Origin: Hypanus sabinus | Taxonomy: Eukaryota | Direction: 5' to 3' | Length of the DNA stretch: 64,000 nucleotides | Assembly: GCF_030144855.1 (NCBI RefSeq) | Contig: NC_082722.1 | Location: 20,398,001-20,462,000, forward strand | Part shown: piece after piece, positions 1-64,000 of the stretch | Layout: every line of letters starts with the position of its first letter | Position numbering within the stretch: the first letter of the stretch is position 1 | Made by a program: the position numbers and the translations under genes | Notes under the pieces: model-generated | Told to the model about the DNA's origin: nothing | The model's input: the letters and a program-made list of their open reading frames with translations, nothing else | Databases searched by the model: none

Positions 1-265
1 AAAAACTGAAAGGAATCACTGTAGTGAGTGGGGTTTCTACACACAAACAGTGCTGGGAGTGTGGAATGAGCTGCCAGGTTAAGTAGTAAATGCGGGCTCA
101 TTTTAACATTTAAGAAAACTTGTACAGGTACATGGACGAGAGGTTTATTAAGGGATATGGTCCAGGTGCAGATCATTGGGACTAAGCAGAAAAATGCTTC
201 GGCACGGCCAAAGAAGTGCCAAAAGTCCTGATTCTGTGCTGTAATTTTCTATTGTTCTGTGGTTC
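1..265 (+). mobile_element. CR1 LINE 3' end
   Basis: gtgtggaatgagctgccag (VWNELP) ORF2 C-terminal motif followed by the CR1 3' UTR and a ctatgtt-like tail. Confidence 0.8.
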
Positions 266-432
266 CTATTGGGAAGGAGAATGCAGAAATGGCAATATGA
301 GAATTAGATATATGCTACGTCCTCAGTTGCACAGTTTAGCTAATGTATAATGATATAACATCGGCTTAGCTCCAAAAACTTGGCACAATAATTCTGTGTA
401 TAAGGTCAAATGATAGCGATAAATGTAACTCA

Positions 433-625
433 CCGAACTGTTGCTTCTGTAAGTTTTCGAAAATAAAACGAAGTGTGGCGTTTTCTGTTTAATTGAAGCT
501 GTAACATGTTTCACTAAATTCCAAACCTACAGGAGAAAGCGCACTGACACTTTCCGTGATAACGTCGTCACGTCAGCGTAGCCCCTTAATATGAAACCAC
601 AACCCAATTACGTTACCCTACGCAG
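433..625 (-). promoter_or_regulatory. Candidate promoter and first-exon donor of a gene running out of the left edge
   Basis: Locally CpG-rich. CRE-like TGACGTGA (568-575), RUNX-like TGTGGT (596-601), CCAAT (604-608), strong minus-strand donor CG|gtgagt at 433. Confidence 0.3.
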
Positions 626-689
626 CGCCTCCCATACCCCCAAAGCTGCAATGAGTCTACAGTCGGAATGAGGTCACAATCAGTTTTGA

Positions 690-1140
690 GGAGAAACATC
701 TTATATTCCGCCTGGGTAGCCTACAGCCTGATGGCATGAACATTGATTTCTCGAGCTTCCCGTAATGCCCTCCTCCTTCAACATTCCCGATCCCCAGTTC
801 CCTCTGTCAACTTGTCTCCTTACCTGTCTATCACCTCCCACAAGTGCTCCTTCGTCTTTTATTTTTCCCATGCCTTTCCATCTTCTCCTACCAGATTCCC
901 GCTTCTCTAGCCCTGTATTTCTTTCAATAATCAACTCTCCAGCCCTTTAGCTCACCCCAGCTCCCGCGTTCTCCTATCACCTTGTGGTTTTTCCTCCCCT
1001 CCTCTCACTTTCTTATTTGACTCATCATCTCTTTTTCCCCAGTTCTGATGAAGGATCTCGGCATGAAACGCTGATTGTTTTATTTTCTATTGGTGCTGCC
1101 TGATTCGCTGATTTATTCCAGCATTGTCTGTGTGTTGTGT
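690..1140 (+). mobile_element. Penelope-like element 3' fragment
   Basis: EEKHLIFRLGSLQPDGMNIDFS, the C-terminus of a GIY-YIG ORF, then a pyrimidine-rich 3' region and terminal motif. Confidence 0.75.
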
Positions 1141-2089
1141 TTCCTTTGTTCTAGCCGTTCTGGGTTCACTACTTTTGAATAACATGTGTTGAAGGACGTT
1201 ATTAGTCTTTAATCGTTTAGGGGTCGGAAGTACAGTAAAATAGCTATGACGTCCATATCAATCGTAATTGAATTGATTTATTCTTGCATGGATATCGTTC
1301 TCAACGTTCCATTTTGTGCCTGTTCATGTTCGAATATTCGAATGCCTTTAACGGATGTGAAAATACCAGTATTCTCTGGTAGCGCGTCCAAGCCGCCGAG
1401 CATTCTGTGTTTCAAATACCTGCCATGTAAAGATAATTTAATTTTCCCTCTTTTATCTCAAGGCTACGCCCTCCACTTACTGGCACTAATATGCACGAGC
1501 GATAATGACAGAGAGAGTGACAAGACTAACATTGTTATGTAATCCCTGTTGATGAGCGTATTAAGACACTGGTCAGGAGACAGAATCTAGTATCATCTAT
1601 AGGGAACAAGTTCGAGTGAGCCCCTTCAGAACTATAGAGATACTGTGGTACACTTGGGAGAAATCGTGACAGAACAAATATCGCATGAAATATCTTGCAA
1701 TGTTATATTAAGCGGAAATCGAGAAATAGCGACTCTGAAGAAACAGCCTTATCATCTATGTGTGGAGCAACTGGCGATGTCTGAGCTGAAGGTTTTAAAT
1801 TATTTTCTGTATAACTGTGGTGAAAATCATGGCACTGATGAAATTAATGGACTTAATTAAGCGAATTCCAATGATTTCAAACATCCACATGCGATCAGGT
1901 GAGGGGTTGTGATGGGGCGGAGGATGGGCGAGGTGGGAGGTTTGTTCCAGCGGTGTAACAACAGAGTATGTTTGATGAGACCTGATCAAGGTCGACATTG
2001 TAGTAAGTTCGGAGAGGAAATGTAATGACAATTGCAGTGATATGAATATTGTCTTTTACTACGGCTGTGGCAACGGAACACAGAAGTGA

Positions 2090-3660
2090 GGGTAATGTGC
2101 ATTTATTTAAAGGCCCTGCAAGGATAAGCCGAGAGTTATAGGTGGAAAACCTGACATCGGTGCTGGGAAGACAATGGGGTGGATTCTGAGGTAGACATTC
2201 TCTCAGAGTTTAAAGGCGATGACTAAAAATGCAACAGTCAGCATGGATATGTCATAGGGAATCTGTTCTCACATATTTCATTGATTTGTTTGAGATGTGA
2301 GGCAGAGATTTGCTGAGGGCAGGGCAGTAAACTGCACCTTCTTTGAGATTCACAACGTCCAGTACGGCAGACTAATATAGAAAGCCAGATTGAATAGGAA
2401 CCAGGGTTAGCCAGCCGATGAACACGAGGGACCCGAAATGGTTTTGTATAACATAAGAAGGTGATTTGCTATTCAAGAATGAAGGCCTCCAACTACTGAT
2501 GTACTGAAGAGGGCGGTTCAGGTTTCACTACTCTTTGTCACGCTTAAGAGGATAATATTGTTAACATCATTAATAACTTCGGGGAGGCAACGAAATTGCT
2601 GTTACAATAGAAAGCGAAAGCTAACCAACACTATGAAGTGGGAAAGTGGTCCCTCAAGTGCAGATATAATATAACCTGGACAGTGGAGAAATGTTGCATT
2701 TTGGTTGGATACAATAAAGCTGGATTTACACAGTAAATTGCCCTGGTGGTTGAAGTAGAATACAGCGACTGAGGGCAAGTGGCAATCGACGTGAAGAGAA
2801 AAGTGAAGAAGGTGTTTGTCTCATTTGACACAACAGATGGGGCAGTGAGTGTAGGGTCTGGGATGCCCTGTTATACTGTACACGTCGTTAGCGAAACGCT
2901 AAGAGTATTCTGTGCATTATTAACACGTAAAAACACTCTGGAGGAACGTTGACTGCTTTTGTCCACTGATGGTACCCGACCTGCTGAGTTCCTCTAGCGT
3001 CTTTGTACGTGTTGATTTGACCACAGTATCTGCAGTGTACTTTGTGTTTTCTGTGCATTATTTGTCGCCCAGCTATCGAAAATGGATGGATGTCCTTAAC
3101 GTACTGCAGAAAGGAATCACGAGTATGTTCTCTGGAGAGCAAGCTTTTATTGAGAGGCTGCGTTATTCTTCCTTGAGTACAACAGGTTGAGCGATGACCT
3201 TATATCGGAATTTTAAGCGACGAGGGGTGTAGGCAGACCTAGCTTACAGTCTTTTACCCAGGATAGGTTAATCGAAAATGAGAACACATCAATTCAATGC
3301 GTCAGAGATGAGATCTAAAATGGGTATAGCGAAATTTTTCAACAAATGGTAGCTTGATAAATGTAAAATTTACAAGAAGGTAGAGCTGGGTTCTGTAGCA
3401 ATGTGTGAAATGCAGTTGGATTGGTATGTTATGATGTGTTACAAGAAAAAAAAGGATTGCAAAGGACAAAAACGGTCGTCTGGGAGATCAGATGGATAAC
3501 CTGTGGACGGATCCAACAAAGAATAGGGAGATCTTAAATCGATTCCTTGCATCCGTATTTACTCAGGAAAAGGAGTAAGTTCTGTAGAATTGACGCAAAG
3601 CAGCAGTGAGGCTATGGTCTTTTATTTCTTGATTGAAATCTTTGAAAATTGGGTCGAAGA
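2090..3660 (+). mobile_element. Old degenerate CR1 RT, interrupted by a short interspersed fragment at about 2925-3035
   Basis: Remnants of LFKKG..DKPGNYRP.SLTSV.GK and later RT motifs; many stops. Confidence 0.7.
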
Positions 3661-3889
3661 CCAAAAGGAACCCAGCATGATCTATGACTGTATGCTCCTT
3701 CTTCCCTTCTCTTATCTCCAGTGATCTCAGCAATTCTCCGTCAGGTACAATACGTTACATTTAGTGCCCAATATTCTAATTTTCCGCATGTGTCTAACAT
3801 TTTGTACAAATGTTCGTAAAATAATAATCACATCAGAAACAGAAGAGATTTTGCAGAATGGCTTGTAATCCATAACAACACATAACATA

Positions 3890-4610
3890 ACATTGTAAAG
3901 GAGCTCAGCCGGGAAGGAAGCGTGTATGAAAGTGAACAAACTGTCTATGTTTCGGGTCAAGACCCTTCATCAGCATTGGAAAGGAAAAGGGAAGATGTCA
4001 GAATACTAAACCCGGAGGGTGAAAGGAGGACTAACAACAAGGTCATGGGTAAAGGAAGGTGAGTTTGGGAGAGGATATATAGTAAAAATTGGCAGGTGAT
4101 AGATGGAGAAGGAAAAGTACTGTAAAAGAAGGAATCTGATAAGATAGATAAGACCGTGCGAGAAAGGGAAGCAGGAATGGCAAAGGAGGGGATATAGGTA
4201 GATGAGGAGAAGAGGTAGGAGGCTAGCGTGTGGATATGAGGAAAAAGGGTGAGAAAAACATTAATGAAAGGAGAAATCTTTCATACCATCAGATTGGACG
4301 CTACCTAGACTAAAAATGAAACGTCGATCCTCCACCCTCAGGGTAGCTTCATGGTGGCAGAAGAAGAAGCCGAGGACCGAAATGTCGCAACGAGAATGGG
4401 GATAGGAAGGACAATGGCTGGCCACCGAAAGTTCCACTTTTTTGTGGATGCAGTGGAGTTGCTTGAAAAAGCGATCGTCTAATTTATATTGGGTCCCACC
4501 AACGTAGAGCAGGCGGCATCGGAAGTACAGGACAGAATAAACAACCATAATAGATTACAAGGTGAAGGTGTTGCCTCACCAGGACGAGCTGTTTGGGGCC
4601 CTGAGTAGCG
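3890..4610 (-). mobile_element. Penelope-like element, GIY-YIG endonuclease remnant
   Basis: ORF 4261-4548, VYSVLYFRCRLLYVGGT...LSVASH...HS...EATLRVED..FIFSLGSVQSDGM, matches the VY..RC..CGLLYIGET pattern. Confidence 0.8.
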
Positions 4611-5519
4611 GTGACAAATTATATCGCTTAAGTACTATTTCCCTGTTGACTTGGTCTGAAAGGGACATTTTCCTTCCATTTAGATTTACATTCCAGATTC
4701 GAAACCAAATGCTCTCTTCATCCAAGTATCGACTCAGCTCAGTACAAGTTTGGCAACATTTCATAGTCATTTACAGAGGAAAGTTTTTCTAGAATCCACC
4801 TCGGTGTTGTAACTCATAACACAAATAAAAAAAAAATACATTCTTCATAGGAAAGCCAGTTCTGTTTTTTTTTTACTGTATGTTAAGCCATATAGAAAAT
4901 CATTGACAAAATTCCCACTAGATCCCAATATTTTCTGAATCAAATGAAAGTAATTCTCAATACGTCGCCATGTATTCTGTCATTACGGGCTAGTCAAGGT
5001 TCTCAGCTCGAAAAGTCACCTGTTCATTCCTCTACATTGACGCTACTTCACTCTTGGACTACTGGATAAACAAAATGTTTCTCTTGACATTGATATTGTT
5101 ATGAGTTTTCTGTACTACTGTGATGTATAACTGGTTCTGAAATTGTATTGGATTTTATTTGATGTTGTGATAACGCTTCACATTATTCACTTTGCAGAAT
5201 ATTTAAACTGTAGAATCGAAACACGAATGTTGCAGAACAAATTGAGAAACTTTTTGTTTGGAGGAAGAGGGTTCGAAATCATTCGTTTTAACTTTGAGCC
5301 ATTGTTTTTAACCTGAGCATTGAAATTAAAAAAAAACAAGTCTGCAAATCGATTTTTGAGCTAGAAGCAAACTGTACCCACAAAGACTTTCGATAATATC
5401 GTTAGCCTCATTAGTGCATTTCTACTTCTGCTATTTGTACCTTCCTGTTGACCTGCGTGAAAACTTTGTTGCAGATCATAAGCCAAAAAAAGAAATTGAA
5501 TTGTGGTGTACAGCACGTA

Positions 5520-6150
5520 ACAGGCCCGTCTCGAAGATTCGGAACGATATATTTATATAACTGCTATTTTCCTTTCCTCTATCACTTCCTCCGGCAAAAT
5601 GTTTTGTACATCTAACCTACTATGTGTTAAAACCCTGCCATGCAGAGTTCTCCTTTAAATATTTCTTCTCTGAATTCAGGACGATGTCCTCTAGCTTTAG
5701 GTCCCCGGGCTTGGGAAATTGACTCTGAGTATCCACAATATTAATAACTGCAGCAATGTTTACCCAAGGTTCATGTTATCCTCCAGTCTGCTATACTCCA
5801 GAGTCAAAAAACCTTTTCTATACAATCCCTCCATGCGACTATAGTCTCCCCTTCAAAGCCATATCCCGGTGTATTTCTACTGCAATATTTCTAACTCTAC
5901 CTCGTGCATTCTATCTTGCGGTGACCAGAAGTACACGCAACGCTCCAAGTATGGCCTAGCCAATGGCTACAGCTGCAACATGATGTCCCAACACTCGTTC
6001 ATACACTGGCAAGACAGCAAGTTGGCCAAAAGCCCCGTTATCTGATAACCACATATATCGTCTTTTCAGGAGACTATCCATGTGTCCACTAAGGTTCTTC
6101 TGTACCTCAATATTTCCGTGTAGTGTATATTTCCTGTCTGTGCAAGTGGC
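5520..6150 (-). mobile_element. CR1 3' fragment (degenerate)
   Basis: Reverse-strand CR1 ORF2 C-terminal motifs; paralogous copy at 25800-26340. Confidence 0.65.
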
Positions 6151-8249
6151 TATGTAAATAATAAATACAGGAGTTTCTGGAGATGCTGAAATCCAGAGAA
6201 ATGAATACAAAATCCCTGCAAGAACTTAGCAGGACTCACTGTATTAATGGAAAGGAAAGAACAGTTGACTTTTTTGAGCCGAAAACATTGATTAACGTGA
6301 GTCCCTTTCTTCGAGATACGAAGCAATGCCCCTCTAATTTTGCAGGAGCGTAGACTGACCATCGCTCTGAGCAGGAAATTTTTACACGGCCTCTCAGATG
6401 ATTATGCACGGGCTGGTAGCTTATTTACAACGAACTATCGATTTCCAGTCTGAGCTTATTGTGAAATGTGTACCAGTGTTGTAATCTGCAACACTGACAA
6501 TGTAAGAACGTTGAAGCTCTAAAGTGTTTTACATTAAAGTTGTCGTGTATTCATTATGCAAAAACCCAATGGTTTATATGCATTAGCACACAATTATATG
6601 GTATTTCTCAAATTCATTAACAGAGATTTCATAATCATATTAGTATAATTTCAAAATTAGATTAACATTATGTAAAATGAAGTTTGAACTGCGTGTCAGC
6701 AAAGACCATGAGAGCAGGAGCAGTTCAGCTTCTGCGCGGTTGCATACCCTCACAGATTAATGGGAACAGTGTGGGAACGTGTGTAAAGACGATGTACGGA
6801 GGAGGCTGGTTTACTAATGAACTGAATTGCGTCCACAAACATCTGTAATTTTGTTCTTGATGTCATGCCCCGTCCTTCGCTGTCAAATTTTTGAGTATTA
6901 CCATTAACTTGCATCCTACAAAGAGCTTTGAATCACGTCCAGGGTAAATATTGATGTACAGACACTTCCCATTGTGATCATTACAGACGCGAATTCACCT
7001 TCTCCGAAAAAGCACAATTTTCATATCGACATGTAGATAAAGTAGTCGTCCAGTGAAAGATGGAACATTCTCGGTGGATTAAAAAAGGGGTCATTCAGAA
7101 AAAAATTACCCAATGAATAACAAAGCAACCCTCTTTGAATTCCAGTCACAAAATTTAACGATGTCAATAAAACCTGAAATTTTTACCAACATTTCGATGA
7201 TGGCCAATAGGGACCCATTGCCCTACCTCCTGCATGACACTATGCATTGATATTTTTAAGTATATCACTGTTCCTGAGTTACCGGAAGTCTTAGGCAACA
7301 GGATAGGCAAATGCTTTCTTCTCAGCCGAACGCGCCAGAAGAATTAAATTTTGTCTCACAAGGTACTAACCTTACTTGCTGTTATTTTACATAAGTTACA
7401 AATTGCATTAGCTTGAAACCTTACCACTGAATTCAATGCTGCCATATATCGGTTTCCCTGTTGGTTGGAGCACAATCCCGTGAATGTTTACGAGATGCCA
7501 AAATCATTATCTGTTGTTTTCTTCTTATAAGGTATTCCAGCCACCGAATTATTTGGTCTGAAATACAACGAAGCTGCTCGACGAATTCAATGGGCTATAC
7601 AATATGTGTGAAGGCAAGAGAATGGTTAAAGTTTTGCGATCGAGACTCGGGAGTAGAGGGAAGAGGGAAGATACCCAATAAATAAATGTGAGAAGGAGGT
7701 GTGTGACCGAAGCAGTCAGGTGTTACGTGGAAACAAACTGCGGGCTGGAGTGGCGGATTGTTTGCAACCTGAACGATATTCGCTTCTTTATAACTGGCGG
7801 CTTCTACCCGCATTAAAAAAAAAGTTTGTCTCGCCAATGACGGCGAATCTCTGGATTTTTTTTTTTACTTCGTCTGATGAATATTGAGGTAAATCATTGT
7901 GGCATATTTGATGGAATGTAGCTTTTCTTTTTACTTGAAATCATTGAGAAATGTGCGATGGACCAGAAGAGGAGGTGATGACTCAGCATATCAGAAATTA
8001 TCACATTGAATGGCATGACAGTAGACAGAGGCGGAATGGCGGATCCCGATTCACAAGTTTCTTACTTTTTTTTCTGTACAATGAAGGAATAGGAGATATG
8101 TCGAAGTCGAAAATGACCTCTTCTCTTCCCGACTCATATATTTATGATATCGATTGTCATTTTTTTTGTCTGGATGTAGGGAATGAAACGAAGCAATGCC
8201 TCGGGTCTGCACCCATTGGTGGTCTACAGCTCGGAACTACAACTGGATT

Positions 8250-8390
8250 CTCAGCTACACAGCTTCCTTGATGTGTTTACTATATATCTGCACTCAACGT
8301 ATGTTTGCGTTGAAATTTGGTTGCTGATGTGTTCATGGAATTTTAAGGTTGCAGAGCTGCGCAAGTCAGTTTGTCAGCTCCATTTGTAGA
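8250..8390 (-). pseudogene. Degenerate duplicate of the ITIM exon in the 3' region of gene A
   Basis: GADKLTCAALQP* aligns to GAVKLTYAALQI. Acceptor AG is mutated to AA, Tyr to Cys, with in-frame stops. Its flanks match the flanks of 35690-35809. Confidence 0.8.
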
Positions 8391-9127
8391 TTGTGGAAGT
8401 AATATCAAACTCGAGCATCCAGTGACTAATAGAATCAAACGATCGTAAAATATATCAGTGATGTACTTATCAAATTGAACTTTACGTTTCTGCCGCTTGA
8501 CACAAAGTTTATGTCAGCGTTCTTCAACACTTCCCTTTTTAAATCATTGAGAGTTTGAACGGCAAGAGCCTCTCTTATCCCACAGAAGAATAACCATTTC
8601 GTTCTTTATTTAAAATGAATTTCCTCAAAATCTAATTAGGAGAGTAGAGAATTCATTGACGTAATAGTCATATTACTAAATATTTGGCTAACTCACAATA
8701 CAAGCATATTTTTCAGTTATTTCTGCTGATTTTTGCAACCTGATACAACTGCTGAGCACACAAGAGGTTGTTTCACTGCAATTGAAGTTTAATTTGAACT
8801 TGAGCTTCTCCGGAGAGGACTTTACTATATCGTGATTATATATCGTCAGCGATATTGTTGTTCCCCAAGCTGACGTATATGAACTAGAGCAGATTTTTGA
8901 ATCCCATAAACTGATATCTCTGACGTTATTTTGAAAGTGAAAAAAATATCTATTGATAAGGGCAGAATGAAATTTCGCTCGTCCGTCGCAATGTCCGCTA
9001 TTCTTATTCGTATCTTTCAGTACTATTTCAGCCGTCGCTCTTTAGCTTCCCTGCAGTAGATAAGGAGAAACAACACGGGAGACATGCATTCGTTCACAGT
9101 CCACAGAAACGAAGCCTTTTTCGATTT

Positions 9128-9261
9128 TCAGCTTCCCGCTTCTTGTAGACACTTCACATCTGCGTACACTGAATCCTTGTTATCGTGCTTAAATGACGAT
9201 ATTTTATTGTTTTGAAGCTGTAGAGCGGCGTATGTCAGCTTTTCATCTCCACCATGTCGAG
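9128..9261 (-). CDS. Gene A terminal exon with two ITIM-type motifs (LTYAAL, SVYADV); 1-nt deletion near its start
   Basis: Acceptor ttacttccacag. Phase-0 reading stops at 9235 (TRHGGDES*). Adding one A to the GATGAAAG run (9240-9242) gives TRHGGDEKLTYAALQLQNNKISSFKHDNKDSVYADVKCLQEAGS*, colinear with the intact paralog exon at 35690-35809. Confidence 0.85.
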
Positions 9262-12200
9262 TCTGTGGAAGTAATTCAATATCGAGTCTTTATCAATTGT
9301 CCAGCAAAAAAGCGAAGCGATAGATTTTAAGATACAATTGCAATGTATGTAATAATTTTCATTTTCAGATAACAGCCATTTAAAACCGTTTGCACTGAAA
9401 GAGGCAAAAGAGAAATCGCTGTTTATTTTTTCCTCACTGAAATTTCGTTGCCACGTTTTACATTATTTTATAAGGTATTAATTTACTCGGAAACTAAACT
9501 GCTTCCGGACTCGGGCTGCTTACGGAGGTCCGGGAGGTGGTCTGACCCCTGCACATGTAGCACCCAGGCCCACCGCTGTTTGCAGACGCCCTGGTGCTCA
9601 TCAGCTAGATCCTCAGCTATGGGTAAATATCCCCATTGTCATGGGGCAGCCGCGGGAGAGATGAAACCCATGGGTTTACTCGAGGCAGCAAATCTGGGGT
9701 GGAGCACCGAATGCGACTGGAAGTTATTGAACATCATTCCGGCAGCTTCTGCAGCCAAGCAGTAGACACACATATTGCTTTATCAGCTATCCTTTGGAGT
9801 AAACTGCTGAGGCCGAGAGGGGGATTTTCACGAATGGACGTCTTAGGATTTCCACATCTTTCGCATTGGCTTGTGATAATGATGATCATCACCGATTGTT
9901 CTTCGAGACGGCAAAAACACCACCAACCACCAAAATTGGACCCATACTTTTTTTATAGTTTAAGACATAAATTGCAATTATTTCTTCAACACACAATGCA
10001 GATTATGCATCTTACCCGACCACAGTCCCTTGACTTTACCTTTGCATAGACAACATTTTCGTCCTGGTGTCTGACCTTGTGAATTCTTTTGTTTATTTTC
10101 ACGTTTAGTGTAGCGTAGGTAAGCGCATGTTCAACTGGCGCGAGTCCAGCCTGTTACAAACAGGTAGTTGACACTATACACAAGTCTAATGCAATTCCAA
10201 TTCCATAAAGAGAAAATGAGTATGAAGACGTATCCCTAAATACGTTTTTCATGCGGCAAAGTAACATTCTAATACCAGTGAATGAAATTGCAATGTATAT
10301 TATTTCAGAAACGGTGCGAAATGTGTTTTCCCCAGTGCTGAATGTCCCTATGATCTTTTAAGATTGAAATTGTTCTTCAATCACTATTTATAAGACATGC
10401 CACGAGTTGGATGAGTTTCTCATCTCTCGCCATATTTTTCCTTCCGCGGTTATTTCCTTTTTTTCCTCCTTTCCCCAACAGTTTACGAGGGGACGACTGT
10501 CTCCTTTGCAGTCCTCCGACCCCACAGACTATTGAAGGAGCGTTTTGCCGAACAGCTTGTCACCGGCAGTCATGCACAAGAAGACATATCCATGCTTAGG
10601 TCGTAATTGATTATAATATTCCTCTACCAATAAGTTTGTGCAGAGCAAGAGGATTAGATATCAGGGAATAGGAACAAACAAGTGTGTATGGAACCACAGG
10701 AGATAGCAGAGGCACTTACTGATTACTTTGCTTCAGTATTCACTACGAAAAAGGATCTTGGAGATTGTCGGAATGACTTATAGGGGACTGAAAAGGTTGA
10801 GTATGTAGATATTAATAAAGAGTATGTGCTGGAGCTTTGAGAAAGCATCAAGTTGGATAAGTCACCGAGGCCACACGAGATGCACCCTAGGGTACAGTGG
10901 GAAACAAGAGTATATTGCTAAACCTCTGGCGATAATCTTTGCATCAGCAATGGCGGTGGAAGAGGTTCTGTAGGATTTAAGGGTTGCGGATCTTGTTCCC
11001 TTATAAAAGAAAGGCAGTATAGATAGCCCGGGAAAATATTGCCCTGTTAATCTTACGTCAGTGGTTGATAATTTGATACAGAAGTTCCAGGGAGGCAGAA
11101 TTTATGAACATTTGGAGAGGCATAATATGATTAGGAATAATCATCATGGCCTTGTCAAAGACAAGTCATGCCTTACCAGCCTGATTGAATTATTTTGAGG
11201 ATGCGATTAAGCACATGCGATTAAACACATTGACGAAGGTAGAACAGTAGATGTAATGAATATGAATATCAGGAAAGAATTTGACAACGTACCCCATGCA
11301 AAGCTTAAAGAGCAACTAAGGATGCATGGGATCCAAGCAGATATTGCTTTGTGGATCCAGAATAGGCTAGCCCACAGAAGGAAAACAGTAGTTGAGGACG
11401 GGTCATATTGTGCATAGACGTCGGTGACTAGTGGTTTGCCTCAGTGATCTGTTCTGGGCCCCCGATTCTTCCTGATTTTTATAAATGACCTGGATGAAGA
11501 AGTGCTGGGATGGGTTAGTAAATTTGTTGATGGCACAAACTTTGGAGGTGTTTTGGATAGTGTGGAAGGCTGTCACATGTTATAGCGGGACAATGATAGA
11601 ATGCAAAACTGTGCTGAGAAGGGGCAGATGGAGTTACACTCAGATAAGTGTAAGGTGCATAATTTTAGTAGGTCAAATGTGAGCAGAGAATAGAATATTA
11701 ATAGTAAGACTCTTGTTAGTATGGAGAATCAGAGGGATCTCGGGGTCCGTGTCCAAAGGATGCTCAAAGCTGCTGCGAAGGTTGACGCTGTGCTTAAGAA
11801 AGCATACGATGACATGGCCTTCATCAATCGTGTGATGGGGTTTAGGAGCCAGGAGGTAATGCTTCAGCTCTATAGGACCCTTGATAGACCCCTCTTGGAG
11901 TACTCTGCTCAGTTGTCATCACCTCACTATGGGAAGGATATGGAAACCATAGAAAGGGTGCAGTGGAGATTTACAAGTATTTTGTTTGGATTGCGGAGAA
12001 TGCCTTATGAGAATAGGTTGAGTGAACTCGGCCTTTTTCTTTGGAGGCTGAGAGGTTACCTGATAGAGGTGTATAAGATGAAGAGAGGCATTGATCATGT
12101 GGATAGTCAGTGGATTTTTCCCAGGGCTGAAATGGCTAGCACGAGAAGTCACAGTTTTATGCTGCTTGGAGGTAGGCACAGGGAAGATGTCGTGTGTTGT

Positions 12201-15200
12201 TTTTTTTTATGTCGAGTGTTGAGTGCGTGGAATGGGCTGCAAGCGACGGTGGTGGAGGCGGATACCAGACGGTGTTTTAAGAGACTCCTGGACAAAAACA
12301 TAGATCTCAGAAAAGTAGAGTGTTGTGGATAACCATTGGTAATTTCTAAGGCAAGAATATGTTGGGCACAGATGTGTGGGCCAAAGGACCTGTATTGTGC
12401 TGCAGTTTCAAATATACCCCTCTCAGAAGCAAAAACAAAGTTGTTTCACTCACCGGTTCTCCACTCTGACTTGCTTCCTCAGAGTTTGTTTTAATACCTA
12501 ATGGAATTAAAAATAATAGTAAACATAAAAAAAGAAATAATAATAAGCACCATAGATAATAGTGGCATTGTTAGAAAATGTGAAGTTGTGCATGGGATTG
12601 TAATCTAATTTGCTGCCGAAATTTGAAACTACTGTTCAAAGTAGTAGAGGTGCAGATTGTGGCCATGAAATGTGTTGTGCATGACCCTTCAGGAATGTGG
12701 TGGATCTAGATTTTGATTGAAAGAACAGAGTGGCGGTAGCATAACATTAGTCATGTTGTATCTCAAAAGAACTAAACTCTAACAGTAAGATTATCATTAC
12801 TTGTGTAAATTCGCCGCAGGAAGTCACAGCCTGAAAACCATTGGTGACTGAAAATCGTTGGTACAAGGGATGATTGTATAAATTGAACGGGAATGTAAAA
12901 TTATCGTGTTATTTATAATATGTATTGTCGAATGAGAATTGGATAATAAATTGGAAATATTGATTCTCTCAGTATCATTTCTGTTTTTTTTTATTCCGCA
13001 GAGGTAATAAATGGAGATTCTTGTCAAATAATTTATGTTCTTACCACGTTTTGGCTTAACTCCAATTCTTAACAAAATTATAATCAGAATTGCAATTGCC
13101 AGTCCGCCCAGTGCACATCCAAGAATCAGGGATTTATTGCTGTCTTCTAGATCATGTAAAAAAAAAGAAACATATATACATATATAGAGACCGTGAGAAA
13201 AAATGAAGAGCATTTTAATACCAGACGAACTCAGCAGGGCAGGCAGCATCTGTGGGGAAAAGCAGTTAACGTTTCGGGTGAGACTCTTGGCAGGACTGGT
13301 GTTGCCTGGACTGTTGAGATCGTCCAGCATTTTGTGTGTGTTGCTTGGAGTTCCAGCATCTACAGATATTCTCTTGCTTGTGTTTTGGTTCTTCACAGTG
13401 AGTATTTTTTTTTTCATTTGGTTTATAGGAATTTTTCTTTTTTTGATTCCTTTGCAGATAGTTAGGTCGCAATTGCGAAAGGATATCGTTTGTTTCTTAA
13501 ATGTCACTCGAAACTTTCTCAGTAGATCCCATTGGCAAAAAACAGAAAATGAATTTTTTACTTTCTCAAGACATCACTGGACGCATTGGTAGAATATTAA
13601 AATGCGTAATCCAAACCACATATGAGAAGTGACAAGATACTTGGTGAAAACAGGGGAGACTAACGAGCAGGTTTAGATTAAGTAATGGAAAAAAAAGACA
13701 CTTGCAGAGATAATTCCAGATTTAAGTGCAGATGTAGCCAAAGGCATAGAATTGCGCAAACAGTTAAGGAAGAACGGTATATGGAACGATGGAGGTACTG
13801 AAATACTATATATGAACATTTGTAACATAAACATGATATCACTCCTTCTAATACACAATTTTGGAAGTTGATCTTCTCCTGCATGTTTCGAATGTTTCGA
13901 TTCTCAACTGGGATGAATTATAAAGATTGCATTCTCGGACGTTTCCAAAGAATACATGTACACAATATTAGGAGGTAGAAATTACAAAGATTTATCAACT
14001 TATCATTGAAGAAACCTTTTTAGTACCGACTCTTACCACGACAAGGTATCTATCTCTGGCTGAAGGAAACTGCCACTTGATATTCTCAGCCAGAGTCCTA
14101 TCTTCGCATTGTAGTTAGATCTCAGAGAGCTTTTTTGAACAAACTTACATAAAATTATGTTTTTGTCACATGCAAAAGGTAATATTCACATCATTCCTGA
14201 TCTTCTAAATACATATTCTATTTCTTGCTTGAGAGTTCGGTTGGTGCAAATATACCATATGTCTCTTATACTGAACTTACAAAAGCAAAAAATATTTTAA
14301 AACTATTTTACCCACAGTTATTAAATACGCATTCCTTCACGATCTTCCGTTTGTAAATCTTGTTCTTTCTTTTTTTTAACAAATGGCTAAAAATTAATGG
14401 CAATGTGCACAAAGGAAAATGATTGACTTCCCACAAACGAATGCAGCGCTTAACGGGATAGAGAGAGTCATGGAACAGAATTGCGTTTGATATCATATCA
14501 CATCCATGTCATGTGCTTTCTTTAGCACTAATATAACGTCAAATTAAAAGTGATGGCCATAATAAAGAGATTTTCCGGTCACAACATTTATTGGTGAAAT
14601 TTCTGGCAGTTAAAAAAATCTCAATCTGCAGGACAATAGAGCTGGGTTGGACCAATAGGGAAAGAAATAGAATAGCATTGTACTCCATTACCAAAGGTCG
14701 TATTTCAGTAATGCCGTTGGAGTATATACTTTATATTACCCGAACTTCGTTTGAAACCATTGCTACAAAGCGAGGAATTCCGTCATCAAAGTCATTAATA
14801 TTTAATGGAGAAATAGGTAGTTCCAATACAAGCCCCTTTGGAACACCACTATACAACTAGAAAATCATAATCTCGGAGATAAGTTGAACTCCACGCAAAA
14901 CCCAACTATTCTTCACATTTCCTCCTAGAAAATAAGTAAAGGTAAAACCTACTTCATCGGCCATGTATGTACCTGACATCTGTCGACATACCTCTTTTGA
15001 CATCTCAGTTTTTATTAAATATATCGGAATGTTTGCGATGTAATAGGCTATGCATAAATTTAAGAATTTCGTAAGAACATAAAAAAATAAGAACAGCGGT
15101 AAGCTATCTGGCCCATCGAGCCTATAAGATCATGACTGATCTGACGAGGGACACACTCCATCCACCTTCCTTTCCCCATACTGCTGAATTACCCAGCAAT

Positions 15201-18200
15201 GCAAAAAAATATATCCAACTTTGTTTTAAGTATATTTACTAAGGCAGACTCTGCTGCTTCATTGGACAGAGATTTTACTACTCTTTGCGAAAAGCAGTTC
15301 CAATTAATCTCGATCCTAAGGTTACTCTTCAGAATCTTTAGGCAATTCCCCTACTTGTAGTCTCACCTATCAGTGGAAACAACTTTCCTGACTCTATCTT
15401 ATCTAACCCTTTTGTAATTTTATATGTTTCTATAAGGTTTCCACTCATCTTTCTGAATTCCAGCGAGCATAGTCACGGGGGACTGAAACTCTCCTCATAC
15501 TTTAACCCTCTCATCTCTGGAATCAACCTAGTGAACGTCGTCTGCACTGTCACCAGTACATCCTTCCTCAAGTAAGAACACCAGAACTGCACGCAGTACT
15601 TTAGATTCGGCGTCAATACTACCCTATACTGCTGCAGCGTAACATCCTTGCTCTTAAGTTCAATCCCTCTACCAATGAAGACCAACAATCCGCTTGCCTC
15701 ATTGATAGCCTGCTGCAACACCGAACCAACATTTTACAATTCATGCACAAGTATTCCCAGCACAGAAGTATGCTGCAGCCATTTAAATAATAGTCTAATC
15801 TTCATTTTTCCTTCCAAAATAGATGACCTCGCATTTACCAACATTGTACTCCATCTGCCAGACACATGACACTCACTTAACATATCACTTCTCTCTGCAG
15901 ACTATATATCCTCTGCATAATGTGTTTGTCCACTCAGTTTAGTTTCATCAGCAAACTTGGATACACCACTGATTGCCAACCAGAGGAACAACGATCTATC
16001 CCAACTCTCTGCTTTTTATGTTCTAGCCATTTCTCTATCCATGCTAATACATCCCCCCCCCAACTCAATGCATTCTTATCTTATGGACAGGTCTTTTATG
16101 TGGCACCTTATCGAACGAATTCTGTAACTCCAATTATATTAAGTCCATATGTACCCCTCTATGAACTGCTCTTGTTATATCGTCAAAGAAAACCAGTAAG
16201 TTTGTCAAAGAGAACCTGCCTTTGCTTCACACTTGTCTCTGCGCCTAACGGATCAATTTATTTTCAGCAGTTTTTCGTTACTTGTTATTTAACGACAGCT
16301 TCAAGAATTTTCCCAACTGCAGGTGTTAACCAACTGGCCATTTGCTTGCCTTTTGTCTCCCACTTTTATTGAACAGTGACGAATGTCATGAGCCCTCTTC
16401 CAATCCGCCGGGACCTGCCCTGAGTCCGGAGAATTTTTGCAAATTATCACCAAAGCCCAACTATAACCTCTGCCATTTATTTCAGTACGCTGAGATCTGT
16501 CTATCTTTTGACCCACAAGATCGAGGTTCTCACCTCCAATTGCATTCATTGTTATCTCAATTCGCCACGTAAGACGTGCCCTACAGAGTGAAACCCGACA
16601 GAAAATAGCTATTCAAAGCTTCAGCCAAAGGCTCATTATCCAATATAAATTTCCCTTCTCGTCCTACAAGGTACCTACGTTCACCTTGGCCACCGCTTTA
16701 TATAATTATACAAACTTTTACAATCCGTTTTAATATGTAATACTTGTTTATTTTCATAATCCATCTTCCCTTTCTTTATTGCTTTCTTAAAGGTTTTTCG
16801 TTGCTTTTTAACGTTTTCCCAGTCTTAGAGTTTCCTGCTTCTCGGGTTGACCTACGAGCTTTTAGTTTGTTTCCTTCTTTTATATCCTTAGTTACCCAAG
16901 GCTGGCTCTTCCCGCCCTTACTATCCTTCCTTTCAACTGGAATATACTGTTATTGAGCATCGTGAAGAATATCTTTGAATGTATTCCACTATTATATCCA
17001 CTCGTCCCACGATGTAGTCTGCGTTCCCATTCTACCCTATTCAACTCTTCCCTCATCATTTTCAAGTCTCCCTTGATTAGGTGTAATATATTGGTTTTAG
17101 ATCAAATAATTACCCCTCCATTTATATAAGAAAGTCGGTCATGCTGCGATCACTCTTTCCAAGAAGATCCCTAACAACGGCATTGGTAATTTTACTTGTC
17201 TCATTGTACAGCGCCAGATCCAACATAACGTGTTCCCTTATAAGTTCTTCAACACGCTGTTGAAGAAAGCTAGAGTGTATGGATTATATGAAGCCCTCTT
17301 TAATACTGCCTCGACCAACTTGACTCAAATAATCCATGTGCAATCGGTGGCCTATAGAAAATTTTCACCAACGATTTTTCCCTTTAATATTCCTAATCTC
17401 TATCCCGGTGGATTCAACATTCTGCTCCTGAGATCTTATATCGTCTCTCACTATGTCATGATTTCATCTTTAATTTAGCTCGCTTTCCCAACTCCCTTAT
17501 CTTCCTGCCTATTCTCCCGTATTACCTGATATACTTGGTAATTTAATTCCCTATTCTCTCCATTCTACAAACACATTTCTGTATAGGCCACTAACTCATT
17601 GGCCCTTATACTGATTTGTGCAACAACTTCACTGAGCTTGGTACGGACACTACGGGCATTTAGATAAAGTGCCCTTACACGCATTGTGCCTTTAAAATCT
17701 AGTGATCTTTCTCTTGTAGGCGGTGGACTCTCTGAATTCCACCCTTACTTTTCTCTTTTTCTAACATTTGCTTTTACTTTATCTTTATCCACACTTCTCT
17801 CAATTATTTTATTAATACTTCTGCAATCTCCTGAACTAACCTAAATGCTACTTATTAAAAAAAAAACGATGCACAACCCTAGTTCAGCGATTCGCTAGAA
17901 TCCAGATCCCATCACGTTTCAGTGGAGCTCGTCCGAGTGGAACAGCTCCGTCCTCAATCCCGGTGCCAGTTTGCCATGAATTCAACCCCAATTCTCCCAA
18001 GCCAATTCTTGAACTACGTGTTTAACTGTCTAATCTTCTTAACCCTGTGCCAATTTGCACGTGGTTCAAGTTGTAATATAAAGATTACCACTTTTTTGCG
18101 GGGTTCAGCTTTTAATTTAGTCCCGTGCTGCTCAGAATCCCTCAGCAGGATCTCTTTCTTCGCTCTACCTTTGTCCTTGATCCCTACATTTCCTTGCAGG

Positions 18201-20355
18201 CAGGAAATAATGTAAAAAATAGTACACACGTTAACTTTTCCTCGTTGGAAAAAGAAATGAGATTTCATATTTCCTTGCTGGTGTTTGTACAGCTCTCCAG
18301 GCATTTTTGTTTCCATTCATCTGAGCTTGCTTTAAACAATTCCGTTCTTACCTTGTTCAATAGTATAGCTGAAATTTGCAGGAGTTTTTAGCGCTTCGTG
18401 AGATACCAGGCAGGTGTAAACCACTTTGCCCTGAGCAGGCTGTGCATCTTCCAAAGTACTCGAAGCCTCATAAAATCCTTCTGAAGTCTCTTCTATTGAT
18501 ATTTCTGGTTTGGTTAGAATTTCCATATTATTTCTTCGCCAAAAGATGTCCAATTCCTGAGGATAAAATGCTGCAGTTTTACACATGAGTTTCCGGGAGT
18601 TAGATGATGTTTCTTCAACACGAATGATTTTCAGCGGAGTTGGCGGAGCTACAAAAAAATAAAACGGACGTAGAATATTTAGCTATTATTTGATCGCACA
18701 TACTCTCCGTCTCCCGCTACCACTCTCAATTGTTATCAATACGGCCGTTTAAATTCGCCTGAGTTTTTCATGTTTTAATTGTTTCAGGGGGCCGGTAAAC
18801 ATGACAAAATAGATGTGCTGGTGACAGGTGGAGAACGCATGGCTGTATGGAATAAACGCAGCAGACTTAGCGCTTGCTATGATTGACTTTATTTCTTCTT
18901 CAAACTGGCTATTATTGTCCCTAACTCTGCCTTTGTAGGTCAATGTTGTATGAGTGCAAAATGATAGGCTGCGATTCAGCATAACTATGCTGGTTTCAAT
19001 GGGATCGGCATTGTGCTGTAGCACACGTAACAAGTTGTGTTTCTCACTGTATAGGTTTTAATCCCAAGTCCCGTAATTCACATTAATGAAGTGGGTTTGT
19101 TTGCCTTTGGGCTTTAGATTGAAGGTGAATATATTCTTCTGTGAATTTACTGAATTGTTAATAACGGTGTTTCGATGTTCCACGTCTCCCGAAAGTACAT
19201 CGAGAGTTTGGCAGAGTGAAAGATGTTTATTAACTACTTATAAATATTTGTAGCTATGCGTTTAAGCAACTGCAGAATAGAAATCGGTGTAATACGTCGT
19301 GATGTGGTAGTATAAAAACAGGCTGAATAACGGGAGGATGTAAGTTAACCTCGGCAAATCTTCGCTTTGGATTAGATTGCTTGTGATTTGCCCTTCAACA
19401 CAATTTGTCTAAAGCTCCCTAGTTAAGCCGAATCAAATTCGTCGTCCAAAAATTAGGTGGTTCAGTTCATCCGCAAATTAAATCATCAGATTAATAAAGT
19501 TTTAGGGGGCTGTTTGAGGAATAGGTCATGGCGGGGACAGAGTGGGGCGTTCTGGAGGAATATAGAAATATGGTTGGAAATATCAACGGTCCAAAAAATA
19601 GTTGAAGCAAAAGCTAATCTCCAGAATCACATCGAAATAATAAACAGAACAATCCGAAAAGGTCTAAAATGATCTTTTCCTTGCTTTTAAAAATGTAAAG
19701 CAAAGCACTGGCACACATTCTAAACCAGCAATACCATTTCACAACCACAGTTCCATAATCGTGGGTTTTCCTAAAATGCAAAGAGATGAAAATTCTCTAC
19801 TTCCAAGAATAAAGACACTTACTTAACACAATAAGCCGAGAACCACTTCCATATCCCAATATTTGTTGGTGACTTTTCACTTGACAGTAATACACGCCGA
19901 CGTCAGTATATCTCACATTCAGGAGGTTAAAGCTGCCACGGCCTTTCTTAACATTGAATTGATTTCTGCTGTCTGGTTCGATAAATGTATTCTGACCATC
20001 CTTCCACCACGAAACTTCAGCAGTATCTTGTATTAATGGAAATTTGCAAAACATGGATCCTTTGCCACCGATTGAGAAGTTTAAGATTGTAGGGAATTGT
20101 TCCACTTTGGCCGAAGTTCCTTTTGAGGCTTACAAAGCATAAGTCAGAATGATGAAAACACTTCCATTCACTGTACAGAGAATCAACAGACAAAATAGGC
20201 AGAACTGTGGACATTTGATATAGCTAACTTTGCTGCGGGTTACAAATGTATAATGTTATAACATACTTGTTTTGTAGATAGGGCAAAAAATTAAGCGTAC
20301 CTGGCCAAAATGCTGCGAGGAGAGCCAAGAACCAAACTTTTGCATCCACCGACAT
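9128..20355 (-). CDS. Gene A: non-rearranging VJ-C1-TM-ITIM immunoglobulin-superfamily receptor. Six exons: 20355-20301, 20128-19823, 18648-18352, 13146-13045, 12497-12454, 9261-9128. 312 aa if one base is restored in the last exon; 276 aa without ITIMs as assembled.
   Basis: All junctions are GT-AG with compatible phases (1,1,1,1,0). Translation gives a signal peptide, a V domain with both Cys, Trp and a J-like GYGSGSRLIV, a C1 domain (FYP, W, YTCLVSH), a hydrophobic TM and a tail exon carrying LTYAAL and SVYADV. Confidence 0.88.
10610..12410 (+). mobile_element. CR1 LINE, 5'-truncated RT region in gene A intron 5
   Basis: FINDLDEEVLGWVSKFVDGT, and ORF 11721-12332 (QRDLGVRV...LYRTLDRPLLEY..Q..SPHY.KD...ERVQ.RFT...RLRG.LIEVYK). 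Confidence 0.92.
12454..12497 (-). CDS. Gene A exon 5, short cytoplasmic exon GIKTNSEEASQSGEP
   Basis: Strong acceptor tttttaattccattag and donor CCG|gtgagt; 44 nt converts phase 1 to the phase 0 required by the ITIM exon. Confidence 0.72.
13045..13146 (-). CDS. Gene A exon 4, stalk plus transmembrane
   Basis: 102 nt, phase 1-1 (catgatctag| ... G|gtaaga). EDSNKSLILGCALGGLAIAILIIILLRIGVKPKR; a clear paralog lies at 40993-41091. Confidence 0.9.
13195..13365. mobile_element. Short palindromic element built from inverted Penelope-like termini
   Basis: gaactcagcagggcaggcagcatc ... gttgcctggactgttgag..ccagcattttgtgtgtg inverted arms; related copies at about 6170-6300, 26360-26570 and 42890-42990. 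Confidence 0.6.
13670..13860 (+). mobile_element. L1-type ORF1 C-terminal remnant
   Basis: IIPDLSADVAKGIELRKQLRKNGIW resembles the L1 ORF1p motif IFPDLSAEV...KQLR..GI. Confidence 0.45.
14330..15060 (-). mobile_element. Highly degenerate CR1 RT
   Basis: SGVPKGLVLELP...NINDFDDG corresponds to SGVPQGSVLGP...INDLDDG. Confidence 0.6.
15065..18200 (-). mobile_element. Long CR1 LINE (ORF1 esterase remnant, endonuclease, RT, 3' tail) in gene A intron 3
   Basis: RALYLNA APE start near 17650-17690, RT/C-terminal ORF 15473-15721 (LKYCVQFWCSYLRKDV), aagaacataaaaaaataagaac tail. Confidence 0.88.
18352..18648 (-). CDS. Gene A exon 3, C1-set Ig domain
   Basis: 297 nt, phase 1-1 (ttttttgtag| ... G|gtaaga). 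LMCKTAAFYPQELDIFW...GFYEASSTL...YTCLVSHEAL shows the C1 hallmarks FYP, DGxY-like E strand and CxVxH. Confidence 0.95.
19823..20128 (-). CDS. Gene A exon 2, V-set Ig domain with germline-encoded J-like G strand
   Basis: 306 nt, phase 1-1 (tttgtaag| ... A|gtaagt). SKGTSAKVEQFPTILNFSIGGKGSMFCKFPLIQDTAEVSWWKDG...DVGVYYCQVKSHQQILGYGSGSRLIVL. Confidence 0.95.
20301..20355 (-). CDS. Gene A exon 1, signal peptide MSVDAKVWFLALLAAFWP
   Basis: ATG at 20355, hydrophobic core, phase-1 donor CCAG|gtacgc, 172 nt upstream of the V exon (typical IgSF leader intron). Confidence 0.88.
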
Positions 20356-20549
20356 TGCCAATGAAAGTTTTCTGTCTGAAAGATAGAAATTAATTGGATG
20401 CAATAATGAAGAGCTCAGTATATATGAAGTCACATGGTCAAGGCTACGTCGATGCCTTGAGTACAGGTAATGCTGCAAATACAGGAAATCCCGAAGAATA
20501 CAGAGAAATGCTAGCAGAGCTCATCATCAATGATGAAAAACAAAAAGTT

Positions 20550-21010
20550 GATGATTCGGGGTAAGATCCTTCTAGAGCACTGCAAACGAAGTGGGAAGAA
20601 GGCACAATAAGGAGATAGGGGAGGGAAGCGCGCATAAATTGGCAGCTGATAAGTGGCGGGAGGCGGACATAAGGAGATGGCACTTGATAGATGGATTTAT
20701 ATCGGTTGCCTCCAATCTGCTGATATGAACACTGATTTCTCTAACTTTCAGTAAATTCGCTAAATCGTGTCCCAATCCGTGTCTCTTTTTATCCCTTCTC
20801 TTTGCTTTGCTGCTCCTCTTCCTTCACTTTCTCTAATCGTCCAATGTCCTCTCCTACCAGATTCCGTCTCATTTAGGCTTTACCACTTCCACAAATCAGC
20901 TTCTGGCCGTTCCGAATTCGCACGGGTAGTTTCCTGTGTTCTAGTCCTTCCCGGTTCACTACATCTAAATGATAAAAAGTCACAGCCCGTTATTGACTCT
21001 TCACCCTTAA
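20550..21010. mobile_element. Penelope-like fragments immediately upstream of gene A
   Basis: ctccaatctgctgatatgaacactgatttctctaacttt corresponds to the GIY-YIG ORF end; adjacent inverted piece. Confidence 0.6.
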
Positions 21011-21249
21011 GTAATTCTAGTATAGACCCGAAAATGTATTTCCAACAATGATGTCTGTATCAATAATAATTCTATCTGATCGGACGTGGTCCACATCGTT
21101 TATTTTTGCCTCCTCATAGGCAAGTTTGAATGTCCGTTAACTATTGTAAGAAAATCAACACTCTGATATAGCACTGCCAAGTCGCTCTCCCACTCTCGCT
21201 GTAATGTACCTGCTCCCAAACTCATTTATTTTTTCCCTCTCTTAGTTCA

Positions 21250-22900
21250 AGGCGATACCCACTATTAACTACCGCTAATATTCATGAGTGATACTGGTAA
21301 AGAAAATGGCAAGACCAACAGGATTAGCAAATCCCGGTTATGAGGATAATGAGATATTGTTTCAGAGAAAGGAGACCTGCATCATCTGTAGGAAAAGGGT
21401 TCAAGCAATTCCCGACAGAAATATGAGCTCTATTATAGTACACCTGCCAGAAATAATGAGAGTAGATAGGTAGCACTATACAACTTCTGAATATAAAGTA
21501 AGAGGAAATGAGGAAATAGCGACTGAGAAATCGCGCTGACAAAGCTGGAAATTATTAGTTCACTGTGGTGAAAATCTGGGAAGCGAAGGGATTTAGGGGA
21601 AAAACATATTATTCGTTCAACAGATGCACATGAGAAAAATGGAGTCGTGTGGTTAACGGGGTGCTCACGGTGTAAGAACATAGTCCTTTTGATGAACATA
21701 CGGCACATAATCAAGTGTATCTTTCGACATTGTGAGAAGCTAGAGGATAAATTGTAAGGCTTATTGCAAAAATATCGACATCGTCTTCAACCAGGATTGT
21801 GTTACCGCAGAATTGGAGAGTTGCAAATGAGCATTTATTTAAAATAATCTGCAAGGGCAAAACGAGAGTTGAAGATGTCGAGCCCGACATCGGTGTCTGG
21901 AGACAAACTGAAGTGGTTCGGAGAGTGAGAATCTATCACAATTTGGAAAGGCAAAAGTTGAAATAGTGACTTTGGCATGGATTTGTTATTTGAAATCTCA
22001 TTTAAAAATTTGATCGATTTGTTTTGAAGAGGTGATGAAGAAAATTGCTGAGTGCAGCAACTGGACTATATAGTCCGAAATAGTTAGAGGAAAATACTTT
22101 TAACTTCGGTAATATCTTTCAGAATGCATCGACATTGGTGTATTCTAGACTGAACGATAGCTGCGAAGATAAACTACGAAAGTAGGGCAAGCAAATTCAG
22201 ATAAAATATTAGTCGGACATATGCAAAGTGTTGTACTTTGGTTAGTTAAACCAGGGCAGGAATTGCACAGTCGATTGCCCAGGGAGTAGAAATAAAACAA
22301 AGTGACTGAGGGGTATATGAAGATTGATCTTTGAAAGCGACAACAGAGGTGGACAGACTGGTGAAGAAGGTGCCTGTCACATTTATTTGACAGTTGTAGC
22401 AATGAATACAATATCTGGGCCGTCATGTTCAATTGTTCAAGTCGTTGGTGAAACAGACTCAAAGTGTTCTGAGCACTTCTGATCAGCCAACTGAAGAAAC
22501 GGCCCGTTCAAGCTTGCGATACTGCAGGAGAGATTCGTAAAAACATTTACGGTACAGCAGGACAGGATGTTTTTCTCTTTAAGGAAAGTCTGGGGTTACT
22601 GGTCGTTAGAACACAGGAGGTTCAGTGGTGAACTTATATATTGAGGGGCATATGCAGGGGCATTGGTACAGCCTTTTTTCACAGAATAGCGGAATCAAAA
22701 ATGAAAATGCATGCATTGAAGATGAGAGAGAAAACATTTAAATGAATCTGGGGCAAGCTTTACAAAGCAAGGGACTTGGTAACTGAAATAAAGTACAGGA
22801 TGAATCGGTAGAGGTGGGTACTATTGTAATGCTGTTGAAACATTTGGATTGGTACATAGATACAAAAGGTTTTTTGTTATAAGGTCCAAACTTTATCACA
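21250..22900 (+). mobile_element. Old degenerate CR1 RT (paralog of 2090-3420)
   Basis: Shared motifs cctgacatcggtg..ggaag and ttgaagaggtgatgaagaaaattg; decayed RT. Confidence 0.7.
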
Positions 22901-24239
22901 ATGAAAGGTCCTGGTGCAGTGCCGTCTGACGCCGTGGATTATATCCAGGTTGTGGGGAGGGCGTTCATTGGACTTCTTGGGATTGTTGGGCTTTGTCAGT
23001 ATAATGTAGCGTTAATGCGTGATTTATATAATTGAAGCTTGATAGGAGGCATTGACGAGTTCGCACAAATATGTTCTGTGCATGTATAACTTATTCCAGT
23101 AAGACACCAGACTATTCCCCAATTGTGGCCTCATGTTAAGTTCAAGTAAAAAAGAAGAACAGGAAACAATTGTCCCACTCATATGAAATTAATTTGACTG
23201 AAAATAATACCCATCTGACATTTGGAGGGGAGAGCAATATTCATCTATTTGTTGATAGAATAGAATGATGAGAATCACAGTGGAGCGTAAAACAAAGTAG
23301 AGATGTGTTATCAGTTTAAAATACAGCTTAGAGATATGGGCCAGATTGTATTTAAATCCTCAAATGTTTGTTAATTGAAATGTATTCACTGCTGAAAATT
23401 TTGTTTCATCTGTTTGAAAGTGTTGATAACTAAGAAAAACGTTTCATTGGAGTTTTCAAATGTTTATCTGTATTTTCTGTTTTCGTTTTAGAAGATATAG
23501 GAATTTTTGAACGTTACGAAAAAAAAATAGCTGTTTAAAACGTTTTGGGTTTGACAGTTCCAGTTAACTCTGAAGGCTATTGGATTAATTTCCTCAAGAG
23601 GCGTTTCGGAATATTCGACAAACCACACGAATTGTGGAAAACTTGACTAATACCATGTGCACGAGTTTATCACATAGTCTTTCCCCATCCAACAGGACCG
23701 TTGTCATAGTTAAAAACTGCTTACAAGCATGTTGCAAGGATTTCAAATTCCACTGTATGTCTACAATAACGTGAAAGGTGTTCGGTAGTGTATGGAGAAT
23801 CAAAGGGAGGGAAACAAAATCAATCCCTTAATTTGCAACCATTCCTTGGGCGAACAATCAGAAATTTTAGATCTGTTTCGCTCTCCCTGACGCTCTCTGA
23901 ACAACTAAATGTTAATCTCCATGTTTCCTCTATTTTTTTCGGACATCGTTTATTTTGTGAAAATTTTGCTGCTCACCAGAAATTACTGTGTTATGTAACC
24001 CTATATCCATTCCCATCGTCTTCGGTTACTTCATTCATGTCTTTTAAAACATAGTGAGCTGTTGAATCCAAGACCAAAAGGATTTCAGCATGCTATGTGA
24101 CCCTTCTTCCCTCCTCTCAGTGACAGCTATCGAAGCAATTCTCCGCCAGACGCAGCACATTATCATTAGCTCCCAGTGTTTCCATTTTCAGCTAATATCG
24201 AATATTTTCTCAAAGGAATGAAACAAAACACATTGATAT

Positions 24240-24990
24240 CAGTAGGACAACAGATTCTGCAATTTCTGGAAATCCAGAGCAGCACACACAAGGGGAACTC
24301 AGTTGACCAGGCAAGATACATGGAAATTAATGAAAGGTCAACTTTTCGGTCCGAGTCCCTTCATTAGGATTGGAAAGGAGAAGGGATGATTGCAGAATAA
24401 AAACGCGGTGAAAAGAAAGACTAATTAGAAGGTGATTGGTGAAACTAGGTTGAGTGGTGGTTGGGAGATTGGGAGAGAGAAGCGTGTGCAGTTGGGCGGT
24501 GGGATGACTTAAGAAGCTGGGAGGTAAGAGGTTGAAAATGCAAAGAGCTGGAGAATAAAGAGACTGTTAGGAAAGGAGAGTAGACTACGGGAGGAAGGAA
24601 GGAAGTGGGACAGAAGGGAAACTTATCGGCAGGAGAGCTAAAAAGAGGACAGAGGTGGGAACAGAAAAGAGACGTGGGAGAAAAAATACCTGAAGGTGAA
24701 GTCGATGCTCATGTCCACGGGTTGGAAGATACCTAGACTGAATCCGAGGTGTTGGTCGCTCACTCTCCGAGTAGCCTCATGTAGGCGTCAGAAGAGGACA
24801 TGAATCGTCTTGTCGGAAACTGAATGGATAGAATCGAAATAATTGGCCACGCATTTTAGGATCAAATGTAGGTGCTTGAAAAAGTGGTGTCCAGGTTACG
24901 ATGTGTCACATGTTTCCAGAGGAGGCAGCATCGGTAGCTCTGGCTTCAAAATTCTGCCTCAGCCGATTCGCAGGTGAAATGTTGCCTCAC
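24240..24990 (-). mobile_element. Penelope-like GIY-YIG fragment
   Basis: Homologous to 3890-4610. Confidence 0.7.
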
Positions 24991-27900
24991 CGTTCGTGGC
25001 ACTGAATGAGGATGATGAAGCTATAATTTTTAAGTTGTCTTCTTTCCATTTAGATTTATATTTTTGATTTGATACAAACAGACGTCTTTAACGATTTTAG
25101 TACAAGTTTGACAACACTTACAAGGTACTTACATAGATATGTCAGTCTAGAATCTAGCTTGCATGTGAAATTAATTAAATAAATAACAGCATTTTATTCA
25201 TAGAACTGCCACTTCTTTGTTTCACTGTGCGATCTGACGTCAATATCCGACCACATTTTATTATTGTCTGCCTTAAATGGATATAAACCACAATCATTCT
25301 CCAAATAGTCGCTCATGATGTAACCGTCCACGATTGGAAGGCTATCAGCAATCGACACGCTTCAAGATTAAAACTTAAAACTCTGTTTTATTTAACTTTG
25401 TGATGAAGCTTCTCATTTTTCTCTTTCCGGAATGCATATGCCGTTGAATCGAAACACCGATATCGCAGAAAAACATTAGAAACGTTTAGTTGCGAGGAAG
25501 CGGCTTTGAAGTCACTTTATTAAAAAAAAAACATTGTCTGTAACCTGAACGTCGAGCTTTAAAAAAGAGCGAACTGACAGGAAATCGAATTTTGAAACGC
25601 GTGTAAACTTTAACAACAAAAACTTTCCATGATATCAACAGCGGGCTAGATGGTATATTTCTATTCTCTGCTATGAACGAGGAGTTTGTTGTAGATCTAC
25701 AGTTGAAAGAAAACATTGAATGCTGGAGTGCATCATGGAAGTGGGCTCTTCCAACCGCTTGATCCATTGAGAAATAAATATTTACGTAGCCGTTCTTATA
25801 CCTGCCTCAAGCACGGTACCAGTTTCTTTAACATATACCTACCGATCAGTCTGAAAACTATGCCGTGCCCAGTTCCCCCTTAAATAATTTCCCTCTCAGT
25901 TCACAACTATGTCTTGTAGATTTGGATTCCCTATCTTAAGAAATTGGCTATGAACGTCTGGCATATTAATGTCAGTAACAATTGTTTTTTTTTCAAATTC
26001 ATAGGTTGATGCCTCAGTCACCTGTACTCCAAAGTAAACAGTCCATGTCTATCCAATCTCTCCGTGCCACTAAATCCTTCCACCCCAGGTAATGTCCCAT
26101 TATAATATCTTTTGCAATCGTCCGAACTCTACTACGTGCTATCTGCGGTGACCAGAATAACACACGTCACTCCATGACCGGTCTAGCCATTGTCCATTGT
26201 TACAACATGCCCCAGCTCCTGTCAATATTCTGCCAAGAGGGCAATGCTAAACGCCTCTTATCTGGAACCTTGTTACATGCATCCTAAAACCCCTTTGTGC
26301 ATCAACTCTTCTAATATCCCTACAGTATAGCCAGTCAGTACAAATGGCAGAACAAATAATAAGCACAATAGATTCTGTAATCTTGTGTAACAAACTCAAA
26401 ATGCTGGAGGAACTCAGCAGGTCAAGCGCCATCTCTGACAGGGGCTCGCAATCTCTATTAATGGTGGGAGTCTATGTCATAAAAATGTTGCAAACCCCTG
26501 CTGTGTCGAGACGTATAACAAAGTTTACTTCAAAGTTTCGGGTCGTGACCCTTCGTCAGTCTTCGTAGAAGATATGCCCTTGATTAGGCTGGTTGCTTTT
26601 CTTAGCGGGATGGAAGCAACTTTACGTACTTAATTTTTAACAGCAGCAAAGACCAACAATTGCTCCAAGCAAGATACTTTGCCATGTCTTGTAAAGGATT
26701 ATGTACGGATTGGCGATTTATTAACAATGCTCTACCGAGTCCTGAGCTGACGTTACAAATTTTAACAGTATTGTAACTTGAAACACTGACAATGTAAGTA
26801 CGTTGAAGCTCCAAAATGTTACGCAGTAATGATTGTGGTATGTTTATTATTTTGAAAACATATGAATTATATGTAATAACAAAATTAATTGCAGAGTATT
26901 TCATAATTATATTTACATAGATTTTAAAATTATATTTACAACGTGTGCGGGAGTGCTTCAGTTGCCACGCGGGGGCGCAACCGCTCAGATCAGAGGGGAC
27001 AGTGATGGCAAGTGTATACAGACTACATAGATGGGAGGTTGGTTTCCTGATGATGTGAACTGTGTCATTCTTGATGTCTTATGCATCCTCCAACTGTCAA
27101 AATTTTCTGTATTATAGTTGATTCGAAAATTACATATTACTTTGTATCATGGTAGAGCTTAACCTTGCTGTACAAAAAAATTACGTTGTGTTCATTGCAG
27201 ACGAATATAACACCACTCTGGAGAAAACTTTTTCATATAGAACAGTCGATAGAAATTCGTCCACAGGCGGAGGTAATACTTCAGTTGGGAAAAAATAACG
27301 CCTCTCATCATGCAGAAAGTTGTATGCTGTGAATAATAAAAAAAATTAATCTTTCATTAGTACGTTCCATCCACAAGGTTAAAGTACAAAGATGGCCACT
27401 GGGAACTTATTGTCCTCCCAACTGCATTCCGATTTGGAAATATAGTACGGACTCTGCTTAGATCACTTATTTCTTGTTTTCTTCTTGTAATATTGCTATC
27501 GAGTCACTTAGTTATTTGGACGAAAAATTATAATATTTATTACACATCATTCTTTGACCTGAACTTTTGCCTCCTTTTGAGTCAATTAAATTAATTAACA
27601 CTTAAGACATTGATAGAGTTACAGGTGAGAGAACAGTAAGCAAACATTTCTAAATAATGTTGACTAAAATGTGTAATATTCATGCGTGAATGGGCGCTAC
27701 AATAGGCATACATATTGAAATGCACATTTATTGTAGCCACTGCTTCTAAAATTTGTTTTTCCATAGAATGGATTAAGAAACAATAGCCAGAAGAGTGTTT
27801 GACAATGTCGTGCAATCACACGCTTGTCTATCATTTTTAGAAAGCTCTATTCATTTTGCAAGCACGGTATTCTACATTGCTGGCAACCAATTCTGCTGGG

Positions 27901-28150
27901 TTATAACAACGGCGAAGTGTGCTGGCAATGAACACTTTATGAAACGCATTTTAGAAAATATTAATATCACTTCACATTTGCTTGCTGAATTGGTCTGCTT
28001 TTGTGACTTTGCGATTCAAGGAAGTGACAACCGGCTGTTTGAGTGTTTTCTTCTCAGCGGATGAGAAATGAATAAGCAAGATAGGAGTACAAAAATCCTG
28101 TCAATTAATAATAAGATATGACATTCGGCACTTCTACTTGAATGTAAAAA
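24300..28150. repeat. Older direct segmental duplication of about 3890-7960
   Basis: Colinear shared blocks (Penelope-like, catttagattta block, CR1, palindromic element, acactgacaatgtaag block, ctgtcaaaattt block), clearly more diverged. Confidence 0.75.
25800..26570 (-). mobile_element. CR1 3' fragment plus short palindromic element
   Basis: Homologous to 5520-6350; acaaactcaaaatgctggaggaactcagcaggtcaagc terminus. Confidence 0.65.
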
Positions 28151-28289
28151 TAGAAACAGTATTTATGAGGGGAATGGTCGAAGTGGTTTGTGATGCAAAT
28201 GATTCGCGATGGGAAATCTACCCATCCAGTCGTCATTCAGGCAAATATTCAAGCAGCAAATGGACAGAAGGGGTCATAGGTAGGCGAGT

Positions 28290-31200
28290 AAGAACATGAA
28301 GCTCAAGCCAATCAGCCATAAGACTATAACACCATAAGATATAGGAGCAGATTATGGCCATTTTGACGATGGGATCTGCTCCACCATTTATTGCTGTGAC
28401 CGTAAGACCATAAGACACAGGAGCAGAAGTAGACTATTCAGTTCATCGAGTCTCCTCCGTCTTACAATCATGAGCTAATGCAGTTCTTCCGGTCATCCCC
28501 ACTCCCCTGTTTTCTCCCCATACCTTTGAAGCCCTGGCTAATCAAGAACCTGCTTGTCTCTGTTTTAGGTACACCCGATCACTAGGACTCCACAGCCAAT
28601 CGTGGTAACAAATTCGACAGTTATACCACCCGCTGACTGAAGTAATTTATCCTCATCTCAGTTCTACCTGGACGTACTTCAATCCTGAAGTCGTGAACTC
28701 GTGTACTAGAGTCCCCTAGCATGAGAAATAACATTGCCATATCGAATCTGTTCAAGCCTTTAACATCCGGATTGTTTCTTTGAGATATCCCGCATTCTCC
28801 TGAGCTCCAGAGAATACAGCCCAAGAACTGCCAATCGTTCCTCATGCGGTACCCCTTTCATTCCTGGAATCATTCTTGTGAATTTTCTCTGCACCATCTC
28901 CAATGTCAGTATATCCCTTTGAAAATAAGGAGCCCAAAACTGTATACGGTACTCCGTCTGGTCCCACGAGTGCCTTTTAGAGCCCCAAAATCAGATCCCT
29001 GTTCTTATATTCTCTACCTCCAGAAATGAATGTCAGCATTGTGTTCGCCTTCTTCACAACCGATTCAACCTGGAGGTTAACCGTTAGGGTATCTTGTACA
29101 AGGACTCCCAAGTTCATTTACATCTCTGCATTTTGAGATATCTCAATCTAAATTCTAGTCTGCCTGTTTAATTCTTTCCCCAATGTGCATGACCATGAAC
29201 TTTCCAACATCATATTTCATTTGCCCCTTCATTGGCTATTCACCTAAACTATCCAAGTCTGTCTGCAGGCTCTGTTTCTTGAATACTATCTGCTCCTCCA
29301 CCTACCTTTGTATCATCGGCATATTTAGCCACAAATCTGTTAATACAGTAGTCCAAATCATTGACATACATCGGAAAAAGCAGCAGTCCCCACACTAAAG
29401 CCTGTGGTAGACAACGTCTATTGGATCTACGCTACTTGTAATTTCTTCAAAGAATTGCAGCAGGTTTGTCAGGCAGGATTTTCCTTTCAGGGTACCATGC
29501 TGACTTTGGCCCATCCTGTCTTGCACCTCCAGGTACTCCGCAATCTCATTTCTAAAGAACGATTCCAACCACATCGCAGCCGCTGATATTGGCTAACAGG
29601 TCTATAGTTTCCTTTCTGCTGTCTCCCACCCTTTTTAAATAGAGGAGTAACCTTTACAATTTTCTAGTTCTCCGGTACAATGCTAGAATCTGTGGATTCT
29701 TGAAAGATCATTGTTAATGCCTCCAGAATGCCCGTAGCTACTTCCTTCCTGTGTGTGCATTATATCAGGTCCAGCAGAATTATCCACCATCAGTCCATTA
29801 AGCTTCCTGAGCACACTCTCAGGGCTGCACACAACTGTCATTAGGGTATTTTTACCTTTGCTATTTCTCAACTGAATCCATAGAGTCTCAACACCTTCCA
29901 ATCCTATGTCATCCCTTTATAAAGATTTGACTTGATTTCTTATACTCAGAGCCATAACACCCACTCTGCCTACTAACCTATTTTTCTGATACACCGTGTA
30001 ACCCAAGACTTCAGGCTCCCAATGGCAGCCATCATTTAGCTAATTTTCAGCGATGGACACAACGTGATATTTGCCAACCTGTAGCTGAATTTCAAGATCG
30101 TCCATTTTATTATTTATGCTGCGTGTATTCAAATGTAACACTTTCAGTCCCTTATGTGTTGTTTACTGCTTTAACTACACCTCGCCTCTATCGCCCCATG
30201 CCAGGGGCTGTAATTAAGTCTCATCTCCTGCCTGTTCTTTCCATATTCTGTGGCACTATCTTTGATTTATTTCTGTTCTCCTGTTCCTCGACGCTATCAG
30301 TCCGTTTCCCAACCCCCGGTCAAATTATTTTAAACGCTTTCAGACAGCTCTATTAAATATGCCTGCTGCTACATTGGATGCCTTTGGGTTCTGTAGTCCG
30401 TCCTCTTCGTACGGGTCATACTTCCCCAGAAGACGCCCCAATGTTTCAGGAATCTGAAGCCCCGCTGCATACATCAGCCTCTCAGCCACACATTAATACG
30501 ACTGAACATGCTATTCTTGCACTCGCTAGCATGTAGCACAGGTAGCAATACTGAGATCACTGCCTTAGAGGTCCTGCCTTTCAGCTTCCTTCCTAAGTCC
30601 CTGAATTCGCTCTTCTGTACCTCCTCCCTTTTTCTACCTACGTCATTCGTACCAATGTGTACCGGAACATCTGGATGTTCACAATCTGCCTTCACAATAC
30701 TTCGCTCTCGATCCTAGCCATTCCATACCCTGGCACATGGGAGGCAACAATCCATGCAGGTACCTTTATCAGGCTGACAGAACCTCCTATCTATTCCCTC
30801 GCTATGGAAACTCCTATTATTACTGCATTCCTCATCTTCATCTTTCACTTCTGCTCAATGGATCCAGGCATTATACCGCAGATGCGATCGCCGAGGTCAA
30901 TCCTCTGTCAAGTCATACCCCACCACTGCTTCGAAACCGAGGTAACGATTTCCGACAGGGATAGTCACAGGGGTGCTCTCTGCTTTCTGAGCTGTTCCCT
31001 CCGCTTCTCCTACCATGCAGCCTCGGGGAGACTAACTGCACGTTGCTCCTCTCTATCTCCTGTTCACGCTCCCTAATAAGCTGCAGAATCAGTTCGCTAA
31101 TACGGTCTGTCAGGAGCTGTACCGCGGTGCACCTGGCGTCGATGTTGCGTTCTGGGAGACTGAAGGATTCCCGGGATTCCCACATCTAACACTCAGGGCA

Positions 31201-31400
31201 AAAGACTGAGCCTAGCAACGCGCTCTCTATTCCTCTAAAATTGAGCAGAAAAAATAAAAAAAAAATCCACCTACTCGCTGAAGCCCGTTTTCGCAGAAAC
31301 CTGAACGAGCCAAAGCCTGTCACTCCTACTCTCGCAACTGACCTCCTGCCGACAATTTCCTCTCCGCTTAACCATTCTGCGTTTTTACTTAGTTCGTCGA
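28290..31400 (-). mobile_element. CR1 LINE spanning ORF1 to 3' tail, with internal deletions
   Basis: ORF1 N-terminus MWESRESFSLPE..DARCTAVQLLTDRISEL, SGNH esterase VHIGTNDVGRKREEV..SEFRDLGRKLKGRTSKAVIS, endonuclease ETLWIQLRN.KGK.TL, (ataagacc)n tail at about 28315-28420. Confidence 0.9.
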
Positions 31401-31767
31401 GCTCAGTTGCCACAGCTGATAGGCCCCGGACAATGGAAGAAAGCCCGCGAAGCTCTCGTTTTAAATAAGTGAGCTATCAGTACTGCATTTAAGCAAGAAT
31501 TTGTTACCGGACTACTGAAAAGTGGCCAATGCGTATTCATTTAAGAAGCCCCGCAAGTACATGTGACAAGCCAAATATCGGTGCTGGGAAAGATACTGGG
31601 ATGAAGGACAGAATCTATCACAATCTGGAAAGGTGATGAGTAGAAAAGTGTCCGTAAGCAGGGATTGCCATGGGGAATCCACTCTCACAAACTTGAATCA
31701 GTTGTTTTGAAGAGTTCTGCAGAAAATTGCTGAGAGCAGGACAGTGGATTATATCTTAATTGAATTT

Positions 31768-32592
31768 TGCACGATCCCGTATAATAGAGTTTATTACTCT
31801 TTTCAAGGAGAACCGTGACGCAAGGAAAGAACAGGGAAATCAAGTAGAGCAAAGAGGAAACGAGGATAGGCGTAATGGACGAGGGCTCAGTCCTGGGAAA
31901 AGGCTGGGACTCATGGTCAAGTGGTCAGGACTTGGAGATCGGGAATCTGAGCCAGAACTCGGAACAAAGACTTTAGACTTGGAGGAACGAGGAACGCACC
32001 GGCCAGGACGTGGCGACGAGGAACGCCCCGGCCAGGACTTGGACACTTGGGAGGATAAACGGCCAGGACATAATACTCAAAAACAGGACATGATACGCTG
32101 AGCCGGGACTCCGAATTAAGACACCAACCATGGAGCCGGGACTGCGTCTTCAAGGGACAGGCCAGGGATACGGAGTCCATACAACGACAGTCCAATCGAA
32201 TAGCGGCACACGGTCTGCCTACTGAACTGGATATACGACGCCAAAACATCGGACGGGACTATCACTGAACCCAAGTTTGTTCCTAGCTGTGGGAGCACTT
32301 AACTCATCCTGGCGGGTTAAACTTGCCCGGACCCACTCTCGCAAGGGAAGGCCGATTGCTGGACTTGCTGCGGAAGGAGTATTGGATTGCTCCGGCAAGA
32401 AACATAGCTGGATCCGGCTAAATGACTTTGACTCGCGGTAGGTACGGTGACTTCGCTAATGCTCCATAACGCTCTCGCCCGGAACGACTAAAGCCAGAGG
32501 CTTATAAACTGCCGGTTCGGTCGCGAGTAAATTACCTTAATCACCAAGCTCGAGGGATACGTGAAACAGGGAATTAAAGGTTCGGATCATAA
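31768..32592. mobile_element. Probable solo LTR
   Basis: GC-richer 825-bp insert splitting an old CR1. Begins TG, ends CATAACA, has internal ccggccaggac repeats and no ORF. No TSD could be seen. Confidence 0.5.
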
Positions 32593-32759
32593 CACAACTA
32601 AGATAAATTCAAAGGGAAACTGAACCGGACCATGGAAATACGTATATTAAATAGATGTAAAACGTGTAAAATCAGGAATAACATATATTTTAAAACTGGT
32701 AGTTTTCACGGATTCAATGACCATTTAGGAATCCCGATCGCGGAGGGAAAGAAACATTT

Positions 32760-33470
32760 CATGAATTGCTGAGTGTGTGCCTTCCCGCTCCTGTACCTCC
32801 TACTTGCTGGTAACCCTGAGAAAAGGACATGCCCTGGGTGCTGCACGCCCTTAATAATGGACGCTGCTTTCTGAGATACCACCCCTTCAACATGTCCCGA
32901 GTACTTTGTAGGCTTATACCCAATATCGATACGACTAAAACTAAGACAACCTGCATTCTTTTTCTGGCCTCCGCAGTAGCCTCGCCTCCACCGCCCACCT
33001 CCCCATACCAGACACTAACACAGCATGTCAGAATGCTCTCCACAGTACAACCATAGAAGATTTTGAGTGTACTTGTTGACACCCCACATCTCTTCAAACA
33101 CGTAACGAAGGATAGTCGCTGCCTCCCCTTCTTCATAGCTGCATCGATTTATTGGGTCTCGGTTATATCCTCGGAGAGCTTAACACCCAGGGGGTAAAAC
33201 GTGATCATTCTCTCCACTTTCGATCCCTCTTTGAGGATTGGTGTACATTCCTTCGTCTAACCCTTCCTGAAGTCCACAAGCGTCGCTTTCGTGTTACTGA
33301 CGTTGAGGGCAAATTGGCACTTCATGTTCAATTGTGCAACTCGTTGGGAGAACAGTATGTTGTGCATTCGTTGGTGAAAAGTATGCTGTGCATTTTGATC
33401 GCCCGGAATAGAAAAGATGCGATGAAGCTCAACAAGTCTGTTAGTAGGACAGCGTGCTTCTAACTGTAGG
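32760..33470 (-). mobile_element. Rex1/Babar-type LINE 3' fragment
   Basis: LNVSNTKATLVDFRK and LKIFYGCTVESILTCCVSVWYG motifs. Confidence 0.8.
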
Positions 33471-33489
33471 AAGCGACTGGGGTTATTCA

Positions 33490-33800
33490 TTCCTAGAGCA
33501 CAGGTGGTTGCGTGGTCACCATTTACATGTAATGTCAGAAAGGGTAGGCAGGGGTTTGGTCACAGTCGTTTACCCAGGTTCGGTTGAGCAAAAATGAGAA
33601 TATATTGATTACAGGCGGGAGAGAAAGTATTTAAAAGAGATTTAGGGGAAGTTTTTCAACGAAAGAGGTTTGGTAAATGGAACAGAGTTCCAGACGAATC
33701 TGTAGAACTGGCTACGATTACAACGTGTGAAGTACATTTGGATTGGCCCATGGCTGGAAAAGTTTATTGCGGTGATATCAAAACGCAGCCAAGTGAGACC
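33490..33800 (+). mobile_element. CR1 3' fragment
   Basis: ttaaaagagatttaggggaagttttt...tggaacagagttcc corresponds to the CR1 C-terminus. Confidence 0.65.
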
Positions 33801-35689
33801 ATCTGGGGTTTTCAATAGTCCAATGTTTTAATAGTTCCAATTTATTATCAGAGAATGCATACAATATACAACATGACATTCGTGGCCTTCTCAGCCATCA
33901 TGAAAGCAGAGGAGTACCCCAAACAGTTAATGACAGCAGACACGTTAGAAATGTGACCACAAACTTTAGAAAACGTTAGAACGTTCTGGGTAGCCTTCTC
34001 CACACCCTCTCAGGGACAAGTACAACTCTCTCCCCCCACTGTTGTTACAACCCCTGCGAGCAAACATTTGCAAAGACCCCAAGAGAGACGATGATTTGCT
34101 GAACAGAAAAAAAAATAACCGCCATGCAAACGAATTCAACATGCCCCATCTCCCTCAGTCCCTAATAAAGGGACTGAGAGGTATCACATCGCGCGAGAAG
34201 GGAACAATAAAATTAAAAAATCGCTTTGCATTACCGTGTTCAAGTCTGCTGCGTCGCTCTTTTTCGAGTTCTCTAACTCGATAACCGGCAGTAAACTCTC
34301 CCCCAGCAACGAGAGAAACTTTGCGTGTGTGTCTGACTGCGTGAGAGAGAGTGGGAGTGAGCCAGAGAAAGAGGAAGAGAGAGAGAGAGAGAGAGATTCT
34401 CCATTAAGTAAGTAGAGTGGAAACACCCATGAAATCAAATTGAGTGCGAAAATACCTGTCTGGAGTTCAGAACTGCAAGGTATGTTCTCCGACTGGAAGG
34501 GAATGACGGGAATCATATTCGAGGGGAAACTAACTACAGATACCTTATCAATTTCAAATGCACTTTAGAAATGTTGAACATATTATTTTTAATTCAACAG
34601 TAGCTTGTTAATTGAAACTTGTACTGAAAAATTTATTTAGCTCTTTGAAAGTACTTATAACAAAGGAAAACATATATTTAGATGTTGGGATGAAAGATTT
34701 GGGAAGCTTCAAATGTAGCAAAAAATATATATAATTACCCGTTTATCTCGGTTTCGAATTGACAGTCCGAATTAACACTGGAGATTACTGAACTAATTTT
34801 CTCAACATTCGTATGGGACTCTTGACATAAGCGCACGAATTATGTAATATTATTCATGTGCATGGTTTTCTCACATATAATCAAAATATTTTCTTAGCCA
34901 TCGGGATCGTTGATATAGTTAAAGCGTTTTTTTTTTTTGCAAACATCTTAGAATTACTGTAAATTCCAAGATACTTTCGGTTATAACGTAAAAAGGTTCT
35001 CGGGAGAATCAAGGGTGAGAAACTGAGTGAAAGCCTTAGATTTATAACCTTTCATCGGGTTACCGATCAGAAAGATCTGTTCTGTTTCTCTCTCCATCAA
35101 ATTCAGGCAGAGAAGTGTTCTCACGAGAAGGCGTTGCGAATATTCGAACACCGCCCGATCTATATTTCCCTCGGTTGAACATTGATATAAGTGTGCAAGA
35201 ATAGAGTTTTATTCGGCGGGTTTTCCCTGTCAGAAAAAAAAATCCTCTCCGATGGTGGCGAATCTCTAGATTTATTTTCCGTCCTGTAAGATCAGTTGGG
35301 GCAAAGCTATTGGGAGACGTTTAAGGGGAGATAAGCGTTTTTTTTTCTTCAAATGATCAGGTCTGTTCAGTAGACATGAAGAGGAGATTACGACTGAGCA
35401 TAACTGAAATCATCAGCTTGAATGACTGGGCAGTAGGCAGGGCCGGAAATATTTATCGCTGTTCTTTTCTTAATTTTCTATCTTTGTTTTTATTTTTTGA
35501 CAACTGCCTCTGATGAATCGGGAAAACGTCGAAAACAAAATGATCATTTATCTAACCAATTATTACATGTGACATTAATCATCAACTTTTGAAGGATGCA
35601 AGAAACTGAACGTAGCGATGCTCTGGCCTCCAATCATTGATAATATATGGCTAGGAACTGCAATTGGATTCTCAGCTTCACAGCTCCTC

Positions 35690-35809
35690 TCATGTGTTTA
35701 CATCTGCGTACAATGTCTGTTTGCTTTGATGTTTCGATGACTGTGCATAATTCGAATCGGGAATCTGCAGAGCGGCATAAGTCAGTTTGACAGCTCCAGT
35801 TCCTTTAGT
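35690..35809 (-). CDS. Gene B terminal double-ITIM exon (open)
   Basis: Acceptor ttactttcacag; phase-0 TKGTGAVKLTYAALQIPDSNYAQSSKHQSKQTLYADVNT*. Confidence 0.88.
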   Translation of the reverse strand, partial: TKGTGAVKLTYAALQIPDSNYAQSSKHQSKQTLYADVNT

Positions 35810-36559
35810 CTGTGAAAGTAATCCAAATTCAACCATTCGTCGAGCATTTAGTGGCTGATTGAATCACACGATCGAAAAATAAATTAGAGATGTACTGATC
35901 AGTAATGAATTTTACGTTGCTTATGCAACACAATTATGTCAACGCCATTTCAACATGTCCCTTAATGCTTTATATATTAGCGTTTTTTTTCTTTACTTAA
36001 AATAACTTTAACAAAATCAACTTACAAGACTAGAGAAATCCTTGAAGTAGCAGATATGGTACAAAACAATTGGCTAACATAGTATAATCACATTTCTTTG
36101 TCACTTGTGACTGACTGCCGCATCCTGATTCATTTATGGAGCTCATAGGTGTTTGCTCAGCCGCACCTGCCAACACAGCTCCAAATGCACATGGACATCG
36201 TTGTCAGTGGACAGCACAAAACTGATGGAATAAACGTTAGCACTTTGTTCAGTCAGGCTCTCTAATTACAGTTTTGTCACAATTTGGTATTACAGGGTTT
36301 TCAGTTCTCCTCGGTTATTATCAGACACGTGTTTATTATGGAACTGAAGATGGGCGTTGGGACCGATGGCATTCCCAGTCTCGTGGTTTTTGGCGTTTCC
36401 TCATGTGCAAATTATATGTGAAATTAAATTTGTAAAAGCAAAGAAAAAGTAATTTCCAGAGATTCTTCAGATGCTGCATTTCATGAAGAAAGCAAACAAA
36501 ATACTGAAAGGAATTCATTAGGTAAGGCAACTTGCAAATGATAAATAAACTGTCGATTG

Positions 36560-36850
36560 TCTCGGGCAGAGACGCTTTATCAGGACTGGAAAAGAGGGAT
36601 TAGAATCCAGAATATAAAGGTGTGAACTGGGTGCGGGAAAGTTAGCAGGTGACAGGTGAAACTAGGTGAGTGCAAAGGTATGTGGATCACTGCGTGGGAA
36701 TGACGTAAGAATTGGAAGGTGTCGGGTGCAAAAGGTAATCGGTTTATGAAGCAGTCGGTTACGGGAGGACCGTGGACCCTGCAAAATGGAAGGAGGAAGA
36801 GCACGGGGAAGGAAGGCAGCCTGATGGGCAGATGACGACAGGGGAAATGG
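36560..36850 (-). mobile_element. Penelope-like 3' fragment
   Basis: Purine-rich block homologous to the other copies. Confidence 0.6.
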
Positions 36851-36899
36851 TGGACACTATTACTGTCTGTAAACCGAGTAACAGCTGTTTTGTGCTGCT

Positions 36900-37800
36900 C
36901 CTAGTTTTGCTCCTTCCTCCCTAGTTCAAACTTCGAATGCAAAAAAAAAAAAATCCTGATTCTTGATGGGGACAATATATCTTTGAGGAGTCGGAAGACA
37001 TTGTCTGAACCTGGTGATAAATGCAGCGGAAAAGGGAAGATGCAAAAGGAAAGATCTGATGAAATGCCGTCGTGGGCGGAGAATATGGTTCGAATAGTAA
37101 TTTTAATTGAAGACCTAATGGAAAAGAATAGTAATAAAATGATGTTAGTTAAAGGAAATCTTAAAGATCTGGAAACTCAAGTTGTTACAAATGAACAGCA
37201 ATTGAAGGTAACTAAGCAAAAATTGTTTGAAACTACATCTTGTCCGGAAAGATATCGAACCAAGATTGTAGACATGGTCGAAGGTCTCTTCGAAGGAATA
37301 TACCTATTGTTGTGCTGCAGGCAGGAATCGAAAATGGAGACCTAACTGTGTACTTTGGTAAGCTCTTTCATACCTTATTTCCTGCTATAATATCGCAGCG
37401 TCCTAGCTTCACAGATTGTTTGCTTCGAGACACCAGGATAAGCCACGTTGTACTGTAGTCTGTTTTCATCATTTTATGATTCGGGATCAAATAATGCGCA
37501 GGCAAGAAAGCAGAGAGTTTTCAGATTTGAGAATACTGAGCTCCCTTTATATGAAGATTATCCGAAGGACGGAATGGAGCAAACATCAAAATTTGCTCTC
37601 ATAATGAAACAGTCACATGAAAAGAAATTGCCTCCTTCTTTGCGTCACCCAAAAAGAATGAAAAATTTTCCTCCTGACTCTTCTCCAAGTACTTATTTTG
37701 TGTTTAAAACGGCACTGGCGTTTGTTCAAACCATACCTGCTGTAACTGCCTATTGAAATGTCTGGAAGGTTATTTGGATATTTGCATTAATATTTCCGAA
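36900..37800 (+). mobile_element. L1-type ORF1 remnant
   Basis: Coiled coil, then GIENGDLTVYFGKLF..LFP, VVCFHHF..RDQIMR, LYEDY...KFALIMKQ; frameshifted. Confidence 0.75.
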
Positions 37801-38046
37801 AGAAGATTTATGACGGCTGATTTATGAAGATCAGGAGACTTGTACATTATTGCAGATCATCGGTCTGATTGGAAAGAAGATTTATGGTTCATTTATGATT
37901 GTTTAATTTGTTATTCGGACATTCGATTGAGAAAAAGAAGATAAGAGGACTTATTCCTTTAACCTAACATCTAGTTAGAATTTTTTTTTCTTTTGTTTCT
38001 TTCTTAATTACCTAACTGCTAGTTTTTCCTACTAATGCAGCTATTT

Positions 38047-38048
<2 letters not shown>

Positions 38049-38092
<44 letters not shown>
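38049..38092. repeat. (TA)n microsatellite
   Basis: Direct read. Confidence 0.97.
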
Positions 38093-38093
<1 letters not shown>

Positions 38094-38695
38094 TTAGATA
38101 TCATATTTGGTTTCTCTAGGTAATATATTTTAGATCTTAATTACTGTTTATTTTTAAAGTTTTTTCAATATATTAGTATGTTGTTTTGTGTAATAGAACA
38201 TAATAGTGCCTTATATCTGAATTTAAAGCTTTTTTAAGAAATCTGATGTTGAATTTAAGATGGCACTGATATTTCTTTTTAAGAGCTATAAATATTTTTG
38301 ATTTTCTCGGTAAAAAAAATAAATATAAACATAGGATAGTTTGTAGATGCCGGAACGTAAAAACTTTTTTTATTGATACGCTTTTGCTTCTTTTACAAGC
38401 TCAGTAGAATTTTTTTTTAAACTAGGGTGTGAGGTAGAGAATCTTTTTAAATTCTCTGTGGACAGACAGAGCAGTCTCGGATTCGTTTTTCCATCAAAGG
38501 GCGCTTGTTTTTTTTTCTGAGCGGTGGAGGAGGATGTGGGGTTAGAGTTAGAGTTAGGGAGTTTTTCCCATTGGGTGGTTCCGGAGCATGGTAACATATT
38601 TCACTAAAAGGAGATTAGACATGACGCACTTTATATTTTGTTACAGTGTCAATGGTATGCACAAGTTTGTAAAATTAACTTCCTCTTGGATGATG

Positions 38696-38697
<2 letters not shown>

Positions 38698-38738
<41 letters not shown>
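38698..38738. repeat. (TA)n microsatellite
   Basis: Direct read. Confidence 0.97.
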
Positions 38739-38741
<3 letters not shown>

Positions 38742-40992
38742 CCCTCTGGGCTACTCCGGTTTCCTCAAAAGACTTACAGGTTATGAGGTTAGTTGGTCAC
38801 CTGTGTGTGAGTGAGCGGCATGGACTAGTTGCACCGGAAGGACCGGTTATCCTGCTATATCACTAATTCAAATCTTTATCACTTTCATGCTAATCTCTCT
38901 TCTTTACCTGGGAATAGATAACGCGCTTCTCCGGTTTTTGGTCTTCGCGAAATGGTTTGCTCCCTGTTGTTCAGTGAAGGATAGACAGTAGAGTTCTCAA
39001 CCAGTGCTTGTTCAGCCTTTTAGAAAAACATATTTAATACATCTCACTGATGCACAGCTCAGTGATCATAAACTAAATTAAGCTGTAAAACCTAACACCA
39101 AGGATAAAAAACTGTTAGAATAATATTTTGTCTGCGCACAGTGATACTGTCCATACATCATACCGGATGTTCTCGACCGTTTCAGGCTAGAAGTCGGTAT
39201 GTTCAGATTTTCAAAGCACCGCTTTTAACAGTCCTAGCAATAGGATGGGGTTCGTAGTTCTGACCATCCCTGATATTTTGATCTCCTAAGTCTATCTCTT
39301 ACATCGCTCTAAGTTCTATGCTTGGGCTCCTGCCCATTGTCTATCTTTTACCCACGTGTCGAATTATCGTGATCATTACCCTGATCAGAATTCGTCCCGG
39401 CGGTGCAAACTGAAACTGTAATCCTTATACTCACATTACATAAGTTAAGGATATTGGAGGAAATGGCAAGTCCTGAAGCTAAGTCTCGCTTAACTCTAGC
39501 CGGAAACAGGAGAAAGGTATCCTGGGACTATGTTGATTTCACTGGTTTTGCTGGTAAATCACTAAAAATATGACCGGTATTGGTAGAACCAATGGACGTA
39601 GACATTACAGTAAATGATAAAACTGCAACTTGTTTTGCTGAAATAATGGCATAGCAATCCAGAATAATGAAATAATATTTTAAAAAAATATCATGATTGC
39701 TTCATCTTCAACTTGGATATTAATCTAAGAAGTCGCCCTGCATTTCCGGAAGTGTTACTAATACCAGCAGAAGTTTTAGCGGAATTCTACCATAGTGAAA
39801 TTAGTGACGGATTTATTACTATTTTATCTTAGTTGCTGCAATTGCTTAATTTGCTCCTAAAGTCGCTGGGTAAAATTAAAACTAAATGCGTTAAACTGGG
39901 GAAAGTGATTAATGAACCACAAGAAGAAAAATTTTTATCATGAAAATGAATCCTGGTAGCAAAAATGTAATAACATTAAAGTGCTGGATACATGAAATAA
40001 AACAAAGAAATAGAACAGACAAAATTCAAGACAACTGACCTTCCAATGGTAAATATTATATTTTCCCCTTCCAATCCAACCGGTTGTGAACTGATGTGGA
40101 ACTCTTGAAAGTATACAGGAAGGAGATGCAACGAGAACTTTCAAATAAATCTTGGATATATACTTAAAAATAAATATTTTACGGGGAAGTAGTTTTATTT
40201 TCATTACTACGTTCCAATGTATTATGGAATAAAATAGATATATGATAACTTTTCTATGCGAATATCCAGTTCTGAAACAAGACGAATCGCATCACCTACA
40301 GGGTCTTCATTCTAACATCCATCCAAAGAATTTGTGTTACCCCCATCCAAAAAGAAATCAAAAATAAATGATTTGAATTGTAAACATTGTACATTATTCA
40401 TTTGACACCAATCGAATTAATCGTGTAAGTGGAACTGCTGAAGTTACGGATCTTTCAGAAAGTATTTGTTGGCAACAGTCGTGCTAATAGTGCTAATGTG
40501 TGTTACATTAACCTGGTGCTATGCTTAAAAGGCTTTGACTATCAACGAGGCTGTAAAGTGATGACAGCATAACTGCAGCGGTAGTGTATTTAAGTATGGC
40601 AACCAAAATGGAAATTAAAACCAATGAATCGTACATACTTTGGTCAAGGTTAATTACACAAACAGAGGGAGTTTTGATCTACGCCAAGTCGTTTACGTTT
40701 CAAAATACGCACCTGCCATTGTATTAACAAATTATATTTAAAGAACTCCAAAGGGTTGTAACAACGTTAGGAAATGAGATATTAAGTACTTCCAGTGGAC
40801 TGATGAAATAGTTGAACGTTAAGATCAAGCCAGAATATTGTGCCAGAATATTATCACTGAAATGATGCTTCGAAAATCGCGATCTATGTCCAATCATTCT
40901 GTAAATGTCTTTACTGTTTTGAAGTTCAATGTCACTAACCCTTCAATTTTGTACGAATAGAGGTGATGTTTCTCAGCAATCAGCGTTCTTAC

Positions 40993-41091
40993 TGTGCGAT
41001 CTCTTTAACTTGAGTATCAGCAAAATTATTATCAGAATTAAAATTACCGTTCCTCCCACTGCACATGCGAGAATCAATATGGTATCTTTGG
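40993..41091 (-). CDS. Gene B transmembrane exon (open)
   Basis: 99 nt, phase 1-1 (cttctttttt aag| ... A|gtaaga). AKDTILILACAVGGTVILILIIILLILKLKRSH. Confidence 0.85.
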
Positions 41092-41559
41092 CTTAAAAAA
41101 GAAGACAGTGAAACACTTATACATCTCAAAACAAATCCACACATGGGAATCAACAATGCAAAATATTACATAGTTTCATTTCAGATCTCACTACACACTG
41201 ATAGGAAAATGGCAGAATATACAGTATACAACACAAAAATCTGCTTTAGTTTCTCCAGACACATTGGAGCTATTTACTAAGACTAAGAAGAGGCTTATCT
41301 GCTTTTCCCACTATAACTCTCTTGACAATTGATATCAGCACAACTATTGAAAGTGTAATCATCTAACCTAATACACGTCTGATCTCGATTTCACGTTTCC
41401 CTTTGCACTTACTAAATTGAATAAACAAACGACTAGTCCAATAACTAAGCATGCATTACGACTACGGTTTCAATGTCGTAAATGCTTTGGATTGACTAAA
41501 TTTATCCTATCAAGTCCTATTATATTCAATTTTTCTACCAAACATTCAGAACTGATCTA

Positions 41560-42620
41560 GCTTTTCTTTTGTGGAATACCAAGTGAAAAAACATGTTTTC
41601 GTGATTTATTCATGGATAACTGTCTTAAGACTTCTGAACAGTTGTCCAATAAATATAGTTTGCCTAGATCACATTTTTCAAATATAGTTTACCTCATTTT
41701 CAGATACCACATCAAACTGAAATTACAAGAAATATAGGTTTAAGCCCCTATCAGAAGAGCTTAATAGCAATTATTTATTATCTGATTACGAAAATAAGTC
41801 TAGGTACATCTGATAAAATTAAAAATGAATGGGAAAGAGATCTTCATGTATCTTTACCTACAGAGAAAAGGGAGAAAATTCTCCAACTAGTTAACACTTT
41901 TTCAATTTGTGCTAGGCACGCCTTGGTACCATTTAAGGTGGTTCATACGGCCCATATGTCTAAGGATAAATTATCTGTCTTTTATTGTCATATAAATCCT
42001 GTCTGTAACAGATGTAATTCTGAAGTGGCTTCCTTAATACATATGTTCTGGTCCTGTTTTCTTATAGCAAAATATTGGAAAGTCATTTTTGATACGATTT
42101 CAGTAGTTTTGCGCATTGATGTACAACCTCATACTATTACTGCAATCGTTGGATTACCAGTGATGGACTCCAGTCATTTATCCCCTTCCCCTTGCCGTTC
42201 CATTGAAGTTGTTATATTAATACCAGAAGATCAAATTTATTTAAATGGCAAGATTCTAATCCCCCTACTTTCCCAAACTATAATATGTTTAAACCTAGAA
42301 AAAAACTAGAAATGGTACTATCGATCCTTCGGTTAAATTTTAGAAACTTGGAGGATATTTATTCAACATTTTCATATAAGGTAAGCTGACCTTTTTACGA
42401 ATCCTTCTCAATAACCTTCTATTCGTGTATAGATGAGCGGAGTTAAATACAAATAATGATTTTAGCCGGTCAAACACGGCAGCCCAGCTTTTGTATTGTT
42501 TTGTTTTGTTTTATTTTTTGTTATTCTTTTTAGTTTAGAGGAACATTTGTCTTTTTTGTATAAAAGTTTTTCAACCTTTTTCATATCCAGTTATTAAGTG
42601 ATTCGGAGGCTTAGATAATA
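41560..42620 (+). mobile_element. L1 ORF2 C-terminus and 3' UTR
   Basis: ORF 41923-42309, FKVVHTAHMSK.KLS.FY..INPVCNRCNSEVASLIHMFWSC: cysteine-rich domain. Confidence 0.85.
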
Positions 42621-43015
42621 CATGTTACTCGGAGTCTGTGTTTGTAGACGTTGACCGTTAGTAATGTAATCCCGTTCCCTTTGTATTATTATCTTTGTTA
42701 TGTTTATTAATTCGAAACTTAATAGAAAATATTGAGAAAGAAGGAATGTTCACTGTAATCAGGTAATCTGTAAATTTCGCTCTTCTTATGTGTTTCGGAC
42801 GCTGTTCTGTGACTGTTCTTAACCAGGTTTGATCGGCACACATATATCATTTGGAAACGTTTCCATCTTGCCCTGAGCGCTAGAGATTCTGAACATGTTC
42901 AGAATTCAGAGTAACACACAAAATGCTGAAGGTACGCAGCAGAAAGGAAAGGAATATAATAAGGACATTTCGGTCCGATACCTTACACCAGGACGCAATC
43001 AGGACACCATCTTAC

Positions 43016-43064
43016 CTTGCTCCAGGATGTAGCTGAAACTGACAGGCACCGTGAGGGAGACATG
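43016..43064 (-). pseudogene. Duplicated 3' fragment of a C1 exon (HVSLTVPVSFSYILEQ) with canonical donor
   Basis: Near-identical to 43458-43506, bounded by AG and G|gtaaga. Confidence 0.8.
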
Positions 43065-43457
43065 CTTTATCATATTTTTTGCAAATGTCCAGATGTTTGC
43101 TACCTTACAACTATTGCACGATTTCAATTTCTTCATTCGTGCTACACGACTTACAGCGACGGGAACAACACATCATCTCTTGAACAATTTTCACGTTTGC
43201 TATTCACTGTCAATAACTGATCTTTAAAATTAGTCATTCTTCTGTAGTAGCTGTTCAGTTACTGCAATTACACGGTCACATTGACCGCACCCCTATCGCT
43301 TGTCAGCGCATCCATCTTCTATTGAGAGCAAATGATTCTGAACATGCTGATATCCAGAGTTAATCAGAAAATCCTGTCAGAACTCCGCCAATCAGGCACA
43401 TCTAAAGTATCGACGTTAAAGGCCCAACATCATGACTTCATCAAGACACCAACTTGC

Positions 43458-43751
43458 CTTGCCCCATGATGTAGCTGAAACAGACAGGCACCGTGAGGGA
43501 GACATGCGACACCAGACAGATGTAAACATCTTTTCCCCAAACAGACCGATTAATTTCCAATAAACTGTAAGCGTCGTACAAAACCTCCGCCATCCGGTTT
43601 ATCACTCTTTCTATTCGACTGCGAATTTGCCTGTTATTTCCTTCCCAGAAAATTTCTAATTCCTTTCGGTAGAAGGCAGCTATTTTGCAGAGGAGCTACC
43701 AAGTAGCTGAAAACTCTCCAAAAGGAACGATTTCCAATGGAATTGCGGGAA
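43458..43751 (-). pseudogene. Gene B C1 exon, disrupted
   Basis: 294 nt, VPAIPLEIVPFGEFSATW*LLCKIAAFYRKELEIFW...VYICLVSHVSLTVPVCFSYIMGQ. TAG at 43696-43698 sits where gene A has Lys; donor is G|gcaagt. Confidence 0.9.
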
Positions 43752-44599
43752 CTTTAACAAAGAGATAGTTATATTAGATATTTACCATTCATTTAGTTAA
43801 AGTAAATTCCTTTATCTTCCCTCCAATTACAAAGACATTTCACTATGCACATAGTCACCTGCCATAGGTTACCAGCATTTTATAAATTATTTTAAGTTTA
43901 ACTTCATCAGTATTAAACTACACAGATGTACATGGCTGAATGAAATATCGTTCTTCTGGGGTCAGCTGCAAAATACCGTCCATGTATTTCCACACAGCAC
44001 GTGCAGTCACCATCCAGCACAAACAGGGCTAAGTAAACACAATAGAACCGAGTCACCGTGCAGAGACAGATGAAAGGAAGAATTCGAAGAAAACACCGAG
44101 AAGGCGAATCTGAGGTGTGCCAAGTGAGGAAGACGTTCAGTTTTGTATGGTCTCTCAGTATTATCACACGATCGTGTTTGCGGCCGCCCGTTGGCTTTGG
44201 AAAATGTTGATTTCAGTCTTTTTTTCTTTTCTAATCAAAGCTGAACTACAACCCCAAAATATGCCAAATTTCCACACTCCGAACGCAATAACCTCTTGCC
44301 TATGTTTTTTAATATTCTGGATATTCGTTTGTTCAGATAGTTTTTCAGAGCTTGCGCTGGATCTTTCCAGTCATCAACATTCAGTGATAGAGCATTACTC
44401 GGAATGTATAGATAGAGCTTTCCCGTACTTTATATGTTGAATATGACAAATCGTACCCTCCATGAAACATCTAGGATCGCTAATGCGAGGCTGATATGAA
44501 GCGCATTTATTCTACATTTCTATTCTTTCATAAACCTGTCGGCCTGCAGCAGAATTGTCGATAGCGACCTGGCACTAGTATCCGAATGATGGTGCCCTA

Positions 44600-45520
44600 C
44601 AGAGAGGCAACCCAGGAGTTGAACGAACTCCACTTCTCCCTACAGAGATTTCACTCAAATTTGAGCCCCAAATTCACGATTTTGTAACCGTGGACTGCAC
44701 CGCTACAACCATGGTCCGTATTTAACTTAGAAAAGTCTATTTTCAAATTCCTTTACCGATGTGTCACAATATTTAGCATTTCGCTCCCTGCCTACAATGG
44801 CCATCCTGAGATCACGTTTGCCCGCACAGCACTGCCATGGACCATATAAGGACTACAGTTATTTGTGTACTTGTTGCTGTAAGGCAAATTAGTTTGTATA
44901 AGTCCTCAGGGTCCGAGATGGAGTCCCATGCGACCTTTTAGGGAGGTTTGTGCAGAATTCTAAGGCGCCATGATAAAGGTATTCAAAATGTCCTGATCCT
45001 CGCGTGAGGCGCTGGAGGACTATAGATCACTAATGTTTTATAGTTATTCAAGAAAGGCTCCAAGAATACGCCGGGATCATTCAGGATGGTGAGCCTGACG
45101 GTTGTGAAAGGTAACTTATTGGAAATATTCCAAATGACAGGATACATAGCAATTTAGATAGGAGTAGATATAGTCATCAAGATTTTGTGCATGGTAAGTA
45201 GTGTCCAGCTTAACTTTAAGAGTTTTTCGCGGAATTTACCCAAGATTATGGTGAAGGAAATGCAGTGGATGTTGTGTCCATGGCAAACCCCTTGGTAAAG
45301 TCCGGAATGGGAGTCCGATCAAGAAGGTTCAGTCGGCATTCAGGATAATGTAGTAAAATGCATTTAACAGTGGTTTGGCAGTAAAGCCAGGGAGTGGTCA
45401 TAGACGCTATTATCTGACTGCAGGCCTGTATGTAGAGGAGTACAGTGGGGTCGGTACTGGCTACGTTGTTCAATGTACATCTGTATTAATGATTCGTATG
45501 AAAATTAATTAAACTGTTTG
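44600..45520. mobile_element. CR1 fragments in both orientations
   Basis: Plus-strand AVDVVSMANPLVKS/VTSGV..G.VLG.LF remnants at 45250-45490; inverted piece at 44600-44850. Confidence 0.6.
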
Positions 45521-46379
45521 AAGAAATTTGCAGATCTGGACAGTGGGGACCGCTTGCGGTGGGATATGACACAGCTGAAAAAACGGTCTGTGAAATGACA
45601 GCTGGAATTTATTCGCTTTCGGATTCCATTTGTGCTCAACTCTCTACCCTTCACTTTCTAACGCTATCAAAATTCACCTGGATATTATGAATTCTAATTT
45701 TCTCCCTCTTTTCAATGGGGAAAGTGTTATAGATTTTGAGAAATTTTGCAAAACATGTTTGAATTGATCATTTGCAGCGCGTGCGACAAATAGATACGTT
45801 ATACGGCTAGTAATTATTTTTGATCTCAGTAGTATTCCCCTGAGTTTGTAACCTTGACATACCCTATAAGAGAGTTGATAAAATTGCTCGTAACTTGCAT
45901 CTCGTGTGATGGGAAATCAAGCTATCCAACCACAGCCACTCACATTAGTAACAATATTTCAACAATCTTGTGTACAGAGCAAACCACTTCACTTGAAAAT
46001 TAATTCTTTGTTTTTGAAACACCTTCCCAATAATAATGCTAAAATCTAAGGGTATCACTAACTTGGGACATTAATTTTAAATGGGAGATCGCCGATCGAT
46101 AGATCTGCCCTAATAGCAGTGGTGAGCAGTACAGTACAACAAACAGAATCAACGTTATTTCCCGCCCTGTTGACGCTGTCTGAAATGTGATTATTTTCTG
46201 CTGTTCTTTTCAACCCTAGAATTGGAGCTTATAGAATGGGTTGTTCTTATTTTTTGAACGCGTGAAACATATCAACTCTCGGCGTTTGTTTTATCAAGTA
46301 GCAACATTTCATATCACTCTCATTAGCAGGTTTAATGTAAATGGCATCGAATCAAAAATCTCCTCGCAGCCGCACTCAC

Positions 46380-46720
46380 CGAACACAGTGAGAGTGGAGC
46401 CATTTCCATTCCTGAAAGATAGTTCCTGATCCTTTGCTCCCCAGTAGTACATTCTGGAGCCGGCGAATTTCACATCCAGAAGAGCAAGTGTTCCCCTTTT
46501 ACCCTTTCTACAGCAATTTGCTTTCTGCTGTACCTTTCTAAAAATATATTCTCGCCTTCCGTCCACCAAAGAACTTCAACAGTATCTTGTATTAGAGGAA
46601 AACTGCAGAGCATGTTAACATTCGCACCGCCCAGAGCATCCAAGGTCTCAGAGAGTTGATATAGTCTGAACGCAGCTACTTTGACTGCTGCCGCAAATGA
46701 AACAGGAGCATTAAAAACAG
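46380..46720 (-). pseudogene. Gene B V(J) exon, disrupted
   Basis: 341 nt (not a multiple of 3), ctgtgtgcag| ... G|gtgagt. MLCSFPLIQDTVEVLWW, then a frameshift near 46490-46510, then TLALLDVKFAGSRMYYWGAKDQELSFRNGNGSTLTVF. Confidence 0.9.
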
Positions 46721-46877
46721 CTGCACACAGGGAATAAAAAAAGAACCGAAAGACGCGATGTAAGTTATTGGCCAACTAAAAGCCTAAAACGGCCGATGTA
46801 TGCAGCGGGCATGCATGGTTAAATTTTCTAAAGCAGAATACTCAGTTCAGAAACGGAACATATAACTTTGCATAAAC

Positions 46878-46930
46878 CGACAAGTAATAGCCAGAAGCGC
46901 TATGTACGAAACCGTAAATTTGTCCGACAT
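46878..46930 (-). pseudogene. Gene B probable leader MSDKFTVSYIALLAITC
   Basis: Signal-peptide-like, resembles the gene A leader (MS...ALLA) and sits in the same position relative to V. The only nearby GT is phase 2, incompatible with the V exon. Confidence 0.6.
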
Positions 46931-49900
46931 ATTTCAGAAAGCGAACCGAGCAATTTTGCAATGCTTGTGGTTCTGAAGAGTTTGTGGGAGAAATAGAAGT
47001 TCAAGAGTAAATGTATGAACCATGTGATCATGACGTAGGATGACGATTCACTGAGGCAGAATAATATGTTTCAAATAGAGTTCTGCTGGGCAGACTGGAC
47101 AATGAGTCCTCTTCCTTTTTCGATTTTTATATGGCTATCTAGTGATTTCAAAACTATTTTCGGAATTTGAGCACTATGCAGGTGTCAAGAATTATCCAGT
47201 TCTTTATTTAGAACTAGATTCAAATCTGTACTCTGTCAAGTGATCTCAAATATGAAAATCTGCATTGGAGTCATAAATATATAATACAATCAGCAGTTTT
47301 AAAATGGATGTGTAAGATGCAGCCATATAAGATGTAGCGACAACTGTGACTAACATCAACATCTCGCAGAAATTCATGATTTTTCTCTTCTTCCTCTTTG
47401 AAAAAACGCATTAAATGTTACTATTGTATGCACGATTGGAGTCTGTAATAAACAAATTGATAATGTGTCTTTGAGACTATTGAGGGATCTGGCGCTTTTG
47501 GTCTCTCCGAAGGGATTCGGCGTGGATAAGAAAGAGGTTGAGAAAGGAATATGCGGTTTACTGGTGGAGCGTGAATCCAATCTGCTCCGTTATTCGCCCA
47601 TCTCGCAACAAGAGGCGTCAAGCAAGATTAAAAATAAACAAGGTCGATAGCGCAAAGCGATCGGGCGTTCAAGCATCTGCCTGCTTTGAACTCGTCTCTC
47701 TCTTCTCCTCGGTTACCCGAAGAAGGTCATAGAGTCTTGGCTCGCGGGCAAGTTTTGATAGGCATGATTTGGGGATTGTATTCATTTTTAGAGGACTGTT
47801 ATTTCATCTTTTGTGTGTTTAAGTTTACACAATTTTTGTTGCTATTTCGCACGATTTTGATGGAACACTTCTCCGCGAATTGTTTCTGCGGTCTGCAGCG
47901 AAATTTAACACCAAACTGACCGCCACTGAAAATTCAGAGTTTGTTTAAGGGCTCTGGTTTGATGTTTACTATTGTGTGTGCTATTCGTTCGTTTTTGCTA
48001 GCTGCACGCTCTGTTCTTTTATTCTCGTCGGATGTTTGATATTTCTTAAGCTGTTCAGCTAGAGTTCTTTTTTTTCCTGGTTGCCTGCCGGAACATAAAT
48101 CTCAGGCTTGTATACTGCTTGCATTCTTTGATAGCAAATTTAAGTTCACATTGAATGGGACAAAAATACTAACAACCTTCCTTCAGTCCAATTTAGCTTC
48201 GCTGTGTTGTTCCCCTTCAATCATATACCATCCGTCAATTATCAACCCGCTGGGTTCTCAACGCAAACCCAAACCACAGACCCACTTCTCGACCTCTGCA
48301 TTCTCTCGATTATATTTTAGTCCATCTCCCTCTTTCATTCGAACGCTAGCTTCGACTGCATGGACATTCTGGACCTACAAACTGAATTTTGATAGCAATG
48401 ATTCCATTGTTCTTATAATCACCATTGCCGGACCGTTTCCATGAAACGGGGAGAGCAGGTGCGCTCTTACGGCAAGAAAGGCTTTAAGCCGTGACGGGTC
48501 GGGTGGGTGTTGCATAAATTAACGTTTTCTGTTTACTGATAATTTCCTTTAGGGTTTGTTTATAAACGTCCGACTGATGAACTACTGCTTAATACCCGGA
48601 AAACAAAACCGAAAACAGATTGATGAACGAGACTGGCTTGAATATTAAGTACATTCCCTCGGACGCCATCATTCATATATCTCCGGTACAAAGTGCGATT
48701 TTGGATTCTGAGCAGTCATCGAACTGCACAAGGAAAACGACATATGGTCGAGCAGTAGGTCTATTACTTCAGCAAATTTTACCTAATTTAAATCCTTGAT
48801 CATTTATAGGCGCTATACGTTTTACGAAAGAAAGCATAACAATATGAAAACTTCATAAAATTATTCTAGCGATGGATTTGTCATTTACTTTTGTACAAAG
48901 ACGGTCCCATCGTACTGAACTTACTCGCTCGCTGCTCTGGCCAGTTCGCAAGTAGAACTCTGCAAGAAGTAACAACAAGTGTTGTTTCTGGTAAAAAAAA
49001 AGAAGATACCGATATAGGATGCTGATCACAATGAAGAGAGAGCTTAAAGTTAAAACTGTACGTTATAAAGTTTAATGACGATGGTAACACAGATATTCAG
49101 GAAGTATTGCGACAAGCCCTAAAAAGGGAGCACCAATGACAGCTCAAATGATTGACTACAATTCCGAGCCTCAACTTTAAATCCAATCAGCAGGAGGATT
49201 GAAGGAGAATCAATCGGAGCTAATGTTCATCCCGGTACAGACGAAATAGGAATTCGAATGATGATCATGCACCTATTTTATTGACTGGGCAGCACATACA
49301 CTCTTACCCGTTTCTAAAATGAGAATACAGAATATTCTTGAAAGCGTCGTGGTTGCTGGTGAAACTATACTGGGCTTCTCGCGAAAGCAGTAAAGACTCT
49401 GATTACAAATCCGATCGCCACGCCATTTTGAACTTTTATGCATCCAGAATCGCCACGAATCGGCGGGGACGTTCGGCTATTTTCATTGACACGTGATCAC
49501 CATCACTGAATTGCACCTCCTGCCTTCTCAGAAATGGAATCGTGTAGTTGCGTCGAGCGTGAAGTTGTTGACAGTTAACTCATATTTTGTCCATTGGATA
49601 CCCCTGGATGTAATTAAAGTCGGGTTGTTATGGAGATTGTCCAGGAGAGGATGAATCAATGCAGAGCTTCCATGTGTTTCCTCCGAACAGAGTCATCATT
49701 CTGATTAATGTGCCAATCGCCACGCCACTTTAGCCAGTTATGCATCGGGAATTTCCACGAATCTTTCGGGATGCTATGCTACTTTCACAGACACATTTTC
49801 GCCATTATTGATTTCCATCTCATTGACCTCTCAGAATCGAAATCGATCGCAGAAACAAGTATTTTGTCCATTGGTCCAGCTGGATGTAATTGAGGTTGGG

Positions 49901-50679
49901 ATGTTGAGGTGGTTGGCTAGAAGAGGACACTGACATTGTTAATCTTACCCTACTCTGGATCTGGATGGATTGTAAGACAAAAAATAAACTAATGAGAGAC
50001 AGTTTACTTTTACCTTCCAAGTGATTCGAGATGTGTAATGCAGATATGCCACTCTAGCAGAAAACTTCGCTTCCAGCAGATATGATTTATTTGGCGAGAC
50101 GGGTAGGGGTGAAGGTGCGGGGCTGGCCTTGATCTTTAGAGATCACTTTTCTCGACAAATAAATAACACAGGTGTCAGTAGTGTGATTAATTCTCCATGA
50201 ACCGCTGTCTGTGCCCCATTAGTCGATTCCACATGGAGTGTCGGAAAGAAACAGAAACTTGGACCGATCACTAAGCAGTTAAAAGTAAGCTGGCTGAAAA
50301 CATACCTCGTTTGAGCACTTGTGAGATTGTCATGGTTGCACTTAGGCGGAAATTAAGTAAGAATGCACATGCATCATTAATAGTAAATGCTTTGGTCATA
50401 CTTCCTCTATCTCTATAGTTTCATCAGCATTGATTTGTTCAGTGTTAACTGGCGTGGAAAAGCACGAGACAATATAAGAAAATTTGTGCTTTTTAAGTAA
50501 TTAAAGTATCCGTTTATGATTTCATATCCTTGAATAAATATGATAATGTCAGAAAAATTCAAGATGTTTCCAACTGTTAAGCAAAGCTCTCGTTAGGTCT
50601 ACAGATTAACAGTAAATCTAGATATGTAATTCGTGAGACACTTTGGCCTGCTCCACGAGATAATCTATTGAGTTATAGA

Positions 50680-51000
50680 CAGTAGACAATAGACAATAGG
50701 TGCAGAAGTAGACCATTCGGCCCCTCGAGTCTGCACCGCCATTCTGAGATCATGGCTGATCATTCACTATCAATACCCAGTCCCTGCCTTCTCCCCATAT
50801 CCCTTGATTCCCCTATCCATCAGATATCTATCTAGCTCCTTCTTGAAAGCATCCAGAGAATTGGCCTCCACCGTCTTCCGAGGTAGTGCATTCCACACCT
50901 GCACAACTCTCTGGGAGAAGAAGCTCTTCCTCAACTCTGTTTTAAATAACTGACCTCTTATTCTCAATCCATGCCCTCTGGCACTGGACTCTCGCAACAT
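50680..51000 (-). mobile_element. Young CR1 3' end
   Basis: Clean ORF ARGHGLRIRGQLFKTELRKSFFSQRVVQVWNALP...KKELDRYL..RGIKGYGEKAG and an (atagaca)n tail. Confidence 0.93.
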
Positions 51001-51149
51001 CGCGCCTTTGTCGCGCCTTTAAGTGTTTCTACCTATATTGAAAACATACTCCCAAATATTTTCAACAATGATTTTTTAATAGGAGAACAGTACAGGAAAA
51101 GGCCATCCGACACACAATGCTACGGTAAACCAGCTAAAAAGCATTTGAA

Positions 51150-51500
51150 CACAGCCAAACCATAATCACTCTTACCTAACCCATGTTAATCCTTTCATCC
51201 ATGTGCCTATACAAATGTCTATTTCAAGCCTCTACTTTACTTGCCGCTACCGCCATATCAGGCAGGTGCAACCAGGTATCCACAACTCCCTAGTAAACGA
51301 CTTCCACCTCACAGCCCCCTTGAATCTAATCCCTGTCACCGTCAATATGTTTCCTCTGGTATTAGATATTTCATCTCTGGGTAACGGATGCTGTCCGTCC
51401 ACCCTAACTATTCCTCTCATAATCGTGTAGATCTCTGTCAGATCTCCCCTCAGCCTCCGACGCGCCAGAGAAAACAACACAAGTTTACCCAACCTCTCCT
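51150..51500 (-). mobile_element. CR1 3' fragment
   Basis: LGKLVLFSLARRRLRGDLTEIYTIMRG. Confidence 0.85.
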
Positions 51501-52569
51501 GATAGGATAAATATTTCAACTGAATTTTCATTATTGTTGTTAAAATAATATGAAGATGTGCTGGAGTTACTCCGAATGCAAATAAAAGCTATTGTCTGAT
51601 ACAATGGGGCAGGATTGACGGGAATATCTCAGCACGCAAGGTTCCATCGGCTGCGAGAGAAATCGCTTTAATAGTTCAAGTTGATAGTTTTTCACTGACC
51701 CTGAACAGCAATGTTTTGTATTTTTCTCTCTTCCAAGAAGATTTCTGATAGGCCTAGGAGTCTCAATCTTTTCATCGTAATTTCAGCTTGCAAACTTGGG
51801 CAGCGCTAGTATCCGTTAATAACATGCCTTCTTTCCATGAACGACCTGACTAGATATGAGCTGAACACATGGAGGCATGATCTTCATTCTCCTTCATTCG
51901 TCATTAAATGCATCACGGATATATTTTGGTTTAAAACAATTCTCGAGATTGCCTCATCATGCAACTTTTCAGCCTGCTCCTTATCCCATTAACACGGTTT
52001 TTAACATAAGATGGACAAGAACAGTTCAGGATCAGGACCTGCGGCAAAGCTGCCTGTCGCAGCACGATGTCAAATCAAAATAAATGTGTACTAGCTGCGT
52101 ATAATCTGTATCTCACAAGTAATTGCACATTTGTGTGCCAATTCAAAATCCTCTTTAGTCCAGTATCTTCTACTGATTTCATCTTCTTTAAGCATCAGCT
52201 CCCGCGGGTAAGGTACATCTAATTTCCGGCGCTCCTGCATTTTCTGCGAATTTAAGTATTTGGATCAATTTGTCACGTCTTTTTTAAGAGTCCGTATGAA
52301 AGAAAAATCATTCCGGTTAAGTGAAGGGGCATGACTTCCAACTATTTCTCAAATCTATTTTTGCAACTCGTCTTAGTCTGGAGCACGTTAAAGTAATCAA
52401 ATAACAATTTAATACTCAATGATACGAAACATATTATTTCATGTAATCGACAAATTATGATATAATTTACACAACTATCACTTTGGAAGATTTAGTCCAA
52501 TACAGTTAAAAGTTATACCAAAATCACAGGGCTAAATTATCCGGATGAGCGGTAATCATCATCCATTTT

Positions 52570-52990
52570 GACTTCTCTAATACCGGCTGGGTAGCCTCCA
52601 ACCTGACGACATGAACATTGACATCTCAAACTTCCGTTAATGCCCCTGCTCCCCTTCTTACCCCATGCCTGGCATATTTAGTTGTTTGCCTGTTCTCCTT
52701 CTCGCTCTGGTGCTCCACCCACTTTCTTTCTCCTGAAGCCTCCCGTCCCATTATCCTTTCCCTTCTCCAGCTCTGTATCACTTTCGCCAATCATCTGTCC
52801 AGCTCTCAGCTTCATACCACCCCCTCCGGTCTTCTCCTATCATTTCACATTCCCTCCCCCCACTACTTTCAAATCTCTTACTATCTTTCCTTTCGGTTAG
52901 TCCTGACGAAGAGTCTTGGCCCGAAACGTCGACAGTACATGCTGCCTGGCCGGCTGAGTTCCACCAGCATTGTTGTATCCATTTTGAAAA
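52570..52990 (+). mobile_element. Penelope-like 3' fragment
   Basis: ctgggtagcctccaacctgacgacatgaacattgac (LGSLQPD.MNID) and the terminal motif gtcctgacgaagagtcttggcccgaaacgtcgac. Confidence 0.8.
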
Positions 52991-53949
52991 GTAGTTGCTC
53001 ACTTAAGTAATCAGAAAGCAAAAAGTGTTCCCCAGTCCCCCAACCCGAGATCATGTATTCATTGCCTTTTAAAATGCAAAATAAGTTGTTCAATATTCAA
53101 TATTCTCAGAAAAAGTCTCACAAGTAAATATCAGCTGTTTAATTGTTCTTCCAAACATTGTTTACGCAGTTACCTGTAGAATGAGCATGCCGTAGAATCA
53201 AGACTTATGGACGCCGAAGCAGAGCTTCAGAAACATTTAACTGACAGAAGCAGGCTTTCGAAAATAATCTCATTTTAAACTTATTGCCTTTCACTTAAAA
53301 CGCAAACGAGCTGTCTGCAACATACATGTTTCTGAGAGGTGCAATCCTTGACCATAGATTTTCAATGATGTCCCCAAAAGACTCGCGAGTGTGTTTCAAT
53401 TCTCAGAGACTGTCTTAGTTTCCATAAACGCAAACCATAATTACATTCTTGGTAACTGACACGATAATTAAAACCTCTATTCCGAACAACTTTCTATAGA
53501 AAACTTGCACAAGCTCGCATGTAAACATTGGCATTTCCGTATTACAAACAGTAAGTGAACATATATCCAGTTTGAGAGAATTTGAAACTATATTTGAATG
53601 GCACATAATAATATAATCTGATGGCATTTCACATGTGCAGTGAATTAGAGAAGGGAAACCTCCAGTCACGCACGACTAGAGGCATTTAAATATTTTAATA
53701 TATTAATTTAAATACTTGGACTCATGATTCACGGATGTGGGGTCTGAACTTGGGTCTCGAGAAACACAATTCCTTGCACGTATTCCGAGCATTCAGTATT
53801 CTATAGTCAGCAATCTGAACCATTAGTCTATTTACTTAACAATTTTATTAGGCCACTGAATATTCACTAAATATGGAATTGTAATCTCTGTTTCTTACTT
53901 TACGGTAATCCATAAAGCTCCTGATCTCCGCAGGTTAAAAGATCCGCGA

Positions 53950-54500
53950 GATGTGTAGGTCATATCGAAGAACATTCATCTGCTGAGGCACATGGCATGG
54001 AATAATGGTTGGGTCGTGATGCTAGATCTAGATTCTGGAGGGAGATAAGCAAAAACACTGCAGCTATCAGTGCTGAAATCTAACAAATAAAGTGGAGTGA
54101 TAATAGGAATCATTACAGGAGAACTGAAAGGCCGATGAAACCAGCTGCGGATTGGGAACAGAGAATACTTTGTGGGAAATGTGTGTGCGGTGAACGGATG
54201 GAACGAGGAGGAGGAGGTAACGAACACGTGTGCGTAGGAGCTGAGGTGAGTGTGGATCGGGTTTAACCTACAGCAGCAAACTCGGTGTGTAATTTCGTCG
54301 TTTGAAGAATGTATAACGAATATGAGGCCAGATATAAGCTACAAAATGCTAACCTTGATTGAAAAGGACGTGGTGTATGACCAGAAAGACATGCTATGCT
54401 CCAGCAAGGTGCAATGAATTGGTTTAGCCACACCTGCGAACTATTTTGAATATTTTCTTGTAAAAATAACAAGTTTCGAATGGTAGAGTGCACAATATTG
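53950..54500 (-). mobile_element. Penelope-like GIY-YIG fragment (degenerate)
   Basis: Homology to 3890-4610. Confidence 0.55.
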
Positions 54501-54909
54501 ACTTCTCAAAGCAGCTTAGAAACTATCATAATACTTTGCTTTTTCAGCTTTCTGCTAAATCGCTATGATCGTCATTGTGTGTTCTTCATTCGTCTCTCTC
54601 TGAATAACATGGAAGTTTAACGCGTCTGAGATCCCCTCGATAATGGCATATCCAATCACATTTTCAGTTCACGTTTCCTTTTTCCACTGCAGCTCATATC
54701 GATATGCTGATTTTTTCCATCATTTTGAGTGTGTTGCTTGGATTTTCAGCATCTGAAGATTTTCTCTTGTCTATATCGGTAATAGGTAGCATGGCATTGT
54801 CACTATTCCGTTGCATTCTGAAGATTTCCAGCGATTTATTGTTATGAGTATGGTCTGATAAGTTAAAAGGCTGGATCAAAGAAGAAAATCATTACTTCAA
54901 ATTATTAAT

Positions 54910-56690
54910 TAAGAAGGTTTCAAAAAAACTAGGTAATGCTCGGGATCAAGGAGAATCTGAGGCTAGTAGGAAGGACCTTAAGAATGGAATTCGTGGAGCT
55001 AGACGGGCAAATGAGAAGGTCTTGGCGAGCAGGATTAAAGAAAATCCCAAGGCTTTGTAAAAGTATGTGAAAAGCAAGAGTTTAGACGTGAGAGAATAGG
55101 ACCAAACAAGTGTAACTGTGGAAAGTGTGTATGGAACCGGAGGAGATAGCAGAGGTACGTAATGAATACTTTGCTTCCGTTTTCACTACCGAAAAGGATC
55201 GTGGCGATTGTAGGGATGACTTAAAGCGGATCAAAAAGCTTGTCCATATAGTAATTAAGGAAGAGGATATACTGTTCCATTATTCAAGAAATGGACGAGA
55301 GATAACCCAGGAAATTATAGACCAGTGAGTCTTACTTCAGTGGTTGGTAATTTGGTGGAAAAGATTCTGAGAGGCAGCATTTGTGAACATCTGGAAGGGC
55401 ATCATATTAATAGGTACCGCCAGCATGGCTTTGTCAAAGCAGGTCGTGCATTACGAGCCTGATAGCATTTTTTGCGTATGTGACTAAACACATTTATTAA
55501 TGTAGTGTAGTAGATGTAGTGTATATGGATTTCAGCAAGGCATGTGACAAAGTATTCCTTACAACGCTTATTGAGAAAGTGAAGAGGCACGGGATCGTAC
55601 GGAACTTCCTTTGTGGATCTAGAATCGGCTTGCCCACAGAAGCCAACGTGCAGTTGTAGATGGGTCATATTCTGCATGGAGGTCGGTGTCCAGTGTGTGC
55701 CTCAAGAATGCCTCTGGTATTGGAACCCTTCTCTTCGTGATTGTTATAAATGACCTGGATGAGGAAGTGGAGGGGTGGATTGATAATTGTGCTGATGACA
55801 AAAATTATGTGTTGTTGTGGATAGAGTGCAGGGCAATCAAAGGCTACAGCGGGACATCAATGGGAATCAAAAGTGGGCTGAGAGTGGCAGATGGAGTTCA
55901 AAACAGATAGGCGCGAGGTGCTTGACTTTGGTAGGTCAAATATGATAGCATATGATAATGGTAAGTCTCTTGGAGGTGTAGACGATCAGAGGGATCTTGG
56001 GGTCCAAGTCTATTGGACACTGAAAGCTGCGGTGCAGGTTGTTTCTGTTGTTAAGAAGGCATACGGTGCAATGACCTTCATCAACCGTGGGATTGTGTTT
56101 TAGAGCTGAGTGGTATTGTTACAGCTATGCAGGACCCATGTAAGACCCCACTTGGAGTATTATGTTCAGTTCTGGTCAACTCACGACAGGAAGCTGTTGA
56201 AACTATAAGAAAGGTGCAGAGGAGATGTTGCCTGGATCGGGGAGCTTTCCATATGAGAGCAAGTTGGGTGAACTGGGCATTTTCTCGATGGAGCGGCGGA
56301 CAATGTGTGGTAACCTGATGGAGGTGTATAAGGTGATGAAAGGAATTGATAGTGTTGATAGTCAGAAGCTTTTCTCAGGGTTGAAATAGCTAAAATTAGT
56401 GGGCAAAGTTTGGCGACACTTGGAACACTTGGACAACTTGGACAACTTGGCGACAGAGGAGACGCAAGGGATATTTTTTTTTTTTGCACAGAGAGCGGTG
56501 AGTGCGTGAAACAGGCTACTGCCGATGGTGGTGGAATCCGATACAGTAGAGTTGTTTAGTAGTCTCCTTTAACAAATACAAGGCGCTTAGAAATATAGAG
56601 GACTCTGGTTAATCTTCGGTAATTTCTATAGTAAGTACAAGTACGGCACAGCATTGTGAGCTGAAGGGATTCTATTGTGCTGTAGATTTC
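54910..56690 (+). mobile_element. CR1 LINE RT region
   Basis: NEYFASVFTTEKD, LLFVIVINDLDEEVEGWI...ADD, DQRDLGVQV, 3' tail ctatgtttct; a 9-mer tandem array at about 56410-56455. Confidence 0.9.
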
Positions 56691-56999
56691 CTATGTTTCT
56701 GACTTTGCGTTCCTCCTGTTGTACTTTTGCGGTATTTTGTCAGAGTGGTGTATCGGCACTGGCCAACTTGCCAGGTCATTATTTGAGAGTTGTTATTACT
56801 GAAGCAGATGGACTCCTCTATTAGAATAGCCGAGAGCTGCAGGGAAAAATAGTTTTGTTAAATTAATTTATGGATGACAGCTAGGAGCTGTTGGATCTAT
56901 TCTACTGTTTGATAGTGTTTTATATCAAGCTTCTGAGCCACTAATTATACAATACGTTATTTTATTGGCTGAATGCAAAACTCAGACGCTGCGTGGATT

Positions 57000-57630
57000 A
57001 CGTTTACATAGAAACATTGAAAATCTAGAGCACAATACATGCCCTTCGGACTACAATGCTGCACCGAACATGTACTTAGTTTAGATATTAACTAGGGATA
57101 CTCATTGCCATCTATTTTACCAAACTCCATGTATCCACCCATGAGACTCTTAAGTGTCCCTATTGTTGCCCCGCACCTCCATCTCCTGCAGCTTATTCCA
57201 CGCACTCACCTCTCCGTGTAAAAAGCTTACCCCGACATCTCCACTGTACCGGTTCCAACTTCCAAGCAGCATAATCCATTTCACTGACAATCTGAACATC
57301 TAGCTATCCACACGGTGAATGTCTATCTTCATCTTAAAAAAAAACAAATCAGGTTACTTATCTTCCTTTGTCGCTCTAAAGATAAAAAGGCCGAATTCAC
57401 CTAACCTATTCTCATCAGGCATGCTCCCCAGTCCAGGAAAATATCTTGTAAAATCTCCTCTGCACACATTTCATAGTTTGCACACACTTCCTGTAATGAA
57501 GTGACTAGAACTGAGCACTGTACTGGAACTGTGGTCTGACCAGGCGCCTATATAGCTGTAACATTACCTCTCGGCTCTTGAACTCAAGAGAACGGTTTAT
57601 GAAGTTCAATGCGCCTTACTCCTTCTTAAC
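57000..57630 (-). mobile_element. CR1 3' fragment
   Basis: acatagaaacattgaaaatctagagcac tail plus reverse-strand ORF2 C-terminus. Confidence 0.75.
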
Positions 57631-57639
57631 CGCAGAGGC

Positions 57640-57975
57640 GACCAGCGCTTTTGAAAAAGATAAACGTTTTAAGATTAGCTTTACGTGTCTCATATGCATC
57701 GAAATATACAGAAAAAACAGTGCCTAAATCAAATCACCGAGGATATGCTATGTGGCCTGCAAGTGTTTCTACGCATCTGGCGCCAGGACGACATGCCCAC
57801 AAACCATCAGCCTTAACTGTAGGTCTCTGGAATGTGGGTGGACACTGGAGCATCCGGATGAAACACAGGATCCACGGGAAGAACATGTAAACTCCTTACA
57901 GACTGCGTCAGGAATCGAACCCTCATCTTATAGCTGATGCAGTAAAGCATTGTGGTGACCGCTAAGCTAATGTAT
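57640..57975 (-). mobile_element. tRNA-derived SINE
   Basis: Reverse strand has A-box-like agcttagcggt and B-box GGTTCGATTCC, followed by the gtctgtaaggagttt.catgttct.cccgtg core. Confidence 0.7.
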
Positions 57976-58479
57976 TGCCATGAAAAAAAATGAAGAAAGA
58001 CATAAGCTCAACCATCCCTTCAGAATATACTGTAGCTGACAATTGTGTGTAGTTGAAGTAAATTGAGCGTTTGCACCACTGATCGAGGTCTTCCTCTGCG
58101 ACAAGCTGTATCACCCCCGTGTTATCTGAGAGAGATGCTCAGTGCTGATCCAGCTGCCCTTACTTATATGGCTCAATGCAACTACCTGCACTATTTAATT
58201 AGGCTGTATTTACAAAATATACGATGATTCTTGAGAAGATTCAAGTTCACTAGGCAATTAATCTGCAATCCGAGCTAGGAAGCCAGGTGCAGTTAACGTT
58301 AATCTACATAATAGTTCCAAGATGTGTATATATCATTGCAAACGAGACCAAATGTTTCGAACAGGGTAGAATATACAGTGTATTCTGTAAACAGTGTAAA
58401 CACAATGTGACGAAGCAGGTGATTATGATCGGTGTCCCATTTTTAATGGCAAGGGGAGAGCAATAAGAACAAAACACTT

Positions 58480-59165
58480 ACAAGTAGTGAAGAAACAGTC
58501 GATGTTCCGGGTCAGGAGCCTTCATCAGCATTGGAAACGAAAAGGGATGATGTCAGAATACTAAAGCGGGAAAGTGAAAGTAGGACTAACAAGAAGGTCA
58601 AGAGTAAAGGCAGGTGAGTGGGGGAGAGGCGATGAAGAAAAAATTGGGAGGTGATAGATGGAAAAGCAAAAGTACTGCAGAAGGATGAAGCTGATAAGAT
58701 AGGAGATTACACCGTGCGAGAAAGGGAAGCAGGAATTGAACAAAGGAGGGGATATAGGTAGGTGAGGAGAAGAGGTAGGAGGCTAGAGTGTGGAACTGCG
58801 CAAAACGGAAGGGAGAGAGAGAAAATAATGAAAGGGTTAATTTATGTTCATGCCATCAGATTGGACGCTACCTAGACTAAAAATGAAACGTCGATCCTCC
58901 ACCCTCAGAGTAGTCTCATCGTGGCAGAAGAAGAAACCGAGGACCAAAATGTCGCGACGAGAATGGGGATAGGAAGGGTAATGACTGGCGACCGGAATTT
59001 ACACATTTTGTGGATGCAGTGGAGGTACTTGAAAAAGCGATCCTCTAATTTATATCGGGTCCCACCAACGTAGACCAGGCGGCATCGGAAGTACAGGACA
59101 GAGTAAACAACCATAATAGATTCGGAGATGAAAGTGTTGTCTCACCAGGGTGGGCCCCTGAATAG
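58480..59165 (-). mobile_element. Penelope-like GIY-YIG fragment, segmental-duplication paralog of 3890-4610
   Basis: ORF 58905-59114 nearly matches ORF 4261-4548 and shares its private mutations. Confidence 0.85.
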
Positions 59166-59861
59166 CGGTGATAAATTATATTTCTTAATAATAATTTCCA
59201 TGTTGTCTTGGTCTGACAGGGACATTGTCCTTCCATTTAGATTTACATTCCAGATTGGAAATCAAATGCTATCTTCCCCCAGGGATGTACTCAACTCAGT
59301 ACAAGTTTGACAACATTTCTTAGTCATTTACGGAGGAATGTTATTCTAGAATCTACCTCGGTATTGTAAATCATCACACAAATAAAAAAAGACATTCTTC
59401 ATAGGGTGGCCACTACTGTTTTTATTTTAACAGTATGTTAAGCCATATAGAAAAACATTGACAAAATTCCGACTAGATTCCATTATTTTCTGATTGAAAT
59501 GAAAGTAATTCTCAATACTTCTCCATGTATTCTCTAATGACAGGCTAGTCAAGGTTCTCGGCTCGAAAGTCAATTGTTCATTTACCTACATTGATGCCAC
59601 CTCACGCTTGGACCGCTGGATAAACAAAATGTTTCTCTTGACATTGATATTGTTATGAGTTTTTCTTTACTACTGTGATGTATAACTGGTTCCGCAACTG
59701 TATTGGATTGTATTTGATTTTGTGATAACGCTTCACATTATTCACTTTGCAGAATGTTCAAGCCGTAGAATCGAAACACGAACGTTTCAGAACTACGTGA
59801 GAAAATTTTATTTGGGAGGAAGAGGGTTCGAAATCACTCATTTCAAGTTTGAGCCATTGTT
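58480..59861. repeat. Direct segmental duplication of about 3890-5305
   Basis: Colinear through TE and non-TE sequence at roughly 85-90% identity by eye; ends exactly at the LTR start. Confidence 0.9.
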
Positions 59862-60537
59862 TGTAATGACATGAAGGATGAACAACTCTGATGGGCAGAA
59901 GGGTACAGATTTGCACATATTTCCCCCCGCCCCGCGAGGATCACAAACTATTACTGTTACCACGCGGCTAATGAGAGAAAAAGTGAGACAAAGGGAAAAC
60001 ATACTGACATACTGGGACTGGAACCTCTGCATCAGGTAAAGGAGAGATAACACCGGCGGAGAGAGACCCACCATATTATGACTCCTGAAAGACTTATGGC
60101 TCCGGAGAGGGCTGTTTACTTGGTGCCATTCTGTTCATTAAAATTCCTCAGCAGACATCCGGAATGGGCTGGTTTGATGTACTAAGCCATTCAAAACTGA
60201 TTGACACCTGAGACCCCGTGAGTAGGGATAAAAGTGAAGTCTGGCGAGACAGCCCTCAGACACACCAGGAGACACAGTAGTGAACGCTGCTTGAGGGTTG
60301 GAACCCACGAGAAGGTTTGGGGCATCGGGGACCTAACAATGCATCGGTCAGTTTAACTCAGAATATTATAGCAAGGCCGGTGTGGGCTTGTGTGCATGTG
60401 TCCGCCCTTGCCTCGGTGACGAGTTCACCACAGAAGAACGGTCCAGCTGAAGGATAGAGGGGTCATATCTGAATGTCCACAACATCGACGGAGGTAGAAC
60501 GTAAAGGAAGGTTTGCCTGGCTTTAGCTGTTACTGTT

Positions 60538-60616
<79 letters not shown>

Positions 60617-60913
60617 GTTTAAAATACAAGAACCAACAACTACCTCAGCCCGTATGAACTGAACTAAACTTAATACTTATAAACGACAATTCATTATCCC
60701 CTAGATATCGATAGAGCTTATTTATTATTGATTATTATTATTATACCCACTCTTTTAGGTTTAGTATTGCAAACGTGTATGATCTATATATTTGCATTGC
60801 TGACATTGATTTGTGTATTTTACTAATAAACACTGTTTGAAAATAGTACCACCAGACTCCAACGTGTTCTTCTATCTTTGCTGATAAGACACCCAGTTAC
60901 GGTGTACATAACA
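59862..60913 (+). mobile_element. 5' LTR (1052 bp)
   Basis: TGTAATG...CATAACA terminal inverted repeat (6/7 match), AATAAA near 60824; the junction is defined by the empty paralogous site near 5305. Confidence 0.88.
60542..60612. repeat. (CT)n microsatellite inside the LTR
   Basis: Direct read. Confidence 0.97.
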
Positions 60914-60916
60914 AAT

Positions 60917-60935
60917 TGGGGCCTCGACTCCGGAT
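60917..60935 (+). other. Primer-binding site, tRNA-Pro-like
   Basis: TGGGGCCTCGACTCCGGAT versus the canonical TGGGGGCTCGTCCGGGAT, 3 nt after the LTR end. Confidence 0.7.
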
Positions 60936-61017
60936 TTGATAACTGAATTCGGGGGCCAGTGAATCGGTCCATTATTTGATCTGGTTGCGTGGGTAACCAG
61001 ACGGGAAACCAGCAAAG

Positions 61018-62832
61018 ACGGATATAGACAATTTTTTTTTTGAAAGCCCGACTTTGAAGGCGCTAGAGGATACCACGAAGACGGACTTGGTGAATATTGT
61101 GAAACGATATTCCCAGAGGTGACGTCAGCGATGAAAAAGTGGGGCATATAGAGAACCGTAGCCCAGCACTATATGTCGATGGAGGTGTTTTCGGCTGGGG
61201 TATTGGATCTGTTCCCTGAAAAGAAACCAGTTGTTGGGGTGGTTCAGTTAGAGATGGACAGATTAAGGTTGGACGCTGAACAGAAGAAAAGGGAGTATGA
61301 GCTCCAGCTAAAGGAGTTAGAGGCGAAAAGGGAGCGGGAAAGAGCTGCATGGGAGAAGGAAAAAGCTGCGATAGAGGCACAACGGGAGAAGGAGAAAGCA
61401 GAAAGTGAGTTGGAAGAAAGATAAAAGGAGAAACAGAGGCAGCATGCGCTGGAAATGGAGAGATTGAAGCAACAGGGAAGAGACCGAGGGGAAGGCTCAA
61501 GAGTGGAGGTTTAATGTTAGTAGGGAGTTTAGGTTAGTACCTCCGTTCGAGGAGACAGATGTTGATAGTTACTTCTTGGATTTTGAAAAGGTGGCAGTGA
61601 ATTAGAAGTGGCCCAGAGTTCAGTGGGTGGCGTTGTTACAAAGTGTATTAAAAGGGAAGGCTCAAGGGGCATATACGGCGTTGTCCGAGGGGGAGTCTGA
61701 GGATTATGAGGAAGTAAAACAGGTTATCCTTCGGGCCTACGAGTTGGTACCTGACGCGTATAGACAAAAGTTCAGAGGTTTAAAGAAACTGTGGAAACAG
61801 ACGCATGCAGACTTTGCCTATGAAAAGGGTGTGCTCTTGGATCGTTGGTGTGCTGCATAAATGGTGGAGGAGGATTTCCATCGTTTCAGAGAGCTAATTC
61901 TGATTAAGGAATTTAAAGTTTGTATTTCGGATAATATTCGGATGTATCTGAACGAGAAGACGAATAAGTCTATAGCGGTATTTGCCAGATTAGCAGATGA
62001 ATATGCCCTAACCCGCAAGTCAAAGGTTTCCTCGAATAAGAGTTATCAGAAAGACCATTGGGACGGTATAGAAAGCCCGACGGCTAAGGTCGAGAATAAG
62101 CCGGGAGCTGGTGGTAAAGGTAAGGAGGAGGACAAGCAGGCTGGTAGGAAGTTTCCTCGCTTGACCTGTTATAATTGTGGAAAGGCTGGACATATTACAG
62201 CTAAGTGCTTTGTTCCGAAGGAGGAGGCAGGAAAAGGGAAAACAGCAATCCCTACAGGTTGCATTAGCAGATCGATGAGGGAGGCAAAGGAAGATAGAGT
62301 ACGAGAGGGCCGTGAGGAATGTATTTCGGAGGGGACAGTGTCTGTAAAAGAACGTGAAACCCCAGTTCCAGTGAGAATTTAGAGAGATACTGGGGCTGAC
62401 CAGTCATTGATCCTAAGTAAGGTGCTAGATTTCGGTCCTGAAACTGGAGAGGTGGTATTAAGAGGCATAGGAAAAGGGACAGAAGCTGTACCCTTGCACA
62501 GGATCATTTTAAAATTTGACCTGTTATCTGGACCAGTCGTAGTAGGGGTGCGGTCAGAATTACCGAGAGACGGTGTGGACGTCGTTCTTGGTAACGGTTT
62601 AGCAGGTGGTGACGTGTGTTCAGCAGTGAAGCTGACAAGCAAGCCTGTGAGTGCTGAGGACACACCCTTAGATTCGAAGATTGATCCCGCATGCGCGATC
62701 ACTCGCAGCATGTGGACAAAGGCGGCTGAGAAAGAGGTCAGTTTAAATGAGTCCAGTGTTGATTTGGCTGAGACGTTTTTACCGACCCTGTACCAAGAGG
62801 GGTTAGGAGATGGTAAAACTGAGAATACGTAG
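61018..62832 (+). pseudogene. gag: Gag and protease of the Gypsy element, interrupted
   Basis: ORF pieces 61173-61424, 61627-61860, 61861-62382 and 62407-62832; stops at about 61422, 61858, 62380 and 62830. Confidence 0.85.
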
Positions 62833-62916
62833 GTGAAAGAGATTAAAGGAGAGGAGGTAGACCTAACTTTAGCAAGGAAATAATTTATAAAGGAGTAAGG
62901 ACGTGACGAGGAGCTT

Positions 62917-64000
62917 GTGGCATTGAGAGAGTCAGTTCTTTCTGAGACAGAACTGGATAAAGAACCAGAGGGCTACTACCTGAAAGACGGTGTGTTGATG
63001 AGGAAGTTGAGGCCTACCACGTTGCCAGTCGATGAGGACGGGGCGGTGGTACATCAGGTGGTAGTACAGAAGGTGTATCGGGATGAAATGTTGAACGTAG
63101 CTCACACGGGACCTCTAGGTGGATCTTTGGGATTAAGGAAGACAGTGGATGTGTTTATGAAAGATTTTTATTGGCCAAAAATGAGGAAGGATATAGCTGA
63201 TTATTGTAAAAGGTGCCATCCGTGTCAGGTGGTAGGAAAGCCGAACCAGGTTATCCCTAAGGCACCTCTCAGACCGATACCCGCTTTTGAGGATCCTTTC
63301 TCCCGAATCATTGTGGATTTTGTGGGTCCTTTGCCTAGAACAGCGAGTGGGCGGCAGTACGTCATGAGCATGATGTGTGCCGCTACACGATTTCCAGAGG
63401 CTGTGCCTCTGGGGAATATTAGGGCCCCTGCGGTAGTGAAGGCACTCATTAAATTCTTTACCACAGTGGGGCTACCTAAGGAAATAAAATCGGATCAGGG
63501 GAGTATATTTACATCCAGAGCATTTCAGCAAATGATGACACAGATGAGAGTTAATCAAATTTTAGCTTCTGCATACCATCCGAAATCCCAAGGAGCGTTG
63601 GAAAGATTTCACGCTAAACTAAAGACCATTGTTAAAACTTACTGTCAGGAAAACGTTCGAGATAGGAGGATGCATTACCACTTCGGTTATTTGCAGTGAG
63701 GGATACTGTTCAGGAATCTCTGGCGTTCAGTCCGTTTGAGCTCGTTTTTGGTCACAGGCCAAGAGGACCTTAACCCTACTGAAAGACATGTGGTCTAGTC
63801 CGAACGTTCAAATCAGTGTGATTGACAATGTTTTAAAATTCCGGGAAAGACTACATATGGAATGCGCCTTGGCAAAGGAAAGTTTAAAAGACTCCCAGAC
63901 GGGAATCAAACAATGGTATGACAAACGTACCCGAGAGCAAGAATGTCACGTGGGCGATAAGGTATTGGTCCTATTCCCTGTAGTTACCAATCCCCTACAG
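62917..64000 (+). pseudogene. Integrase of the Gypsy element
   Basis: AHTGPLGGSLG...YWPKMRKDIADYCKRCHPCQ, RIIVDFVGPLP, SDQGSIF, GALERFH; frameshift near 63670, then FAVRDTVQESL.FSPFELVFG. Confidence 0.88.

Follow-up and report, generated by a model that had tools for sequence, protein, structure and literature searches.

Intact gene A and its decayed neighbours

The window, i.e., the whole stretch of 64,000 nucleotides analysed here, contains on its minus strand an intact gene (gene A, 20355-9128) with seven exons and 349 encoded amino acids, a decayed paralogue (gene B), a relic terminal exon and, within the fifth intron of gene A, a high-copy interspersed repeat (Table 1). Gene A starts with an ATG at 20355 and ends with a stop codon at 9130-9128, and its exons encode, in this order, a leader, a V domain with a germline J-like strand, a C1-set domain, an uncharged transmembrane (TM) span, a 44-nt exon and two exons bearing ITIMs. 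All its introns are of the GT-AG type with consistent phases, and the 1,047 coding nucleotides spread over the seven exons are free of stop codons and frameshifts.

Table 1. Coordinates of gene A, gene B and other features of the window
Feature	Position	Strand	Remarks
Gene A exon 1: start codon (ATG) and signal peptide, 55 nt	20301..20355	-	Leaves phase 1; donor gtacgc; leader matches those of P0002 and P0004
Gene A exon 2: short V domain and germline J-like G strand (Y-G-S-G-S-R-L-I-V)	19823..20128	-	Phase 1-1; donor AA/GTAAGT
Gene A exon 3: single C1-set domain	18352..18648	-	Phase 1-1; from splice sites, Pfam and model
Gene A exon 4: short stalk, uncharged TM span and basic stop-transfer, 102 nt	13045..13146	-	Phase 1-1
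Gene A exon 5: 44-nt cytoplasmic exon (G-IKTNSEEASQSGEP)	12454..12497	-	Phase 1 to 0; acceptor ttag, donor gtgagt
Gene A exon 6: 111 nt with LTYATL and VVYAK(T)	10040..10150	-	Phase 0-0; acceptor aacag, donor AAG/GTAAAG
Gene A exon 7: LTYAAL, SVYADV and stop codon	9128..9262	-	54-55% identical to the terminal exons of P0005 and P0018
Candidate polyadenylation signals: ATTAAA at 8793, AATAAA at 8610	8610..8798	-	Pattern match only
High-copy interspersed repeat in intron 5	10633..12436	.	Starts 17 nt from the exon 5 donor
Relic terminal ITIM exon	8283..8384	-	LTCAAL, internal stop, TLSADI, acceptor lost
Gene B, decayed paralogue	35693..46930	-	From homology and lesions
Gene B leader	46853-46930	-	
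Gene B V	46381-46685	-	
Gene B C1	43456-43764	-	
Gene B TM	40979-41086	-	
Gene B exon-5-like	40261-40344	-	
Gene B exon-6-like	38899-39016	-	
Gene B tail	35693-35830	-	

A preliminary description of this DNA had already named the main parts of gene A, and all of them were recovered on the minus strand at the limits it gave. However, the four parts that it listed cannot be joined in frame: when the TM exon is spliced directly to the last exon, a stop follows after six codons, as the TM exon ends in phase 1 and the last exon must be entered in phase 0. The 44-nt and 111-nt exons, which had been overlooked, resolve the reading frame between these two exons, with a phase layout that recurs in gene B. 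Each small exon of gene A has a counterpart in RefSeq models of other rays. Exon 4 shares 78% identity with the TM exon of Mobula P0002; of the 15 exon 5 residues GIKTNSEEASQSGEP, 13 agree with GIKTTSEEARQSGEP of Mobula birostris P0169, homologous residues being carried by P0018 and P0163 as well; and exon 6, a possible cassette exon whose skipping would keep the frame, is homologous to P0018, P0057 and Narcine P0005.

Because no RNA run is listed, the splicing of gene A rests on this homology; the runs that hold the locus are low-coverage genomic DNA of relatives, which covers introns and exons alike and is uninformative on splicing. In this DNA of related organisms, none of the indels listed falls in exons 4-7 and none of the substitutions listed falls in the ITIM cores, both of which are weak evidence. 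The RefSeq models closest to gene A (P0002, P0004 and P0169) have no ITIM tail, owing to intron read-through or other splicing, so that the use of the ITIM tail in the orthologue group of gene A draws its backing from Narcine P0005 and more distant paralogues only. In the tree, gene A, Hypanus P0004 and Mobula P0002 form one group (support 99), to which Narcine P0005 is sister (96). The closest Hypanus sabinus protein among the matches returned shares 72% identity with gene A, which is either an unannotated paralogue in this species or a gene whose own protein record is absent from those matches.

Gene B has accumulated several lesions (YYW in the place of YYC, one frameshift each in the V exon and in the homologue of exon 6, and one stop each in the C1 exon and in the homologue of the 44-nt exon) and forms a long branch (0.34) beside the Hypanus and Mobula orthologues. 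This neighbouring pseudogene and the relic exon show that the family evolves by birth and death, and their presence within 40 kb along with the intact gene A makes a clear case of it, which is, together with the corrected seven-exon model, what is gained at this locus. Is gene A itself, then, a young pseudogene of a birth-and-death cluster, intact by chance and not expressed? Pointing in that direction are the decay of the adjoining gene B, the fact that no RNA run is listed over the exons at 18200-20400 and the proximity of the repeat to the exon 5 donor. Nonetheless, this is improbable, given that the seven exons are open throughout and flanked by consensus splice sites, that the terminal branch of gene A (0.14) has the same length as those of its orthologues, versus 0.34 for gene B, and that all the family-invariant residues have been retained. 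As for the repeat, it reaches a depth of 10^4-10^6, has two further copies at 55.1-57.6 kb, and corresponds to an empty site in contigs of related organisms, which join 10632 to 12437.

The V and C1 domains and the cytoplasmic tail

In the V exon, the YYC motif is followed by 10 residues and by Y-G-S-G-S-R-L-I-V, i.e., the motif previously noticed in this exon, although with a spacer one residue longer than the nine counted then. In gene A, a single exon encodes both V and J, and a scan of the gene A and gene B regions for RSS-like sites (heptamer, 12/23 spacer and nonamer) returned none, in line with the earlier statement that flanking RSSs are lacking. The domain is short, with 54 residues between its two cysteines, and thus departs from the full V-set standard, which is an A'BCC'C''DEFG sandwich with about 65-75 residues between the cysteines. 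Its AlphaFold model (pLDDT 92) lacks the C'' strand, and DSSP assigns to this model neither a C' strand nor any other between C and D. Pfam V-set covers only the C-terminal half of the domain, and I-set and Ig_3 score about equally. The closest folds to the model are IgNAR V, CD79b, Ig lambda V and TCR V-alpha, the short IgNAR V being the first of them, and the sequence itself, J region included, aligns from end to end with light-chain and TCR V domains. The G-x-G of the J-like strand is conserved in at least 90% of the 28 family members in the V alignment.

Few C1-set domains exist outside antigen receptors, MHC and the molecules closely associated with them. The C1 exon of gene A scores 36.3 bits with the Pfam C1-set model (cut-off 21) and 22.4 bits, i.e., under the cut-off of 27, with the butyrophilin-type C domain model (C2-set_3). 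The C1 motif C-x-V-x-H is present after the second Cys, within a Y-T-C-L-V-S-H stretch that is invariant or nearly so in the family, and the AlphaFold model of the domain (pLDDT 90) shows the strands expected of the seven-strand C1 fold. Ig constant domains and UrIg2 (PDB 9dmx) are among its best sequence matches in PDB. No second C1 exon was found in intron 3 (18352 to 13146) by tblastn with two-C1 relatives, so that both elements of the claim of a single true C1-set exon hold for gene A. The layout of antigen receptors, in which a V domain with a G-x-G bulge precedes a C1-set domain, is therefore present in this gene, and the residues that are invariant or conserved at 90% or more in the family alignments comprise the two Cys pairs, the Trp, the R-D salt bridge, D-x-G-x-Y-x-C, G-x-G and C-x-V-x-H.

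The membrane span encoded by the TM exon contains no charged residue, just as the preliminary description had it, and the TM includes a conserved G-C-A-x-G-G stretch. The tail that follows comprises 104 residues with four tyrosines, corresponding to three canonical ITIMs and one non-canonical motif (VVYAKT), and it is built as two modules in which the paired tyrosines lie 22-23 residues apart (LTYATL...VVYAKT and LTYAAL...SVYADV). The double ITIM first reported (LTYAAL/SVYADV) is entirely in the last exon, but it does not account for the whole tail. By analogy with ITIM receptors such as SIRP-alpha, the binding of a ligand by the V domain would bring the tail to Src-family kinases; once phosphorylated, the ITIM pairs could dock the tandem SH2 domains of SHP-1 or SHP-2, which would in turn damp activating signals in the leukocyte bearing the receptor. 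Following the same analogy, sister genes with a charged TM span (arginine or other) and no ITIM may act as activating partners, which would result in a paired-receptor system.

A chondrichthyan family probably close to SIRPs

The relatives of gene A amount to more than 90 cluster representatives, all of them from Chondrichthyes (sharks, rays and chimaeras), and together with the second, decayed copy and the relic exon within the window they bear out the multigene character initially proposed. Single-protein, family-profile and tail-only searches found no relatives outside Chondrichthyes. The sole other match in these searches was an unrelated multi-Ig protein from lungfish. In a search of the AlphaFold clusters, the only close one is a shark cluster, all the next ones being 8 orders of magnitude weaker. 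A literature search found no published description of a chondrichthyan V-C1 ITIM family, which agrees with the suggestion that it may be uncharacterised in this lineage. Regarding their tails and TM spans, 28 members combine ITIMs with a neutral TM span and 16 have a charged TM span without ITIM, and from these sequence features the group has the appearance of a paired-receptor family. Two C1 domains are present in a few members, as is the case of skate P0010, in which the second C1 starts with the same PPTPLKI motif. The automatic names given to the members are inconsistent (SIRP-alpha-like, B7-H6-like, Ig-lambda-like, tapasin-like, PD-L1-like and CD276-like), SHPS-1/SIRP-alpha-like being the commonest one in RefSeq.

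Some of these names, namely B7-H6-like, PD-L1-like and CD276-like, might suggest that gene A encodes a ligand of the B7/butyrophilin type with a V-C ectodomain instead of a receptor, and BTNL9, CD276, B7-H6 and PD-L1 do appear among the fold matches, the B7 proteins with lower TM scores. However, Pfam favours the C1-set (36 bits) over the butyrophilin C domain (22 bits, below cut-off), the J-type G-x-G is conserved, and the combination of several ITIMs with charged-TM sister genes is the signature of paired receptors, all of which makes a ligand very unlikely.

The reading that we prefer, with a probability of roughly 0.75, is that gene A, intact and non-rearranging, encodes a type I membrane receptor of a Chondrichthyes-specific family that is most similar to SIRPs. 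In a Foldseek search against the AlphaFold models of Swiss-Prot, SIRP-alpha is the top reviewed protein (E 2e-13, TM 0.76-0.79), and SIRP clusters are the top two named clusters by language-model features (0.97 and 0.96). As in SIRPs, an N-terminal V domain with a J-like G strand precedes a C1-set domain in a type I membrane protein, and inhibitory members with several ITIM tyrosines coexist with sister genes having a charged TM span and no ITIM. Unlike SIRPs, in which the V is followed by two C1-set domains, gene A and most family members have one, and the V of gene A is shorter (54 residues between the cysteines and no C'' strand in the model), with an identity to SIRP of about 20%, at which neither of its domains groups firmly inside SIRP. 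The initial view of a multigene V-J-C1 membrane protein with ITIMs is upheld, but the number of C1 domains does not set it apart from SIRPs, as there are two-C1 members within the family. These members, those with a charged TM span and no ITIM, the paired tyrosine motifs and the top rank of SIRP-alpha make "chondrichthyan SIRP-like paired receptor" a better label for the family.

A further step would be to consider the family as the true chondrichthyan SIRP, i.e., co-orthologues of SIRPA/SIRPB most of which have lost one C1; this differs from the preferred reading solely in claiming orthology, and we regard it as possible but doubtful. In addition to the rank of SIRP-alpha as best reviewed match both by fold and by features, and to the commonest RefSeq name, it would accommodate the V-C1-C1 architecture of some members and the occurrence side by side of inhibitory and charged-TM forms, as in SIRP-alpha and SIRP-beta. 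Moreover, the SIRP-alpha tail contains four tyrosines in two pairs, as does that of gene A. Nevertheless, at such a low identity, SIRP outranks Ig light chains, TCR beta, butyrophilins, B7 proteins and TAPBPR only narrowly in the fold search (the E-values of Ig light chains, TCR beta, BTNL9, CD276, B7-H6 and TAPBPR lie within 1-2 orders), and the only close cluster in the AlphaFold library is that from shark. Furthermore, the second C1 of the skate protein, with its repeated PPTPLKI start, has the look of a recent internal duplicate instead of a conserved d3, and SIRP d1 has about 12 residues more between its cysteines than the V of gene A. Around the genes, the window has transposable elements only and no conserved flanking gene, and synteny within it bears on orthology in neither direction.

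Antigen receptors and other VJ-type molecules

Cartilaginous fish carry germline-joined Ig genes, and an Ig light chain or TCR chain joined in the germline long ago might have given rise to the ectodomain of gene A, the TM span and the ITIM tail being acquired later, in which case the family would descend from rearranging receptors instead of being a relative of their precursor. The leader, VJ and C1 exons, all in phase 1, reproduce the exact layout of a joined light-chain gene, the G-x-G bulge and the true C1-set domain are shared with Ig light and TCR chains, the V matches the V domains of these chains from end to end, and Foldseek against PDB places Fab light chains first for the V-C1 model. 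On the other hand, only 20-25% identity is shared with any Ig or TCR chain, the presence of the family in chimaera, sharks and rays would require such an event to predate the chondrichthyan radiation, the V model lacks the C'' strand, and no RSS remnant was found in the scan of both gene regions. Gene A also differs from Ig and TCR chains in being non-rearranging, in having no charged TM residues and in carrying its own ITIM tail, and its V and C1 domains are predicted to adopt an extended, SIRP-like arrangement (TM 0.76-0.79), whose model fits the Fab elbow poorly when superposed (TM 0.4-0.47). The PDB profile searches are topped by multi-domain proteins (titin, contactins and Ig heavy chains) whose scores are summed over domains, and they provide no ranking of SIRP versus Ig/TCR. 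An origin from a rearranging chain is hence unlikely in our opinion, and the same ambiguity has been acknowledged for SIRPs, which have also been discussed as relatives of the antigen-receptor precursor (PMC2785349).

A large SIRP-like V(J)-C1 paired-receptor family in the oldest living jawed vertebrates provides concrete genes for the discussion on that precursor, which can be set against the MHC, antigen-receptor and SIRP regions for synteny and tested for dimerisation and ligands. It is even conceivable, although speculative and with the odds clearly against it, that the non-rearranging, membrane-bound VJ-C1 ancestor of Ig and TCR has its closest living descendant in this family, ahead of the tetrapod SIRPs, and that the single C1 pairs two chains into a TCR-like dimer signalling via its own tail.

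Several other molecules share part of this architecture. The V of shark IgNAR is likewise short and lacks the C'' strand, and it is the best structural match to the predicted V of gene A; unlike the latter, it is rearranged and forms part of a secreted or membrane antibody, with an identity of 18-24%. A germline VJ-type V is also found in teleost NITRs and in NKp30, CD79 and PRARP, and NITRs come, in addition, in ITIM and charged-TM pairs. NITRs consist of V only or V-I, NKp30 is a lone V, and we know of none among NITRs, NKp30, CD79 and PRARP with a C1-set domain plus four tail tyrosines. NITRs and these other VJ-type innate receptors (NKp30, CD79 and PRARP) have been listed together with SIRP as joined-VJ members of the IgSF (PMC11599192).

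The non-rearranging elasmobranch VJ-C genes UrIg and UrIg2 resemble gene A in having a germline VJ exon followed by C1-type domains (PMC12227049). Unlike them, gene A has one C1 and then a TM span and an inhibitory tail, whereas in UrIg and UrIg2 the VJ is followed by many C domains in an antibody-like, Fc-like build, and ITIMs are not mentioned in the paper describing them (PMC12227049). The top library match by summed score is P0001, a white-shark protein of 1105 amino acids that matches in 10 stretches; its accession number comes immediately after that of the white-shark UrIg2 cited in the same work (PMC12227049).

Exon structure and cytoplasmic tail of gene A

Gene A was located on the minus strand by means of six-frame open reading frames and a motif scan of the window, and exons 5 and 6 were recovered by tblastn using full-length relatives as queries. 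Its seven predicted exons comprise 1,050 nt including the stop (349 codons, with no internal stops), and all its introns are GT-AG. The preliminary description had announced, between 9128 and 20355 (exactly the stop and the ATG of gene A), a V exon with a built-in J-like strand, a C1-set exon, an uncharged membrane span and a tail with two ITIMs. As an observation this holds, although the gene model needed correction by the addition of the 44-nt and 111-nt exons: the J-like strand is there, separated from Y-Y-C by 10 residues and not by the nine claimed, and the membrane span encoded in exon 4 is indeed uncharged. The tail in turn goes beyond a double ITIM, since LTYAAL and SVYADV are both present in the last exon but exon 6 adds LTYATL and VVYAK(T), which makes four tyrosines in two modules (LTYATL, 23 residues, VVYAKT; and LTYAAL, 22 residues, SVYADV), with three of the four motifs being canonical ITIMs. 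The likeness between the modules suggests that this tail arose via exon duplication.

Regarding the reading frame, the last exon is readable in phase 0 only, and it is the length of exon 5 (3n+2 nt) that turns the phase 1 left by the TM exon into phase 0; a direct join of these two exons was rejected, as it runs into a stop after six codons. In a RefSeq protein from Mobula birostris, the stretch GIKTTSEEARQSGEP agrees with the exon 5 peptide at 13 of 15 positions. Exon 6 has homologous counterparts, found by tblastn, in proteins from Mobula, Hypanus and Narcine and, being of phase 0-0, could be skipped with the frame kept. The closest RefSeq relatives (P0169, P0004 and P0002, from Mobula and Hypanus) have no ITIM exons; their models end by intron read-through past the TM or the 44-nt exon, or by splicing elsewhere, and may represent either genuine tailless isoforms or mistakes of annotation. 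In a comparison with genomic contigs from related organisms, no listed indel touches exons 4-7 and none of the substitutions listed for exons 6 and 7 hits an ITIM core (small counts in both cases); the TM exon has a single listed substitution, a synonymous one. The membrane span starts with G-C-A-x-G-G, recurrent in many inhibitory members of the family, which may be a dimerisation or packing motif.

Features of the window discussed in the text
Feature	Position	Strand	Description
Gene A exon 1	20355-20301	-	ATG, hydrophobic leader; donor gtacgc; leaves phase 1
Gene A exon 2	20128-19823	-	Ig domain ending Y-Y-C, 10 residues, Y-G-S-G-S-R-L-I-V-L; donor AA/GTAAGT
Gene A exon 3 (C1)	18648-18352	-	5' long pyrimidine tract and AG; 3' GTAAGA
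Gene A exon 4 (TM)	13146-13045	-	Short stalk, membrane span, K-P-K-R; leaves phase 1
Gene A exon 5 (44 nt)	12497-12454	-	Acceptor ttag, donor gtgagt; encodes G-IKTNSEEASQSGEP
Gene A exon 6 (111 nt)	10150-10040	-	Acceptor aacag, donor AAG/GTAAAG; LTYATL and VVYAK
Gene A exon 7 (last)	9262-9128	-	LTYAAL, SVYADV, then TGA
Relic terminal ITIM exon	8283-8384	-	LTCAAL, internal stop, TLSADI; acceptor lost (cag to caa)
Gene B	35693-46930	-	Decayed paralogue
Gene B, duplicated C1 3' fragment	43011-43073		
Intron 5 repeat (1.8 kb, high-copy)	10633-12436		17 nt from exon 5 donor
203-aa ORF of intron 5 repeat	11721-12332	+	No Pfam match
Further copy of intron 5 repeat	55061-56688		
Further copy of intron 5 repeat	57017-57604		
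Retroelement remnant	61861-63699	+	zf-CCHC zinc-knuckle ORF, then ORF with integrase zinc-binding and rve core domains

The V and C1 domains and their nearest known proteins

In Pfam, the V exon matches Ig_3 (29.5 bits), V-set (29.2 bits, confined to the C-terminal half) and I-set (27.9 bits). An AlphaFold model built on 28 family members (pLDDT 91.9) shows strands A, A', B, C, D, E, F and a G interrupted at G-S-G, with none assigned between C and D, and among solved structures it comes closest to shark IgNAR V, CD79b, Ig lambda V, TCR V-alpha and VpreB-J (TM 0.72-0.81, identity 16-24%). Together with the 54 residues between the two cysteines, this makes it a V domain of antigen-receptor type and of the short kind. 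The C1 exon is a true C1-set exon, as had been proposed (36.3 bits against a cut-off of 21), and has Ig constant domains and structure 9dmx of shark UrIg2 among its matches. The positions that never vary across the family alignments are the Trp, both Cys pairs, D-x-G-x-Y-x-C, the H of the C1 motif and one G of G-x-G; at least 90% of members keep the salt-bridge R, the second G of G-x-G and, in C-x-V-S-H, the V and the S. The lack of flanking RSS was borne out by a pattern scan for heptamer-spacer-nonamer arrangements, negative in the regions of gene A and gene B.

P0002, the closest orthologue, served as the basis of a V-C1 model (pLDDT 90.2), whose best overall matches among reviewed UniProt models are rat and mouse SIRP-alpha and human SIRP-beta-1 (E 2e-13 to 5e-12, TM 0.76-0.79), followed by Ig kappa/lambda, TCR beta, BTNL9, CD276, B7-H6, CADMs, TAPBPR and PD-L1, all at 14-23% identity. 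In the PDB, Fab light chains come first by E-value, but the elbow angle makes for a poor superposition (TM about 0.45). The AlphaFold cluster library yields one shark cluster at E 1.5e-21 (35% identity, TM 0.89) and a second-best match at only 1.5e-13, a gap that marks the family as a discrete group to which nothing else in the library is closely related, and a language-model search puts on top an SHPS-1-like cluster (0.97) and then 'Signal regulatory protein alpha' (0.96). SIRPs are V-C1-C1 proteins whose link to antigen-receptor origins has already been argued (PMC2785349), and a recent review of CD28 relatives counts SIRP among the joined-VJ IgSF genes (PMC11599192). Non-rearranging VJ-C genes have also been described in elasmobranchs, namely UrIg and UrIg2, presented as multi-C-domain and antibody-like with ITIMs unmentioned (PMC12227049), unlike gene A with its one C1 exon and its ITIM tail. 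The best summed match to the C1 exon is P0001, a Carcharodon protein of 1105 aa with 10 C1-like stretches; as its accession adjoins that of the white-shark UrIg2 cited in PMC12227049, it is probably a UrIg2-type gene automatically misnamed 'titin-like'.

A chondrichthyan receptor family

Used as the query of an exhaustive HMMER search, the C1 exon of gene A retrieved 477 proteins at E <= 0.001, and in about 75 of the best 150 the V and C1 domains are placed as in gene A, in agreement with the multigene family that had been claimed. All names looked up are chondrichthyan, from rays (Mobula, Hypanus, Hemitrygon, Narcine, Pristis, Amblyraja, Leucoraja), sharks (Scyliorhinus, Heterodontus, Heptranchias, Mustelus, Chiloscyllium, Hemiscyllium, Stegostoma, Carcharodon) and a chimaera (Callorhinchus), and within each species the members share one chromosome-sized contig. 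Their automatic names are discordant (SIRP-alpha/SHPS-1-like, B7-H6-like, Ig lambda-like, TCR beta-like, tapasin-related, MHC class II-like, PD-L1-like, CD276-like), a scatter attributable to the absence of a clear orthologue. A literature search, covering sources other than subscription journals, found no published description. The interpretation first proposed is right in part: gene A is an inhibitory germline V(J)-C1 receptor from an unstudied multigene family, although the likeness to a TCR or light chain gives way to a better label for that family: SIRP-like and chondrichthyan-specific.

As for membrane span and tail, members have a neutral TM with ITIMs (n = 28), a charged TM, mostly by Arg, and no ITIM (16), a charged TM with an ITIM match (7), a neutral TM and no ITIM (31, in part truncated models and in part a distinct subgroup) or no detected TM (23), a distribution characteristic of a paired-receptor family. 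One subgroup (P0095, P0105, P0193, P0205-P0209 and P0213) combines a Cys-rich TM (W-I-Y-L-C-G...C-C) with a long basic tail devoid of ITIMs, and matches neither the inhibitory nor the charged-TM type. Beside the observed architecture, motifs and family make-up, a mechanism can be proposed by analogy with SIRP-alpha, whose ITIM signalling has been described (PMC12975943): the tyrosine pairs of gene A would be phosphorylated, SHP-1/SHP-2 would dock on them and activation would be damped in the leukocyte expressing it. Charged-TM sister proteins would, also by analogy, act via an ITAM adaptor. Furthermore, C1-set domains are normally paired with another domain (PMC2785349), so the single-C1 chain of gene A may dimerise.

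Decayed relatives and repeats

In the V-C1 tree, Hypanus P0004 and Mobula P0002 form a group with gene A (support 99) to which Narcine P0005 is sister (96), and the terminal branch of gene A (0.14) is similar to theirs. Gene B, at 35.7-46.9 kb on the same strand, sits on a long branch (0.34) in a group with Hypanus P0207 and Mobula P0014/P0178 (98). Its V exon has a frameshift and reads YYW where YYC is expected, its C1 exon and its homologue of the 44-nt exon each contain a stop, and its homologue of exon 6 is frameshifted. It is a decayed paralogue of the family, while its Hypanus and Mobula orthologues look intact. The consecutive accession numbers of the B-type and A-type proteins of Mobula hypostoma suggest the same tandem order there as in the window. 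A decayed terminal ITIM exon, 750 nt downstream of the gene A stop, is nearer to the B-type tail than to that of gene A. The window also contains a retroelement remnant. Finally, in contigs from related organisms 10632 is joined directly to 12437, so that the site of the intron 5 repeat is empty there, which indicates that this insertion is young.
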